64,000 nt of DNA from Desulfurococcales archaeon (GCA_015523295.1 WAKQ01000002.1:3424-67423), one strand, 5' to 3'; positions 1 to 64,000 are shown, numbered from the stretch's first letter. Notes: generated by a model not told the origin, from the letters alone. Numbers and translations are program-made.

Positions 1-4
1 AAAT

Positions 5-274
5 ATGTTTAAGCGATTTAAGGATGAACTTGAAAAAAGATTTGATTTTATATGCTCGCCCGAGGATCACGAATACATCTGTGGGGGAAATGAAGTATTA
101 GTTAAGGTACTCCCGCTGAAAGAGGATGTTGCCGCCACATCAATGGGTAAAAGGTTATACGAGGTTGCAATTATTAGAATAGAGGCCTCGCACCCCGAGG
201 CATTAGTAAAGATTAACGCCTTGCTATATAACCTCTTGAAAGAGGAGGGGATTAAATACAGGAGAGGGAATTGA
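5..274 (+). CDS. hypothetical protein (possibly 5'-truncated by window edge)
   Basis: 89-aa ORF with protein-like composition; no recognisable motif. Confidence 0.5.
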   Translation: MFKRFKDELEKRFDFICSPEDHEYICGGNEVLVKVLPLKEDVAATSMGKRLYEVAIIRIEASHPEALVKINALLYNLLKEEGIKYRRGN

Positions 275-284
275 ATTTAAGTGT

Positions 285-340
285 AAGTCAGATTGGGAGT
301 AGACATCATCAATCAGCTCCTGCCTGGAGACATCATTCCA
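285..340 (-). ncRNA. C/D box sRNA
   Basis: Minus strand reads ATGATGT-ctccaggcaggag-CTGA-ttg-ATGATGT-ctactcccaat-CTGA: C/D'/C'/D layout with 11-13 nt guides in intergenic DNA; both C boxes are the ATGATGT variant. Confidence 0.7.
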
Positions 341-403
341 CTACTCATGATATTACCGGCTCTATTAATTATTAACATAACACACCTCTTAGACTATAAC
401 GTC

Positions 404-1117
404 TTAAAGGCCTGCCCCAAGACAAAATACAATAGCCCAAACAATAATAGATGAGAGCGCAGGTATGAAAAATATCGCGTCTGCAACCCCCATACCCCCA
501 ACAATAATGTACTTTGACTTAAAAGCGGTGACTTTCTTAAGGTTGAGGATGTCAATCCCTACTAAGGAAGCTATTGCTGATGCTGAGAATGTGATGAGTG
601 AAGCAACCTGAGGATCTTTCAAATGAAAGGTCATAGCTAAAGAGGCAAACACCGTCAACAGAAGGACTGTAGCTAGAGGAACACCTAGACCTCTTCCTCT
701 AATCGCCTGCGTAACGCGATTGTAAGCTATTATCAGAAACAAAAGCAGTATACTATAACTGGTTAGAGGGTATCCGTAATTGATGAGAGCATTATAGGCT
801 GCGAGGATGCCCAGCACAGGCGGAATGATACCTCCTGAAACATTTATAAGGAGTTCACTTGTAGACCTAATGTTAAATCCTACCTGCTGAATGAGACGTT
901 GATTGTCGACCTCAATCAGGAAAGGCTTAATTATGTTCTCACTGAACTCCTTTCTCATCAGACCAATGTTTACATCTGAAAAATGATAAAGAAACAACGT
1001 GAGAGCACTTCCGACTATAGGAGCTGTATTAACGTCCAATCCTAGCCACTCAGAAAAGTATGTCATAAACAAGTACGCTATAGCAAATACAGCAATCTCA
1101 TTATACCTCAAGATCAT
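404..1117 (-). CDS. DUF1614-family membrane protein
   Basis: Multiple TM segments; C-terminal LVGIDILNL...IVGGMGVADAIF resembles the DUF1614 motif. Confidence 0.7.
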   Translation of the reverse strand: MILRYNEIAVFAIAYLFMTYFSEWLGLDVNTAPIVGSALTLFLYHFSDVNIGLMRKEFSENIIKPFLIEVDNQRLIQQVGFNIRSTSELLINVSGGIIPPVLGILAAYNALINYGYPLTSYSILLLFLIIAYNRVTQAIRGRGLGVPLATVLLLTVFASLAMTFHLKDPQVASLITFSASAIASLVGIDILNLKKVTAFKSKYIIVGGMGVADAIFFIPALSSIIVWAIVFCLGAGL

Positions 1118-1302
1118 CCCCTGAATTCTTCTAAAATCTTGATGTGATTTTAAGGATGGAGCCTTTTTACGTGGATAGGCGTAAGGTGCATGGTATTTAG
1201 GTTACTCCTCTAAACTATGGGAACCTACCCAGGCAACCACGTTACTAGGATACCAACAAGGATAATACAGCAACTGCCGACTTATTCTAGGTGGTATAGA
1301 AG

Positions 1303-2154
1303 TTGCTTAAGTTGCTTAAGACGCTAATAGAGTCTGTGGATTTAACCATATATTCCTATGTAAAACCCGCTGCTGTACATAGATACTCAACCCACTATAA
1401 AGACCTTCACCAGTATGTTCGTGTAGTGACATCAGCAATAGAAGTATATGGAAAAGCCTGGGAGATAGGGACTTTAATAGCTAAAGGAAAGCTCGGCTTT
1501 AAAGACTCCGAAGTAGGTTCCTTAATTAAGGATGCGGTTAAAGCTAGCGCAAGATTCGTTGAGCTCACAGCGCTACCTGAGTACCACCTCATCCTTCTAC
1601 CCTCCATGATAGCAGCTTCCTACGCCATTGAGTCCTCTGGCTACCTAGACCTCAATCTTTACCAGAAGGGCATCAAATCACTTTATCTTTATACAAATAC
1701 TGATAACACCATTGCAGTCTATGAGGTTATAAGAAGATCTAACTCCCTTTTGGGAAAGATATTAGGGCACGCCTCTGTAACTCCAGGCAAAATAAAGACA
1801 GAAGGATGGAGCCTACGGGATCTATTAGATGAGATTGGCAAAGCCAATGTACTCGCTAAAACAGCGGTAGGCATGGGTCCATCAGCAAGTGAGCTTTCCG
1901 GGCTGTTTGTGAAGAAGTACCTTGATACAGGTGATTTTAATAAAGCCACCATTAAAACATACTCTCCTCTCTTTCAGACTGTCACAAGAATTAATGAAAA
2001 CCTAGAAGTTAACAGTAAGGACGATCTGATACGACTGCTCAAGCTTGATAACGAATTAGTGAAAAAGAGGATATCACTCAACCTCCTGCTTCCCTTACTA
2101 AACGAAAGCGTTTTCCTTGGGCTATTAAGACTTGAGTTCCCACGTGAGAGCTAG
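1303..2154 (+). CDS. CitG-like (triphosphoribosyl-dephospho-CoA synthase family) protein
   Basis: N-terminal YVKPAAVHRY resembles the CitG KPGxVxR motif; helical body. Confidence 0.55.
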   Translation: MLKLLKTLIESVDLTIYSYVKPAAVHRYSTHYKDLHQYVRVVTSAIEVYGKAWEIGTLIAKGKLGFKDSEVGSLIKDAVKASARFVELTALPEYHLILLPSMIAASYAIESSGYLDLNLYQKGIKSLYLYTNTDNTIAVYEVIRRSNSLLGKILGHASVTPGKIKTEGWSLRDLLDEIGKANVLAKTAVGMGPSASELSGLFVKKYLDTGDFNKATIKTYSPLFQTVTRINENLEVNSKDDLIRLLKLDNELVKKRISLNLLLPLLNESVFLGLLRLEFPRES

Positions 2155-2155
2155 C

Positions 2156-2890
2156 CTAAATTCCTGAAGACTTAATAACTTCTACTCTCCTCCTTAATTC
2201 CTCCACATCTTTACCCCTGAGAAATAATGGCAAAAAAGCCATACCTGAAATAAAGCCTCCTATATGAGCCCAGAAACCTATACCTGCAGTCGGAGCTATA
2301 ATACCAAAAATCAGCTGGAAGACGAACCATAACCCTATGTAGAATTTTACCGACATGAGAAGCGGTATAAAGTAAAAAATTGATAAAACCCTTGCATGAG
2401 GGAAGAGGATAAGGTAAGCACCTAAAATACCGCTGATGGCTCCTGAAGCTCCCACTGCAGGAACTAGCCATGGATTAACATATGATGAATATGTAATCAT
2501 TACATCGGGTAGGACTGCTACGCACAACAAATTAAATACGTCAGCACCCATCCCTGAGAGCATGTAGAAAATGAAATACCTCCAATGGCCTATTACTGTC
2601 TCTACATCCCTACCGAAGATATATAGGAAGAACATGTTGCCGAGAAGGTGTAGAAGATTAGCATGCGTAAACATGGCAGTTAAAACCCTATGAAAAGATT
2701 GAGGATCTAGAATGTCAGCAGGGTAGACCCCAAAAGTCGCCATAACGTCACTCCAGGAAATTCCAAGCATAGCCGAGTATATCCTCAATGCTAAGAAAAC
2801 CAGCACATTAATGATTATCAATCCATACGTAATAAATGGCTTGCCCTTGTAAACCCCTGCTATTTCATCTATATCAACTGGTAACCCCAC
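2156..2890 (-). CDS. rhomboid intramembrane serine protease
   Basis: HANLLHLLGNM, GASGAISG and AHIGGF motifs. Confidence 0.95.
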   Translation of the reverse strand: MGLPVDIDEIAGVYKGKPFITYGLIIINVLVFLALRIYSAMLGISWSDVMATFGVYPADILDPQSFHRVLTAMFTHANLLHLLGNMFFLYIFGRDVETVIGHWRYFIFYMLSGMGADVFNLLCVAVLPDVMITYSSYVNPWLVPAVGASGAISGILGAYLILFPHARVLSIFYFIPLLMSVKFYIGLWFVFQLIFGIIAPTAGIGFWAHIGGFISGMAFLPLFLRGKDVEELRRRVEVIKSSGI

Positions 2891-3626
2891 TGCTCCTCCC
2901 TGCTACAGGCTCAAACTTCTTTTTCGGCCTAACTTCGATGGTTGCTATTTCCCTCCTCGCAGGTAATGATACATTGTAAACTCTCACCGAATCTATGGAA
3001 GCCTCTGTAACCCTAGCATTGTGCGCATGAGCATGTATAACTATATCAGGCTTAACCTCCTTAATAACCCTCTCCATCTCTCTTGAACCCATGTAAGGGT
3101 AAAGTTTTCTGGGCTCGCCTTTTACCGTCAAATATGTAGTGGCATAATGAGATACTAGAACTACCAAATCAGAATATTTTCGGACCTCCATTATCAACTT
3201 TTCTATGACCTTTGGTCTTTCCCTGTAAATGAATTCCAGTTCGGGCTTATGTCTTTTCTGCCAATACGTTAGTCTTTCCAAGGCCCCCCGAGTCCCTACA
3301 AATCCGACTCTAAAGCCGTTTAGAGTTAGGATTGCAGGAGAGTCATCAAGCCATAAAATTTCAGGATATCTCTTAATTAAAAGGTTCTCAACCTCGTGAT
3401 ATTCCTCGTTACCAAATACTGATATAATAGGCACGCTTGGATATCTTGACCTGACTTCATTCATTATTAAGTCCAGATCCTCAACCTTTCCCTCATCTAT
3501 CATATCCCCTGCAAAGATACATACATGCGGTTTGAATCCAATTATTGCCTTAAGTGAAGCTGTAAAAATATTAAAGTACCTTCTCCCATGCACATCGCCA
3601 ACAGCGCATATTCTGACAACGCCCAT
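2874..3626 (-). CDS. metallophosphoesterase
   Basis: GDVHG, AGD, GNEE, SH and HAHAH motifs. Confidence 0.9.
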   Translation of the reverse strand: MGVVRICAVGDVHGRRYFNIFTASLKAIIGFKPHVCIFAGDMIDEGKVEDLDLIMNEVRSRYPSVPIISVFGNEEYHEVENLLIKRYPEILWLDDSPAILTLNGFRVGFVGTRGALERLTYWQKRHKPELEFIYRERPKVIEKLIMEVRKYSDLVVLVSHYATTYLTVKGEPRKLYPYMGSREMERVIKEVKPDIVIHAHAHNARVTEASIDSVRVYNVSLPARREIATIEVRPKKKFEPVAGRSSGVTS

Positions 3627-3757
3627 CTCACAGACCTACCCATTTAAACCCTATATGGAGTTAAGACTGTTCATGAGGTGGCCAACCATCTGAGAGAAAG
3701 TCTTTAGAGGGGTGAAACCTTATTAGGGCAACTGATTTTGTTGTGTGGGTGTGAAGT

Positions 3758-3976
3758 ATGACGTACTTAAAAGGAGTGACTGCAGGTGGGCATTTAGGTT
3801 GGGCTACAAAGAGGTGTTCTATCTGCGGACGAAAGTTAGTTGTTGGCAAGGACGTTATATATACCTGTCCTAAATGTAGGGCTAAAGGTAGGGAAGTGTA
3901 TTTCTGTTCTGGAGACTATAAAGTCCTGCATGGAAGATGCCCCTACTGCGGTGCAGAACTTGTCCCTCTCCTCTAA
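3758..3976 (+). CDS. small zinc-ribbon protein
   Basis: CSIC, CPKC, CSGD and CPYC in 72 aa; GGTG RBS 6 nt upstream. Confidence 0.75.
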   Translation: MTYLKGVTAGGHLGWATKRCSICGRKLVVGKDVIYTCPKCRAKGREVYFCSGDYKVLHGRCPYCGAELVPLL

Positions 3977-4003
3977 TACGAGGACAGTTGTCGGTAACCG
4001 GTA

Positions 4004-4354
4004 ATGATAGAGGTCAAGAATTACATTATTTACAACTACCTTAAGTTAGTCTATGTTTGTGATACTCATTCTGGGAGAGGAGATGCTGTAGGCGATCTTC
4101 CTGGATGGCCTTTCTGCTTTAAGGTGAGTTCCGCTCATGGAATCAACGACGGCAAAGTAGTTTGGAGCGATTGGATAAACCTAAATGATGAGGAGATGCC
4201 CTCGGTTAGGTTTTCGGGGGCAGAAGTGTTTGGAAAGCTTTTAGCAGTAAATTTCCAAGCTAGGGGGATCCACTGTGAATTAAAGCCGGAGGAGCTTTTC
4301 AGGAAAATCAAGGCTGTTGTACATGATCTCTGCGGTGAAGGAACTGTACCCTAG
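4004..4354 (+). CDS. hypothetical protein
   Basis: Co-oriented ORF in an apparent operon; no motif recognised. Confidence 0.5.
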   Translation: MIEVKNYIIYNYLKLVYVCDTHSGRGDAVGDLPGWPFCFKVSSAHGINDGKVVWSDWINLNDEEMPSVRFSGAEVFGKLLAVNFQARGIHCELKPEELFRKIKAVVHDLCGEGTVP

Positions 4355-4356
4355 AG

Positions 4357-4824
4357 GTGCGATGCAGGGTGATCAATACACTCCTCAGCAGTTCAGCTAA
4401 CGACCTGGAAAAAATTTTATCTTTACTAAGAGAACAGATGAGCGGGTTCTCCATAAGTTTAATGAAAGATACCTCCATAATTTCTGTAGATAAGGGCGAT
4501 GATCATCTACTGGACGTTAGGATAACTAGCGAATTAACTGAGCTCTATATTAAGGAGCCAGTGATGAATGCCCCTAGATCACTGCTTAAGGACATAGACC
4601 TCGACGTAAGGAGCGTAGCTACATTAGCCATATCCTGTGTGAGGCCATCCAGAAGAATTCATATCTTAATAGAGCTGAACACGCCTAAAGGGAGGGTGCC
4701 TATTAAGGTAACCTTTACCAGTAATAATTTCCTTGTATCTACATACGACAATAATGTCTGGAATAAAATTAAACCTTCAGTCCTTAGATTGGCTGAAAAA
4801 ATTTGGAAGATCTGTTTCCCCTAA
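4357..4824 (+). CDS. hypothetical protein
   Basis: Starts 2 nt after the previous stop; no motif recognised. Confidence 0.55.
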   Translation: MRCRVINTLLSSSANDLEKILSLLREQMSGFSISLMKDTSIISVDKGDDHLLDVRITSELTELYIKEPVMNAPRSLLKDIDLDVRSVATLAISCVRPSRRIHILIELNTPKGRVPIKVTFTSNNFLVSTYDNNVWNKIKPSVLRLAEKIWKICFP

Positions 4825-4843
4825 TTTGAGCCAGTAAAAGAGT

Positions 4844-5263
4844 TTAGGAACCCATAACTTCCACTACGATCCTTCTCGATCTTCTAGGGCCGTCAAGTTC
4901 TAATAACATTATTTCTTGCCATACCCCCCTAACCAACCTGCCGTCAATAAGTGGAAAAATACGAGAAGCTCCTATAATTGATGAAGCTATATGTGCATGC
5001 GCATTATTGTCGATTGTATTATGTCTCCACTCATAATCCGGCGGAACATACTTCTTAATCCATTCAAGGTAATCACTAGCCACATTAGGTTCGTACTCGT
5101 TCACGATCACAGCAGCCGTAGCATGAGGGATAAACACTAGCACATAACCATTACGAATCCCTGATTCCTTAACGGTGTTTTCAACTAACTCTGTAATTTT
5201 AACTACCTCGAATCTCTTGTTTGTCGATACACTATACTCTCTTACATACACCCCACAGCCCAT
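4844..5263 (-). CDS. yjbQ: YjbQ/UPF0047 family protein
   Basis: PHATAAVIVNE, DNNAHAHI and GVWQEIMLLELDGPR motifs. Confidence 0.92.
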   Translation of the reverse strand: MGCGVYVREYSVSTNKRFEVVKITELVENTVKESGIRNGYVLVFIPHATAAVIVNEYEPNVASDYLEWIKKYVPPDYEWRHNTIDNNAHAHIASSIIGASRIFPLIDGRLVRGVWQEIMLLELDGPRRSRRIVVEVMGS

Positions 5264-5351
5264 TTAAAATCACCTTCGTCATCTAGCATAACTTCTTCAT
5301 TATTAAGTGAATGTATTCAATTAGCGAGATTTCTGGAGTATATAGGAGAGG

Positions 5352-5447
5352 TGGTAGCCGGGCGGGGATTCGAACCCCGGTCACGGGGGATCTCCCCGTG
5401 CGGCAAGGGCCAGAGCCCCGCATCCTTGGCCGCTAGACGACCCGGCT
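5352..5447 (-). tRNA. tRNA-Gln(CTG) with 20-nt intron at 37/38, CCA encoded
   Basis: AGCCGGG...CGGGG-CT-CTG-G[cccttgccgcacggggagat]C-CCCCG...TTCGAAT...CCCGGCT-ACCA. Confidence 0.93.
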
Positions 5448-5452
5448 GCTAG

Positions 5453-5542
5453 TGCCGCCGCGGGGGTTTGAACCCCGGACCTCCGGATCTCCCAGGAAGG
5501 GCCGTATGAGTCCGGCGCTCCACCAGGCTGAGCTACGGCGGC
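5453..5542 (-). tRNA. tRNA-Met(CAT), elongator type, 16-nt intron at 37/38, no encoded CCA
   Basis: GCCGCCG...CCGGA-CT-CAT-A[cggcccttcctgggag]A-TCCGG...CGGCGGC-A. Confidence 0.9.
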
Positions 5543-5583
5543 ACCATTAGAGAAATTTTTAGGTTGGTTTTAAGCTTTTGCAG

Positions 5584-5916
5584 TTACGTTATTCTAGCAA
5601 TTCTCTCCCGTAATTCTTCAGAGATCATCACCTTTAAGTCGTAGCGGTGGACACGAATTAGATGAAGGTACATCCCCCTCTTAGTGTAAGGGCCTTTTCT
5701 GCACAGATTACAGTAAAGCAAACCGTTCCTTTCCTTAACAACCTCTGAAGCTACAGCCTTTATAGTATCTAGTGAAAGACCAGCGAGAGTGGGACCTGTC
5801 ACCACTTGAAGTTTCTGCTTATCATACCTTATTCTTGAGGCCTCCCTAGCCACGAATTCTACCAACTTTTCAGAGAGAATATCTATACGTGACAATTTAA
5901 ACCCCATATAAACCAC
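5584..5916 (-). CDS. C2H2 zinc-finger protein
   Basis: YCNLCRKGPYTKRGMYLHLIRVH. Confidence 0.8.
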   Translation of the reverse strand: MVYMGFKLSRIDILSEKLVEFVAREASRIRYDKQKLQVVTGPTLAGLSLDTIKAVASEVVKERNGLLYCNLCRKGPYTKRGMYLHLIRVHRYDLKVMISEELRERIARIT

Positions 5917-6421
5917 CTACTCCTACGACAAGGGCAGTTGCAACTGTTTGAATAACTTCCTCAGGATCTCCTCGACCTAGAATTTCACATACCGTGGGAA
6001 CTTCTTCCATCCCTTTATTAAACACCATTGCTAAGTCTCTAAGTATTTCTTCGGATAAAACCGCCTTATACTCATTGGGTAGGACACATAAGCCCATCTT
6101 AAGCTCTACTGTTTTCCTCAGCAAAGACTCCAGTAGATGATCGTCTATATCCACAGTCCAGAAGGTGCCTAATTCCTCTTTAAGCCTTGTAGCTAATCCA
6201 TCAACATACCTCCCCGTGCTTAGCTTCAAGGCTATTTCACCAGCTAAACTTTTAGCAACTTTAGCTAGCTCCTGAGAAAGCTGACTCATACCTAGTTCTC
6301 TAAGTATTTGAGCTGCTGAGAGCGAGATAACGAAATCTTTACAGATAGCACTAATTATTCTATCTTCACCCTCCTCTAATTTTCTTTCCATAACGCCCTC
6401 AACAATATACTGAAGAACCAT
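5897..6421 (-). CDS. hypothetical protein
   Basis: Helical ORF overlapping the zinc-finger gene start. Confidence 0.65.
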   Translation of the reverse strand: MVLQYIVEGVMERKLEEGEDRIISAICKDFVISLSAAQILRELGMSQLSQELAKVAKSLAGEIALKLSTGRYVDGLATRLKEELGTFWTVDIDDHLLESLLRKTVELKMGLCVLPNEYKAVLSEEILRDLAMVFNKGMEEVPTVCEILGRGDPEEVIQTVATALVVGVGGLYGV

Positions 6422-6692
6422 GATGTTGACTACACCCCCTCCCTAACCTACATATGTGACTGCAGGAGTATAAAACTCAGGCACCCTATAGTATCTTCGA
6501 ATAGGGAGTCAACATGTATTGAGTGAATTCTAAGAGTTCATAAAACCCCTACGACGTATTAAATGCCTTAGCATTTAAGAACCGAAATCGAACGAAGGGC
6601 CTAGAACGCAACTACCGTGAATTCAATTCATGAATCATTCCCTACGATAAACCTGCTTGAAACATGGGAGGCTTGTTCATGGAGAATAGCAT

Positions 6693-6822
6693 GGTGGCGG
6701 GACCCCAACTTAGGTGGGGCTGCGAGGCCTCGCGGACCCCACTGCCCCACCTAACGCGGCCAGCTTAACTTCCGGGATCTGACGAGTCCGGGTGTTTCCT
6801 GGCCGCTATGGTCGGGGCCACC
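6693..6822 (-). rRNA. rrf: 5S rRNA (stand-alone)
   Basis: ...CCATAGCGGCCAGGAAACACCCGGACTCGTCAGATCCCGGAAGTTAAGCTGGCCGCG... with complementary ends; boundaries approximate. Confidence 0.93.
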
Positions 6823-6870
6823 AGATTAGTAAGGATATCAAGGGTTTTTAGGTTTTTTGGATGTCTCAAT

Positions 6871-7191
6871 CTACTTAGAAGCTATGATCTTTTCAGAGGC
6901 ACTACCGGAGTTGTCTTCCTCCTTAACATATATTGCGGTAATGATCATTTCACCATCGCATTTAGGGCAGGTCCCCTCCTTCTTGCCTACGTAATCCCCT
7001 TCCTTGAACTCCCTCTCCACGCTGTACTCGCATGCGGTGCACTTAAGGAGGGTGTAGGTCTTCTTAACTTTCTGTTGCTTCTTCCTGCCTCCAAGAGAGA
7101 GGGCTATAAAGTATGCCAGCACAAATAGTGTTAGAGCAATTGTAACCAACGTAAAGGGATCAAGACTTATTCCATCCAATGTATGCGACAC
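6871..7191 (-). CDS. membrane-anchored zinc-ribbon protein
   Basis: N-terminal TM; CTAC...REFKEGDYV...CPKC. Confidence 0.8.
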   Translation of the reverse strand: MSHTLDGISLDPFTLVTIALTLFVLAYFIALSLGGRKKQQKVKKTYTLLKCTACEYSVEREFKEGDYVGKKEGTCPKCDGEMIITAIYVKEEDNSGSASEKIIASK

Positions 7192-7192
7192 C

Positions 7193-8329
7193 TCAAGCTA
7201 TTCCTACAGTATTCCCGATGCCGGCCACGATAACAGCTTCGCTTTCCTTAACGGTATTCTCGATTATATCCTTAACCACGTTCAATGCCTTTATAACACC
7301 TTCATAGATTTGCTTAGTCATCGCATTGATTGCCTCCTCATTAGACATCTTCACAACCACCGCCTCCAACGGTATTGAATACTTGGTTGCGATCCTCTCA
7401 ATAGCTATTTTTTCAGGTCCTGGATCGCCTATGGCTGCTCCTATGCCGTGAGCTACTTCACCAGTTTCTTCACTCTCCAGCTTGAGAGCTGCATCAACAG
7501 TAATAATTTTCGAGACCCTGCCTCCAAGCTTTTCCACTAGTTTCTCAACTGCCTCACCCGGATAACCTACGGTTGAGCCCGGACCTTTTGCCTTAATAAT
7601 ATATACCTTCCTCCCATCTATCTGGATGTTATAAACGACTGTCTCCTTAACCAGTTCTTCAGGTTGGGAATTACCTGCAAGATAGTGTGCGACAAGTGGG
7701 CCTGCCCCATCTCCTATAGGGATCCCCCTCATAAAAGCGTCAATGGCATCATCATATGACTTTGCAAGGCCAACTATTTGCTGAAGCTCAAGTGCTAGTT
7801 GCATCATAAGAATCCAGTTATTATATTTAAGACCTAACTTGTAGTAATGCTTCACTATCTTGTTAATTAGTGTTAAAGCAGATGAGATCTCGAGTATCAC
7901 CTCCGTATTTTCCCATATTACCTCGCCAGCTCCCGGTAAGTTCTCCATAACGTAGGCCCTGACCTTGCTATCTCTAGACCTTAGCAAATGCCTCAACCTT
8001 TTTATAATGTCGGTAGGTTCCACATCTACTGGGCTAATAAGAAAGAAGTTATTAGTGAAACCCTCTAAGACCTTCTTAGGTTCCTTCACACCAAGACTCA
8101 TCAAATACTTCACGGCCTTTCTCTTGCTATCTTCTTCTAGCTCAGTCAGCTGCACTATCTTCTTCCTTATAAAGGATGAGTATCTCCATAATTGCATCCT
8201 TTGAGGAAGATCAGTAAAGCTTAGTAGATAAGATCCAAGGATAAGTATAACGAACAGCGTCGTAGTCCAATCACTGCCATTGCTCATCACGTGACCTACC
8301 TCCTGACTAAAGTGACGGATTCCTAACAA
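7193..8329 (-). CDS. DUF1512 family protein
   Basis: PIGDGAGPL, VDAALKLE, GAAIGDPGPEK and GIGNTVGI motifs; true start probably the downstream MSNGS. Confidence 0.85.
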   Translation of the reverse strand: MLGIRHFSQEVGHVMSNGSDWTTTLFVILILGSYLLSFTDLPQRMQLWRYSSFIRKKIVQLTELEEDSKRKAVKYLMSLGVKEPKKVLEGFTNNFFLISPVDVEPTDIIKRLRHLLRSRDSKVRAYVMENLPGAGEVIWENTEVILEISSALTLINKIVKHYYKLGLKYNNWILMMQLALELQQIVGLAKSYDDAIDAFMRGIPIGDGAGPLVAHYLAGNSQPEELVKETVVYNIQIDGRKVYIIKAKGPGSTVGYPGEAVEKLVEKLGGRVSKIITVDAALKLESEETGEVAHGIGAAIGDPGPEKIAIERIATKYSIPLEAVVVKMSNEEAINAMTKQIYEGVIKALNVVKDIIENTVKESEAVIVAGIGNTVGIA

Positions 8330-8340
8330 TTTAGGAGGGA

Positions 8341-9294
8341 TTAAGCCTTTTTAATGGTTTCATTTAACACCGGGTTAGTGGTTATGAGAGGGCCCTCTTC
8401 GGTCACTATAAATGTCTCTTCGAACTGCACTACGTGTCCACCACCCGCCTCCACCAGAACAGGATATTTGTAGATATATCCCATAGAAGATAGCTTCCTC
8501 AACATAGATCTGACTTCCTCAAGGCCATATTTCTTCACCAGCTCCTTCAACCATCTCTCACAGAAAGGAAGCGTTTTAAAGTTCGACTGCACATACTTAA
8601 GAAGTTCGAACTCGTCGTCAGTAATTCCACCCTCACCTTCCTTTGGCATTTTCCTAAGGGAGTAAATCTGAACTGAAGAATGTACTTCTTTTACCCATCC
8701 TTTACCATCAGTTCCGAACGGCTCCATTGCATATGCTCTACCTTTTCTAAACTTACCTAGAGAGAACGGATCCCTGTAATTGGGTATTGACTCCCCAGCA
8801 TGAATGATGAATCTGTCTAGGCTGTGACCGGTTAAGTTTTTAATAACCTTATAACCGGCCTTCCTAATGGTCTTCTCCACAACCCTCCCCGCATCGCTGA
8901 ATTTCACACCGGGTTTAACCTTACTCAACCCTTTCTCCAAAGCTTTTTTAACAGCCTCGCCAAGCTTCTCATACCTCTCATCAAAAATTATGGTTAGCGC
9001 AGTATCAGCTATGTAGCCATTGACGTGAACTCCAAGATCTACCTTAATAACAGAGTTCTCATGCAAAACCTCACTATCATCCAAGAGCGGGGTTCTATGC
9101 GCGGCTACCTGATTTATGGATAAATTCACGGGAAAGGCCAAACCTCCACCCCACTCGATAATATATGCCTCTATTTCATCTGCGATGGATAAGAGAGTTT
9201 TACCGGGCTGAACTATCTTAAGAGCGTATTGCTTAGCTTTATACGCTATCTCCCCGGCCGCAATATAGTTCCTTATTACCTCCTCCTCGACCAT
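8341..9294 (-). CDS. map: methionine aminopeptidase type II
   Basis: AFPVNLS, AAHRTP, DLGVHVNGYIADTA, NLTGH and FEET motifs. Confidence 0.97.
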   Translation of the reverse strand: MVEEEVIRNYIAAGEIAYKAKQYALKIVQPGKTLLSIADEIEAYIIEWGGGLAFPVNLSINQVAAHRTPLLDDSEVLHENSVIKVDLGVHVNGYIADTALTIIFDERYEKLGEAVKKALEKGLSKVKPGVKFSDAGRVVEKTIRKAGYKVIKNLTGHSLDRFIIHAGESIPNYRDPFSLGKFRKGRAYAMEPFGTDGKGWVKEVHSSVQIYSLRKMPKEGEGGITDDEFELLKYVQSNFKTLPFCERWLKELVKKYGLEEVRSMLRKLSSMGYIYKYPVLVEAGGGHVVQFEETFIVTEEGPLITTNPVLNETIKKA

Positions 9295-9378
9295 TTCATT
9301 TCACTACTAGTTATGAGGATATAATATAGAAATTTAAAGGATGACTTGCCGGTAATGCCTTTATTGCTTTAATAATAA

Positions 9379-10083
9379 TTGATAGGTTGGGAGACAACAA
9401 TGATAAGGGTTAAGTGGTTTGGGCATTCTGCCTTTGAGGTTGAAATTCAAAATAAGAAATTCTTGGTGGATCCTTGGCTGAGGAATCCTAAGTCTCCCCT
9501 GACAACTCTGGATGGATTAAACCCCGACTACATACTTGTTACCCATGGACATGGAGACCACTTAGGAGATACCCTAGAGCTTTTAGAGAAATATCCCAGG
9601 GCTAAGGCTGTAGCCATTTTCGAGTTAGCTAATTACATTGCCAAAGAGATAGGCGACACCTCAAGAGTGATAGATGCAAACATTGGAGGACCTATAGACT
9701 TGGGTGAGGGGTTCTACGCGGTTCTCACAACCGCGACACACTCCTCGCCATACGGTAATCCAACAGGAGTTGTCTTCGGTAAGGATGACGATATCGTCTA
9801 TCACGCAGGAGATACTGGCCTTACTTACGATATGAAGTTAATTGGCGAGCTATATAAGCCGAAAATAGCCCTCCTTCCTATAGGAGGACATTATACTATG
9901 GGACCCAGAGAGGCCGCCAAAGCAGCATCTCTAATAGGGCCTAAATATGTTATACCGATGCACTATGGCACTTTCCCAGTGATTAAGGGCTCTCCAGAAG
10001 AATTCAAGAATGCCTTGAGGGAGTACGCGCCAGAAGTCAAAGTGGTATTGTTAACGCCTGGAGAAGAGGTCACTCTAGAATAA
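9379..10083 (+). CDS. MBL-fold metallo-hydrolase (UPF0173)
   Basis: THGHGDH, YHAGDT and PMHYGTFP motifs. Confidence 0.93.
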   Translation: MIGWETTMIRVKWFGHSAFEVEIQNKKFLVDPWLRNPKSPLTTLDGLNPDYILVTHGHGDHLGDTLELLEKYPRAKAVAIFELANYIAKEIGDTSRVIDANIGGPIDLGEGFYAVLTTATHSSPYGNPTGVVFGKDDDIVYHAGDTGLTYDMKLIGELYKPKIALLPIGGHYTMGPREAAKAASLIGPKYVIPMHYGTFPVIKGSPEEFKNALREYAPEVKVVLLTPGEEVTLE

Positions 10084-10239
10084 ACACATAGTTTTTTACT
10101 TGAACCATCTCCTAAGACTGCTTAAAAACTCCTAAACTACGGAATGTGATTATTTGTAGCCTTATTAAAGGGAAAGCTTAGCTAAGGTAATAGCTTCTAA
10201 GATCTTTAAGGTAATAATGAATTCCGTTCACTCAAGTAT

Positions 10240-10295
10240 GCCTCAGACCTGCGTGGGTCAATCACCTCTCAGGCCTTTCGAGCATCATCATCGGC
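10240..10295 (-). ncRNA. C/D box sRNA
   Basis: Minus strand gccg-ATGATGA-tgctcgaaaggc-CTGA-gagg-TGATTGA-cccacgcaggt-CTGA-ggc with a terminal gcc/ggc stem. Confidence 0.85.
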
Positions 10296-10346
10296 TACTA
10301 ACCCTAAATATAAGTCATCCAGTTTATTTTACTATACGGGTTCATA

Positions 10347-10967
10347 ATGAGAGGCGTTCTAGGTATATCTGGGGCTAGTGGGCAAATATATGCATTGAGG
10401 ATTGCAGAGCTACTTCATGACCTTGGCCATCATACCTACTGCATCGTCTCTGGTAATGCACTTAAGGTAGCTGAGAATGAATGTCTAGATAAAGAAAATT
10501 TCATGAAACTTCTTTCTAAGTTCTGCGATGAGATCATTTCAAACGAAGATTTAAACTCTCCACTTGCATCATCTTCCTTCACCTTGGGGTTCGGGGTGAT
10601 AGCTCCATGTTCCCTGAAATCACTTTCAGATATAGCTAATTCCAGACAGGATACTCTCATATCAAGAGTGAGTGGGAACCTCTTAAGACTAAGGAAAAAG
10701 CTAGTGCTGCTAATTCGTGAAACCCCGCTCTCTACAATAGATATTCTCAACATGCTGAAGGCATCAATAGCAGGTGCGATAATAATGCCAGCGTCTCCAG
10801 GGTTTTATGGAAGACCAAGAGATTTGAAAGAGGTCGTTGACTTTGTGGTTGGCAAGGTATTTGATGCACTGGAAATTCCTGCTAACATATATGTGAGGTG
10901 GGGAGATCCAAGCATCACTCGTAGAAGTCGCCTTTGCGACCTGTTCTACGGCTCAAGAGATCTTTGA
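10347..10967 (+). CDS. ubiX: UbiX-family flavin prenyltransferase
   Basis: GISGASG, APCS, RETPL and PASPGFY motifs. Confidence 0.93.
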   Translation: MRGVLGISGASGQIYALRIAELLHDLGHHTYCIVSGNALKVAENECLDKENFMKLLSKFCDEIISNEDLNSPLASSSFTLGFGVIAPCSLKSLSDIANSRQDTLISRVSGNLLRLRKKLVLLIRETPLSTIDILNMLKASIAGAIIMPASPGFYGRPRDLKEVVDFVVGKVFDALEIPANIYVRWGDPSITRRSRLCDLFYGSRDL

Positions 10968-11403
10968 CCCTGGAATCAAATTCCTTGTTCTCCTTTTCTA
11001 GCTCTTGGAAAAACTCATCACCGCTTTTCTTAAATTTGACAGCATAAGCACACCTCCCGTCAGGGAGCAGGGCTCCCAACTCACAGTATGCATACTGGCA
11101 TTTAGGGCCGAGACACTCATCCCCTATCCACCTACACATCGCGACCTTCTGAACGTGGCCCTTAACTACCTTATTTACGTATACTAAAGCCCTCTTGCTA
11201 CACCTAAAGTAGGGACATAAAGGGTTACATTTATCTCCTATAGGCATAGGTTTCTGCTGAAGTTCCTTCCATGATGCCTTCCTCTGTTCTTGTCTTTGTC
11301 TATCCCTGAAACCCCGCCTTCCACCACGTCTATCATCATAGTGCCGGCCGTAATGATGTCTATGCACATAATCCTTGTTATCAGGGCTCAATCCCATCAC
11401 CAA
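10915..11403 (-). CDS. Cys-rich hypothetical protein with His/Arg/Gly-rich N-terminus
   Basis: CNPLCPYFRC...CRWIGDECLGPKCQYAYC...C. Confidence 0.75.
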   Translation of the reverse strand: MVMGLSPDNKDYVHRHHYGRHYDDRRGGRRGFRDRQRQEQRKASWKELQQKPMPIGDKCNPLCPYFRCSKRALVYVNKVVKGHVQKVAMCRWIGDECLGPKCQYAYCELGALLPDGRCAYAVKFKKSGDEFFQELEKENKEFDSRVKDLLSRRTGRKGDFYE

Positions 11404-11429
11404 AGGCCTAACATTAACACCATTTTACC

Positions 11430-12017
11430 TTATGGCCGAAGCCATTTAAAAGTTATGTAGATTCTTTCCCCCGAAGGGTAAACAATCGAAAGCAAGAGAT
11501 CTTTCCTCACACTATGCGAGACTCTTCCCCATCCTATAAGGTCCCCAGGATCTACCTTCTCATCATACCTTAATGTCTTTACAAGATAAGGAGCATGCTC
11601 TACACCCGGCCTCTGCCTATAAACCGCAAAATCGACACCATACTTAAGGGCAGATCTCACAATGAAACCGGAATCCCTGAGTTGCTTATACGTCCCATAA
11701 AGTTCCTTGAAGTCAGGAACTTGCTTAGATGCGTACATCTCGAGCTCTTTTATATCCATGTATCTGTCGCCATATGAGAGAGAAATTACACCTTTCTCAA
11801 GGAGGTAGGCCGCTTCAAAGAGAGATAACTCTAAAGGTCTTTCAATGTCAGTGGTCTTAGGTTTCTTCACACCTACCGGCTTCCCAAAGAAGCCCCTACC
11901 GAAGAGACATTTTGCGAATTCAACATCAAATACAACTGCCTTAGACCCTATAAGTAATGCTCTTCCAGTACCACACGCTCTTACATCGTTATCGGTGAAG
12001 GGAGATGTATCTGATAT
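11430..12017 (-). CDS. endA: tRNA-splicing endonuclease catalytic subunit
   Basis: KYGVDFAVY, EHAPY and HSVRK carry the catalytic Y/H/K; GKPVGVKKPK is the crenarchaeal-specific loop; start uncertain (ATA at 12017 proposed). Confidence 0.92.
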   Translation of the reverse strand: MSDTSPFTDNDVRACGTGRALLIGSKAVVFDVEFAKCLFGRGFFGKPVGVKKPKTTDIERPLELSLFEAAYLLEKGVISLSYGDRYMDIKELEMYASKQVPDFKELYGTYKQLRDSGFIVRSALKYGVDFAVYRQRPGVEHAPYLVKTLRYDEKVDPGDLIGWGRVSHSVRKDLLLSIVYPSGERIYITFKWLRP

Positions 12018-12705
12018 AAGTCCCCACCCGCTTAAGTATGTCTGCGGCATCCTCAAGCTTATCGAATAACTCCTTAATGAGGATGAGCGCACCAACATCC
12101 TTGCTATAATTCCTGAGCACTGCTAAACCACCTTCACGATAGAGATCATCGATTGCGTTCTCAGATTTTATTAGCTTTATATAAAGCTCCCTAAACGCTT
12201 TATTCCCGAGATTGATCTTAAAAAGCATGTCCGTGTCCAGCTCCACCATATTAATTAACCTAGTTAACATTGCATCGAGCAAAGCATAAAGCTTATCGGG
12301 TAACCTTTCAAACTCCTTACTACTGAGTAAGAGGTTTCTGTAGGCTGAGGCCTCTCCATGCTCTGCCGCCCTAACTAAATCCTGAATTATGCTAACATAT
12401 ACGTCCTTAAAGGTGAGTGTCGGAGAAACCTTAATGACGTACTCCATCAGGTTGATACCGTAATTCTCAACATCATCTTTCAGTGCTCTTATTCTACTAT
12501 ATCTTTTACTTACAGCATCAACATTCCCATTATCCAAGTCCTTGAACATGAGGGCGAGTTCCCTATAGATTTCCTTCACGTTCCTAAGTATGGTGTTTAA
12601 TTGCTCCATAATCTGGGACTCTGCAATGCTTTCTCTCTCAGCACCACGACTCACATCTAAGTTTATGCTTCCCTCAGACATCAGTATTGCCCATGTGGTT
12701 ATCAA
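11989..12705 (-). CDS. DUF47/PhoU-like phosphate transport regulator
   Basis: ENAIDDLYR and FDKLEDAAD motifs. Confidence 0.8.
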   Translation of the reverse strand: MITTWAILMSEGSINLDVSRGAERESIAESQIMEQLNTILRNVKEIYRELALMFKDLDNGNVDAVSKRYSRIRALKDDVENYGINLMEYVIKVSPTLTFKDVYVSIIQDLVRAAEHGEASAYRNLLLSSKEFERLPDKLYALLDAMLTRLINMVELDTDMLFKINLGNKAFRELYIKLIKSENAIDDLYREGGLAVLRNYSKDVGALILIKELFDKLEDAADILKRVGTYIRYISLHR

Positions 12706-12768
12706 CCCTAACTTATTTAATGTTATTGTTACTGCCTGTAAAACGAAGAACTTAGAGCAACACCAAGA

Positions 12769-13227
12769 TCAGGAATGTCCTATACTATTCAAGAAACCCT
12801 CTGCCGCATCTTTTAATTCATCAACACTGCTCAATTCATTCAATACAAACTTAAGGTCGGGTTCTGGAGCGCCTCTGGATACCATAAGATCTCTTAATTC
12901 AAGCATCAGCTCCTTTTCATCATTTATAGATACCCATAGCGTGAACTCAAGTAATGTCTTAACGAGTTCCGCATATTCGCCCTCCAACTGTGGATTTTTC
13001 TTAGAATTAGAGAGTGAGCGAAGGAGTAGTCTCCTCGCACGCCTTAATCTTTGGAGCGTCTCCCTAACCTCCATAAAAGTAGTGACTCCCCTCCTGAACT
13101 CATCGACCTGTCTTCTCAGCTTGGAGATAAGCTCATCTCTTCTTAGAGTCTGCTCCTCCACCTCTCTATATAGGAGGGATACCTCCACCTTATAATCCCC
13201 TAACGGTAACCAAGCTATTATCGGCAA
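12769..13227 (-). CDS. hypothetical protein
   Basis: Coiled-coil ORF in the glyS operon; start probably near 13189. Confidence 0.65.
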   Translation of the reverse strand: MPIIAWLPLGDYKVEVSLLYREVEEQTLRRDELISKLRRQVDEFRRGVTTFMEVRETLQRLRRARRLLLRSLSNSKKNPQLEGEYAELVKTLLEFTLWVSINDEKELMLELRDLMVSRGAPEPDLKFVLNELSSVDELKDAAEGFLNSIGHS

Positions 13228-13546
13228 TACCGTTTTCCTTCATTAATGCTTCATTAGCCCAAACCTCATTCTCTGGAACCTGCTCTGACTCAACAGCCTT
13301 AAACCTGAAGCGCTTCTTACCAGCAACTGAAACCTCAATGCCTCCCTTAATCTCTAAGTACTTCAGGAGCGCGGGTGATATGTGAAGCTCATTCTCTGGC
13401 ACCTCTTTTCTCAACCTAAGCCTTACCCGCTTCTCCTTAACCTTTCCACCCCCCTTCATCATCAATTGAGACGCGGGTGGTATCACGGCCACAAGCTGTT
13501 TCACGTCTTTTTTCTTCCCTTGCTCGCCCTCAGACAGTCTCGACAC
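13190..13546 (-). CDS. hypothetical protein (possible double-psi beta-barrel-like fold)
   Basis: Repeated VPENE motif; downstream of glyS. Confidence 0.65.
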   Translation of the reverse strand: MSRLSEGEQGKKKDVKQLVAVIPPASQLMMKGGGKVKEKRVRLRLRKEVPENELHISPALLKYLEIKGGIEVSVAGKKRFRFKAVESEQVPENEVWANEALMKENGIADNSLVTVRGL

Positions 13547-13577
13547 CTCAGCACTAATTTTTTGCGATCGGGGGTTA

Positions 13578-15338
13578 TTACTTTACCTCTCCCATCTTTA
13601 GATCGACTAGGTTAACTTCTAAATTCTTTCTCAGCCATCCAATGACTTGAACCTCCTCAAGCCTTATCTGCTCTCTAGTATCCCTATTTCTCACGGTAAC
13701 TGTCCCGTCTTCTAACGTCTGATGATCTACTGTTATTGCGTAGGGTATACCTATTTCATCGGCCCTAGCATACCTCCTACCTATACTGCCTGAGTCATCG
13801 AAGAACGCCATTATCCCTGAAGCAGTTATGGATGAATAGAGTCTGTAGGCTCTTTCCCTGAACGGTTCCCGTGAAAGAAGGGGAAAAACTGCAACTTTGA
13901 CGGGAGCTATCTTAGGCGGAAGACGAAGATATACTCTGTCGCCTTCCCTAACAAGTGATTTGTCGAGGGATACATAAACGAGCCTTTCAGCACCGAAAGA
14001 GGGTTCAACTACGTGGGGGACAAATCTCCTACCCGTTATTTTCTTCTCAATCTCTTCAATCCTTATTGCTTCTGTGGGAACCTTAAAAGGACCTAACTCT
14101 AAGAACTTTGCGCCATTGTCTAAAGCCCTCTTGACTTCAGCAGGGTCTACATTGCCCAGCTCCTCAATAACCTTAGGTGCATCATGCTTGAACAGCCTTC
14201 CAATGACCGATTTATTCACCTTTACCTGCAATGTCTTTACAACTCTCGCCTTTTCAAAGCCCTTAAACACTGTGAGATCCTGCCCAGAATACTTGATGTG
14301 TTGAGAGAGGTCGTAGTTACCTCTATAGGCATGGCCAGATACTTCAACCCAGCCCCACCTACTAACACGTACTAACTGATCAAACGTTTGGGTAGCATAG
14401 TGAGCTCTTTCCTCAGGAAGTTTCTCCTCAAAGAAAGTCTCTGCCTCACCAACACCCAACTCCTTCACGAATTCCTTGGCTACAGCCATCCAGTAGGCGA
14501 GCCAAGGGTTTTTCACGATGCCTTCCCGAACAGCTTCCTCCACACCATATGTAGCGGGCTTCTCATCGCCTTTCAGCCTTTGCTCAGCTGTAAGTATATT
14601 CAACTTGCCGCCAAATTTACCGAATGGCGGTAACCCGGGATCTTCAGGATCATAGAAGAACTCCATCTCCATTATAGTGAACTCCCTTAACCTTATCATA
14701 CCTTGACGCGGAGAGATCTCATTTCTTGCTACTCTTCCGATTTGAGCAATGCCCAAAGGCAATGATGTCCTAGCTACTGTGAACACCCTTTTGAAAGAGG
14801 TGAACATGCCTTGGGCTGCTTCAGGCCTTAAATAACCGATGTCCCTCTTGTAGGGACCTATGTACGTCTGGAAAAGTAGATTAAAGAGCCTTACTTCGCT
14901 TAGCTCGCCTCCGCATACCGGGCACTTTATACCTCTTTCTTTTATGATCTGCGTTAACTCGCCTGGCTTGAGACCTTCAACATTCATGCCTGTTGCTTCC
15001 TCTATAAGCTTATCCGCCCGAAAAACTCTCCCACACCTCAAGCATTGAACAATGGGATCGGTAAAGCTTTCAAGATGGCCTGACGCCTTAAACACGATCT
15101 CTGGGGTTATCATCGGCGTCTCCACAGGCACTACGAGATCGGCGTGTTTGACCACAAAGTATTCGAGCCATAGCTTTCTAATGTTCTCTTTGAGGAGAGT
15201 GCCTAAAGGCCCAAGGTCATAGAAGCCTGAAACACCTCCATAGATCTCGAAGGAGGGCCAGAAGAAGCCCCTCCTCTTTGCAAGTTCCATTAAAATCTCA
15301 TACTTATCCTTATCTGAGCCTTCCACATTCAAACCCAC
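13578..15338 (-). CDS. glyS: glycine--tRNA ligase
   Basis: RRGFFWPSFEIYGG, LRPEAAQG, RNEISPRQG and EPSFGAER motifs. Confidence 0.98.
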   Translation of the reverse strand: MGLNVEGSDKDKYEILMELAKRRGFFWPSFEIYGGVSGFYDLGPLGTLLKENIRKLWLEYFVVKHADLVVPVETPMITPEIVFKASGHLESFTDPIVQCLRCGRVFRADKLIEEATGMNVEGLKPGELTQIIKERGIKCPVCGGELSEVRLFNLLFQTYIGPYKRDIGYLRPEAAQGMFTSFKRVFTVARTSLPLGIAQIGRVARNEISPRQGMIRLREFTIMEMEFFYDPEDPGLPPFGKFGGKLNILTAEQRLKGDEKPATYGVEEAVREGIVKNPWLAYWMAVAKEFVKELGVGEAETFFEEKLPEERAHYATQTFDQLVRVSRWGWVEVSGHAYRGNYDLSQHIKYSGQDLTVFKGFEKARVVKTLQVKVNKSVIGRLFKHDAPKVIEELGNVDPAEVKRALDNGAKFLELGPFKVPTEAIRIEEIEKKITGRRFVPHVVEPSFGAERLVYVSLDKSLVREGDRVYLRLPPKIAPVKVAVFPLLSREPFRERAYRLYSSITASGIMAFFDDSGSIGRRYARADEIGIPYAITVDHQTLEDGTVTVRNRDTREQIRLEEVQVIGWLRKNLEVNLVDLKMGEVK

Positions 15339-15362
15339 CTTTACCCTTAAAACGGGTTTTTA

Positions 15363-16289
15363 ATGCTTTATTTGGTGTGTGTAATGAAGGAACTCTACAT
15401 GATTAGAACCCCTTATACGTTTCTTGGAGTTCAGGGTGACCCAGTAAAGACTAGATTGAGCATTGTTGGAATACCCTTTGACTCAACCAACAGCTTCAGA
15501 GGAGGCTCTAGGTTCGCCCCTATCCATATAAGGGTTGCCTCTCAGAGTCTTGAAACCTACTCATTTAGAGCTGGTGTAAGTCTTGATATGAATCCACCCT
15601 ATGACGAAGGGGATATAGCGGTGGTTCACGGAAATGCAGAGCTAACTTTAAGGAATATAGCATCGGTTTCGGAAGAGCTTTTCAGGGCAGGTAGAACACC
15701 TCTGTTCATGGGAGGAGATCATACTATAACTTACGGGGTTATCGAAGGTGCCTTAAGGGCTGGCATCAAACCCTGTCTTCTTGTGTTCGACGCACACCTA
15801 GACTTCAGGAAGGAGTACTTAGGATATAAGTGGTCTCATGCATGCGTGATTAGAAGGGTTTCTGAGATCATCAGCACTAGCGATATAACTGTGGTGGGTG
15901 TAAGGGCTGTTGACAAGGATGAGTTAAGAGAGGCTAAGATCCAAGGGCTGACCTATCTACCGATTACCGAGATCAATAAAACGACCTCTAGGGATGTAAG
16001 TTCGAGGATAAGCAACAAACTAGCTAGCTGCGAGAAAATCTACATATCAGTCGACATGGATTCCATCGATCCATCATATGCCCCTGGAGTAGCTACCCCT
16101 GAGCCAGAGGGGCTGACTCCCACATTTATCCTTAACCTACTTCACACCTTAATTGACAAAAGAATCATAGGCTTCGATATTGTTGAGGTTGACCCGACCG
16201 TAGATCCTTCCGACATAACATCTTTCCTTGCAGCCCGCATCATGATTGAGGTAGCAATATATGCAAGTATCGCTAAGAAACTCATTTGA
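15363..16289 (+). CDS. speB: agmatinase
   Basis: GGDHT, DAHLD and DMDSIDPSYAPGVATP motifs. Confidence 0.93.
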   Translation: MLYLVCVMKELYMIRTPYTFLGVQGDPVKTRLSIVGIPFDSTNSFRGGSRFAPIHIRVASQSLETYSFRAGVSLDMNPPYDEGDIAVVHGNAELTLRNIASVSEELFRAGRTPLFMGGDHTITYGVIEGALRAGIKPCLLVFDAHLDFRKEYLGYKWSHACVIRRVSEIISTSDITVVGVRAVDKDELREAKIQGLTYLPITEINKTTSRDVSSRISNKLASCEKIYISVDMDSIDPSYAPGVATPEPEGLTPTFILNLLHTLIDKRIIGFDIVEVDPTVDPSDITSFLAARIMIEVAIYASIAKKLI

Positions 16290-16502
16290 CGGTAGCCCCG
16301 GTTTACTGAGAATAAAAAACATAACATTATTTATGAAAAACAGCTAAGCAGAAAACAGATTTAGAAGGGAACAATATAGTATAGTGAAGGGAAGCAAGCA
16401 AGCCAGAAGAAGGTTTAAGGATTTCCCTAAGTCAAAGGCAGGAAATGCCAAGACAAAGCAATATTTCACATTATTATTATTAAAACTATAATTAACCAAG
16501 GA

Positions 16503-16578
<76 letters not shown>

Positions 16579-16685
16579 TCTACTAAAATTAATTCCTTTG
16601 AGAGGATTTTAAGGTGTATTGGTCTTTTCTCTTCAAGAGGAAGTTTTATAAAGCCTGTAGTAGGGATTTTTAAGGTTTACTTTTA

Positions 16686-17642
16686 ATGGGTGATCATATA
16701 ATGCACGAGTCTCATGAGAAAGAGAAAAACTCCTCTGAAGCTCATACAACCGAATGCCCCCCTGATAAAATTGTCTACGATGAGTTTCGAGGAGAGTACA
16801 TATGTACTGAGACTGGAGAGGTTGTTGAGGATAAGGTTGTTGACCAAGGACCTGAGTGGAGGGCCTTCACACCTGAGGAGAGGGAGAAAAGGTCAAGATC
16901 AGGTTCTCCACTCTCCCCAACAATTCATGATGGTGGACTATCCACTATGATTGACTGGCGAGACAGGGACGCCTCCGGAAAGAAACTTGAGTTAAAGCGC
17001 AGGTTAGAGGTTATGAGGTGGAGGAAATGGCAGATAAGGACGAGAATTCAGAACAGCATAGACAGGAATATAACGCAAGCAGCCACAGAGCTTGAGAGGA
17101 TAGCTGATCAGCTAGGGCTACCCAGGTCTGTTAAGGAACATGCTGCCACCATCTATAGACAAGCAGTTGAGAAAGGGGTGGTTAGAGGTAGAGCTGTTGA
17201 GTCAGTAGTTGCAGCAGCCCTCTACGCGGCATGCAGGATATTCAAGATACCTAGAACACTAGATGAAATATCTCAATATACGAAGACAAGCAAAAAAGAG
17301 GTGGCTAGATGTTATAGGTTGCTTGTGAGAGAACTTGACATTAAAATACCTATAGCCGATCCTGCTGACTTTGTATCAAGAATAGCTGCTGCTTTAGGGT
17401 TAAGTGGTAACGTAATAAAGAAGGCGATTTCAATAATTCAGGAGGCCAAGACCAAAGGTTTGACTGCTGGGAAAGACCCGGTAGGTCTAGCTGCAGCAGC
17501 TGTCTACACTGCTGCCCAAATCTATGGGGAGAGAAGAACACAGAAAGATGTAGCTCAAGTAGCCGGCGTTACTGAAGTAACCGTGAGAAATCGGTATAAG
17601 GAACTAATCCAGTACCTTAAAATCAAGGTTCCAGAGCAATAG
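16686..17642 (+). CDS. tfb: transcription initiation factor IIB
   Basis: B-reader DQGPEWRAF, two cyclin repeats, [12 protein letters not shown]. Confidence 0.98.
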
Positions 17643-17661
17643 CAAAAACATAAATTTCTAT

Positions 17662-17994
17662 TTACTCAGCCTCAATAAAGATTATATTCTCCTCAGGGAT
17701 CCCGAACTCCTTAACAAGGATTTGTTTCACCCTCGACCTGTGATTTCCCTGTAATTCAATATGATTGTTCTTTACAGTACCCCCAGTAGCTAGTTTTGCC
17801 TTAAGTGTGGAGGCAACTTTCTTTAAGTTAAAGACCCCTGGATCTAGTCCCTCAATAATCGTTACCTCTTTGCCGAACTTCCTTCTTTCTATCTTTATTT
17901 TAATTAATTGCTGCTCAGCACCTAACTGCATACATAGTTCTTCTGGTAATCCGCTGCATAGAGCTTCAATATTCTCCATATCTTTGCCCGACAT
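17662..17994 (-). CDS. translation initiation factor aIF1 (SUI1)
   Basis: [17 protein letters not shown] and IELQGNHR motifs. Confidence 0.95.
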
Positions 17995-18140
17995 GACCCA
18001 CCCTGCTACATTTTTCTCAAGGTAGCAGACCTTAAAAGGTTTTAGGAGGAAATTTAAACATCTCTATAATTAAATACTTCGATTAAGATGGTATATCTCC
18101 TCAGTTAAATCTATAAGCCCAGTACCACCAACCTTATAAG

Positions 18141-18332
18141 GTGGATTTAGTGGAGGAGGACATCCTTTATAAATGTTGGATGTGCGGGAAAGTCTTCAGA
18201 AGAAGCGATGTGGAAGCCTTTGAAGCTAGAGAAATTGGAGAGGGGTACGCGTTTATTCGATGTCCTGCCTGTGGCTCAAAAATAATAACTAAAATTAGAA
18301 GGGAAGGCTTTAAAAGAGTTAAGGCAATCTAA
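18141..18332 (+). CDS. rpoP: RNA polymerase subunit P (Rpo12)
   Basis: YKCWMCGK...IRCPACGSKIITKIR...VKAI. Confidence 0.9.
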   Translation: MDLVEEDILYKCWMCGKVFRRSDVEAFEAREIGEGYAFIRCPACGSKIITKIRREGFKRVKAI

Positions 18333-18399
18333 GGCAGTATTCAAAGCTATTTAGTTGTGAGAACTTCATAATTTATATTTATTATATTTATTCCTTCCT

Positions 18400-18711
18400 T
18401 CATAGGTTGATTAGACCCGCATCTGCTAATTGATGAAGTATCTCGGCTACAGGTTCCTTAAGCTCATCCGGCGTCATTGCAGTTTCAGGGTTCTCGCTTA
18501 ACTCCTTACTGATGTTGTTTATAAGTTCCTCCACAGTTTTCTCACCATCGCACTTAATCCAAACATAGTAAGCTCCCGGAGTGAGTGAGTAGGCTTTCTG
18601 CTCGTCGATAGCCACCACGAAGTTATCTCCATCCATACTAACGCTTGAACCAAGCCTCTTTGGCTTTAATCCCTTTATCTCCTCATAGCTAAGTACCTTA
18701 TCCTCACTCAT
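18400..18711 (-). CDS. PqqD-like (RRE/wHTH) protein
   Basis: YSLTPGAYYVWIKCDGEKTVEELI...L..L...GLI; start reassigned to MSEDK, which overlaps the SSB stop. Confidence 0.7.
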   Translation of the reverse strand: MSEDKVLSYEEIKGLKPKRLGSSVSMDGDNFVVAIDEQKAYSLTPGAYYVWIKCDGEKTVEELINNISKELSENPETAMTPDELKEPVAEILHQLADAGLINL

Positions 18712-19198
18712 AACGGTTGCCTCTTCCGTAACTACTGAAACCGTAAGAACGCCTTCTAAAGCTCCTTCTCTGAGGCCTATATCCTTCGGGTGCTTTAGGA
18801 CTATTCTGAGGGATCTCCTCTGCTTGAGGAACGCTAGCGTCATCAGCTTCTTCTATATTACCTTTTCCGCCTATATTTAGCTGAACATCTCCTCTATAGG
18901 TGGTTGTCCATGCACCCTTAATTTCAACAGCGCTTCCTTCTTTCAGTTCACCAGCAGCCTTACCCCAGAGAGTAAGCTTAACCCTACCAGTCTCATCACC
19001 TACAGTAGCCTCACTTATGGTTCTCTGACCAGACCTCGTGTTTATCACTTTAGGCTCTCCCGCTTCTAATACTCTTACAACTACGTCAAGGTTATTCATT
19101 TCTGGTTTAAGATCCATAACCTTAACTTTTTCGTTTTTCCTATATCCTCCAAATTCCGACATACGATTCAACTCCGACTTACGTAACATGTAAATCAA
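18704..19198 (-). CDS. ssb: crenarchaeal single-stranded DNA-binding protein
   Basis: Single OB fold VGDETGRVKLTLWG...AWTTTYRG; Arg/Gly-rich tail. Confidence 0.95.
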   Translation of the reverse strand: MIYMLRKSELNRMSEFGGYRKNEKVKVMDLKPEMNNLDVVVRVLEAGEPKVINTRSGQRTISEATVGDETGRVKLTLWGKAAGELKEGSAVEIKGAWTTTYRGDVQLNIGGKGNIEEADDASVPQAEEIPQNSPKAPEGYRPQRRSFRRRSYGFSSYGRGNRYE

Positions 19199-19357
19199 GT
19201 ACCAAGGTTATTAAGCTATAATGAAGATACAGATTAAAAACCTGGTTAGAAGATGCTGATCAAAACGCTAGGAACTCAATTAAGTGGCTGGATTTACTTG
19301 ATTTGAATTTAGCAGGAAAAACTATGGGAAAAAAAGCAGTGAAATTCAACTCTTTCC

Positions 19358-19585
19358 TCATGCCTTCTCTACTGTGATAGACCCTGTCGGGCAGGCTGTC
19401 CTGGCCTGCTCAACACAGTCAGCCAGATCGTCGGGGACGTTGCCTTCTGTCTCCGAGCCCGCTCTATACTGCTCCACAATCTGACTCTTACCGTCTGGTC
19501 CTGCCTCAAAGACTTGAGGACATATGGCGTAGCATACTCCATCAGCTATGCACGTATTCCAGTCTATCTTTACCTTAAGGGGCAT
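19358..19585 (-). CDS. fdx: monocluster ferredoxin (Asp-ligated type)
   Basis: CIADGVCYAICP...CPT, with Asp at the second ligand position. Confidence 0.93.
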   Translation of the reverse strand: MPLKVKIDWNTCIADGVCYAICPQVFEAGPDGKSQIVEQYRAGSETEGNVPDDLADCVEQARTACPTGSITVEKA

Positions 19586-19711
19586 GTTTTTCCACCGTGA
19601 TATGTGTTAGATGGGGAAAATAAGCATAACGCGTAAGAGTCCATATAGTCAATAGAGCCTTTCATAATGACCAAAAAACTAAAAAACATCTATTATATAC
19701 TCCTCTCGGTA

Positions 19712-19829
19712 GGGCCCGTAGCTCAGCCAGGCAGAGCGCCCGGCATGCCGGATACCGGCACGGGACTCATAAGAATGCTCTGTCTGGGGCACCGGGTGGT
19801 CCGGGGTTCAAATCCCCGCGGGCCCACCA
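19712..19829 (+). tRNA. tRNA-Ile(CAT) with two introns (22 nt at ~31/32-32/33; 19 nt at 37/38)
   Basis: GGGCCCG acceptor stem; CCCGG[catgccggataccggcacggga]CT-CAT-A[agaatgctctgtctggggc]A-CCGGG; removal gives a 77-nt cloverleaf. Confidence 0.85.
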
Positions 19830-19863
19830 ACTCAAAACATTGAAGGCAGTAAATCAACTATCT

Positions 19864-20325
19864 TTAGGGCAAGTAAAACTCGAGTGAGGATCTCTTCCCT
19901 GGAAACATCTCAAATACTAAGGCAAGAAGTTTGCTAGGATCGCAAGCAGCGGAGGATATTCTAAACAAATGCGATATATGCCGCCTTTTATCTGTGTTAC
20001 CGAATCCTTTCACTGGTTGAGTTGTATTTCGACCTGATATAATTGTGTAAAGTTCATCTTCACTCACTCCATAAAATATCAGGGATGCCAATGGCTTACA
20101 CATTGTTGTAAGGTAGTCGATATGCCAATGAAGTTTCTTATATTTCTTGAAATGCCTCTCAATTCTTTTTAGAGGGTTCCTAATATTTGCTGAACCAATA
20201 TACAAGTAGCATCCTTTTGGCAGAACTGGGTTAACTGCTTTCAACGGTAAATTCACTGCTGAATCACATAAAACCACCAACAAATAGCCGACTTTTTTAC
20301 TCTTTAAGGAGCTCATATAACTCAA
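19864..20325 (-). CDS. GIY-YIG nuclease (DUF123 family)
   Basis: GCYLYIGSA, RIERH, HWHIDYL, GFGNTD and SHLF motifs. Confidence 0.9.
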   Translation of the reverse strand: MSYMSSLKSKKVGYLLVVLCDSAVNLPLKAVNPVLPKGCYLYIGSANIRNPLKRIERHFKKYKKLHWHIDYLTTMCKPLASLIFYGVSEDELYTIISGRNTTQPVKGFGNTDKRRHISHLFRISSAACDPSKLLALVFEMFPGKRSSLEFYLP

Positions 20326-20677
20326 TACCCAATTTCCTATAAACTCTTATTATGTCTCTAATACCTGTATTCTTTTGTTCTACAGATTTAATCGCTTTCC
20401 CCGTTCCGTAGAGGGCAGCACCTACAGCATAAGTTACTCCAGTAGGATCTGCTGGAAAAGTTAAGAAAACCATAGCTGCCTTTTCCAGGTTCTCTGACTT
20501 AGTTGACTCATTCTGCATCCCCATAACCGGTTTAAGAACTGAGGCAGTATCTTTCAGAAGATTTACCGCTCTCACAGTACCTTTAGCACTGCATCTAGCG
20601 TTTTGAGTTACCTCCTTAAGAGAGGAGGCGATCTTCAATGCATAATCCTTTCTCACATCCCTCACCTTCTCAATCAC
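20297..20677 (-). CDS. hypothetical protein
   Basis: Co-oriented overlapping ORF with one hydrophobic hairpin. Confidence 0.6.
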   Translation of the reverse strand: MIEKVRDVRKDYALKIASSLKEVTQNARCSAKGTVRAVNLLKDTASVLKPVMGMQNESTKSENLEKAAMVFLTFPADPTGVTYAVGAALYGTGKAIKSVEQKNTGIRDIIRVYRKLGIELYELLKE

Positions 20678-20708
20678 TACAAGGTTGGAACTTTACCTGA
20701 GATCACGT

Positions 20709-21005
20709 TCACGAGCCGGCCTCCGCAGCTTCCTCCGGCGTTGAAACCACGTCAATTTCAAGGTTCTCTGCGCTCTCTAAAGCCTTAAGAAGCTTAATGC
20801 CTAAACCGGAGACTTTATATACCCTATAATTCCCTTTCTCATTAACTAGCTCGATAATCCCTAGAGCCTCCAGAACGTGGAAAGTAGCCAACACTTCATA
20901 ACGAGGTAATCCGGTTGCCGCAACTACATCACCTGGTGTTACCACCCGGCCTACCATCGACTCTATTATATTCTTTAACCTTTCCCTGAAGCCCCTCACA
21001 AGCAA
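20709..21005 (-). CDS. winged-helix DNA-binding protein
   Basis: TPGDVVAATGLPRYEVLATFHVLEALGII...YKVSGLG; divergent from the pilus operon. Confidence 0.8.
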   Translation of the reverse strand: MLVRGFRERLKNIIESMVGRVVTPGDVVAATGLPRYEVLATFHVLEALGIIELVNEKGNYRVYKVSGLGIKLLKALESAENLEIDVVSTPEEAAEAGS

Positions 21006-21073
21006 CCACCGTCAAAGCACTGCGATTATATGAATATTTAAAACGGAAGACCCTTCAGAACAATTTTTAAACC

Positions 21074-21565
21074 ATGTATCTTTGTGAGGTGATAACAAAA
21101 GTGAGAAGAAAATATCTGGGTAAACCATCAAGGAAAGGTGTCAGTGATCTGGTTGTCATCCTGACCCTCATGGCAATTTCTATACCGGTTGTGATGGCTG
21201 TACAGAGTTGGTTAGGAGCTCAAACTTCCAGAGTGAACTCACTTGTGACTACCCCAGAACTCCAAGGTGTTCTCATAGGAAAGTCTAGCGAGGGTGATTT
21301 CAGTATATTTATCTTAAAGATTACAAATAATGGGGACTCCTCCTACAATCTCTCATCTGCTAACGTGGGCGTACAAGCCATTCTACGGAATGGTTCTACA
21401 ATACCAGCTCAATTCACACCAGTTAAAAGCGAGTTGCTCAAACCAACCGGATCAGTGACAGCTGTGGTGAAAGTAGGCACTCCCCTAAACAATGTAAAGA
21501 CGCTGGTACTTGAATTTACAGCAAACAATGGCGAGGCATACACCCTGAACATAAACATAGATTAG
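21074..21565 (+). CDS. archaeal type IV pilin
   Basis: Class III signal peptide RKG/VSDLVVILTLMAI followed by an Ig-like domain (ITNNGD). Confidence 0.85.
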   Translation: MYLCEVITKVRRKYLGKPSRKGVSDLVVILTLMAISIPVVMAVQSWLGAQTSRVNSLVTTPELQGVLIGKSSEGDFSIFILKITNNGDSSYNLSSANVGVQAILRNGSTIPAQFTPVKSELLKPTGSVTAVVKVGTPLNNVKTLVLEFTANNGEAYTLNINID

Positions 21566-21617
21566 TTAAAAACGAACATCCCCTCTTTTTACCTTCCCTG
21601 AACCTCGAGGGATCAAG

Positions 21618-22877
21618 TTGAAAGTCATATTTCAATACTCGGTCGGAGAAGCAGAAATACAAGTGGTCAAGACTGTGAGAGGATATCAATATATCATAAA
21701 CAAGCCCTACACCCATGAATTTTCTAGGAAGGTTAGAGATGCAGCTGAAATCGCGATCATGAGCAATCCCTCACATACTGAAATATACAGCATAGCTAAA
21801 AGGATTGCAAGACTCCTCAAAACTAAGGGAGAGCAAGAAACTGCGATTGTCTATTCACTTAGGGAATCTCTGAAGTATAGGAAGCTTCAGGTGCTTATTG
21901 ACGACCCCTACGTAGAGGACATCTCTGCTGTGGGACCAGGACCTATATGGGTTAGGCATTCACGTCTCTTAGGGATGGATCCCTCAGTGGATTACATACC
22001 AACAAACCTAGTGTTTGATGACAGGATAGACTTCCTGCAGCACCTCCTACTGCTTGCCGAGAGATCGGGGAGGATGATTTCAAAGGCTAACCCGATAGTT
22101 GATGGTAACCTCCCAGAAGAGGATGGAGGTCATAGGATCCATCTAGTCCTACCAGATATAGCTGGTATGTCTGGTGAGATCGTTGTGCGGAAGAAAAAAC
22201 CCTTCCGAAGTATCACATTAGAAGATCTTAGGAAGGGTGGAATGCTAGATGATGAAATCATTAAAATTATTGAAAGGATAATAAAATCTAGAGGGTCTTT
22301 ACTTATCGTAGGTCCCCCTGGTTCAGGCAAGACGACCCTACTCAGAGCAATATTATACAGTTTGGTTCCTAGGTCATGGAAGGTAGCTATAATTGAGGAC
22401 ACGCCTGAGATAGATCCTCCTCCAGGGTCATCATGGGTTAGGTATATAGTCCCTCTAAGCTGGGGTTCGGTAGAAAGCCTTGATCAGTTTAGCCTGACTA
22501 AAGCCGCCTTAAGAGCGTCTGTAAGTAAGTTCTTGGTAATCGGGGAGACTAGAGGGAAAGAGGCTAGAGTTCTCGCACAGGCAATGAACATGGGCCTAGG
22601 TGGGCTTACTACATTTCATGGAGGCAGTGCCTCGGAGGCTATCATGAGATTGTCCTCTCATCCCATCAGCCTCGGCCCAACACAGATAACGATGTTTGAT
22701 GCCATACTAACATTAGGTTTCCTTGAAGTGAATAAAGGTGGTCTCCGGAGGACTGTCGTTTCAGTGGACAAGCCATTTATTGCTGAAAGAGGTCTTGAGC
22801 TCAAGAATATTTACAGGTTAGATAACACAACTAATCCGTCTCAACCAAGAGAAGTCATAATTACTTTAGCTAGGTGA
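21618..22877 (+). CDS. type IV pilus / type II secretion ATPase (VirB11/TadA-like)
   Basis: GPPGSGKTT, IEDTPEI, IGETRGKEA and TTFHG motifs. Confidence 0.93.
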   Translation: MKVIFQYSVGEAEIQVVKTVRGYQYIINKPYTHEFSRKVRDAAEIAIMSNPSHTEIYSIAKRIARLLKTKGEQETAIVYSLRESLKYRKLQVLIDDPYVEDISAVGPGPIWVRHSRLLGMDPSVDYIPTNLVFDDRIDFLQHLLLLAERSGRMISKANPIVDGNLPEEDGGHRIHLVLPDIAGMSGEIVVRKKKPFRSITLEDLRKGGMLDDEIIKIIERIIKSRGSLLIVGPPGSGKTTLLRAILYSLVPRSWKVAIIEDTPEIDPPPGSSWVRYIVPLSWGSVESLDQFSLTKAALRASVSKFLVIGETRGKEARVLAQAMNMGLGGLTTFHGGSASEAIMRLSSHPISLGPTQITMFDAILTLGFLEVNKGGLRRTVVSVDKPFIAERGLELKNIYRLDNTTNPSQPREVIITLAR

Positions 22878-24418
22878 TGTCCTCAGTGAATTTCATAGTA
22901 AAACTGAATGCAGAGCTAACTGACGCCAGAAATGCTTTTCTCTCGTTTATAATTAAGCAATTTGCGGAAGCTGGACTAAAAGTTAACGAGAATCCTACGA
23001 CAAACATCCTATACCTCATTATATATGGTCTTCCCCTAAGCATAACATTAATCTACCTCCTTAGCTTCTTTACAAACCTTCTTACCTTTAGAGCGCTTTT
23101 AATGATCCACGAGGGATTCCTCCTACCTATCCTACTCTTCATAATTCTGGGCATATCTTTCCCTTCAGGTATCATTGTGTTAAAATTGCTCGCCCTCACA
23201 CGTGGGAGAAGAGTTGAAAAGGAGGTTAAATATGTAGTAATTGCTGAATCCATAATAGCCCAAGGGACTCCTAATTTAGTTGAAGATCTTTCTTCCCTTC
23301 ACATATGGAGGAATGTTTTCCCCTCTCTCGAGAAAGAGGGGTGGGTAATATCAGCGTTAAGAAGGATCTTCACAGTCCCTGAAACTGTTCGGATATATAT
23401 AAAACTCCTAAAGTCCCCTTGGGTTAAGGAGCTTTTACAGGATTATCTATTCGCCTTAAGCTTGGGGTCTACTAGGGAGTGGCTCCAGGTAAAAGGTAGG
23501 GAGGTAACCGACGAGATAAAAAAGGGAACTAAGGCCGCATTGGAAGGAAGAATCTCTATATCCCTTATTACAGCTATATTACTGGGATACACCCCGCCCC
23601 TCGTTATAACACTTTCTTCTTTATTGGGAAGGGAGATCGTGGAGCGCGCGTTACTATTAACTACCTTAGCGATACCTCTAGCCCTGACTATCACACCACA
23701 ATATCCAGTCCATATGAAAATAATACGCGGGATTAACCGAAAAGCCTTATCACTTATTGTGTTCCCTCTCTTAGCTCTTCTAATCATGAGAATAGAAGGG
23801 CTGGTAACCCTTAGAGAGACTCTACTTATCACTTCCTTAGCTCTAATAGCCTACGGCACATTCTCCTTTTATAATGATGTGGAGGGTTTGAGGGAGATTA
23901 GATCCTTGGTGGGTATACTAAACATATTACATGAGACGCCCTTAAGTAAGGCTGCCTCTTTAAGCATCATTAAGGAAGCTCTCATGCATTCCCCGGAAAA
24001 GACCTGGAGAAACATTGGTGAGGAACTAACCCTAATCACACTCCCGAAAAGCATGAGTAGACTTAAAACATGGATTTCAAGGTTCACTGTTTACGTCCTC
24101 ATAAAAGGTTTAGAATACGGCTGCCTAAACAGGGAGAGCCTAGCTAAGCTCTCAGGCTTGATCATTGATTCTCTTCACGACCTTAAGGTTGCTTTAGCAA
24201 GTAACTTAGTAGTGGGTAGTTTAGCTGTAACACTTCCATTCATTCTAACTTCTATAACGTCCTTCATCACTCCAGACCCAATTTTAAAGATATATACGTT
24301 CGTTTCAACTATGGGTTATGGATTCTACGCATCCTACATATTATTCAACGATATTAACAATACCTTAATTCCTGGAATTATTGGTTTAGAGTTATCCTTT
24401 CTGGTGAACCCGGCTTGA
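22874..24418 (+). CDS. TadC/FlaJ-like membrane platform protein
   Basis: Two cytoplasmic domains each followed by TM clusters; directly follows the pilus ATPase. Confidence 0.65.
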   Translation: MMSSVNFIVKLNAELTDARNAFLSFIIKQFAEAGLKVNENPTTNILYLIIYGLPLSITLIYLLSFFTNLLTFRALLMIHEGFLLPILLFIILGISFPSGIIVLKLLALTRGRRVEKEVKYVVIAESIIAQGTPNLVEDLSSLHIWRNVFPSLEKEGWVISALRRIFTVPETVRIYIKLLKSPWVKELLQDYLFALSLGSTREWLQVKGREVTDEIKKGTKAALEGRISISLITAILLGYTPPLVITLSSLLGREIVERALLLTTLAIPLALTITPQYPVHMKIIRGINRKALSLIVFPLLALLIMRIEGLVTLRETLLITSLALIAYGTFSFYNDVEGLREIRSLVGILNILHETPLSKAASLSIIKEALMHSPEKTWRNIGEELTLITLPKSMSRLKTWISRFTVYVLIKGLEYGCLNRESLAKLSGLIIDSLHDLKVALASNLVVGSLAVTLPFILTSITSFITPDPILKIYTFVSTMGYGFYASYILFNDINNTLIPGIIGLELSFLVNPA

Positions 24419-26514
24419 AGCCGAAAATTATTTCAGCAATAGACCTCATATCTTTTCTTAAGGCTCATAAGATAAAGGCTGAGGGCACCGTAGTAAAGCT
24501 AGTGAACGATTCTGAAAGGGAACCCTATCTCATTATACGTCCGGCAAGCGGAGACACGTTCTTCATGAAGCTAAACCCCGAGTTAGATGATGGCAATTTA
24601 ACCGTGTCAGGGAGAAATGCTTGTCCCTCTAATCAAAACTCAATACCAGTTGTAAAAAGTATGGAACGTCCAGGTGGGTACGTTCTCTTCATATCGAATG
24701 CTGACAATGTTCTTCGAGTTAATGTGTGCGACAGGCTGAACCGCATAATAAGCAGATACTCAGTTAGAGGGAATAGCAGCAACATTCTCTGCGGTAATGG
24801 GCTTTGCCTAACGGTAGGAAAGAAGGAGAACATTGCCCTAACACCTAATGGATATCATCCGATGGTTAAGGGCTTAACACCGCTTATGTATTGCAAAGGT
24901 GATGAATATTATGTTGACATAGGTAATAAGCTCCTCGTTAGATATGACGGGAATGTCCTCACTCCTTTAACCAACTATAGCTTTCAGTATATGGATTGTA
25001 TGGATAAAGGAGTCATATGCCTTTCCGACGGCAGAGATGTACATATTATTGAAGAGGGTGCGTCCTATGACGTGGCTGTAGGAGAGGTAAAAAAGCTTCA
25101 CTGCTATAAAGACATTGTACTCACAGGAAAAGAAGGAAGGTGGAGCCTGTACATCTTAAGCAAGGGCATTTCTTCCGACTTCTTTGCTGATGAGTGCATC
25201 TTAAGCAATGGGGGATTTATTTACTGTATTTCTCGTGGAATACTGGTATCAGTAGACCCTTATACAGGGATAGACGAATACGTACGCAAGTTAAGAGGTG
25301 TTGTCACGTCTAAGACATATGCTGTAGTTGAAGTGAGTCCCTGGGGACCTATGCATAACTACAAAGTATCCGGGCCGGTTAAGATCGTTTCTACATTCCA
25401 AGCAGGTGATACACTTAAGATGTTGTTAAGGCCGATGAAGTTGGGCTGGTCAGGTGAAATCTTCGTAAATGTTGAATCCCCTCTCTACATGTATAATGGA
25501 AAAATATCTCTGACCTCTTCAAAACCGGTGATCTCTAACATAAGCATAGATCACTGCATGTTCGCTCCCACGGGGAATATTGTTGGCGAAAGCTCCAATT
25601 CCATCACAGCATTAAAATTCAATGTTCTGAGAACTACCCCAGAAAAGTACACTTTGATCATAAGAGGCCATTACGTAGATGTAGTCAAGACCTCATTTAA
25701 GATTTCTAGCGCGGGAGATGAGGATTTATGGCTAGTCAATATCAAAGGTAGGATAGGCTCCGAAGGTATTAATAGCGGGTATGTCTTATACGATATCAGG
25801 TTTAAATCGTCTTTTGAGGAATTTCTTCTCTCCAGACTCATGCTTCCCTTAAGTAAATGCGTGAAAGTTAATGAACCTGTAAGCAAGATAAAGGCCTTCA
25901 GATATGGAAATAACTTAAAAATTAAGACCTCGAACAGCAATTTCCATCTCAAAGTATATTGCCTGGATTCCTTCTTCGAGGGTGTAGGCTCCGTTACCCT
26001 GGACAAATGCACATTACCTATAGTAGTTGAGGAGATCAAAAGAAGAGGGATGTTTGAATGGGTAAGTCATTCTCTGTTGCAATTAGAACCACTGTTAAAT
26101 CTTCATGAAAGTGAAAAACCGAAATACGAGACTGCTGTTAAGAGCACAGATAATGAGATAGACGTGCACATCCCGAAGAAACCTCCACGGCAAGATGTAA
26201 AACTTCATGGAGTACTTTTTGAGAAAATAAGGGAACCAGCATATTTAATCAAGATCTCAACGGGCTTGCCTGCGTTATCATTTATCGTCTGTGGAGAGAA
26301 GTCCTACATTTCAATGGGGAGTGAGGTATTGAAGAAGATTCATTGCCCTATTTTCAAAGCACTTAATGGAGTGTATGTGTATACCCTATATCCCGGACTC
26401 CCTGCTGAAAAAGCTCTTGGGAAATCAGTGATCAACGGCGTCCAAGCCTTTAGAGAAATACTTATCTCGGGTGTAAAGGCAGGCAATGAATTGCGTAGGG
26501 TGCTCACGCGATGA
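24415..26514 (+). CDS. large hypothetical protein (beta-rich, Cys-containing)
   Basis: 699 aa, overlaps both neighbours by 4 nt; no signal peptide or motif recognised. Confidence 0.7.
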   Translation: MKPKIISAIDLISFLKAHKIKAEGTVVKLVNDSEREPYLIIRPASGDTFFMKLNPELDDGNLTVSGRNACPSNQNSIPVVKSMERPGGYVLFISNADNVLRVNVCDRLNRIISRYSVRGNSSNILCGNGLCLTVGKKENIALTPNGYHPMVKGLTPLMYCKGDEYYVDIGNKLLVRYDGNVLTPLTNYSFQYMDCMDKGVICLSDGRDVHIIEEGASYDVAVGEVKKLHCYKDIVLTGKEGRWSLYILSKGISSDFFADECILSNGGFIYCISRGILVSVDPYTGIDEYVRKLRGVVTSKTYAVVEVSPWGPMHNYKVSGPVKIVSTFQAGDTLKMLLRPMKLGWSGEIFVNVESPLYMYNGKISLTSSKPVISNISIDHCMFAPTGNIVGESSNSITALKFNVLRTTPEKYTLIIRGHYVDVVKTSFKISSAGDEDLWLVNIKGRIGSEGINSGYVLYDIRFKSSFEEFLLSRLMLPLSKCVKVNEPVSKIKAFRYGNNLKIKTSNSNFHLKVYCLDSFFEGVGSVTLDKCTLPIVVEEIKRRGMFEWVSHSLLQLEPLLNLHESEKPKYETAVKSTDNEIDVHIPKKPPRQDVKLHGVLFEKIREPAYLIKISTGLPALSFIVCGEKSYISMGSEVLKKIHCPIFKALNGVYVYTLYPGLPAEKALGKSVINGVQAFREILISGVKAGNELRRVLTR

Positions 26515-28280
26515 ACCTTAAGAAATTCTTAGCTATGTTGAGAAAAGGGAGACCTTACAATATTAGGGAAGGGAGCCACAGGAGATTTACTGTGATCTAC
26601 TCGGATGAGAGCAAGATCTGTGGTAAAATCACCTTAAGAATAAAAGGTGTCTCAAGAACTTTAACAGATATGGAAGCTGATGATCTTAAGCGTTTCCTGA
26701 AGAGCTACTTTAACATGCTTAATGTTGGTTTCCCTATAGAGATATCCACTAGGATCTTCCCTATTTCAACTGAGAAATACTTGGAAAGGATAGATAAGAA
26801 AATAGACACGTTGAAGGTGATCTTAGAGGATAATCCTTCCTTAACGGGACTCAAAGATGAAATCAGAAGACTAGAAAACCAGAGGAAATCCCTACTAGAG
26901 GGTAATCACCCCCTAAAGATTGAGGCGCTAATATATATTTATGGATGTGCGCCATCTTCTGATGAAGTCCTAAGACTACTTGAACATAGGGCTAAAACTC
27001 TGCGGGACGTGTTGTCATCACTCGGTATTAGAGCCTCACCTATTGAAAGCTCTAACTCTGAGGAATTCAACCAAACCTTTTTTCGTGAATTAGGCATCCC
27101 AACCAGTTTGCCTCGCAAATTAACTGAATTTATTAACTCACTTAAACCAAAGCAGTATCTGATCTTGGCGTCCAACATTTCAGCAATCTTCTTCCCTTTC
27201 CTTCTAGGTGGAAAGACTGAGGCAGAGGTTTCGAACACAGGCATCATCATTGGAACAGATCCCCTAAGAAATAGCGTAATCACTTGGGATCCCAGCTCCA
27301 GTACATCACCACATGTGATAGTTGTTGGCCCTACAGGATCAGGTAAGACCACATTCCTTACGCAGCTAGTGGAAGAGTTTAGAGATGCATACGGAGCCGC
27401 ATCTTTAATTATAGACGTTAAAGGTGAATACAAAGAGAGGCTGGATTCCCTGGGTATTAAGTATGTGAAGCTTCGTTTAGGGGAGGATGCAGGTGTTGAC
27501 CTATGCAAGTATATGAACATGTTCCCACCTAGATGGAGAGGCGATGTATTAACTGATGTCATAGCCCAGTCATTCAGTGTCTTTAAATTGCCTGAATTGA
27601 CAGGTAGGCTGCATGAGGCAATAGAATTAGCTACATCGTCAGGTTGCCATAATCTTATCAACTCACTGATGGAGTACATACGCCTGAAAGGAAATGATTA
27701 CTATACATTCAAGTTAGCTACCGTTCTTCATAAGATCGAGCTCCTAGAGAGGGATGATAGAGATGATATGATTGCCTATATAATTGATTTTCTAGCAGGA
27801 ATCCTCAATAAACCTGTAATATTAGACCTATCCTATCTCCTAGGATTAGAGCCAGAATTGGTTGTAATGATTGTTAGTATCACGTCAAATCTCATTCTCT
27901 CAATGGTTAAGGAGATGCCTAGGGTTTTTACGAGAGCTTGGAAGCTACTAATCTTTGATGAGGGATGGCTTTATATAAGGCCATTAAGGGGGCTTATAGC
28001 TCCTCTCTTAAGGCTAGGAAGGAGTTACAGACTTAGTGTAGCTATTGCTACTCAAGATCTTAAAGATCTCGAATTTCTAGGGGGGTTCGCTGCAAGCAAT
28101 ACAGGGCTTCTCATAGCTCTCTCATCTACAGATAAGTCATACTGGAAGGGAATTTCCTCCTATATGAACATTAATGATGAGGAAGTAACTTCCTATATAT
28201 CCCTCCTCAGGAAGTGTGAAGGTGTTGCAAGGGTGGGTAGTGACCCCAAAGGAAGGCCTGTAACTTTCAAAACTTGTTAA
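26511..28280 (+). CDS. VirB4/HerA/FtsK-family ATPase
   Basis: PHVIVVGPTGSGKT, IIDVKGEY, IFDEGW and GRSYRLSVAIATQ motifs; N-terminal coiled-coil domain. Confidence 0.88.
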   Translation: MNLKKFLAMLRKGRPYNIREGSHRRFTVIYSDESKICGKITLRIKGVSRTLTDMEADDLKRFLKSYFNMLNVGFPIEISTRIFPISTEKYLERIDKKIDTLKVILEDNPSLTGLKDEIRRLENQRKSLLEGNHPLKIEALIYIYGCAPSSDEVLRLLEHRAKTLRDVLSSLGIRASPIESSNSEEFNQTFFRELGIPTSLPRKLTEFINSLKPKQYLILASNISAIFFPFLLGGKTEAEVSNTGIIIGTDPLRNSVITWDPSSSTSPHVIVVGPTGSGKTTFLTQLVEEFRDAYGAASLIIDVKGEYKERLDSLGIKYVKLRLGEDAGVDLCKYMNMFPPRWRGDVLTDVIAQSFSVFKLPELTGRLHEAIELATSSGCHNLINSLMEYIRLKGNDYYTFKLATVLHKIELLERDDRDDMIAYIIDFLAGILNKPVILDLSYLLGLEPELVVMIVSITSNLILSMVKEMPRVFTRAWKLLIFDEGWLYIRPLRGLIAPLLRLGRSYRLSVAIATQDLKDLEFLGGFAASNTGLLIALSSTDKSYWKGISSYMNINDEEVTSYISLLRKCEGVARVGSDPKGRPVTFKTC

Positions 28281-28840
28281 ATTTTCAATGTATGCTGCTT
28301 AATAATCCTTCTGCTGTCTAGATCCTTGATTTCTATTTGCACGGAATTCGTAGAAAGAGTTAACACAGCATAACTTCTAAGGCCACTTAAATAACCTGAT
28401 AAGGCCCCAGGATTTACAGCAGCTTTACCTTCACGCATCTTCACACTGTACATATGTGTATGGCCGTAAAGTATGACGCTACCTCTAGGGGCTTGGCTAA
28501 GAATGGCATCTACAATATTTTCTGTCACTTCGGGAGATCCGAAGCCATGCAGTAGTATAAAATTAACTCCTTCAATCTTCAAGGAGTGGGGCTGATCCTT
28601 CAGAGAAGGGCATATTTCCTTCAACATAACCTTATCTCCATCGTTATTTCCGAAAACCCCAACCAGCTTCTTTCCTGTTTTCAGGAGGGCTCTAAGAGTG
28701 AATGGTGAGATTATATCGCCTAAGTGGATCAGCATATCAGCACGGTTAAAATCTTGATACATTGACAACTTATTAACAGCTTGAATGCTGTCATGCGTAT
28801 CTGAAATAACAAGCAGCTGAATCACTTTGCACACCCTCAA
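28277..28840 (-). CDS. YfcE-family phosphodiesterase
   Basis: SDTHD, HLGD, GNNDGD, YGHTH and NPG motifs. Confidence 0.92.
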   Translation of the reverse strand: MRVCKVIQLLVISDTHDSIQAVNKLSMYQDFNRADMLIHLGDIISPFTLRALLKTGKKLVGVFGNNDGDKVMLKEICPSLKDQPHSLKIEGVNFILLHGFGSPEVTENIVDAILSQAPRGSVILYGHTHMYSVKMREGKAAVNPGALSGYLSGLRSYAVLTLSTNSVQIEIKDLDSRRIIKQHTLKI

Positions 28841-29028
28841 CTACATCGGAAAATCCCTTAAAGAATTTCCAGTGCATCAGTTCTCTTCTCAAAGGGAATG
28901 CGCTCAACTCAAATCAGTAAAGAATTTATGTGAGCCACTTTAAAAGCAGGACTAGCGTCCTAAATACTATCTGATTTGATAAAGAACTAAAATTTTGAAA
29001 AAGCAGTTTTTGATTTAAAAGGAGCTCT

Positions 29029-29217
29029 TTAACCCTCAGGATACTTTTCAGGAACCTTTGCTCTAAAGTACTTTCCGGTCTCTGGGCTCTTGAATAATCC
29101 TATCTTAACGCCTTTCCTCCCCCTAGGTGCGAGAGTCCAAACCTTCTCAGGTACAAGCTCAACTTCCTTTCCTGTGGTTGGGTCTTTCACTTTAACGGCC
29201 TTCTTCTTGGCCACCAT
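29029..29217 (-). CDS. creN7: chromatin protein Cren7
   Basis: [37 protein letters not shown]. Confidence 0.97.
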
Positions 29218-29495
29218 GATTATTCACCATAATTCATTATACTTTAAGATGTTTAAGGGTTACGGAAAACCTTCATCATTATAAAAATCTCTAAAAGAAA
29301 ATATCTTCATCTTTTCTGAAGTAATTCTTCATAAACAATGAAGAATACAATCATAAGGTTAGGTAATTACAATTAATTTTTATAATAATTAATTAAAAAA
29401 TACAAGAATTAAGCTAATAGAGTATCTAGGAGAATATCCCATTCGCTATGACATCCTCTTCAGGATCAACATAATGATTTTATTGCATAAGCTAG

Positions 29496-30221
29496 ATGAG
29501 AGACGGTGTCACGGAGTTGAAACGCTTTATATTTAGTGATGTGGACGGTACTCTGACACCTGATCGAAGAACATCAATGCTTGACCTAGAGGCAATTAAG
29601 ATGGCCCGTGAATTAGTCCGACATGGTTTTTATGTAGTTCTCGTTTCAGGTAACTCTCTGCCTGTCCTAAGAGGCGTCTCCATTTACTCTGGGTTAGGAG
29701 GTTACGTAGTCGCTGAGAATGGCGCCTCCATTTATACTGATAAACCAATTAGAGCATGCAGGGATTGCGAAGCCGTTGATAAGGCTTACAAGATCCTCTT
29801 AGATGAAGGTGATGAATTCCTGGACACATGGCAGAACCCCTTCAGACTGTGTGATAAAGCGTTGAAATGGGTGGGGGATGAAAGAAAGGCCCTTCAGAAA
29901 GCCAGAAGCATCCTTGAAGAGCATGGCATAGATCAAGTAGACGTAGTTACAAGTGGGTATGCCATACATCTCTATCCAAGAGGCTGTGATAAAGGCTCAG
30001 GAATTAGGGCGTTCCTCGAGAGCATGGGATTAAATAAAGAAGCAGCTTACTGCGTAGGCGACGGTCAGAATGACGTCCCTATGAGGAAGTCATGCGGAAA
30101 ACTGATTGCCGTATCTAATGCTGACGAAGCATTAAAGAAGGTCGCAGACATTATCACTTTGAAGCCTTCATCTGAGGGTTTTATAGAGGTAGCTGAGAAC
30201 ATCCTTGAAGGAACCTTATGA
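29496..30221 (+). CDS. HAD-IIB phosphoglycolate phosphatase
   Basis: DVDGTLT, SGN, AENG, DKG and GDGQND motifs. Confidence 0.92.
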   Translation: MRDGVTELKRFIFSDVDGTLTPDRRTSMLDLEAIKMARELVRHGFYVVLVSGNSLPVLRGVSIYSGLGGYVVAENGASIYTDKPIRACRDCEAVDKAYKILLDEGDEFLDTWQNPFRLCDKALKWVGDERKALQKARSILEEHGIDQVDVVTSGYAIHLYPRGCDKGSGIRAFLESMGLNKEAAYCVGDGQNDVPMRKSCGKLIAVSNADEALKKVADIITLKPSSEGFIEVAENILEGTL

Positions 30222-30264
30222 AGAGTTAACGCTTAAATACGAATATAGTCAAGAGGTTTTAGGA

Positions 30265-30340
30265 GCCGGGGTAGCTCAGCCGGTAGAGCGCCGGGCTGTT
30301 AACCCGGTGGTCGGGGGTTCGAGTCCCCTCCCCGGCGCCA
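30265..30340 (+). tRNA. tRNA-Asn(GTT)
   Basis: CCGGG-CT-GTT-AA-CCCGG; ends GCCA. Confidence 0.96.
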
Positions 30341-30571
30341 TTTTTCTCTTTATCCTCCACATATCGCTTTCTCTGAAGTCCTCATACTTTCCTACCCTAG
30401 GATCTCCTTCACATGCTGTTTAGCATATATGAATCATCTTGCATAAATAATTTTATCTTATTAAAAATGAAAAGATAATATTATTCTAGTTTATAGAGAT
30501 AAAAATAAATTTATTTATCTTTAAGAACAAGCAGGAATTCCAAGTAAGGGGGTAGGGAGTGTAGGGAGGAG

Positions 30572-31233
30572 ATGTGCATGCCGCTTGTTGTAGCTGTGCT
30601 TGTAGCCTTATGTTTACCTATAACTGTGCTCGTTCCTGCAAGCCTTATTGTCAGCGTAGGGACTAACAAGCTCAGAAAAAGCTCAGATGTGCTTCTAGGC
30701 ATGCTTATGCAGGTACTAATACTAGGATTCACACTGATTGTTGCCCTGCTTATCTCAAGAGGTCTAGGCATACTAGGCTCACTTTCCCTTCCACCAGTGG
30801 AGCTCTTAGAAGGCGTAGCTCTTGCATTACTAATCGCTCTAGTAGCATATGACCTTGGAGGAATGAGTACTAGTAAATGTGAGCCCCCACTTAAGCTAAG
30901 GAGTATCTGGGAGTACGTTCTCCTAGCATTCATAGCCGCACCGCTGGGAGAAGAGCTACTTTTCCGAGGCCAGTAGAAGGCTATCTACTGGGTAATGGAG
31001 CCACAATACGGCTTGCAGTCCTCGTGCCAACCGTCCTTTTCTCCATAATCCATGTCCAACCCTTTAAGTCCTCTGGAAAAAGATGTATAGCCCAAGTGGT
31101 CTTGCTTGCCTTCATCTTAGGTCTTGTGGTAGGATTCTTCAGAGCCTCCTCAGGCTCCATACTCCTCCCTTTTATAGTACATGCTGTAAGTAATGCTTCA
31201 GGAGCTATACATTACGTTCGGACCTCCACTTAG
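30572..31233 (+). pseudogene. frameshifted CPBP (CAAX/Abi) intramembrane protease
   Basis: EELLFRG then a stop; the shifted frame continues VEGYLLG...FSIIH...HAVSN; a 1-nt loss near 30971 explains it. Confidence 0.8.
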
Positions 31234-31858
31234 TCCCGAAGTAGTGAGTTTGCTCACCAAAACTCAGAACACCTTACCTATAGAAATTGCTCCAAACTCA
31301 CTCGGTAGCTACTGTCTTGTCTTAACTGCTGATTCGGTTCCCAATTTCCACACCTTATGCATGGTGTTGTCCACGATCCTGACTTTACTTACCTCCCTTA
31401 ACTCTCTCAGGAAACCTCTAGAGTCACTCCAGCCTACGCCCAACTTCCCCCACGTTATGTGTAGTAGGCAAAGTAATTGAGGGTCCCAGCATTTCTCCTG
31501 TAGAATACCTACTTGTGCATGACCTTAAGGAACTCAAACGGCTGCTTACCGAGGTGCTTACGCAGGTACTTACACGTCCGAGGACTCCCTAAAAGCAATA
31601 TCAAGACTTCAGTACCTCTGCATGTTAAAGACAATGAGCGTGTACTTAATTTCCTACAATATTCTTCATGAGCAAGCAGGTCGGCCTCATTAAGAATACA
31701 TGTGAAAAAGTATCAACGGTTCTTTCTCTTGATGTAGTTTTTCGATTTAAGGTAGGTAATTCGTGAATTCCAAGGGCAACGACTTACTACACTATGACGA
31801 AGTTAAATAAATAAAATAATTATTTACCTTCGGCAAGGGATTCGTTTGGGCGTAGGAA

Positions 31859-32518
31859 ATGGATGTTGAGGCGATTAGGAATAGTTTATTTCTAAATATC
31901 GAAGAGGTGAGAAAGGTTCTAGAGGAGAAAGACGGAGTTAGAGAATCCATTATCAAGTTAGGAAGGGATGTGATCAGGGAATCAGGCTACGTAATAACAT
32001 CAATTCACTCCAATAGGCTGGAAGACGCTTTAAGCCACCTCAAGACAATGAAAGATATCTTCAACAAGATCTGGGACTTAAGTAGCAAGTTCCCTGAGCT
32101 AAGATATTCAGGCCTTATGAATAACATAGCTTCTGAATATGTTGAGGCAATAGCGTTTTATAGCCTGATAACTGAAGGTAAAATCCCTAGCCTAGAAGAC
32201 CTTGGAGTGAATGGTGTTCACTATATTCAAGGCCTGCTCGACGTAGTAGGGGAGTTAAAGAGGTTCATCCTGGACAGGCTGAGAGAAGAGGACTTTAAGA
32301 TCCCTCTGGAGTTTTTCAGAGTTGCCGAGCTGATCTATGAGCTCACGAAATCCCTTGACTTTCCTGAACCTATACTTCCCGGCATTAGAAGGAAGGTCGA
32401 CGTGGCTAGATCTGTGGTTGAGTCCCTTAGAACACTTCTTACAGATATAAAGTCCAGAAGGGAGTTAATTCAGGTACTTAATGAGTGCTTGAGGAGTACT
32501 GAAAAAGCAATTAAGTAG
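31859..32518 (+). CDS. translin-family protein
   Basis: EYVEA, YIQGLLDVVGELKR and RRKVDVAR motifs. Confidence 0.88.
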   Translation: MDVEAIRNSLFLNIEEVRKVLEEKDGVRESIIKLGRDVIRESGYVITSIHSNRLEDALSHLKTMKDIFNKIWDLSSKFPELRYSGLMNNIASEYVEAIAFYSLITEGKIPSLEDLGVNGVHYIQGLLDVVGELKRFILDRLREEDFKIPLEFFRVAELIYELTKSLDFPEPILPGIRRKVDVARSVVESLRTLLTDIKSRRELIQVLNECLRSTEKAIK

Positions 32519-32520
32519 TT

Positions 32521-32650
32521 TGGTCCCCCGGGAGGGATTCGAACCCCCGACCGCCCGGTTTCTGCCGGAGGGCCCTGGTTCCAGGTAAGGCATACCTGTA
32601 CCCTCCGGGGCTGACTACAGCCGGGCGCTCTACCGCTGAGCTACCGGGGG
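32521..32650 (-). tRNA. tRNA-Tyr(GTA) with 55-nt intron at 37/38
   Basis: C1-G72 acceptor pair; CCCGG-CT-GTA-G[intron]A-CCGGG; ends ACCA. Confidence 0.93.
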
Positions 32651-32757
32651 ATCCATTAGGTTTTTGACTGAGGGGATTATAAGGGTTCCCGTCTGTTTAA
32701 ATGGCTTGATAAGGGTATGGGTTTTTATGTGGTTCACGAAGGAGTTGATTCCTAGGG

Positions 32758-33288
32758 ATGGTAGTGCTGTTCAGGAAGAAGAGTCTAGATAGGTCGGTTG
32801 CTAGAAGAGAAATGGCTAAGATTGTTATTGATTTGAAGCAATTGCATAAGAGGGCCTTTTACTACAGAGAAAGACTTGAGTCCAAGGTGAGAGAGTTGAA
32901 GGGGAAACTTCCTTATATAGATGATGAACGCTTAAAGAAGAGTCTTATAGAAAATATCCGCATGTACGAAAACGCACTTAAAGTTGTTTCCAATATAGAA
33001 GCAGCCCTTGAACTCCTTATAATCAGGTTGGAGACTTTAGGACTCCTCGGGATGACCGTAAAAGAAATGATTATGATTAAAGAAGTTTTGAAGAAGCTGA
33101 GAGGTTCAACTGAATGGATTTCAGATCTCTCACTGATAGCGGAGGACATTAGTGAAAGAGTGGGTGATCTACTTGAGTTCTTTCCAGCACCTCAACACAC
33201 TGTGATTAGTGCATCAGCTGAGGCTGAAAAAATAATTAAGGAGGCTGAGGTAATAGCTAAGGAGAAATACTCACTTACTACTGCATGA
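32758..33288 (+). CDS. ESCRT-III / CdvB-like paralogue
   Basis: Helical hairpin, LELLIIRLETL, C-terminal AEAEKIIKEA. Confidence 0.65.
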   Translation: MVVLFRKKSLDRSVARREMAKIVIDLKQLHKRAFYYRERLESKVRELKGKLPYIDDERLKKSLIENIRMYENALKVVSNIEAALELLIIRLETLGLLGMTVKEMIMIKEVLKKLRGSTEWISDLSLIAEDISERVGDLLEFFPAPQHTVISASAEAEKIIKEAEVIAKEKYSLTTA

Positions 33289-33955
33289 CCAATATGTAGG
33301 TCTCGTCCTCCTTTCTAAGAATGCCATTATTTACTAGCAAACGTATCGCATCCTTAAAGTAATCCTCTCCAACATCAAGATCGAACCATTCCATGAACCC
33401 CTTAATTAGTTCTTGATATGTCCACCTCTTACGCCCATACTTACCTTCCTCAAAGAGCATCTTCTTGAAGAATTGGTAAGTGTCCTCAAGCCTCGTCCAG
33501 GGATATTGGAACCATATCCACTCTTTAACTTCAATGAAGTAGTAGTCTGGTTTAAACTTGGCGGCTGATGATATCCATTGAAGGACGGCGACCTTCACCT
33601 CTGAAGGGCCCCAATTCTTAAGGATATAGTTCTTAGCCAATAGCAGGGATTCCCCTGTGTCCACAATGTCATCCACTAACAGCACCTTCATACCATTCAA
33701 ATCTATTTTATACGGGTATTTGATAATCGCTCTTTCTTCAGCTTTCGCTGCTTCTGTCCAGTGCTGTGACTGAATTGAGGTAAGGTTATTCACCATCATG
33801 AAATCGCAGAGAAGCCTTGCAGGCACATATCCGCCTCTAGCTACAGCCACCACAACATCCGGCCTGAACCCGGATTCTATCACCTTATTAGCCAACCCCC
33901 TCGACCATCTGACAACTTCATCCCAAGTCACAAGCTGAGTTCTTATCTTAGCCAT
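33278..33955 (-). CDS. purine phosphoribosyltransferase family protein
   Basis: VARGG, VLLVDDIVDTGES and WFQYPW motifs. Confidence 0.92.
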   Translation of the reverse strand: MAKIRTQLVTWDEVVRWSRGLANKVIESGFRPDVVVAVARGGYVPARLLCDFMMVNNLTSIQSQHWTEAAKAEERAIIKYPYKIDLNGMKVLLVDDIVDTGESLLLAKNYILKNWGPSEVKVAVLQWISSAAKFKPDYYFIEVKEWIWFQYPWTRLEDTYQFFKKMLFEEGKYGRKRWTYQELIKGFMEWFDLDVGEDYFKDAIRLLVNNGILRKEDETYILVMQ

Positions 33956-34050
33956 CTAGTATGCTCCCTCCTTATTCCTTAGGCCGTTAAGATAGATAAG
34001 GGTTTTGCTAGCCAAGTAAATTCATATTATACCCAAGGCCAACTTATCGT

Positions 34051-35904
34051 TTGGTGTATCACTTGGTTTATGGATGGAGCGGGAAGGCACTATATATAGA
34101 TATAGGTCGGGAAGAATACAAGAAGATCTCATTATCTTCCGCAGTTCTCCGTATGTTCATCGGGGGCAGAGGCCTCGCAGCTAAACTCCTTTGGGATCTC
34201 AACCCAGTTGGAGTTGAACCGCTATCACCTGAGAACCACCTCATATTATCCACTGGTCCCCTCACCGGATATCCAATACCTTCATCAGGCAAGCTCGTAA
34301 TAGCGTCTAAATCCCCTCTTACTGGAGGTTATGGAGATGGGAATGTGGGAACCAAGGCGGCTGTTGAGCTTAGGAAGAGCGGGGTAGATGCGGTAATTAT
34401 TAAGGGTGCATTTCAAAGACCTTCGCTTATACGAATCACATGCAAAGGGGTTGAGTTCCTGAATGGTGACGAGTACTGGGGCCTTACGGCTCACGAGACC
34501 GAAAGCAAATTGAGGAAGGAATTTGGCTCTAAACCTGCCTACCTTTACATAGGACCCGCTGGGGAGAACTTAGTTAAATATGCAACCATAATAAGCGAGT
34601 ATGGCCGTTCAGGAGGTAGACCCGGTATGGGGGCGGTGGCTGGCTCCAAAAAGTTAAAGGCAGTTATTATTGAGGGTTGCAACCTTCCTGAAGCTGCTGA
34701 TAAGGACGCCCTTCTAAAAGCCGGGGCTGAAGCCTATATAGACCTCAAGAAGAAACCTTCCTATAGCTTTTGGGTAAGACAAGGAACCATGTCCACGATC
34801 GCGTGGTCACAGAAGAACTCAGCACTGCCTACCTATAACTTCAGGGAAGCAGTGTTTGATGGTTATGAAAACATCACCGGTGATGTGATGGAGAAGCTGA
34901 GAGTTAGGAATGAGGCATGCCCCTACTGCAATATGCCCTGCAGGAATTACATAGAGTATGAGGTAGACGGAAGTAAGAAGATAGCTGAAATGGATTACGA
35001 GCCTACAGCTCTCTTCGGATCAAATCTCGGGATATCCGACATGAACGCCGTAGCCCACCTTTCAGACTTAGCAGATGATATGGGGCTTGATGCCATAAGC
35101 ACAGGCAACGTTCTCGGCTTTGCTATAGAGGCGAGCCAACACGGGTTGATCGAGGAGAAGATAGAATGGGGCGACTATGATAGGATTAAGGACCTCATAA
35201 TCGATATCGCCCATAGGGAAGGCATGGGCGATGACCTCGCCAACGGGGTTGCGTGGCTCTCTAGAAAGTTAGGGCATGGCAGTGAAAGATATGCGATGCA
35301 CGTGAAGGGCCTTGAAATCTCAGCATATGACTGCCATGCAGCTCCCGGAATGGCGCTCGCTTACGGCACGAGCAGCATAGGAGCTCACCATAAGGACGCT
35401 TGGTTTATATCCCTTGAAATACAGATGGGCCGCGATAGCTACGCTCCTGAGAAGGCGGATAAGCTTGTATGGATGCAGAACATTAGGGGAGGGCTTTTCG
35501 AGTCGTTCGTAACTTGCAGGCTCCCATGGGTGGAACTCGGGCTGGACCTTGACTACTACCTGAGATTCCTTAAAGCAGCCACAGGTGTTAGCTTCACATG
35601 GGATGAACTTCACACAATAGCGAATAGGATATATGCATTAATAAGATCTTTCTGGATTAGGGAGTTCAGAGCTAAGGGGATAGAATGGAATAGAATGTTT
35701 GACTACCCACCAGATAGGTGGTTTGAGGAGCCTCTTACCCAAGGACCATTAGCGGGTTCAAAACTAGATAGAAAAGGCTATGATAAGCTCCTCAGTAGAT
35801 ACTATGAAATTAGAGGATGGGATCAGAACGGCGTCCCCAAAAAAGATACTCTTGAATCACTAGGGCTTCCAGAGGTGGCTAATTTAATCCATGGAAGCAA
35901 TTGA
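34051..35904 (+). CDS. aor: tungsten aldehyde:ferredoxin oxidoreductase
   Basis: KSPLTGG, IGPAGENLV, GRPGMGAVAGSKKLK, CPYCNMPC and DDMGLD motifs. Confidence 0.95.
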   Translation: MVYHLVYGWSGKALYIDIGREEYKKISLSSAVLRMFIGGRGLAAKLLWDLNPVGVEPLSPENHLILSTGPLTGYPIPSSGKLVIASKSPLTGGYGDGNVGTKAAVELRKSGVDAVIIKGAFQRPSLIRITCKGVEFLNGDEYWGLTAHETESKLRKEFGSKPAYLYIGPAGENLVKYATIISEYGRSGGRPGMGAVAGSKKLKAVIIEGCNLPEAADKDALLKAGAEAYIDLKKKPSYSFWVRQGTMSTIAWSQKNSALPTYNFREAVFDGYENITGDVMEKLRVRNEACPYCNMPCRNYIEYEVDGSKKIAEMDYEPTALFGSNLGISDMNAVAHLSDLADDMGLDAISTGNVLGFAIEASQHGLIEEKIEWGDYDRIKDLIIDIAHREGMGDDLANGVAWLSRKLGHGSERYAMHVKGLEISAYDCHAAPGMALAYGTSSIGAHHKDAWFISLEIQMGRDSYAPEKADKLVWMQNIRGGLFESFVTCRLPWVELGLDLDYYLRFLKAATGVSFTWDELHTIANRIYALIRSFWIREFRAKGIEWNRMFDYPPDRWFEEPLTQGPLAGSKLDRKGYDKLLSRYYEIRGWDQNGVPKKDTLESLGLPEVANLIHGSN

Positions 35905-35982
35905 TAACTAGTTAGCTTTCAGCGCTATTAAGTCGACCTGCGATGTGAATTAACTTAATTAACGGATGAAGAGATAGAAATA

Positions 35983-36034
35983 GGGAGAGCCCCATGACTG
36001 AGCCTTAAGGCTCCGCGTGATTGGGGCCTCTCCC
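35983..36034 (+). other. GC-rich hairpin with K-turn-like internal loop
   Basis: gggagag-c-ccca-TGA-ct-gagcc-ttaa-ggctc-cgcg-TGA-t-tgggg-c-ctctccc. Confidence 0.5.
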
Positions 36035-36107
36035 GGAAGGGCTTTTAATAGCTACGGTTTTTAAAGCCAATCCTAACGCTTATTAGACAACCCGTCAAAT
36101 AGGTGAG

Positions 36108-39100
36108 GTGGTGATCATTACCGACCTAGGGAGGTTTAGAATTAAAGACATTGAAAAAGAAGTGAAAAAATACTGGAGCACCAATGAAATCCCCGCAAAA
36201 TGGAGATCTATAAACAAAGAAAGACCTACCTATTCCTTCCTCGAAGGCCCACCAACGGCTAATGGGTTTCCTCACATAGGTCATCTACGAGGCCGTATAT
36301 ATAAAGACATGGTTTTAAAGTACTATAGGCTGAAAGGCTTTAATGTCTGGGCTCAGGCCGGCTGGGACGAGCAAGGACTTCCTGTAGAAGTTGAAGTGGA
36401 GAAAAAACTCGGTATAAAGCATAAGAAAGAAATAGGTGAGAAAATAGGTTTTGATGAGTTCGTCAGGAAGTGTAACGAGTTAGTTGATTACTACCTGAGT
36501 TTCTGGAGAAAGTACGCCACCGAGGAAATCGGTCTATGGCTAGACCTCGAAAATGCTTATGAAACACGGAAAGCGTGGTACATAAACCATGTGTGGCACT
36601 TCATTAAAGAAGCATATGAGAAGGGCCTAATATATGAAGGATATAGGGTACTGCCTTATTGCCCACGATGTGAAACAGCGTTAAGCGATGCTGAGGTTGA
36701 TCAAGGGTATCAAGAGAAGATATCACCTTCCATCTACGTTAAGTTCAAAGTGGAAGGAGAAAGGGGCACTTACCTCATTATCTGGACTACTACTCCTTGG
36801 ACAATTGTAGATAACGAAGCTGTGGCGGTCAACCCTGAGGGAACGTATTGCAAGGTCAGGGTAGGCGATGAATATTGGTGGATAGCTGAGAACAGGGTGA
36901 AAGAGGTTATGGATCTTTCAGGGGTGAAGGAGTGGAGTTGTGTTGAGAGAGTCAAGGGCTCGACCCTGGAAGGACTCAGGTATGAACATCCACTAATGAA
37001 TGAGGTACCCATCCATAAGACCCATAAGAATGCACACTATGTCGTCCTCGCCGAATATGTATCCCTGGATGAAGGAACTGGGTTAGTGCATACAGCACCC
37101 GGCCACGGACCTGAAGACTATGAGACAGGGGTAAAGTACGGCTTACCCATAACCAGCAACGTCGAAATTAACGGCGTATTTAACGAGAAGGGAGGGGTGT
37201 TCAAGGGACTATACGTTGACGAAGCATCGAGGAAAGTTATTGAAATCCTCAAGAATAAACGCCTTCTGGTTCATGAAGGAACGATAAAACATCAATATCC
37301 TCATTGCTGGAGATGCCATACCCCACTCATCTACAGGGCCGGCAGACAATGGTTTCTGAAAGTAACCGCAGTCAAGGAAAGACTTCTCCAGGAGCTATCC
37401 AAAGTAAATATATATCCAACTAAACTTAGAGCCAGGTTCGATAATTGGGTCGCCAACGCTAAAGACTGGACAATATCAAGGTCTAGAATATGGGGGACTC
37501 CACTACCCATATGGAAATGCAGGAGTGATCCCAAGAAGGTCTTAGTCATCGGATCTCTCGACGAGCTGAAGAACTATGCAGCCTTTCTGCCGAAAGTAAA
37601 AGACGATGAACTCGTTCATCGCCCATGGATTGATGAGGTCAAAATTGTTACGGACGACTGCCAAGAATGGGTTAGAGAGCCTTTTGTAGTTGATGTATGG
37701 ATCGACAGTGGAATGGCTTGGTTAGCATCCGTCAACGGCCTTAAAAATCAGGAAGTGTGGAGAAAGCTCTTCCCATATAACTTCATAACTGAAGGTATCG
37801 ATCAGACCAGAGGATGGTTTTACTCACTCCTGGTTACGTCCGTCATCCTAACAGGCCAGGCTCCTTACAAGGATATACTCATGCAGGGATTAGTGCTCGA
37901 CAAATACGGCAGAAAGATGACTAAGCACCTTGGCAATGTTGTATGGGGCAAGGACGCAATCGAGAGATACGGCGTTGACCAGTTGAGGCTATACATTCTT
38001 TCAAGCTATCCTCCAGGCGAGCCCTTCATATTTAACTTGGAGGAATTAAAGGAGCCTCTTTCTAAGCTAAACATTATATGGAACGTTTACAGGTTCGCGA
38101 ACACGTATATGGAATTAGATAAATTCAATCCTGAAGTCCATGACCTGAAGGAATTGATTAAGAATGCCAAGAAGGAAGATCTCTGGATAATTTCCAGGGT
38201 CAATACCGTTCAGAAAGAGGTAGATGAGTATATGAAGCATTATGACCTTCATCTAGCTACGAGGGCGGTGATCAATTTCTTCATTGAAGACCTTAGCCAT
38301 AATTATTTGAGGTTGGTGAGACCTAGGGTATGGAGGGAGGAAGGTGATGATAAATATGTCGTTTACGCAGCACTTTACTACACCCTTAAAAAAGGCCTTC
38401 AAATGCTCTCACCCATCACACCGCATTTTGCTGAGGCTTTATGGCTACGTTTCATCAAGAAGTTCGAACCGAAGGAGGCTGAGAGCATCCACCTTAGCAG
38501 ACTTGCCGATGTAGAAGCCGATTTAATAAATACACGCCTTGAGAAGGTATTTAACGAAGTTTTCAGGGCTTCAAGCTTCATAGCCTCCCTAAGGAATGCC
38601 GCAGGTATAAAGCTAAGATGGCCGTTAAAGGTAGCCTATCTAAAGGTGAGCGATAAAGAAATCAAGAGCATGTTAGAAGAAGGTGTTGAGACACTTAAGT
38701 TCTTGACTAATATTAAGCATTTAGAAATTGTTGAGGAATTGCCGGCTGAGTGCAAGAGCAAAGAGTTCCTTACCATGAGCAATGAATCGATGGAGGGCTG
38801 TATCCCTTCAAGACTAGATAAGGATACATATATGGAAGCCCTTGCGAGAGAGATAATTAGGAGAATTCAAGTTATGAGAAATGAGGCTGATCTCCGAGTT
38901 GATGAGTTTATAGAGGTATGGATAAAGACGAACGATGAGGACATTGTGAAATCCATTGAGAGATTGAGAGATTACATAATGAATGAAGTCAGAGCGAGAA
39001 AGCTTGTGATCGGTAAGATAGGGAGTAAGGGGCTTATTAAGGAATGGGATGTTGAAGGTAAGAAAATAACCATCGGAATTCAAAGGGCTGGTCAAGATGC

Positions 39101-39110
39101 TGCTGGTTAG
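36108..39110 (+). CDS. ileS: isoleucine--tRNA ligase
   Basis: GPPTANGFPHIGH, WTTTPWT, DQTRGWF and KMTKH motifs. Confidence 0.98.
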   Translation: MVIITDLGRFRIKDIEKEVKKYWSTNEIPAKWRSINKERPTYSFLEGPPTANGFPHIGHLRGRIYKDMVLKYYRLKGFNVWAQAGWDEQGLPVEVEVEKKLGIKHKKEIGEKIGFDEFVRKCNELVDYYLSFWRKYATEEIGLWLDLENAYETRKAWYINHVWHFIKEAYEKGLIYEGYRVLPYCPRCETALSDAEVDQGYQEKISPSIYVKFKVEGERGTYLIIWTTTPWTIVDNEAVAVNPEGTYCKVRVGDEYWWIAENRVKEVMDLSGVKEWSCVERVKGSTLEGLRYEHPLMNEVPIHKTHKNAHYVVLAEYVSLDEGTGLVHTAPGHGPEDYETGVKYGLPITSNVEINGVFNEKGGVFKGLYVDEASRKVIEILKNKRLLVHEGTIKHQYPHCWRCHTPLIYRAGRQWFLKVTAVKERLLQELSKVNIYPTKLRARFDNWVANAKDWTISRSRIWGTPLPIWKCRSDPKKVLVIGSLDELKNYAAFLPKVKDDELVHRPWIDEVKIVTDDCQEWVREPFVVDVWIDSGMAWLASVNGLKNQEVWRKLFPYNFITEGIDQTRGWFYSLLVTSVILTGQAPYKDILMQGLVLDKYGRKMTKHLGNVVWGKDAIERYGVDQLRLYILSSYPPGEPFIFNLEELKEPLSKLNIIWNVYRFANTYMELDKFNPEVHDLKELIKNAKKEDLWIISRVNTVQKEVDEYMKHYDLHLATRAVINFFIEDLSHNYLRLVRPRVWREEGDDKYVVYAALYYTLKKGLQMLSPITPHFAEALWLRFIKKFEPKEAESIHLSRLADVEADLINTRLEKVFNEVFRASSFIASLRNAAGIKLRWPLKVAYLKVSDKEIKSMLEEGVETLKFLTNIKHLEIVEELPAECKSKEFLTMSNESMEGCIPSRLDKDTYMEALAREIIRRIQVMRNEADLRVDEFIEVWIKTNDEDIVKSIERLRDYIMNEVRARKLVIGKIGSKGLIKEWDVEGKKITIGIQRAGQDAAG

Positions 39111-40059
39111 CGGCTCCCTAAACTACGATGTTACCTTCGAAGTTAATGCCTTTGCTCCTCCTAAAGCGATAGTCAGGAAGATTTCCCGTTATTTAGGAGG
39201 TTCGGGAGGTAATGCAGCTGTAGCTGCTGCGAGGATCTTAGGCCCTAGGAAAGTCTTCTTCTTAGGGTCTGTAGGGAATGACGATATAGGTGAAATGCAC
39301 CTAAAATCCCTAGCTGAGGAAGGCTTGATAACCCAATACATTAGAGTAGTTGATGGGGTTGAGTCCGGTCAAGCCTTCGTAGCAGTAAGACCAGATGGTG
39401 AAACAGCCATCTACAGCTACTATGGCGCAAATCAGTATATTACAAGCGATGCTCTATCTAAAATCCTGCCGAAAATCCAAGCGACTCTTATTATGAATCC
39501 CCCTCTGCCAGTGGCTCGCGAGATTGCATTACAAGCAAAGTCGTTTGGAAAAAAGATATTTTGGGATCCCGGTGCCTTAGCTTATAAAGGAATTGATGAA
39601 CTAGGTGATATTATTAGGCACACGGATTACTTTATGCCTAACTTAAATGAACTTCTAATACTAACCGGGGAGAATAGCCTCACAGACGCGTTGAACAGAA
39701 TTAAGGAAATCAATCCGAGACTTAAGGTTATACTTAAGAGAGGGGCTGAGGGAGCATCCTTCCATTATCTGAGAACTGGAGAAGAGATAAAGATCCCTGC
39801 TATACCACCTGAGGCTCTAGGGCTAGGAGGTATCGTATCGACGGTGGGATGTGGTGATACGCTGACCGGGTCTTTCACAGCTTTGATGCTTAGGGGTTTC
39901 AACGAGAGGGATTCTCTACTTCTCTCAGTATGTGCCGCTGCTGTCAATCTAGCCTTTGAAGGTCCTAGAAATTCCCCCACATACAACGAACTTCTTAATA
40001 AGTATTCACCTTTATGCAGGAGTTATGTGGAAAAGCGCGTGGGACTTCATTCCCAGTAG
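39097..40059 (+). CDS. PfkB-family carbohydrate/nucleoside kinase
   Basis: GGSGGNAAV and STVGCGDT motifs. Confidence 0.92.
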   Translation: MLLVSGSLNYDVTFEVNAFAPPKAIVRKISRYLGGSGGNAAVAAARILGPRKVFFLGSVGNDDIGEMHLKSLAEEGLITQYIRVVDGVESGQAFVAVRPDGETAIYSYYGANQYITSDALSKILPKIQATLIMNPPLPVAREIALQAKSFGKKIFWDPGALAYKGIDELGDIIRHTDYFMPNLNELLILTGENSLTDALNRIKEINPRLKVILKRGAEGASFHYLRTGEEIKIPAIPPEALGLGGIVSTVGCGDTLTGSFTALMLRGFNERDSLLLSVCAAAVNLAFEGPRNSPTYNELLNKYSPLCRSYVEKRVGLHSQ

Positions 40060-40157
40060 ATATATAGATTCAGCAGAACAACAGTGTTTTGAGTAAGGTT
40101 TAAGTAATTATTAGGAGTTTTAATTAACTAAGAAATTAACTAAGAGAGGCTTCCACA

Positions 40158-41162
40158 ATGCACTCCACACATACATGCGATGAAGCTTTTGAAAGAGTTG
40201 AGAAGATCGCTAAAGACCTGAAAAGCGGGGCTATACTAGGTTCTACTGAAGCCGCTTTCGTAGTTTTCAGGGAGATTAGGGAAGCTTCGACCGCATGTGG
40301 TAAATTATTTAGTAAATACCTCCTGCAGGCACTTCCCTCTTTTATAGAGGCAAGGCCTACATCAATAATAATGAAAAACCTAATTCGGAATTACCTTGAA
40401 GAGCTGATTAAAGAAGCGAGTGAACATGGTTTCGATGAGGCTAGAGGAAGAACCCCTGAGATAATAGATAGCATTCTAGGAGATGTGACAAAAGTTCAGG
40501 AAGCTGTAGCAAGAGTGGGAGCTAAGAGGGTTACTGATGATGGCACAATTCTTATTCACTCGTACAGCAGTACCGTGTTGAAGCTTCTTGAGATCGCTAA
40601 AGAGTCCGGGAAAAGATTCAAAGTATTTGTTACAGAGTCCAGGCCTATTGGAGAAGGTAAAGTTGCGGCGAGCAGGCTGGGCGCCTTGGGAATTGATACT
40701 ACCTTAATTGTAGATTCCGCAGTGAGATATATAATGAAGAAAATAAGCGATGTTTTCTTCAGTGCAGATGCTGTAGCTGCTAATGGAGCGGTGGTCAACA
40801 AGATAGGCACCTCAGCAATAGCGCTAGCAGCTAAGGAGGCGAGAGTCAGAACCTATGTAGCTGCAGGAACATATAAGTTCGGCCTAGAGACCGTCTTTGG
40901 AGAACTGGTGGAAGGTATGGTGCTCAGTGACGCCCGCCTTATAATACCTCCTGAGAAGGTGAATGAGCTGGCTGGGAGGGTGCTCGTTCGCGCGCCCCTC
41001 TTCGATGTCACCCCGCCAGAATATGTAGACGCAATAATCACTGAGATTGGCGTCATAGCACCTCAAGCAATTCCTCTTGTAATCAAGGAGATTTATGGGT
41101 GGCCTCCTAAGGTTGTGAGCCTTGATTCACTGCTAGAAGAGGTGAGAAAACATGCCAGTTAA
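40158..41162 (+). CDS. eIF2B/R15P-isomerase family paralogue (catalytically degenerate)
   Basis: ESRP, NKIGT and FDVTP present; HSYS replaces HCHS and ILGS replaces IRGA. Confidence 0.85.
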   Translation: MHSTHTCDEAFERVEKIAKDLKSGAILGSTEAAFVVFREIREASTACGKLFSKYLLQALPSFIEARPTSIIMKNLIRNYLEELIKEASEHGFDEARGRTPEIIDSILGDVTKVQEAVARVGAKRVTDDGTILIHSYSSTVLKLLEIAKESGKRFKVFVTESRPIGEGKVAASRLGALGIDTTLIVDSAVRYIMKKISDVFFSADAVAANGAVVNKIGTSAIALAAKEARVRTYVAAGTYKFGLETVFGELVEGMVLSDARLIIPPEKVNELAGRVLVRAPLFDVTPPEYVDAIITEIGVIAPQAIPLVIKEIYGWPPKVVSLDSLLEEVRKHAS

Positions 41163-42159
41163 ATATAAAGAACGTGAAATCCCGGACTCCGTCGTCAAGA
41201 TACGTGAAGACATTAGAACTATGGTGATCAGAGGCGCTGGAAAAATTGCTAGGGCTGGAGCGAAGGCTCTCGCACAGGCTGCTCAAGCATATAGCGGTTT
41301 CAGCTTAGATGACTTTCTCAACTATATGGAGGCTGTGGCCGAGTATGTAAGGTCAGCTAGGCCAACGGCAGTGTCCCTGCCAAATGCAGTGTCCTACGTC
41401 ATGATCAGACTTAAGAGGCTCCATCCTTCAAGCCTCGAAGAAGCGAGGACAGCTGTAATTAAGGCCGCTGAGGAGTTCATCGAGTACTCGATTAACTCGG
41501 TGAAGATAATTGGAGAGTTAGGAGCCCGAAGGATCTCGAATGGCGATGTCATCATGACACACTGTCATAGTACTGTGGCGGTCTCAGTAATAGCAACAGC
41601 TCATAAACAAGGAAAGGTTCATAAGGTATATGTTAAGGAAACGAGGCCTAAGATGCAGGGATTAATAACTGCAAAAGCATTGTCCGATGAAGGCCTCGAT
41701 GTTATACTGATCCCAGATTCCTCAGTGAGATACTTCATGAAAAGAGTGAATAAAGTAGTTGTTGGTGCTGATACTATAGCTGCTAATGGAGCGGTTATTA
41801 ATAAGATAGGCACTTCCCTTGTAGCGCTAGCAGCTAAGGAGGCGAGAGTCAGAACCTATGTAGCTGCAGAGACATATAAGTTCAGCCCTCTAACAGTAAT
41901 AGGCGAGTTAGTACCGATAGAGGTGAGAGAGCCGACAGAGATAGTAGACGAGGCTTGGCTGAAGGAAAATCCGAATGTGAAGGTATACAATCCAGTCTTC
42001 GATGTCACCCCGCCAGAATATGTAGACGCAATAATCACTGAGAAAGGAGTAATCCCTCCGCAAGCAGCAATCCTCATCCTCATGGAAGAATACGGGTTAA
42101 ACGTATCAGACATACTAACCCAGTTTAATGAGGTGAAGGAAGAGGAACTAGGGGAGTAG
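41152..42159 (+). CDS. ribose-1,5-bisphosphate isomerase
   Basis: IRGAG, RPTAVSL, THCHS, ETRP, GAD, NKIGT and FDVTP motifs. Confidence 0.9.
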   Translation: MPVKYKEREIPDSVVKIREDIRTMVIRGAGKIARAGAKALAQAAQAYSGFSLDDFLNYMEAVAEYVRSARPTAVSLPNAVSYVMIRLKRLHPSSLEEARTAVIKAAEEFIEYSINSVKIIGELGARRISNGDVIMTHCHSTVAVSVIATAHKQGKVHKVYVKETRPKMQGLITAKALSDEGLDVILIPDSSVRYFMKRVNKVVVGADTIAANGAVINKIGTSLVALAAKEARVRTYVAAETYKFSPLTVIGELVPIEVREPTEIVDEAWLKENPNVKVYNPVFDVTPPEYVDAIITEKGVIPPQAAILILMEEYGLNVSDILTQFNEVKEEELGE

Positions 42160-43134
42160 GTAAGCCTTAACTCCGAGTTTCTTCGTTAGGTAGTTAGTGA
42201 AAAGCTCTCCATCAGTGCTTCTTTTAGAATTAACTACAACCGCCTTAGGCCTAGCTAATTGAATGTAGGTAATTAAACCTTGGAAGTCTGAGTGATCGCT
42301 GAAGGCTACGAGCCACCAATGATGACCCAGTCTTCTAAGAGGGCTTCTAAACTCCCATCCACTGAGTTTTATATGATTACCTACTCCATTCTCCCTGTTC
42401 TTGAAGAAATGTGTGAAGAATATATACCATCCGTCTTTAATGATGGCATCAGCTTCAGGCGACGATTCCTGATGATAATCGCCGATCTTAAACCCATGCT
42501 TCTCTAATGCTTTTGTCAATGCATACTGCTTGTAATCCATAATGAAGGGAGCATCTATCCCCTCCTTCCTTAGAAGCATCATAACCTCCTGTGTCTTGCC
42601 GTAATACCCGTGGATCCAGACAGGGCCCTTCGATAGAAGCTCCTTAACCAGATCCACGAGCACGATGTCTATATAGTCATCGAATACTCTTCTGAAGGAA
42701 GGATTCCCATAAACAGCATCTGTAACGACAATGTCAGCGTTAACTACTGGCGTGTAAGTTCCAGGCTTCTTAAAATCACTTGTATACACAATCCTTAAAC
42801 CCTCATCGTCTTCACATACTACCTGCGCTGTGCCAGGGATATGATAAGCTTTGACAAGCAATACTTCTCCACAACCTAGTCTAATCCTCTCTCCATATCT
42901 CAACGGATGAAGAATTGATTCATTTATCCTGTACCCTAATAGGTTAAGCCATTCTAGAGTTACCGGAGTGCCGATGATCTTCGTCGCCTTCCTTGCTGAC
43001 CTTCCAAGGTATTTTGTGTGATCGGAGTGAACGTGAGAGACCACTCTAACGAGACCGTCTTCATGTCCGTCGATCACTAAGGAATCTCTAATCACTATGC
43101 CTCCGTGAGGGTTTATTCTGAGGATATTATCCAT
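42148..43134 (-). CDS. MBL-fold (beta-CASP-like) nuclease
   Basis: SHVHSDH, HIPGT, YTSDF and FSDHSDF motifs. Confidence 0.85.
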   Translation of the reverse strand: MDNILRINPHGGIVIRDSLVIDGHEDGLVRVVSHVHSDHTKYLGRSARKATKIIGTPVTLEWLNLLGYRINESILHPLRYGERIRLGCGEVLLVKAYHIPGTAQVVCEDDEGLRIVYTSDFKKPGTYTPVVNADIVVTDAVYGNPSFRRVFDDYIDIVLVDLVKELLSKGPVWIHGYYGKTQEVMMLLRKEGIDAPFIMDYKQYALTKALEKHGFKIGDYHQESSPEADAIIKDGWYIFFTHFFKNRENGVGNHIKLSGWEFRSPLRRLGHHWWLVAFSDHSDFQGLITYIQLARPKAVVVNSKRSTDGELFTNYLTKKLGVKAYLLP

Positions 43135-43203
43135 GAGGATTCCTCTAACAGGATATTCATATACAGTTTTAGAAAAACATTGCCTTAGCAGATAAGGAAA
43201 TAT

Positions 43204-44478
43204 TTAGGGTTCAAGCCCATACCTTTCTTTTAATACAGTTGTAAATTCGTCTAGGTCTGCATTGATTATGGGAGCATCCCCAGCAACCTCTTTCACTATA
43301 TCTGGATCTTTTAACCCATGTCCAGTCACGAGAACAACAACCTCATCATCTCTACCTACTTTGCCTTCACTTATCGCTTGCATCAAGCCCGCAAGACCCG
43401 CAGCACCTGAGGGTTCAGCAAACACGCCCTCGTAGCTTGCCAGATACTTCATCGCCTTAAGGATTAGCGAGTCGCTCACTTCCTCTGCATCCCCTTTCGA
43501 TTCTTTCAACGCTGTAATGCCTCCGTCTCCATCCCATGGATATGGATCCTCAAGACCCCATGCTATAGTATGGGGTTTTGGCCAAGGCCTTATATTAAAG
43601 GGATCTTGACCCTCCTTGAAAGCCCGTACGAATGGAGGATTACCCGAAGATTGTACAGCAACTAACTTTGGAAGATGGTCTATGAGCCCCAACTGAACGT
43701 AATCCCTAAATCCTTTCCATACACCGGTGAGGAGCGATGCAGCACCTACAGGTACGAACACCCAATCAGGAACCTTCCAATTCAACTGCTCAACAATTTC
43801 ATAGGAGATCGTTTTAGGGCCCTCAATCTGATACGGGTTGAAAGGCCCAAAGCTTGGAGAAGGATAGAACCCGTATCTCTCGTAGGTTAGTCGCATAAGT
43901 TTTACGGTTGGATCTTCCTCACCCAACCCTCTGACCTTAAATACCTTTGCACCATAAAATAAGAGCTGAGCTATTTTTCCATAGCCAGCCTGCTCTATAA
44001 CGAATGCATAGACGTTCATGCCTGCTTTAGCGGCATATGCCGCTAAAGCAGCTGCTGCATTCCCAGATGATGCCGTGGTAAGGTTTTTGAAACCGAATTC
44101 CTTAGCAACACTCACCGAGACAGACATACCCCTATCTTTAAATGAACCTGTCGGATTCCTGGTCTCATCCTTTAGCCATATACGCTTGACGCCTAATTCT
44201 CTAGCAAGTCTCTCTGCTTTGATTAGAGGGGTTCCACCTTCACCTAGAGTTACTATATTATCCTCCATTTTAGGAGGGAGGAGATCAAAGAACTTCCACT
44301 GGGACCTCAGGGGGTTTTTCTCTACATACTCTTTTGTATAGAATTCCTTCAGCTTCTCATAATCGTAGTATATGTCAAGCCTGCCTAAGTCATTTTGGGA
44401 ACATGTCAGGGGTTTATCCTCGTAGCGGTAGGTCTTACCACATCTTGAACATTTAAGGTAGGCTATATATTTGCTCAA
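43204..44478 (-). CDS. threonine-synthase-like PLP enzyme
   Basis: NPTGSFKDRG, ASSGN, EPSGA and TGHGLK motifs; function in this context uncertain. Confidence 0.85.
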   Translation of the reverse strand: MSKYIAYLKCSRCGKTYRYEDKPLTCSQNDLGRLDIYYDYEKLKEFYTKEYVEKNPLRSQWKFFDLLPPKMEDNIVTLGEGGTPLIKAERLARELGVKRIWLKDETRNPTGSFKDRGMSVSVSVAKEFGFKNLTTASSGNAAAALAAYAAKAGMNVYAFVIEQAGYGKIAQLLFYGAKVFKVRGLGEEDPTVKLMRLTYERYGFYPSPSFGPFNPYQIEGPKTISYEIVEQLNWKVPDWVFVPVGAASLLTGVWKGFRDYVQLGLIDHLPKLVAVQSSGNPPFVRAFKEGQDPFNIRPWPKPHTIAWGLEDPYPWDGDGGITALKESKGDAEEVSDSLILKAMKYLASYEGVFAEPSGAAGLAGLMQAISEGKVGRDDEVVVLVTGHGLKDPDIVKEVAGDAPIINADLDEFTTVLKERYGLEP

Positions 44479-44584
44479 ACGGTCACACCTATTCCTTGAT
44501 TTGCGCTAACTTTATATAAGGAAGTATTAACGTGGTTTAATTAATAAATAATTGTATGGATTATAATTAAAAGCGTTTAATGCC

Positions 44585-45832
44585 TCAGGCCTTGGGCCAG
44601 TAGTCTTCCGGGAACCTTATCGCCTTTGTAGGACATACTGTTGTACATAGGCCGCAACCGTAGCATTTCGATGTATCCACCAATGCTGCTCTTACCTTAC
44701 CTTTATCAACTACATGAACTGCGTCATAATCGCATGACTGCTCACATAAACCACATGCTATGCACTTTGAGTCGTCAACAACCGGGTTTTTGATCTCATA
44801 CCAACCTGCTGGATCTAGGGTTAGGTACTTAAGAGACTTGCCCTTGACATCTTCAATGCTTGAGTAGCCATGATCTTTAAGCCATTTAGCAACACCCTCA
44901 GCCAACCTCTTAAATACCTGCGGCCCTTCAACTATTGCTTGAGTACACACCTGAACTGCTGAAGCGCCGGCCATCACATACTCAATCACATCTTCAGGTG
45001 TTGATACCCCTCCAACACCTATAATAGGTAATCTTGTCACCTTGGCAATTTCTGCGACTATAGCAACTCCTAAGGGCTTAATTGCAGGTCCTGAAAGCCA
45101 TCCATGCCCGAAGGGACCTCCCATAACGGGTCTGCCTGTTTCTATATCTATATGGAGTGCCGGTCCTACTGTATTTATAGCGACTATACCGTTCACTCCA
45201 GCCTTCTCCAACTCCTTAACTAAGTCGGTTAGACCCCAAATATGGGGGCTTAGCTTGGGGAATATCGGGACATCCACAGCCTCTCTTAAGGCTTTAGCAG
45301 ACTCAACGACAGGCGTGTAATCGTGTCCGAGGTAGTGGGTCGAGAATTCAACTGCATGGGCACCTGCCTTAACCGCTTTAGGGCCTAACTCCCTCAGTTC
45401 ATGTGCCTTATAACCTATACTCGCAATCAGCGGTATCCCATGCTTATCTGCTACCTTCCTAGCGTAGGGCAGCTCCTTGTTGAACCATTGTTCAGGAGGT
45501 AGATCTGTCCAAAGCTCAGCATTCAGGAAGCCATAGTAAGCCCCTCTTACCTTTGCCAACTTAGTGATCAACCTACCTTCTTTATACTGCGGAACTATCA
45601 GTTCTATGTTGCCGTTGTTAAGGACTCCCATATGCGGTCTTGGAACCTTAGCAGCAACGACTCCTATAGTTTTGCTCACCAACCCTCCTACACCGTTCTC
45701 CGCGAGTCTCTCCATAGCCTCTCCATCCCTGGATATCGGGCATGCAGAGTTGAGGATAGGGTTCCTGAATTTTAACCCAGCTATTTCTACCGTTATATCT
45801 ATACCCATATAACTCACCTCTACAAAATTCAT
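44585..45832 (-). CDS. PreA/dihydroorotate-dehydrogenase-like flavoprotein with 2x[4Fe-4S] domain
   Basis: KLSP, INT, LSGPAIKP and GVGGV motifs; CIACGLCEQSC and CYGCGLCTTVCP; likely start at MGIDI. Confidence 0.88.
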   Translation of the reverse strand: MNFVEVSYMGIDITVEIAGLKFRNPILNSACPISRDGEAMERLAENGVGGLVSKTIGVVAAKVPRPHMGVLNNGNIELIVPQYKEGRLITKLAKVRGAYYGFLNAELWTDLPPEQWFNKELPYARKVADKHGIPLIASIGYKAHELRELGPKAVKAGAHAVEFSTHYLGHDYTPVVESAKALREAVDVPIFPKLSPHIWGLTDLVKELEKAGVNGIVAINTVGPALHIDIETGRPVMGGPFGHGWLSGPAIKPLGVAIVAEIAKVTRLPIIGVGGVSTPEDVIEYVMAGASAVQVCTQAIVEGPQVFKRLAEGVAKWLKDHGYSSIEDVKGKSLKYLTLDPAGWYEIKNPVVDDSKCIACGLCEQSCDYDAVHVVDKGKVRAALVDTSKCYGCGLCTTVCPTKAIRFPEDYWPKA

Positions 45833-47217
45833 GGCTTAAGGTACTCGATCTTATACTTAGGCTCCATGCTTATCATCCTGTCCCATAATTTATCAATCAC
45901 CTTATGAGCGTACTCCATTACCTTCTCCGTATCAACATTCACAAGCTTCCTTTCTTTGACAACCCACGATCCATTCACTAAGACACCCCATACGTCATTA
46001 CCTGTGAAAGTGTTTACTAGATGCCCGTATACTGTCCGCTCGTCCAGTGGGGTATGCACAAACTCAGGAGATATTATGGTGATGTCAGCATCCTTCCCTA
46101 CCTCGATTGAGCCTACTCTATCATCAATACCTAATACCCTCGCTGCATCAGAGGTGGCCATTTCAACAATTTTAACCACGTCAGTCACTCTAGGGTCTTT
46201 CTGGGCTACTTTATGTATTAAATAAGCTGACCTCATATTATCGAATACGTCCATCACATACCCATCATTGCCTAAACCTACTGTCAGACCCATCTCCCAC
46301 ATTTTAGGAACGGGAGGCACGCCAACACCGTTTATCATGTTGCTCATCGGGTTATGCGCTATCTTGACATCATGCTGCTTTAACAGTTTAAGTTCATCAT
46401 CTATGGCTTGAACCACATGAACCGCAATAAGCTTAGGTGATAGAAAACCTATATCGTTCATTCTTTCAATAGGCCTCTTACCATATCTCTCTATACTGTG
46501 ATACACGTCGATTAGCCCTTCTTCGACATGCAGGGCATAAATCGTGCCATATTTTTCGGCGAGTTCCTTAGTCTTAATGAGAATATCATCCGTTACAGTG
46601 AAGGATGCGTGAACTGTGAAGATCCCCTTAACCTTACTGTTTGGGTCACTCCAAGACTTCTTCACAAACCTTTCATTTTCTTTCAGTCCTTGATAACCTT
46701 CTTCAATACTTCTTCTCTGCGTAACTGAGAAACCGGAGAAACCTTTTATCCCTACTTCCTCAGCGGCCTTAGCAATATAATCTAGAGAGTTCTCTACAGC
46801 GTTAGGTGCGTCGAGAAGATCCTTAAAGAACGTTGTTCCTGTACGCGCGAGCATTATGGAGCCAAGCAACGCACTTATATATATATCCTCGTAAGTAAGT
46901 GACTCATCCAGCGCCCACCATATTCTCTGGAGATTCTGCTGAAAATCTGAGGGCGGCTCTATGTGGGCAAACCAAGGAGAGCCTGTCAGGAGTATTCCGT
47001 AGAGGTGTGTATGAACGCAAATGAATCCCGGAGTTACAACTCCATGCTTTACTCTCACCACTTCCTCTGCTTTGTACCTAAGAGTGCCATCTCCTGAACC
47101 CACATCAACTATTTTTCCATCTCTAATTGCTACATAGCCTCTTGGTATGACCGCCTTTGACTTATCCATAGTGACTATGAGGGAGTTATTTATGAGAGTA
47201 TCAACTTTCTCAGTCAT
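45829..47217 (-). CDS. SsnA-like amidohydrolase
   Basis: HTHLYG, WWALD, HASFT, HVEE, HNPMSN and GLGND motifs. Confidence 0.88.
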   Translation of the reverse strand: MTEKVDTLINNSLIVTMDKSKAVIPRGYVAIRDGKIVDVGSGDGTLRYKAEEVVRVKHGVVTPGFICVHTHLYGILLTGSPWFAHIEPPSDFQQNLQRIWWALDESLTYEDIYISALLGSIMLARTGTTFFKDLLDAPNAVENSLDYIAKAAEEVGIKGFSGFSVTQRRSIEEGYQGLKENERFVKKSWSDPNSKVKGIFTVHASFTVTDDILIKTKELAEKYGTIYALHVEEGLIDVYHSIERYGKRPIERMNDIGFLSPKLIAVHVVQAIDDELKLLKQHDVKIAHNPMSNMINGVGVPPVPKMWEMGLTVGLGNDGYVMDVFDNMRSAYLIHKVAQKDPRVTDVVKIVEMATSDAARVLGIDDRVGSIEVGKDADITIISPEFVHTPLDERTVYGHLVNTFTGNDVWGVLVNGSWVVKERKLVNVDTEKVMEYAHKVIDKLWDRMISMEPKYKIEYLKP

Positions 47218-47333
47218 GTAAACATCCCTTATAACTTCGCTTACGTAGGGTTTTAAGTATGTGTTAATTAGGATCTGATAAAGTAGATTTAAAGAACTAC
47301 TTATGCAATCAGAATAAAAATAATGAGAGAGAT

Positions 47334-48317
47334 TTAATCAGGAACTATCATAGTTCCTGATTCTCCTTTAATTACTTCGTACCCGTTCTTTAGATGGCCT
47401 ATTAAGGCCTTCTTCCCTCCATGTTTTATGAATCTGATGGCAGCCAACACCTTAGGACCCATGCTGCCAGCCTTAAAGTGACCTTCCTTATAGTATTTCT
47501 CCATCTCAGATACCGTTACTACATCTAGCTTCTTTTGATCAGGCTTCCCGAAGTTCAGGTAAGCGCCATCAACGTCAGTTAAGATTACGAAGGTACCAAC
47601 CTCCAGGTTAGTTGCCAGCACCTCACCTGCCAAATCCTTGTCAATGACTGCCTCCACACCCTTTAGAGTTCCGTCACTCTCTTGGATTACAGGGATACCC
47701 CCGCCACCTGAAGCGATAACTATCCATCCCTCGCTTATAAGTTTCTTCACAGCACCTACCTCAACGTTAGCCTTGGGATCTGGAGAGGGGACAACCCTCC
47801 TGTACCCTCCTCTAGGATCTTTCTTAATTACCCAACCTTTTTCAGCGGCCAGCTTCTTAGCTTCCTCTTCATCGTAGTAGCTTCCAACGTACTTTGTTGG
47901 ATTCTGCCATGCAGGGTCATCCTTGCTTACTAAAACCTGATTGACTATAGCAACAACGCCTTTTACAGAGTCCTTAACACCCTCCTTAATCAGCGTATTA
48001 TGTATTGATTGCATGAGGAGATAGCCTAGCCATCCCTGAGTCATCGCTCCGGCTATGTCCATGGCCAGTGGCGGAATCCTGTCCTTCGATCTCTCCATCC
48101 ACTCCAGGATAACACCGACTTGAGGTCCGTTGCCGTGTGTGATGGCAACTTTATATCCTTCCTTAACTATCTTGACTATCGTGTCAGCAGCCCTGTAGGC
48201 GTTCTTCCAGTAGTTCTCCGTTGTCCCGATCTCGCCTTTGGTTTGGAATGCGTTTCCTCCTAGTGCAAGAAGGATGTATTTCTCGTTCCTCGCCATTATT
48301 TGCAACACCTTAGGCAT
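47334..48317 (-). CDS. arcC: carbamate kinase
   Basis: ALGGNA, THGNGPQVG, RRVVPSP, EAVIDKD and GSMGPK motifs. Confidence 0.97.
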   Translation of the reverse strand: MPKVLQIMARNEKYILLALGGNAFQTKGEIGTTENYWKNAYRAADTIVKIVKEGYKVAITHGNGPQVGVILEWMERSKDRIPPLAMDIAGAMTQGWLGYLLMQSIHNTLIKEGVKDSVKGVVAIVNQVLVSKDDPAWQNPTKYVGSYYDEEEAKKLAAEKGWVIKKDPRGGYRRVVPSPDPKANVEVGAVKKLISEGWIVIASGGGGIPVIQESDGTLKGVEAVIDKDLAGEVLATNLEVGTFVILTDVDGAYLNFGKPDQKKLDVVTVSEMEKYYKEGHFKAGSMGPKVLAAIRFIKHGGKKALIGHLKNGYEVIKGESGTMIVPD

Positions 48318-48346
48318 TCATCGGCATGACCTATTAAGTTTAATGC

Positions 48347-49417
48347 TTACTCGTACCTGCTTCCCATAACCATGGCCATAACGGCCTTTTGCACGTGAAG
48401 CCTGTTCTCAGCTTCCTCGAAGTATAATGACTTCTCATAGGTGTCAAGAACCTCATCAGTGACCTCCATGCCGCGGTCTGCAGGGCCACAGTGCATATAG
48501 TAGGGCTTACCTGCCTCTTCAAGGAGATCCATAGTCACTATCCAGTCCTTGAACTTGTCCTGATAGGCTTTGGCATCCTCCTTGTGAACCTGCCCGTCAG
48601 CACTGTAGGGCGGGAAGAAGCCCTTAGGGCTCCATGCCTTTGGATAGACGAAGGCAGCGCCCTCAAACGCCTCCTTCATGTCATAGCTCACAGTGAATGA
48701 GCCACCGTAAAGATCTGCAAACTCCTTACCCTTCTTTATGACCTCATCCTGTAGCTCGAAGCCCTTAGGATGAGCCACTACTACCTCAGCGCCCATCATA
48801 GCAGCAATTAACGCTACGCTCTGAGGCACTGCCAGCGGCTTAAGACCGCCCGAGTAAGCATATGACACTACAAACTTCTTACCCCTCAGGTTAGGCATTA
48901 CGTCAAGAGCTGCCTTAATGTCGGCCAAGGCCTGGAAAGGATGGTAAATGTCGTCCTCCATGTTAAGGACTGGAATTGATGACCACTTGGCAAACTCCTC
49001 AATAATCCTATGACCCCTGCCGATAATCCACTTAGCAGCATCTCCGTAGATTCTTATAGCTATACCGTTTCCATACCTGCTTAACACCCTAGCCACATCC
49101 CTGATGGCTTCAGTCTTGTAAGCAACCATATCCTCAGGGAGAGTCGGCGTGTACACGTCGTTAGGGCTTAAGAAGTTAGCATGGCCTCCGAGCTGGAAAA
49201 TTCCAGATTCGAAGCTGTTTCTAGTCCTCAAAGACCTGTTATAGAATAGCAGGAATAGGGTTTGACCGGGTAGGTAGTGAGTAGGAACTTTAGACTTAAA
49301 TTTACGCTCTAGATCTCTTGCTGCCTCAACTATCTTCTTGATGTCTTCCTGGGTCCTGTTTATGTTTGTCAAGTAATGCTGTCCTTCCCAAATACCTACA
49401 TACCAGGGCTTGCCCAT
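48347..49417 (-). CDS. carbamoyltransferase (YgeW/AOTCase-like)
   Basis: SLRTR, HPFQALAD, YPKAW and HCGP motifs; no SMG motif. Confidence 0.88.
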   Translation of the reverse strand: MGKPWYVGIWEGQHYLTNINRTQEDIKKIVEAARDLERKFKSKVPTHYLPGQTLFLLFYNRSLRTRNSFESGIFQLGGHANFLSPNDVYTPTLPEDMVAYKTEAIRDVARVLSRYGNGIAIRIYGDAAKWIIGRGHRIIEEFAKWSSIPVLNMEDDIYHPFQALADIKAALDVMPNLRGKKFVVSYAYSGGLKPLAVPQSVALIAAMMGAEVVVAHPKGFELQDEVIKKGKEFADLYGGSFTVSYDMKEAFEGAAFVYPKAWSPKGFFPPYSADGQVHKEDAKAYQDKFKDWIVTMDLLEEAGKPYYMHCGPADRGMEVTDEVLDTYEKSLYFEEAENRLHVQKAVMAMVMGSRYE

Positions 49418-49633
49418 GGATGTTTACCTCAAACCTAACACTCAATAATTTAATAAAATATATTTGCTTATTGCACTTAGTTAAATGCTTTTCCGGTTAG
49501 ATAGGGGTAGTACATGATGTATTAATTGGATTTAATTAATTTTTTAAGTGCCTGAAGCAGAGGTTCCTAATAACGATCCTCTTAAAAAGTGGTTGAGTAA
49601 GAACTTAGTTAAACCTAGTTTATTTTAATTTAT

Positions 49634-50683
49634 TTATCTAATATTTGCCATTGTAAGAGCCAGGACTGCTGCCTTGGTCCACAAGCCGTTCTCAGCCTGC
49701 TCGTACAGTACCGATCTAGGGCTGTCAACTACCTCGTCGTCAGCTTCATATCCCCTCATTATTGGCATGACATGCATCAGCACCCCTGACTTGTCCATAA
49801 GATCCATCAATTCAGAAGTTACTTTCCAGTCCTTGAATTTCTCATAGGTTTTCAACTCCTCATCACCAAACTTGCTATAACCTAACTCCTGCAACTGCAT
49901 CGATGCCCAATTTCTGGGGAAGACTGCGTGAGCACCCCTCAACGCCTCCCTGTAATCATTAGTGAACTCCAGATGTGAACCGTTTGCTTCTGCATTCTTC
50001 TTAGCCCACTCAACAATGTCAGGGTACAGGTCAAAGCCCGGTGGGTATGCTACTGTGACATCAACGCCTAGCCTTGTGAAGAGCAATAGATCCTCATTAA
50101 CGCTGCAAGGACCTCTAACATGGGGTGAGTACGCCCACATAATAACATACTTCTTGCCTTTCGGGTTAGGGAAGACCTCATTGAACGTCATGTAGTCGGC
50201 AAGGGCCTGAGTAGGGTGGAACTGATCATCAGCCATATTAATAACAGGTATTTTCGTGTGCTTGGCGGCCTCCCTGATTAGCTGGTTACCCACACCGTGT
50301 TTAAAGTCTATGGCCTTATCAAGAATCCTAATTCCTAAGCCATGACCATATCTATCATAAACTGCTACTATGTCTTTTACTGCTTCCCCTTCACCAGCCC
50401 TAGTCTGCCTCGATTCAATGAATTGTGCATGACCACCTAAATACGTCATTGCCGCCTCGAAGGCCGCTCTAGTCCTAGTGGATGTAGCAAAGAACAGCAT
50501 GAAGAACGTCTTCCTATCTAAGAGTTTAGGCAGCTTTTCCATCCCAAAGTAATGGTAATTCCATTTCAACTCCTTGGCTAGCCCTAATGCTATTCTAAGC
50601 TCCTCAACATCCCATTCCTGTGTAGTTATTAGATCCTTACCTGTTAGGTCAGCTATGAAGTTTCTCATACTGGATGCACCCAT
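49634..50683 (-). CDS. carbamoyltransferase (atypical OTCase family)
   Basis: STRTR, HPTQALAD, FPRNW and HVMP motifs; no SMG motif. Confidence 0.88.
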   Translation of the reverse strand: MGASSMRNFIADLTGKDLITTQEWDVEELRIALGLAKELKWNYHYFGMEKLPKLLDRKTFFMLFFATSTRTRAAFEAAMTYLGGHAQFIESRQTRAGEGEAVKDIVAVYDRYGHGLGIRILDKAIDFKHGVGNQLIREAAKHTKIPVINMADDQFHPTQALADYMTFNEVFPNPKGKKYVIMWAYSPHVRGPCSVNEDLLLFTRLGVDVTVAYPPGFDLYPDIVEWAKKNAEANGSHLEFTNDYREALRGAHAVFPRNWASMQLQELGYSKFGDEELKTYEKFKDWKVTSELMDLMDKSGVLMHVMPIMRGYEADDEVVDSPRSVLYEQAENGLWTKAAVLALTMANIR

Positions 50684-50761
50684 AGTTAAAAAGGGGGCAA
50701 CGCTATAATACTTTAATTAACACTAAGGTGAAGACTACAACCAACGTCTCAGCCCTTAAAG

Positions 50762-51247
50762 TTATAAAGAATTGAAGGCCTCCTTAAGCCTCCTATATGT
50801 CTTACCTAAATCCTCTGGAATAACTTTGGTTCCTCCGATAACTGGCATGAAATTAGAGTCACCTAACCAGCGAGGCACTACATGAATATGCATATGTCCT
50901 TCAACCCCTGCTCCCGCAACACGACCAATATTCATGCCTATGTTAAACCCTTGCGGCTGGTACTCCTTTTCAATCGCTTTTAGGGTTAAGACTAGCGTTT
51001 TATGAATATCGACTATCTCCTCATCAGATAAAAGATCTGGCCTCGGTACATGTCTTTTAGGCGCAACCATAACATGTGCGGTATTATAAGGGTATATGTT
51101 CAACACAACTATGCTATGTTCACCACGATATACGACCTTATTGGCCTCATCATCACTACTATTCACCGCCTTACAGAATATACATTCTTTTTCTTTAGAG
51201 ACCTTAATTATATATGTCATTCGCCAAGGAGCCCACAATACATCCAT
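50762..51247 (-). CDS. HIT family hydrolase
   Basis: LWAPWR, CIFC and HMHIHVVPR motifs. Confidence 0.95.
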   Translation of the reverse strand: MDVLWAPWRMTYIIKVSKEKECIFCKAVNSSDDEANKVVYRGEHSIVVLNIYPYNTAHVMVAPKRHVPRPDLLSDEEIVDIHKTLVLTLKAIEKEYQPQGFNIGMNIGRVAGAGVEGHMHIHVVPRWLGDSNFMPVIGGTKVIPEDLGKTYRRLKEAFNSL

Positions 51248-51320
51248 TGCCCTGACCTCTTTAGATGATTTAACATAGGGTAAAGAATGTTAACCTCCCA
51301 ATTCATAATCAAAACCTTAC

Positions 51321-52049
51321 CTAATGCAATAGATGGATAAACAGCTCGATCATCCACTCCTGAGGCGTTAGCAGTGCTGCAACGTACCCCACTAAATAGA
51401 ACAACACGTGAGGAAATCCAGGCGTAACCCAGAGAATATCCACCTCCTTTAACATTCCCTTACCAACCATCTTCTCGATTGAAGCTCTGACCCTATCTTC
51501 CTCCTCATCATCAAGGCTAAAGGAAGTTCTGCATAGATAACCCTCCTCTAAAGGTATCGTGAGAGGGTAGACAAACTTGCTTTTTAAAAACCTTCCAACA
51601 CTCAATGGCCTCCCCAAAAAAATCAGAAGAGCCTTAGACCCCTCCACACATTTGATTTTGCCCATCTCCTTCCAGTGCGCTAAGTTCAAGATAAAATAGT
51701 AGCCCATAACAGCAACCGGTATTAGCAGGGAATATATGAGGGTTAACAAAGATATAGGGAAAATGTAGAAGAAGGGATGGGCTAAGGAGATAAGAAGTAA
51801 GGCGAGAAAGTCAGCACCACCAATCATATCAAGTAAAGAGAGGGCGAAGACTGCTAATGAAGGGATTAAAGAAATGAGGGTATGAATTACATCATATCTT
51901 CCTAAAATGAGGTTGACAACAACAACTACAGCTAGGGAGGGCAACCATGTAAGCTCGGGTATGTCCCTATACTTCACATCACGGTATGACGCATAAATAA
52001 GCGTTGAGAGAACTGCTCCAACAACTACACCTTCATAGAGGTTCAGCAG
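51321..52049 (-). CDS. prepilin/preflagellin peptidase (A24, PibD/FlaK)
   Basis: ASYRDVKYRDIP (first catalytic Asp lies upstream of the ORF-track start), GGADF and WVTPGFP; CTG start at 52049 proposed. Confidence 0.85.
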   Translation of the reverse strand: MLNLYEGVVVGAVLSTLIYASYRDVKYRDIPELTWLPSLAVVVVVNLILGRYDVIHTLISLIPSLAVFALSLLDMIGGADFLALLLISLAHPFFYIFPISLLTLIYSLLIPVAVMGYYFILNLAHWKEMGKIKCVEGSKALLIFLGRPLSVGRFLKSKFVYPLTIPLEEGYLCRTSFSLDDEEEDRVRASIEKMVGKGMLKEVDILWVTPGFPHVLFYLVGYVAALLTPQEWMIELFIHLLH

Positions 52050-52064
52050 ACCCCAACACCGCTT

Positions 52065-53021
52065 TCAATCTTCAATGTCACGTATCCCTTCATCAGTTAT
52101 GATGAAGACGGCCTCTCCTTCAGGGAGGTGCGGTGCGTCAACAATCCTGGCAATCCTTTTTCCTCCCCTACTCTTTCGAAGCTGAACCCTTATCCCCGGA
52201 GCATGTGCGAGGACGTGACCGCCTACCGCCGTAGTCGGATCCCCGTAGAATACGTCAGGTCTTGCCATCACCTGATTAGTTACTACTACTGCTACATCAT
52301 ATACATCTGCTATCCTCGCCAGTTGGTGCAAGTGCCTATTGAGTTTCTGCTGTCTAGTAGCTAGATTCTCCCTGCCCGGGTATTCAGCCCTGAAAAGACC
52401 CATAACCGAGTCTACAACCAATAGCTTTATGTTCTCCTTAGCTATCACATCCATTGCTTCCTCAACGATGGCTATCTGATGATCGCTGCTTATTGCCCTA
52501 GCCCATATAATGTTCCTCATCACCTCATCCGGGTCTAGATCCAGAGCCCTAGCCATAGCCTCAATTCTCTCCCACCTAAACGTACCCTCCGTATCGATAT
52601 ATATGGCCTTACCGCTCAAGCCTCCTCTCTCAGGAGGTAGCTGAACGTTCACAGAAAGCTGATGACAGATATTAGTTTTACCGCTTCCGAACTCCCCAAA
52701 GAACTCGGTGATGGTCCTCGTCTCAATACCTCCTCCAAGAAGCTCATCAAGCTTTTTGGAACCTGTGGTTATCCTACCTATGCTCTCTCTTTCCTTCTTG
52801 AGCTCTAAGGCCGTCTTGAAGCGAAGGCCTAACGCCTCTCTCGCCTTGCTCACGATTCTATGCGCTGTCGGTGTGGGGATCCCTACTATACTAGCGAGCT
52901 CGCTTACATTGGCAACCGCCACTGCCTCGAGGGTCTTGAAGCCGGCCTCAGACAGTTTATGCAGTAAGGAAGGGCTGAGACCTAGATCCTCAAGAGTCTT
53001 AATCTTCCTCTCTTCACCCAT
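52065..53021 (-). CDS. radA: DNA repair and recombination protein RadA
   Basis: [24 protein letters not shown] and [10 protein letters not shown] motifs. Confidence 0.98.
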
Positions 53022-53170
53022 AACCTACCTGACCTAAGTTGAAGCTATTTATAGAGCTATTAAGTTTTAAACGTGCTCAACCTACACAAGCATAATGTGA
53101 ACTAGGTATTATTAATTTATTGTAGGGTCAAAGAAAATATTACGCCAGTTGAGACATGTAATGCATCGAG

Positions 53171-54739
53171 GTGACTAATGTGAAGGTTCTGCTGATACAT
53201 GCGAGGACCTTTAAATTCTCCGCAAAGTCTAAAGCGTTGAAGGAGGCTGAACCCAGCCCACTTCTAAAGGAGGTGGAAACACATAACGCATTAATAGCTT
53301 TCACAACCGTTGAGATAGGCGATTATAGCTGCTTAAACCAGATCACCACATCTCTCACTGAAGACCTAAAAAAGCATATAAAACGCATAAAGGCCAATTC
53401 CCTAGTCATATATCCCTACGCGCATCTAAGCAGTAACTTAGCCCCACCTACCGAGGCAGTTAAGGTACTCAGAAGCATTGAACAGGCATTGAAGCAGGTG
53501 ATGGCTGATAAGGATGTACTAAGAGCGCCCTTCGGATGGTACAAGTACTTCATGGTGGAATGTATTGGACATCCCCTTTCAGAACTTTCAAGAAGCTATG
53601 AATGCACTACCCCAAGTAAAGAGTTATGTACATTAACTGCCTTAAGAGGTGATCTCCCTAAAGAGATGAAAGATTTCCTGTGCTCATCCCTAACAAAGGG
53701 AACCTCCTTACTTAGGAGGCCGAAGATAGAGAGAACAATTCAAGAAAGGTTCGGCTTTCTCATAACTCCCAGCAACGGGAGATACAGCCTTATAACACGA
53801 GATAAGTCATTAAAGATGTTCAACGTACTCAGAAATATTGCAGCATCATTAGCTAAGAAGTATAAAGCAGTAGAGGTTCAGATAAGCACTCTACATCCCG
53901 GAAAAGGTTTAAAGAGTGGCTTCTGGCTATTTAACAAAGATGTTTCCAATACTTCAACATTTTTCGAGGCTTCAGCAACATCAATGAGCAGTGGACGCTT
54001 AACATTATTTGACTCGGTGAACGAATCAATACTCTTTCACCGCTTCAAAACGTTTGACGACATTTTAGAATTAATTTCATATGTTGCCTCAATTAATCGA
54101 AAGATCATGAAGGATTTGAATAGAGAGGGAATACTTATCGTTGAAGCTGGAAGTGAGAAAGGGCTAGATAAGTATGGCTTTCTAATAAATGAACTGAGCA
54201 AAGGGATCGAACAAGTTATGGCGGTAGGACATACCTCTTTTACAGGTTTCAGAGCTAGATATCTAGTGAAGGACTCCTCAGGAAACTTCGTTGAGCTAGG
54301 GGGTCTGGAAATAGCTGAAGAGAGTGACTCACTTGATGCGGGTAGCAATATCTTTGGCCCTCTTCAAAATGTCGTTTATTTAGCCCTAGATGGAGCTGCA
54401 GAGCAATTAAGGAATTCCAAAACGCCTGTGATCCCCACATGGCTCTCTCCTATTCAGGTTAGGCTCCTTCCCTTGAAAGACGTTTACGTTCCTTATTGCC
54501 TTGAAATAATTGAAAAAATGTCTGAACATGGAATTAGAGCCGAGGTAGATAGCCGCTCAGTCAGCCTCGGAAAAAAGATAAGGGATGCTGGAAGAGAGTG
54601 GATACCATATGTTGTCATTATAGGTGAGAGAGAGGTAACTGCAAACGTATTGAATGTTAGGATCAGATCGGAGGGCAGGCAGGTATCGATGAACGTTGAG
54701 GAGCTGATAAGTAAGGTCTTGGAAGAATCTCTTCTCTAA
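53171..54739 (+). CDS. threonyl-tRNA synthetase editing subunit (ThrRS-ed)
   Basis: LLIHA, YPYAHLS, RAPFGWYK and GHPLSE editing domain; C-terminal anticodon-binding domain; degenerate middle. Confidence 0.88.
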   Translation: MTNVKVLLIHARTFKFSAKSKALKEAEPSPLLKEVETHNALIAFTTVEIGDYSCLNQITTSLTEDLKKHIKRIKANSLVIYPYAHLSSNLAPPTEAVKVLRSIEQALKQVMADKDVLRAPFGWYKYFMVECIGHPLSELSRSYECTTPSKELCTLTALRGDLPKEMKDFLCSSLTKGTSLLRRPKIERTIQERFGFLITPSNGRYSLITRDKSLKMFNVLRNIAASLAKKYKAVEVQISTLHPGKGLKSGFWLFNKDVSNTSTFFEASATSMSSGRLTLFDSVNESILFHRFKTFDDILELISYVASINRKIMKDLNREGILIVEAGSEKGLDKYGFLINELSKGIEQVMAVGHTSFTGFRARYLVKDSSGNFVELGGLEIAEESDSLDAGSNIFGPLQNVVYLALDGAAEQLRNSKTPVIPTWLSPIQVRLLPLKDVYVPYCLEIIEKMSEHGIRAEVDSRSVSLGKKIRDAGREWIPYVVIIGEREVTANVLNVRIRSEGRQVSMNVEELISKVLEESLL

Positions 54740-54787
54740 GACAGGAGAGATACACGTGTTCTTAACCTAGCCTGTGATACTTTTTAT

Positions 54788-54842
54788 TGGATGATGACCT
54801 GTCTTATGTCTGAAGGATGAGGAGATGCACCTCCACTGACTA
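54788..54842 (+). ncRNA. C/D box sRNA
   Basis: ATGATGA-cctgtcttatgt-CTGA-agg-ATGAGGA-gatgcacctcca-CTGA. Confidence 0.88.
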
Positions 54843-54995
54843 TTGATCGTCTAACCGGCCTAATATCTCGTGGAACGTGTTCTTCTTGCACTTCCTACAG
54901 TAATGATAGATTGTCTTCATGTCGCTGATGTCATAGCTGACCTTAAGAATCCACTCACTTCCACATTCCTTACATTTAAGCCTCCATGCAGTCAA
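54840..54995 (-). CDS. small zinc-ribbon protein (51 aa, not in ORF track)
   Basis: MTAWRLKCKECGSEWILKVSYDISDMKTIYHYCRKCKKNTFHEILGRLDDQ; GGTG RBS 7 nt before TTG. Confidence 0.8.
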   Translation of the reverse strand: MTAWRLKCKECGSEWILKVSYDISDMKTIYHYCRKCKKNTFHEILGRLDDQ

Positions 54996-55073
54996 CCCTG
55001 AACACCTTCTTACATACAGGTTGAAAAGAATTAAATACTCTTGTACTCCTCTACTAAACGGATGACCTCTGGT

Positions 55074-55228
55074 GGGCCCGTGGCTCAGCCAGGTAGAGCG
55101 GCGGACCCCTGAAGGGTGTCGAGGCTCCAGTCCGCTCTACGGGTCTGCTGACCTTAACATAAGGGATGACAGAAGAACCTTCGGGAGAGACCCGTAGGTC
55201 GGGGGTTCAAATCCCCCCGGGCCCACCA
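55074..55228 (+). tRNA. tRNA-Trp(CCA) with two introns (19 nt at ~30/31; 59 nt at 37/38)
   Basis: GCGG[55105-55123]G-CT-CCA-G[55131-55189]A-CCCGT; removal gives a 77-nt cloverleaf ending ACCA. Confidence 0.88.
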
Positions 55229-55524
55229 CACCCGAAAGGGATAAGCAGGGCTCCTAAGCGCTTGAGAACTTCATCTATGAGTGATAGATTTAAAACAGAG
55301 GGTGAACTAGCGCTCTGGAGTGTGAATTAAGATCGAGGGCTTCCTTTCCTTCCTAGCTAATATTGATTGCTGATTACGTGATATTAGAATATTAAAAACT
55401 ATCAGATGGCAAGTAGGTTATCTTCCCAGGATATCTGAAGACCTTCATTGTCCTGTGATGTAACAATAAACCACCCAGCAATCTATACTGCTTTTAAAGG
55501 AAGACCGTGAACTATTACATCTTT

Positions 55525-55580
55525 ACGTCAGCGCTTTGGCCCTTCATCACGATGGTCAGGGCATCAATCCTCATCACACT
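55525..55580 (-). ncRNA. C/D box sRNA
   Basis: Minus strand GTGATGA-ggattgatgcc-CTGA-ccatc-GTGATGA-agggccaaagcg-CTGA. Confidence 0.9.
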
Positions 55581-55594
55581 TTAAGGATGTTTAT

Positions 55595-56212
55595 TTAGAG
55601 TTTAAACATATTTTTCGACCAGTATTCTCTCATTTTTCTACGTTTGATCTCCCTCATTAACCTGTCTATGTGCCGGTAGACAGTTGAATGCATTCTCCCC
55701 TGTATTAGCATCTCCACTGCTTCCCTTGCTACCTGTGCCGACTCGTAATCCCCTATTATTGCTATAATATCATCATATATGTTTAGGTAGACCCCCGTCA
55801 TTTGCTCGATATTTCTTTTAGCTTTACCTTTCTCTCCAATTACTCGACCCTTTACTCTGCTGAGGTGGTTAGGTGAATCTCCTACTACCTCCTTCAGGTT
55901 TATAATGATGAGCGTTTGATCTTCTTCCAGAAGTCTCCAAGCCTTTTCAGGAGGGAAACCAGCAGCTACTGCTCTTATAAAGTCTCTGGCTTTCAGAAGC
56001 CTGTCCATGGAGGTATAGGGTGTAGCTGGCTCGATCGCCACCGACCCGTTCACACTGTCTACACTTATCAACGTTCCAGTACGGTCTTCTAGCTCTTTAA
56101 GTACCTTGCCCTCCTCCCCTATAAGAGGTCCTAGCCTATCCGTGGGAACCCTGAGATACATTTTAGTGACTCCTGGGCTAAGCCTACCTTCCTTCTCGAC
56201 CAACCGACACAC
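55595..56212 (-). CDS. KH-domain rRNA processing protein (Dim2/Pno1)
   Basis: LIGEEG, RVKGRVIGEKG and GRMHSTVY motifs. Confidence 0.93.
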   Translation of the reverse strand: MCRLVEKEGRLSPGVTKMYLRVPTDRLGPLIGEEGKVLKELEDRTGTLISVDSVNGSVAIEPATPYTSMDRLLKARDFIRAVAAGFPPEKAWRLLEEDQTLIIINLKEVVGDSPNHLSRVKGRVIGEKGKAKRNIEQMTGVYLNIYDDIIAIIGDYESAQVAREAVEMLIQGRMHSTVYRHIDRLMREIKRRKMREYWSKNMFKL

Positions 56213-56236
56213 CGTATCATAGATTCGAGATCAGGA

Positions 56237-57049
56237 CTAATATAGGGACCCGGCCTCATCTCCGAGAACATATTTCATTAAATCATCAGGGGATGGAATG
56301 TCGAGACCAACTTCCTTACTGAAGAAGTTATGTATGTTTTTCAAATCCCTTCTCAGAAACTCAATGGCGTTAGGATGCTCTCTCTTGACTGCCTGACTTA
56401 CATCTATTATGTAGTGCTTACCCTGCCAAATCATGATGTTATACTCGCTTAAGTCCCCATGAATCAGGCCTGCCTTAACATAAGCTTTCCTAACATCATC
56501 AATTATAGAGTGAAATAATCTCCTGTACTCATCTTCACTGAGCTCACATTCCTTAAGCAATGGTGCCCTCACCCCTGAAGAGCCTATGAACTCCATGACA
56601 AGAATATTCTTATGTTGGGCTATGGGTTTCGGGACTGAAACACCTGCCTGGTATAGTGTGAGATAGTTCTTAAACTCCTTCCTAGCCCACAAACTCATCA
56701 ATTTTTTAGTGGATTTCGGTATATAGCCGTCGAATCTAGGATCCCCCTTTAGATACTTTATTAGGCCTTTCCTGAACTCGGCTGTGCTCGTCAAGTAGAT
56801 CTTGACTGCCAAATCCTCTCCCTTAACGCCTTTCCCCCAGTAAACCCTGGCCTCTTTACCAGCACTTACAACCCCCTTAAGCTCATAAAGTACCTTCTTG
56901 CGGACGAGTTCCAACACTGCGAGGAGGGTGGCTCTATCAAACACCTCCTCAACAGTTTCAAATAAGTCCTTATCGACTTCACGCCTTTCCTTTCCTGTGA
57001 GCCTATAATACCTATCGAGAACCTCGTCTATACCTTCCCCAGGTATCAG
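56237..57049 (-). CDS. rio1: RIO1 serine/threonine kinase
   Basis: SAGKEARVY, AVKIY, HGDLSEYN and IIDVSQAV motifs; frame extends upstream through ETVEEVFD to CTG/ATA at 57049/57046. Confidence 0.95.
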   Translation of the reverse strand: MIPGEGIDEVLDRYYRLTGKERREVDKDLFETVEEVFDRATLLAVLELVRKKVLYELKGVVSAGKEARVYWGKGVKGEDLAVKIYLTSTAEFRKGLIKYLKGDPRFDGYIPKSTKKLMSLWARKEFKNYLTLYQAGVSVPKPIAQHKNILVMEFIGSSGVRAPLLKECELSEDEYRRLFHSIIDDVRKAYVKAGLIHGDLSEYNIMIWQGKHYIIDVSQAVKREHPNAIEFLRRDLKNIHNFFSKEVGLDIPSPDDLMKYVLGDEAGSLY

Positions 57050-57384
57050 AGCTCACCCTCATACTCAAGAAGTGCAGGGTCCAAAACACCCATTTCAAGC
57101 AGCTTCTTCTTCTCATCCCTTGTATACCTGTAGAGGACATCGCCTCTATCATCCCTGAACTCCCATACCCCAAGAAGGACGATGTCCTTCGGGTTCATCC
57201 ACATTCTCCTCCTGAGCTTGCCCGGGATTCTTCCCATTCTTTCCTTGCCGTCCTGGCAGAAGACTTTGACGTAGTTACCTCCTATGATGTCAGTGACAAC
57301 GCATAAAACCTGGCCTTCCTCCTCCTTTGGAAGGAGGAGCTCCTCCTCAGATTCCTCCTTCCTTATCTTCTTCCGCTTACCCAG
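57046..57384 (-). CDS. eif1a: translation initiation factor aIF-1A
   Basis: LPKEEEGQVLCVVTDIIGGNYVKVFCQDGKERMGRIPGKLRRRMW; frame open to CTG at 57384. Confidence 0.93.
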   Translation of the reverse strand: MGKRKKIRKEESEEELLLPKEEEGQVLCVVTDIIGGNYVKVFCQDGKERMGRIPGKLRRRMWMNPKDIVLLGVWEFRDDRGDVLYRYTRDEKKKLLEMGVLDPALLEYEGEL

Positions 57385-57395
57385 ATCAAAACACC

Positions 57396-58430
57396 CTATA
57401 TGAGTAGGTAGGGGATTCCCTTATAAATAAGTATTTTTACACGTGACCCTAAGTCAAGGATCTTCGGCGAGCTGACATAGTATATATTGCCACTGTCGAC
57501 AGCTTGAACAACTGCCTTACCGCCTTCATAGTTCAGGAGCCTCCCCTCGACTATGGCGTAGTCCTTGCCTGTGAGGACTTGAAACCCCTTAGACCACAGT
57601 TCATCACGTTTAACGCTTAACATCCTCCCATCCGAAAGCCTTCTAAGAAATATAATCCCCTTTCGACTTAGCCCTACAACTGTGTAGAGATCCTCATCGA
57701 ATACAACTACATCACCGGGTAAAAGGCCTGGTACCCTAGCAGATATTGTCAGCTTCCCATGCTTCTTCCCACCCAAGTACCCGTAATCCTTCCAAGTCTG
57801 CTTAACATGGGCTGAGAACTCCTTCTTAAGGACTGAGGCTATGAGCCTAGCTGATGAGGGATCCCTCACACGGAGATCAACCCCATCATGGCTTTCCTCG
57901 ATCTTGACGACATTGCTGAATTCCTTTAGCTCGGTAACCCTGTCAGCAATTCTCCTGAAAACTTCATACCTAGGAGGACCTTCAGATCTTATCTGTACCG
58001 TAGCTTCATAGGACTCATTTCTGATTGATGAGCATATTGGGCACAGCTTGTGCTTAACCTCGAAAAGCAAAGTGCCATCCTGTTCCAACACGTGCTTACC
58101 GTACCTGCCTTTCACCCTGTAGAAAGCTTTATCCGAGACAACCTTGTCCACATTAACCTCCACATCTGTAAAACCCGGGTAGATTGACGACCTCTTAACT
58201 AAGGCCTTGTTTATGTATATCTCGAGAGCTTTAGCTATACTCCCATCTGTTGGGAGCCAGTCATTTCCCACGAGTACTGAGCCGCAGGAAGGACATACGA
58301 CTATCGTTATTTTACTGGGGAAACTAACAATCCTTCTCTCCTCTACAAAGTGCTTAGGGCATAGGCCATCTATTATTGGAGTGTTTTCATCCTCTTCAAC
58401 ACCGCACCTCACACAGAACCTTCTCCCCAA
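57396..58430 (-). CDS. nmd3: NMD3 family protein
   Basis: FCVRCG, CPSCG and CPIC...YEATVQIR motifs. Confidence 0.9.
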   Translation of the reverse strand: MGRRFCVRCGVEEDENTPIIDGLCPKHFVEERRIVSFPSKITIVVCPSCGSVLVGNDWLPTDGSIAKALEIYINKALVKRSSIYPGFTDVEVNVDKVVSDKAFYRVKGRYGKHVLEQDGTLLFEVKHKLCPICSSIRNESYEATVQIRSEGPPRYEVFRRIADRVTELKEFSNVVKIEESHDGVDLRVRDPSSARLIASVLKKEFSAHVKQTWKDYGYLGGKKHGKLTISARVPGLLPGDVVVFDEDLYTVVGLSRKGIIFLRRLSDGRMLSVKRDELWSKGFQVLTGKDYAIVEGRLLNYEGGKAVVQAVDSGNIYYVSSPKILDLGSRVKILIYKGIPYLLI

Positions 58431-58433
58431 GAC

Positions 58434-58766
58434 TCACATCCTCACAAATTGAGCATATGGAACCCCCTTAACCTTCAAAACAGCTTCAGGATGGATTATG
58501 CCTGCCTTGACGGCCTCACCTACTATTCTCTCACCAACGATCATTGCTGTGTATGCCGTTTTAAGCTGTTCCAATGCCTCATCAATGGAGGCTTCAATCC
58601 CCTTAAAGAACTCCTCGTTCACTACAAGCCTAATCTCTCCTGAGACGAAGACCCTGCCTAAAAGCTCCTTATCGCAAACACCTACCACTCTCTTTACAGT
58701 GCCTGAACCATCCGCATACTCCTGGACCTTGACGTAAACCGCTACCTCTTCATCCATGCAGCTCAT
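58434..58766 (-). CDS. DUF424 family protein
   Basis: VCDKELLG, FFKG and GVPYAQ motifs. Confidence 0.9.
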   Translation of the reverse strand: MSCMDEEVAVYVKVQEYADGSGTVKRVVGVCDKELLGRVFVSGEIRLVVNEEFFKGIEASIDEALEQLKTAYTAMIVGERIVGEAVKAGIIHPEAVLKVKGVPYAQFVRM

Positions 58767-58780
58767 ACACCTTAATAGCT

Positions 58781-59209
58781 TTAGATAGGCTTTACAGGGG
58801 TCTCAGCCCCACAAGCCAGACACCTTATTATCCAGACCTTTCCCTGACGCTTTAACTCTGTTTGGTAGGAGCCACATGTTTTACACTTGACGTAAGTGTC
58901 TAGGAATCTTTTGAAAAGCTGATTTATTGTCTGGGTTGAGACCCTGGAATATATCGTGAAGACCCCCGACTCATCTATAGCACCTCTCGCAGCCAGCTCC
59001 TTGAGAAGATACCTTGAGCATATCCTGGGATCCCTCATAATGACATCGCAAACCTCCTTAAAGTTCCTGACCTTCGTCTGCACTCCCACATGAACGACCT
59101 CTAGCGGAGGTATGTCAGGGGGTGGAGGGCTCCTCCTCTCTGGTAGCTTACTATAGAGCCTGTCCAGCAATTTCTCATAATCCAATACGTCCTCACCCAT
59201 AATGAGCAC
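58781..59209 (-). CDS. translation initiation factor 2 subunit beta
   Basis: YEKLLDRLY, YVKCKTCGS and CLACGA motifs. Confidence 0.95.
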   Translation of the reverse strand: MLIMGEDVLDYEKLLDRLYSKLPERRSPPPPDIPPLEVVHVGVQTKVRNFKEVCDVIMRDPRICSRYLLKELAARGAIDESGVFTIYSRVSTQTINQLFKRFLDTYVKCKTCGSYQTELKRQGKVWIIRCLACGAETPVKPI

Positions 59210-59271
59210 CTAAACCGATATAGTTCTGAAGCTTTTAAGTTAACTAACATCGATGTAGAAGGCAGGATGGG

Positions 59272-60612
59272 TTGAAGGTATACTTCGAGACATATGGGTG
59301 CGCTTTGAATAGGGCTGACACGTCAATAATGAAGCATATACTGCGGTCTAGGGGACATGAGATAGTTAAGGCTTTAGAAAATGCGGATGTCATAGTAATC
59401 AACACCTGTACCGTGAGACTTGATTCAGAGCTTAGGATGGTTAAACGGATTAAGGAGTTACAGAAGTTTGCCAAGGAGAAAGATGTTAAGCTAATTATAG
59501 CTGGATGTATGGCTTCTGCACAACCTTACACCCTCGCTAAAATAGCCCCTGAGGCGTCCCTCATCTCGCCACAGAACATCACCAGGATTGCAGAGGCTGT
59601 AGAAGGTGGCGGCAGGATCATCCTGTTAGGCGGTGAGAGAGACGTCTCCGTCCTTCATCCTTATGTGGAAGGTGTGTCTGCTGAAATACCTATAGCCGAG
59701 GGCTGCCTAGGCGATTGCGCGTTCTGCATAGTCAAGATCGCTAGGAGAAGGCTCAGATCCTACCCGACCTCCGTAATCGTTAACGCTGTTCATGAGGCTG
59801 TGGCAAAGGGTGTAGTCGAGATAGACCTTACTGCACAGGACACAGGTTCCTACGGCATAGACATCAACGGCAGCCCACTTCTCATCAAGCTGCTCTCAGA
59901 GATCTTAGAGAAGGTTAGGGGGAACTACCATATACGTGTGGGTATGATGAACCCCGACAGCCTAGTGAACATCTTAGACGGATTTCTGGACATCCTGAAG
60001 CATCCTAAGGTCTTTAAGTATGTTCACCTACCCCTCCAGTCGGGCAGTGACGCCGTTCTTAAAATTATGAGGAGAAAGTACACCTATGATGAATATAGAG
60101 CACTTGTTAAGGAGTTGAGGAGGAAGATCCCGGGGATTAGTATTGCTACTGACATTATCGTGGGACATCCCGGTGAAGATGAGGATGACTTCAGGATGAC
60201 TGTTGAAGCCGTCAAGGAGCTGGCCTTTGACAAGGTGCATATCGCCCAATATACTGTAAGGCCTAGGACTGCTGCAGCAGCCATGAAGCAGGTTCCAGAC
60301 CCGGTCAAGAAGAGGAGGAGCACATGTCTGAGCAGGGTGGTCGAAGAGGTAGGGAAGAGCATTAACTTGTCCTATATAGGTTCAATTGGTATGGCGTTGA
60401 TATCTGGAAGATCATTTAGGGGTTCGTTAATCGGCAGACTGATAAATTACAAACCTGTTGTTATTCTGAGAAAAGATTACATCGAAGGTGGGGAGGTTAG
60501 GCTTGGTGACACTGCGTTGGTCAGAGTTGATGAGGTAAGCTTTTATGACTTAAGAGGTGTGCCTCTCAACCCATCCAACAACAGCACCCATAAAAGCTTG
60601 AGGGCTTCCTAG
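59272..60612 (+). CDS. tRNA t6A37 methylthiotransferase (MtaB/MiaB-like)
   Basis: ETYGC, NTC, GC, CLGDCAFC and QSGSD motifs; TRAM domain. Confidence 0.93.
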   Translation: MKVYFETYGCALNRADTSIMKHILRSRGHEIVKALENADVIVINTCTVRLDSELRMVKRIKELQKFAKEKDVKLIIAGCMASAQPYTLAKIAPEASLISPQNITRIAEAVEGGGRIILLGGERDVSVLHPYVEGVSAEIPIAEGCLGDCAFCIVKIARRRLRSYPTSVIVNAVHEAVAKGVVEIDLTAQDTGSYGIDINGSPLLIKLLSEILEKVRGNYHIRVGMMNPDSLVNILDGFLDILKHPKVFKYVHLPLQSGSDAVLKIMRRKYTYDEYRALVKELRRKIPGISIATDIIVGHPGEDEDDFRMTVEAVKELAFDKVHIAQYTVRPRTAAAAMKQVPDPVKKRRSTCLSRVVEEVGKSINLSYIGSIGMALISGRSFRGSLIGRLINYKPVVILRKDYIEGGEVRLGDTALVRVDEVSFYDLRGVPLNPSNNSTHKSLRAS

Positions 60613-60625
60613 TTTATAACCGCCA

Positions 60626-61003
60626 CTAATGCTTATGCCTACTTCTTTCCTCGCTTAGCCTTTCCTCAAAGTATTTTCTGAGCTCCTCATCACTCATCGA
60701 ACGGTAAGGTTCTGCCAGGACATCCCTATCGGAGGCCTCTTTTATGAAGTAGTAGACCGAGTAACTGCATATAGGGATTATCTCCAGCCCTTGGTTTCGT
60801 GCATCGTTAACGGCTGCCTTCACGAGCATTTTAGCATAGCCCTTCCCTCTATGCTGTTCAGGTGTGTAGGTCTCCATGAGGTAGAGTTTATCACCCTCAA
60901 CCTTGAAAGAGAGCCATGCCTTAGACCCGTCTTCAAACCTTATGAAGTAGACCATGCCTCTCTTCTCAACTTTCACGCTATCACCGGAACTCAAAACACT
61001 CAC
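60626..61003 (-). CDS. GNAT family acetyltransferase (YjdJ-like)
   Basis: TYTPEQHRGKGYA and PICSY motifs. Confidence 0.88.
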   Translation of the reverse strand: MSVLSSGDSVKVEKRGMVYFIRFEDGSKAWLSFKVEGDKLYLMETYTPEQHRGKGYAKMLVKAAVNDARNQGLEIIPICSYSVYYFIKEASDRDVLAEPYRSMSDEELRKYFEERLSEERSRHKH

Positions 61004-61103
61004 CGTTCAAGCTTATGAGACAGGAATAATAATTATTTTCATTTAAATCCGTTAAATTTAGAAGGGATCAAGTTTTTATCTCTCTAACCTTGAAGTTTAA
61101 CGA

Positions 61104-61508
61104 GTGATCAGGAGGTTAGTACCGGGGATGGCGGTGGACATTAACGATGAAATGGTAGTGGGTAAGCATCTTTACGCTAACTTGTATGACGTAGATCGCA
61201 GACTACTTGAGGATGAGGAGATGCTCAGGGAACTGATCCTCGACGCCGTTAAAGCAGCACACTCAACGCTGATCGAAATCAAGTCATGGAAGGTTGGCGG
61301 GAGAAAAGGAGGCGTCTCAGTTATAGCCTTGGTTGATGAATCTCACATAGCGCTCCACACCTGGGTCGAATACAGTTACGCCACCCTAGACATCTACACG
61401 TGTGGAGCACACACTGACCCCTGGGCCGCCTTCAACCTAGTAATTAAGACACTCAAACCTAGAAGGTATAAGGTCGGCTATGCTGACAGATCTCAAACCA
61501 CTCTTTAA
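61104..61508 (+). CDS. pyruvoyl SpeD-family decarboxylase, likely the crenarchaeal arginine decarboxylase paralogue
   Basis: ESH cleavage site; GKHLYANLY and GGRKGGVSVIALV resemble the ArgDC paralogue (recalled, not aligned). Confidence 0.85.
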   Translation: MIRRLVPGMAVDINDEMVVGKHLYANLYDVDRRLLEDEEMLRELILDAVKAAHSTLIEIKSWKVGGRKGGVSVIALVDESHIALHTWVEYSYATLDIYTCGAHTDPWAAFNLVIKTLKPRRYKVGYADRSQTTL

Positions 61509-61550
61509 CATTAAACATAAATTAACTACCTTAGAACATTCTTTAGGGGT

Positions 61551-61627
<77 letters not shown>

Positions 61628-61810
61628 CTCCTCGGGCTCACATCTCTTCTTCCTTATATAAGCTATTTTCGGAATATTAGTAGAATCATGGAAAACTTGA
61701 TTTATTCTGGTGTAGATTATTTAATTATTTTCAGCTCTCCCTAAGTATTATTTCGAGTCTCTTATAGTAAAGGCCAAACTGTATTCAACATATATTTGAA
61801 CTTCCTTCAC

Positions 61811-62632
61811 CTAGTGCTTAAAAATGATTATTTTAAGATAGTCATTGTATGCAGGGTCCGGCCCATATTCCTCGTTGACTAACTTCACTGCCTGAACCCA
61901 CGTCACGTTTTTCTTCAATCTTAGAGTTACCAGGGCTTCGACCACCTTATCCATATGTTTTAGGGATACAGGCCCCTCCCATCCTATAAACGTGGTGAGG
62001 CCTTTCCTCCCTAGGGAATTAGCTATGTCGTTAGTGAAGAGGGAGTAGCAACTTGCTACTATCATAACAGCGCCCGACCTGAATCTACCCTTAAGCCTTG
62101 TGTCAAAGAATTTTGGGAGGACTGCAAGGAATGTCTTGTTTGAGTTAAACGGCCTTGCCCTAGTGGCTATCCAGTTAACCTTCAGGTAAGCGTACTTATC
62201 GCTCCATGGAACACCCGTAAACAACCCATTGATCTTGTGAATCGCCCCGTCAGGCGTCTTATAGACTGCCTTACCTCCATGAACCCTTAGAATTATGAGG
62301 TCATAGTCCGTAAGCCTGGAATATAATGACATATTAACGTCTTCTCCCGTGACTATGCTGACTTCATAACCTGATTGCTTCAGAGTTCTTGTTAAATTGC
62401 TTATGAGCTGAGGATCTGGATAGTCGAGGGCTAGGCTATCAGCAATTAACGCTCTAGGCTTTAGAGGGGTTGGACTGCTTGCTGCAGAAGTATTGTAGGG
62501 GGGCGATATTTGAGTGCTTGAATAATAGTAGACGGCAACGACAATGACTAATACTGCAATCAGAGCTCCGACGAGATAATGAGTGGATGTCTTCTCAGGG
62601 ACTTTCTTTTTCTTTCTGGCCTTCCTAACCAA
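61811..62632 (-). CDS. membrane-anchored extracellular hypothetical protein
   Basis: Basic N-terminus, TM, Ser/Thr/Pro linker, then RVHGG...ASCYS (possible His/Cys dyad). Confidence 0.7.
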   Translation of the reverse strand: MVRKARKKKKVPEKTSTHYLVGALIAVLVIVVAVYYYSSTQISPPYNTSAASSPTPLKPRALIADSLALDYPDPQLISNLTRTLKQSGYEVSIVTGEDVNMSLYSRLTDYDLIILRVHGGKAVYKTPDGAIHKINGLFTGVPWSDKYAYLKVNWIATRARPFNSNKTFLAVLPKFFDTRLKGRFRSGAVMIVASCYSLFTNDIANSLGRKGLTTFIGWEGPVSLKHMDKVVEALVTLRLKKNVTWVQAVKLVNEEYGPDPAYNDYLKIIIFKH

Positions 62633-62784
62633 CTTTACGCCCTCGTTTAGCCACTGATAAAATCCCTTAGTTGTTTAATTAGTTCTCTCTCCATCAATAA
62701 GTATCCACTGCTGCATAAATCAATTAGTGTTGTAACTCTGCTACTTATAATAGTGCAGCGCTTAAGGTTAGATGGTGGGGGAGG

Positions 62785-64000
62785 ATGAGGGGCTTAAGGG
62801 AGGGGTGGAGGGAGCTGCTGGGTGAGGAAGGGTTACGCGATCTTAAGGAAGGGGCTTTCTCACTGGCTCTATGTAACTTTGGTGATTACATCTCAGGATT
62901 CTTCCTTCAGGTGTTCACCCCGCTCATTAGGTCAGCTCCAGAACTCATCGCCCTCCTCCCTGCCGCAAGCGATGCCAGAGGTGATGTCTACTCTAGTTTT
63001 GGCTCAAGGCTGGGAACACTCCTGCACTTAGGTGTCTTCAAGAGGTTCCTCAGGATAGAACTTCTAACAATCTCACTTCTGATACTGGCAGTAAATTCTT
63101 GGGTGGGTTTCCTTACAGGTTCTATGGCGATCGGGATAGGAATCGGAGGCAGGATAAGCACCATGATGTTTATCTCGATCACATCAGCTCTGCTCTCAGC
63201 CCTATTCATGATCCCCGCAACCACTATGCTTGCCGAGCTATCCTTCAGCAGAGGTTACGATCCAGACAACATAGTAGCCCCTATCTCGACGCTCTTCGGG
63301 GACATGATAACAGTTCCCACAATAATAGCTGCGTACCTCGTCTCCCGAGGGATGCCGAAAGCAGTTCAGAACTGGATTATATACTCAGCCATTATAGCGG
63401 TGGTGCTGATCGCGTCCTACATCCTTCTAAAGTCGTCTAAAGGTGAAAGCAGGTGGGCTAGAGGATTCAAGATACTTAGGGAGAACCTCCCCGTAATAAT
63501 TTTCTCAACGACTCTCAGCATGCTTGCCGGTTTTATACTCCTAGTAAACATTAACAAAATAATTGAAAGCGTAGGGATCTTGGCTGTCATTCCAGCCTTT
63601 CTGGAAGACGGGGGTGCGATAGCGTCAAGATTCTCGTCCAGGCTATCAACCACTCTCCATTTAGGTATTCTTACACCTGAGCCAGTACCTAAAAGCAGGT
63701 GGGTAGCAGTACAGCTAATAATTAACGTGATCCATGGACTCATGATTTTCTCAGCCTTAGGAATATTCGGATACGCGATCGCATCATGGAGAGGTGCAGA
63801 GTACCTGGGAGCTCAGATCTTCACAGCGGTGGTTATCGCAGGCCTAATTCTAACCCTTTCAGTATCCCTCATAACATACTATGCTGCAATCACGGCCTTT
63901 AAGATGGGGATAGACCCGGATAATGTTTTAGCACCTTTCCTAACAAGCTTATCAGACATCATCGGAACGACAAGTCTGGCTCTCACAATATCAGCCCTGA
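62785..64000 (+). CDS. MgtE-family integral membrane transporter (3' partial, not in ORF track)
   Basis: LLPAASDARGDVYSSFGSRLGTLLHLG and repeated DPDN motifs; open to the window end. Confidence 0.9.
   Translation, partial: MRGLREGWRELLGEEGLRDLKEGAFSLALCNFGDYISGFFLQVFTPLIRSAPELIALLPAASDARGDVYSSFGSRLGTLLHLGVFKRFLRIELLTISLLILAVNSWVGFLTGSMAIGIGIGGRISTMMFISITSALLSALFMIPATTMLAELSFSRGYDPDNIVAPISTLFGDMITVPTIIAAYLVSRGMPKAVQNWIIYSAIIAVVLIASYILLKSSKGESRWARGFKILRENLPVIIFSTTLSMLAGFILLVNINKIIESVGILAVIPAFLEDGGAIASRFSSRLSTTLHLGILTPEPVPKSRWVAVQLIINVIHGLMIFSALGIFGYAIASWRGAEYLGAQIFTAVVIAGLILTLSVSLITYYAAITAFKMGIDPDNVLAPFLTSLSDIIGTTSLALTISAL

Follow-up and report, generated by a model that had tools for sequence, protein, structure and literature searches.

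The locus analysed here has its closest described counterparts in two systems of the Sulfolobales: the UV-inducible type IV pilus (Ups), encoded by the operon upsX-upsE-upsF-upsA-upsB, and the Ced DNA importer (CedA, CedA1, CedA2, CedB, CedD). As far as the literature examined goes, Ups is reported to be exclusive to the Sulfolobales, its function in Sulfolobus is linked with DNA exchange through Ced, and the Sulfolobus Ced system imports DNA and does not export it. The first gene of the Sulfolobus ups operon encodes UpsX, a protein whose role is unexplained in the sources consulted: in the part of PMC3892339 available to us, the S. acidocaldarius protein is cytoplasmic, pili and aggregation are independent of it, about 35% of it relocates to the membrane after UV, and without it UV-induced DNA transfer falls to about 50%. 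In cultured Desulfurococcales, for example Aeropyrum pernix, the Ced genes form a contiguous cluster (cedA1-cedA-(cedA2)-cedB), with cedB directly after cedA, according to Table S1 of PMC11823120. Neither a linkage of ups genes with cedB, nor UpsX-like and Ups-like genes outside the Sulfolobaceae, are described in the literature that we examined.

Layout and genomic setting of the locus

The window, i.e. the whole stretch of 64,000 nucleotides that was analysed, comes from a metagenome bin that is 77% complete. The locus host is a hydrothermal-vent archaeon, and the operon is chromosomal. The features are as follows:

20709-21005, minus strand: wHTH regulator, SSO5209 family, 98 aa (ORF call; NCBIfam)
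21006-21100, no strand: divergent promoter region, two TATA-like boxes flanking a conserved spacer of ~20 bp (locus alignment)
21074-21565, plus strand: pilin-like ORF, 163 aa (ORF call; conserved N-terminus)
21618-22877, plus strand: type IV pilus assembly ATPase (T2SSE/FlaI-like), 419 aa (PF00437, NCBIfam)
22874-24418, plus strand: polytopic pilus platform protein (TadC/UpsF-like), 514 aa (profile-profile comparison)
24415-26514, plus strand: UpsX-like protein, 699 aa (NCBIfam, hhalign, AF2 model)
26511-28280, plus strand: CedB, predicted VirB4-like DNA-import P-loop ATPase without N-terminal membrane anchor, 589 aa (NCBIfam, tree, Foldseek)
51321-51977, minus strand: prepilin (class III signal) peptidase-like gene (Pfam Arc_PepC_II, E 1.9e-13)

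The six ORFs of the first-pass annotation, with the wHTH gene divergent upstream, were all recovered at these positions, and so was the prepilin peptidase gene that it had placed elsewhere in the window. The coordinates also give the 4-nt overlaps it had noted, one at each junction of the last four operon genes (22874-22877, 24415-24418 and 26511-26514). The Arc_PepC_II gene, which lies beside a gene with a Rad51/RadA match (52065-53021; Pfam, E 2.4e-93), is the likely processing enzyme for the operon's pilin.

The CedB-like ATPase and the other Ced components

The 589-aa ATPase matches the NCBIfam CedB model (NF041017) with E 4.9e-56 and 190.6 bits, its residues 42-587 aligning with model positions 78-585 of 590; this score lies far under the equivalog cut-off of 700 bits, which is reached by Sulfolobaceae only (18 of 151 genomes). 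Its Pfam matches (DUF87/HerA-central, AAA_10 and TrwB) are confined to the surroundings of the P-loop. A careful tree, in which the split genes of families f4 and f6 are represented by their ATPase part only, groups it with five Sulfolobaceae CedB proteins at a support of 100/98; the wider CedB-like clade has a support of 98/94, and CedD forms a group apart (100/98). The AF2 model (pLDDT 77.6) has TrwK/VirB4 of plasmid R388 as its top Foldseek matches and best full-length structural match (E 1.8e-15, ~600 columns), and its C-terminal ATPase domain compares with VirB4 4ag5 at a TM score of 0.67, but sequence identity to VirB4/TrwK is only 13-17% and no other T4SS parts occur at the window locus. 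From this likeness we identify the protein as a CedB orthologue, the VirB4-like motor of an archaeal Ced importer, and predict that it serves DNA import. The coupling of a pilus operon to a VirB4-type translocase gene that the first-pass annotation had proposed stands; of its two suggested substrates, protein finds no support here.

A housekeeping HerA identity was considered and rejected: HerA models match the P-loop region only (E 7.5e-3), and in a quick tree as well as in the careful one the HerA-like paralogues fall into separate clades, those of this genome (contigs C14 and C21) among them.

In a simple hydropathy scan, the window CedB lacks a hydrophobic stretch anywhere in residues 1-200. 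The same scan finds a strongly hydrophobic N-terminal segment in none of ten full-length UpsX-linked CedB proteins (window included) versus all five Sulfolobaceae CedB; a hydrophobic N-terminal segment is also found in four of five CedB sampled from Desulfurococcales-type clusters (families f7, f12, f2 and f9; not f10), which lie outside the clade uniting window and Sulfolobaceae CedB. The literature examined already mentions some CedB without an anchor.

The first-pass annotation had seen no CedA-like gene, but another contig of the same genome carries cedA1-cedA-cedA2: CedA lies at G000:C7:8339-9682 (E 2.5e-69), CedA1 hits PDB 8DFU, the structure of the Ced pilin from A. pernix (E 8.8e-22), and the third gene is CedA2-like. 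A CedD-like gene is situated on contig C3 (E 2.4e-68, below its cut-off). The component families are those of the A. pernix system, and the separate loci of cedA1-cedA-cedA2 and the cedD-like gene are as in Sulfolobus. Genomes with UpsX-linked cedB do not have it beside cedA, whereas cedB directly follows cedA in 12 of the 13 Desulfurococcales-type loci examined. The UpsX-like family HMM has no match in the families f2, f7, f9 and f12; in f10, two of 18 genomes give weak matches (E about 1e-7) that we judged unrelated. Within f1, the GTDB family of the window organism, genus g11 has neither CedB nor CedA (0 of 5 genomes each), and the UpsX-like family HMM matches one of its five genomes weakly (G101, E 3.8e-7). 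This absence of both Ced proteins together with the near-absence of the UpsX-like protein argues that they work jointly.

The UpsX-like protein

UpsX is the sole NCBIfam match of the 699-aa protein (E 6e-6, 25.2 bits; cut-off 550). The same is true of the protein from family f6 and, among 12 other members of the protein family that were scanned, of three. Compared as profiles, the 699-aa family and UpsX align over 493 colinear columns (hhalign probability 98.6%, E 1.4e-15), and the family HMM finds matches within the UpsX proteins of two genomes (G036, 4e-14; G083, 3.3e-12). By these comparisons it is a remote homologue of UpsX. The protein is soluble, no transmembrane segments being predicted, and consists nearly entirely of beta strand; its AF2 model (pLDDT 86.9) comprises a propeller-like part, beta-sandwiches and a C-terminal helix, with which Foldseek retrieves generic propeller and Ig-like folds only. 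The homology carries over the phenotype of UpsX and not a function, because UpsX itself has no known mechanism.

The pilus genes

For the pilin, GTG 21101 is the more probable start than 21074: it lies 25-30 nt downstream of a TATA-like box and yields the N-terminus MRRKYLGKPSRKG/VSDLVV. In related loci the stretch RKG/VSDLVV is kept, followed by a hydrophobic helix; we take it to be a prepilin cleavage motif, with the cut at the slash. Family matches of the pilin in Pfam and NCBIfam are limited to a weak one with UpsB (E 0.07), while the family f6 homologue matches UpsA at E 2.9e-4. The assembly ATPase matches PF00437 (T2SSE; E 3e-21, 75.9 bits, cut-off 24.9) and, in NCBIfam, FlaI (4.3e-47) and BasE (4.2e-35), both under their cut-offs. 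Together with its homologues in f1, f3 and f6 it forms a long-stemmed clade of its own (100/100) outside the subclade that UpsE shares with BasE of the bindosome; it is not nested within UpsE, in a tree with backbone bootstraps of 12-23. The platform protein has no Pfam or NCBIfam match at E <= 0.1, the UpsF model included; its family profile aligns with that of Sulfolobaceae UpsF over 443 columns (hhalign 96.8%, E 2.2e-10), a match that is not specific, UpsF being the sole platform family compared. The PF00437 ATPase, the platform homology, the pilin N-terminus and the Arc_PepC_II gene together are what is expected of a generic archaeal type IV pilus, which we accordingly predict.

Regulator and divergent promoter

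The wHTH protein matches SSO5209_fam of NCBIfam with E 3.2e-22 and 78 bits, so below the cut-off of 140, and in Pfam its one match, to MarR_2, is weak; a 90-aa ORF at locus L081 exceeds that cut-off with 153 bits. Homologues stand divergent and upstream of the operon in the families f1, f3 and f4 and at the loci L039 and L040, and SSO5209-family genes adjoin the ups operon in three of five Sulfolobaceae loci examined. Among ten loci compared, the promoter spacer GACGGAAC-CC-CTTCAGAAC is near-identical in five (the window, L016, L017, L018 and L019) and looser in the other five. This conserved element of ~20 bp is a candidate operator.

Conservation of the arrangement

Of the 24 other f1 genomes, 19 carry the UpsX-like gene. 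The full gene order is present in 15 of 20 related loci, and the remaining five end at contig edges and are consistent with it; the conservation of the ATPase beside pilus genes, a check named in the first-pass annotation, is thereby established, and since the same order recurs in this way the arrangement is not due to chance. The same operon is found in the families f3 and f6, which like f4 are distinct from f1, and at L039, L040 and L046. Family f4 has the wHTH gene, the UpsX-like gene and cedB at the locus without pilus genes, so the link to the pilus is not obligatory. In all 21 genomes in which the UpsX-like family HMM matches at E <= 1e-30, a CedB match is adjacent on the same contig, and the stop of the UpsX-like gene abuts or overlaps the cedB start in 27 of 30 gene pairs.

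Compared with Ups, the locus shares the pilus gene set, a homologue of UpsX, itself otherwise unique, and an adjacent wHTH gene of the SSO5209 family. It differs in gene order (pilin-ATPase-platform-UpsX-like-cedB), in having one pilin gene instead of two (upsA, upsB), in an assembly ATPase whose clade is separate from UpsE, in the want of useful matches to the UpsF, UpsA and UpsB models, in the remoteness of the UpsX homology, and in the inclusion of cedB. Compared with the Ced system of the Sulfolobales, whose CedB is its clade mate, it differs in the missing N-terminal segment of CedB, in the low model score, and in a cedB translationally linked to the UpsX-like gene within a pilus operon. 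The first-pass annotation had proposed a candidate uncharacterised transfer system. The system is not wholly uncharacterised: the ATPase is assigned to CedB, the 699-aa protein to remote UpsX homologues and the wHTH to the SSO5209 family. Its own proviso, that the locus might map to a characterised system, applies to the parts, which map onto Ups and Ced, and not to their arrangement, which is not described in the literature examined.

Proposed role in DNA exchange

In our view the locus probably corresponds, in this lineage, to the Ups/Ced machinery by which Sulfolobus exchanges DNA, and a single transcription unit would combine components of the two systems; judging from gene content and order, it would most likely provide a contact pilus co-expressed with an UpsX-like/CedB module for DNA exchange. 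The divergent wHTH and the shared promoter region would control the operon, from which the pilus proteins (pilin, assembly ATPase and platform), the soluble UpsX-like protein and CedB would be made in that order. The pilus would bring cells into contact, and CedB would power a Ced conduit encoded elsewhere in the genome (CedA1 pilin, CedA channel, CedA2-like and CedD-like proteins). Because CedB of this group has no anchor of its own and the UpsX-like gene always precedes cedB, abutting or overlapping it, we propose that the UpsX-like protein is a partner of CedB, most probably one that brings it to the membrane or controls it there.

The linkage may instead be regulatory only, an adhesion pilus and cedB sharing a promoter while the UpsX-like protein acts independently of CedB, in pilus regulation or as a surface or scaffold protein. 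We regard this as unlikely. The pilus ATPase is not demonstrably of the Ups type, the folds retrieved for the UpsX-like model are generic, and Sulfolobaceae keep upsX with the pilus genes and cedB elsewhere, all of which would suit it; yet the UpsX-like/cedB pair persists in f4 without pilus genes, its members abut and co-occur as counted above, and deletion of upsX affects DNA transfer and not pili, in the part of PMC3892339 available.

Bacterial competence type IV pili (ComG/Pil) likewise have a pilus encoded together with a cytoplasmic DNA-translocation ATPase, which is not homologous to CedB. By analogy, the pilus itself could be the DNA-uptake device, binding DNA or reeling it in, with CedB docked on the platform through the UpsX-like protein and no CedA channel involved. 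The position of cedB as last gene of a pilus operon with 4-nt overlaps, its distance from cedA and the anchor-less protein speak for such a device, which we nevertheless consider quite improbable: the window genome encodes a separate VirB2/VirB6-like conduit (CedA1/CedA) besides a CedD-like protein; CedA and CedB are both missing from g11, where the UpsX-like HMM has its one weak match; f4 has the UpsX-like/cedB pair and no pilus genes at the locus; and Sulfolobus Ups pili, as far as the sources examined tell, serve aggregation and not import. An integrated conjugative element or other mobile DNA-export system, which a VirB4-like ATPase encoded alongside a pilus might bring to mind, is extremely improbable, given that none of the 67 other window ORFs matches a relaxase, coupling protein, integrase or any further family typical of mobile elements (Pfam, E <= 1e-5), hence the chromosomal look already remarked upon in the first-pass annotation, that the flanking genes are housekeeping (TFB, SUI1, SSB, tRNA ligases, RadA) and GC is even (0.40-0.47 per 2 kb), that the neighbours DUF123, orf126 and YfcE-like recur beside the locus across 11 genera of f1, that the ATPase belongs to the chromosomal CedB clade, and that there is no sign of bounding attachment sites or of absence from close strains.

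Going beyond a counterpart of Ups/Ced, we tentatively suggest that UpsX-family proteins may be dedicated CedB partners, the missing physical link from pilus contact to Ced import, and that a single wHTH-controlled pilus-upsX-cedB module, ancestral in this archaeal order, was later split in the Sulfolobaceae; this is possible, though we would not call it probable. There, upsX would have stayed with the pilus genes while cedB, whose product bears its own membrane anchor, departed; in family f4 the pilus genes would have been lost or relocated. Should this reading of UpsX and CedB be true, it would provide the first mechanistic role for UpsX, and Ups-type DNA-exchange contact pili would not be limited to the Sulfolobales.

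Layout and surroundings of the locus

All genes listed in the first-pass annotation are present in the window, and the successive overlaps among the last four genes of the operon are each 4 nt long, just as it had described. With the longest-ORF starts, the features are as follows.

Features of the pilus and cedB locus
20709-21005, minus strand: wHTH gene
21074-21565, plus strand: pilin-like gene
21618-22877: T2SSE-type ATPase (Pfam T2SSE, 75.9 bits, cut-off 24.9)
22874-24418: polytopic membrane (platform) protein, 514 aa
24415-26514: 699-aa ORF (UpsX-like)
26511-28280: 589-aa P-loop ATPase (CedB)
51321-51977, same strand as the adjoining radA (Rad51 family, E 2.4e-93): prepilin-peptidase-like gene, earlier noted as a prepilin peptidase lying elsewhere in the window

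The genome bin comprises 932 kb in 22 contigs and is estimated to be ~77% complete. Only one sequencing run was found to contain the 7.6-kb stretch, DNA sequenced from a hydrothermal vent metagenome that may be where it originated, and no RNA runs containing it are listed. Upstream of the wHTH gene (16686-20677) lie genes for a full-length TFB (TFIIB repeats and zinc ribbon), SUI1, an SSB-like OB-fold protein, a ferredoxin, a DUF123 (GIY-YIG-like) protein, and a 126-aa unknown. The DUF123 gene, the 126-aa ORF, and a downstream gene for a YfcE-like phosphodiesterase (28277-28840) are syntenic across the window's own GTDB family (f1) and not in the families f3, f4 and f6; they were considered as parts of the system and rejected because their synteny is confined to f1. 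Farther away, a 328-aa ORF (42148-43134, minus strand) resembles the NCBIfam ligase-associated DNA damage response exonuclease (TIGR04122; E 1.6e-20, below cut-off), with no Pfam match found at 1e-5.

The 699-aa protein resembles UpsX

The only NCBIfam model that matches the 699-aa protein is UpsX (E 6e-6, residues 297-463). UpsX is also the sole match in the f6 protein and in three of the 12 further UpsX-like members scanned, the other nine having no NCBIfam match. When a profile of 13 UpsX-like members was aligned by hhalign with one of 15 Sulfolobaceae UpsX proteins, the probability reached 98.6% (E 1.4e-15), and the alignment was colinear over 493 columns up to a C-terminal helix common to both. 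An HMM of 30 UpsX-like members in turn finds matches within UpsX of two Sulfolobaceae genomes (E 4e-14 and 3.3e-12). By these profile comparisons, the protein is a remote UpsX homologue. The family is rare: in a search of 1.84 billion representative proteins, 32 clusters match at E <= 1e-3. Two ~700-aa proteins with weak UpsX-model matches in f7 and f11 (loci L076 and L078) were dropped, having unrelated contexts and no family match on rescan.

Beta strands make up almost all of the AF2 model (pLDDT 86.9), in which a small N-terminal domain, a part resembling a propeller, beta-sandwiches and the C-terminal helix can be distinguished. The Foldseek search suggested in the first-pass annotation was run, and against the PDB it returned only generic beta-propeller and Ig/FN3 matches (TM <= 0.26). 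In the ESM Atlas no entry scored higher than 0.82. A hydropathy scan found an N-terminal or strongly hydrophobic segment in none of 30 UpsX-like and none of 15 UpsX proteins, a few of which carry marginal internal hydrophobic stretches; this agrees with the cytoplasmic location predicted for UpsX in the accessible text of PMC3892339.

The second ATPase is a CedB

The NCBIfam CedB model (positions 78-585 of 590) matches residues 42-587 of the window ATPase with E 4.9e-56. At 190.6 bits, the match stays well short of the equivalog cut-off of 700, which among 151 genomes of the order sampled is reached by Sulfolobaceae alone (18 genomes). The HerA, VirB4 and CedD models match the P-loop region only (E 1e-7 to 1e-2), and Pfam similarity to HerA, VirB4 and TrwB is likewise confined to the P-loop level. 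In the PDB, the AF2 model (pLDDT 77.6) is most similar to TrwK/VirB4 of plasmid R388 (E 1.8e-15, ~600 columns), with HerA and TrwB ranking below.

In a maximum-likelihood tree of 45 FtsK/HerA-type proteins, a small sample in which the f4 and f6 rows hold the ATPase part only, the window ATPase and five Sulfolobaceae CedB proteins form a clade at 100/98 (bootstrap/SH-aLRT), nested in a wider CedB-like clade (98/94). Within the 100/98 clade the earliest branch is f4, and f1+f3+f6 have Sulfolobaceae as their sister group at a support of only 70/71. CedB proteins of the CedA-linked type (f2, f7, f9, f10, f12) fall outside the 100/98 clade, and both CedD (100/98) and the HerA-like paralogues, including those of the window's genome on contigs C14 and C21, stand apart. 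The model match, the tree and the predicted VirB4-like structure together identify the ATPase as CedB. The first-pass annotation regarded grouping with housekeeping HerA as evidence against its proposal; no such grouping is seen in these same three results. Its reading of a pilus operon coupled to a VirB4-type translocase holds, and the system it proposed is not wholly uncharacterised, the protein falling with Sulfolobaceae CedB.

A simple hydropathy scan detects an N-terminal hydrophobic segment in all five Sulfolobaceae CedB proteins, in those of f7, f12, f2 and f9, and in that of locus L043. By the same scan, it is absent from f10 CedB and from all 10 full-length UpsX-linked CedB proteins; the window CedB has marginal internal hydrophobic stretches. 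In f4 (L144-L147) and in the f6 type (L077, L148-L150, L046) cedB is consistently divided between two genes, one encoding the N-terminal domain (~190 aa) and the other the ATPase (~380 aa). This is unlikely to be an assembly error because it recurs across genomes, and the split point coincides with the low-confidence linker in the window CedB model (residues 181-241).

Regulator and pilus genes

The wHTH protein matches the NCBIfam SSO5209 family below cut-off (E 3.2e-22); the SSO5209-family gene of locus L081 scores above it. An SSO5209-family gene lies just past upsB in three of the five Sulfolobaceae ups loci examined, and a full-text search found no literature on SSO5209. The 68-bp divergent intergenic region (window 21006-21100) contains two TATA-like boxes flanking a spacer of ~20 bp, GACGGAAC-CC-CTTCAGAAC, which is nearly identical in five of the 10 loci compared (the window and matching stretches of L016-L019, L022, L026, L028, L031 and L143) and which may serve the wHTH protein as operator.

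The cedB-linked pilus ATPases of f1, f3 and f6 form their own clade (100/100) on a long stem, in a tree of small sample size with backbone bootstraps of only 12-23. This clade falls within none of the UpsE+BasE (BasE being the bindosome ATPase), FlaI and Aap-like groups. The platform protein has no family match, the UpsF model included; its profile is homologous to that of UpsF (96.8%), the sole platform family compared. The N-terminus of the pilin, RKG|VSDLVV, is of class III type and conserved from locus to locus; the pilin matches the UpsB model with E 0.07 only. Since the ATPase clade is separate, the platform protein lacks a match to the UpsF model, and the pilin match to UpsB is weak, we describe the pilus as Ups-like by association and do not count it in the Ups subclade.

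As a separate observation, several type IV pilus/archaellum ATPase genes carry large in-frame insertions, resembling inteins, that break the tblastn or HMM match into two. Such ORFs occur at L029/L038 (887 aa), L039 (753 aa) and L040 (831 aa), and in the window's genome on contigs C19 (798 aa, FlaI-like), C20 (726 aa) and C4 (1013 aa). The window pilus ATPase (419 aa) has no large in-frame insertion.

Conservation of the operon

An UpsX-like gene occurs in 19 of 24 other f1 genomes, and in 11 of the 26 genera searched, the window's own included; these counts are not independent events because genomes of one family are related. A search with the single protein gave no such gene in 16 genomes from 12 other families. 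The full order pilin-ATPase-platform-UpsX-like-cedB is present in 15 of 20 loci, so that the ATPase is conserved beside pilus genes, as the proposal of the first-pass annotation required; the remaining five loci, truncated at contig edges, fit this order. Where records carrying the operon have names, these are metagenome bins designated Desulfurococcaceae, Desulfurococcales or 'uncultured Sulfolobales' archaeon.

Profile searches recovered the same operon in f3 (L143), in f6 (L077, L148-L150), and at L046; two divergent f6 proteins match the UpsX-like family profile at 97.7%. All four f4 loci consist of a wHTH gene, a gene of ~800 aa and cedB, with pilus genes absent, and the ~800-aa proteins match the same profile at 94.7% (E 6e-8, 572 columns). 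A comparison of the two match tables shows that wherever the family HMM matches at E <= 1e-30 (21 genomes), the CedB match lies adjacent on the same contig. The UpsX-like stop and the cedB start (longest-ORF) abut or overlap in 27 of 30 gene pairs.

The remaining Ced genes

In f2, f7, f9, f10 and f12, cedB directly follows genes of ~88, ~470 and ~55 aa (12 of 13 loci). At L151, the 87-aa product gives a match to 8DFU, the structure of the A. pernix CedA1 pilin (E 2.2e-25). The arrangement is that of cedA1-cedA-(cedA2)-cedB, which cultured Desulfurococcales have according to Table S1 of PMC11823120; the UpsX column of this table, as available, is empty outside Sulfolobales. The table also places cedB of Ignisphaera aggregans (Igag_0989) far from cedA (Igag_0132/0133), and our reading predicts an UpsX-like gene immediately before that cedB. 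Three f7 loci (L151-L153) also have, ~4 kb from cedA1-cedA-cedA2-cedB and on the opposite strand, a second ATPase gene (608-655 aa) with a weaker CedB-like match (E ~1e-22), which may be the cedD counterpart.

A profile built from the canonical clusters of other families (~470-aa CedA) identifies a CedA homologue in the window's genome (contig C7, 8339-9682; E 2.5e-69), next to an 87-aa gene (8DFU, E 8.8e-22) and a 54-aa gene with two TM segments; there is no cedB at this locus. An NCBIfam scan of 26 membrane or unknown ORFs gave no Ced family. A CedD-like gene is on contig C3 (E 2.4e-68). In g11, a genus of f1 represented by five near-complete genomes (G012, G022, G101, G126, G156), none has CedB or CedA, and the UpsX-like family HMM gives a single weak match (G101, E 3.8e-7). 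CedB, CedA and UpsX-like proteins are all present in the other f1 genera sampled, and it looks as if g11 lost the whole system as one unit. Desulfurococcus has been reported in the literature consulted to have VirB4 in place of CedB.

Three Ced architectures occur within one order. In the first, cedA1-cedA-cedA2-cedB, CedB is anchored and UpsX is missing; in the second, cedB comes after an UpsX-like gene, and pilus genes may or may not accompany the pair; the third is the dispersed arrangement of Sulfolobaceae.

Working model and alternatives

In Sulfolobus, according to the literature available to us, Ups pili mediate UV-induced, species-specific aggregation, and Ced imports DNA with CedB as its VirB4-like motor. 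From the observed identities, homologies, synteny, phylogeny and genome content, we propose that one wHTH-controlled operon would supply a contact pilus plus an UpsX-like/CedB pair, with the CedA1/CedA conduit encoded elsewhere in the genome. An anchorless CedB would depend on a partner to reach this conduit, for which the UpsX-like protein seems the best candidate. The general reading, a contact-pilus operon with UpsX-like and CedB proteins for DNA exchange, is probable.

That UpsX and CedB are dedicated partners, and that pilus genes, upsX and cedB formed one combined module ancestrally, is a more tentative proposal, to which we give somewhat less than even chances. It is suggested because the UpsX-like gene is invariably immediately upstream of cedB, even at loci without pilus genes; because CedB of the UpsX-linked clade lacks a membrane anchor; and because of the behaviour of UpsX in Sulfolobus as given in the accessible text of PMC3892339, where it is needed for neither pili nor aggregation, UV-induced DNA transfer falls by half when upsX is deleted, and ~35% of this cytoplasmic protein relocates to the membrane after UV. 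A corrigendum (PMC5221435) leaves the clean upsX deletion result intact. A predicted complex of the 699-aa protein with CedB residues 1-215 scored 0.00 against a mark of 0.32, which speaks neither for nor against binding.

The linkage of pilus genes with cedB could also be purely regulatory, an unlikely explanation in view of the f4 loci, which keep the UpsX-like gene and cedB together. Slightly less likely again is that the pilus itself acts directly in DNA uptake, in a competence-like manner. That the locus is a mobile element is hardly credible: it sits among chromosomal housekeeping genes (TFB, SUI1, SSB, tRNA ligases, RadA) with even GC, and the 67 further window ORFs scanned include no integrase or relaxase families, which bears out the chromosomal setting proposed from the first.

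Significance

The component families were already known. For their combination, the available text of PMC11868833, PMC11823120, PMC9905601, PMC4858521, PMC13705601, PMC3892339 and PMC5817253 yielded no description of cedB inside a pilus operon. Nor was a description found, in the accessible Ups/Ced/pilus literature or by full-text searches, of UpsX homologues outside Sulfolobaceae, of the invariable order of UpsX-like gene and cedB, or of CedB anchor loss in the UpsX-linked clade. PMC13705601 does not mention CedB, HerA or VirB4 in its available text; the locus type may stand under another label in the original Ced paper or in figures or supplements of the pilus surveys (PMC4858521, PMC13705601).

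Ups genes and UpsX have been stated, in the literature as available, to be exclusive to Sulfolobales, and because of this it was inferred that other Crenarchaea need no aggregation for DNA exchange by Ced or use other appendages. Our analysis extends the range: a pilus operon that forms one unit with an UpsX homologue and cedB is present in at least three more lineages of family level. The role of UpsX, a question since 2013, becomes testable through the hypothesis that it works with CedB, and the three Ced architectures offer a basis for retracing the steps by which a domesticated T4SS came to be tied to type IV pili.
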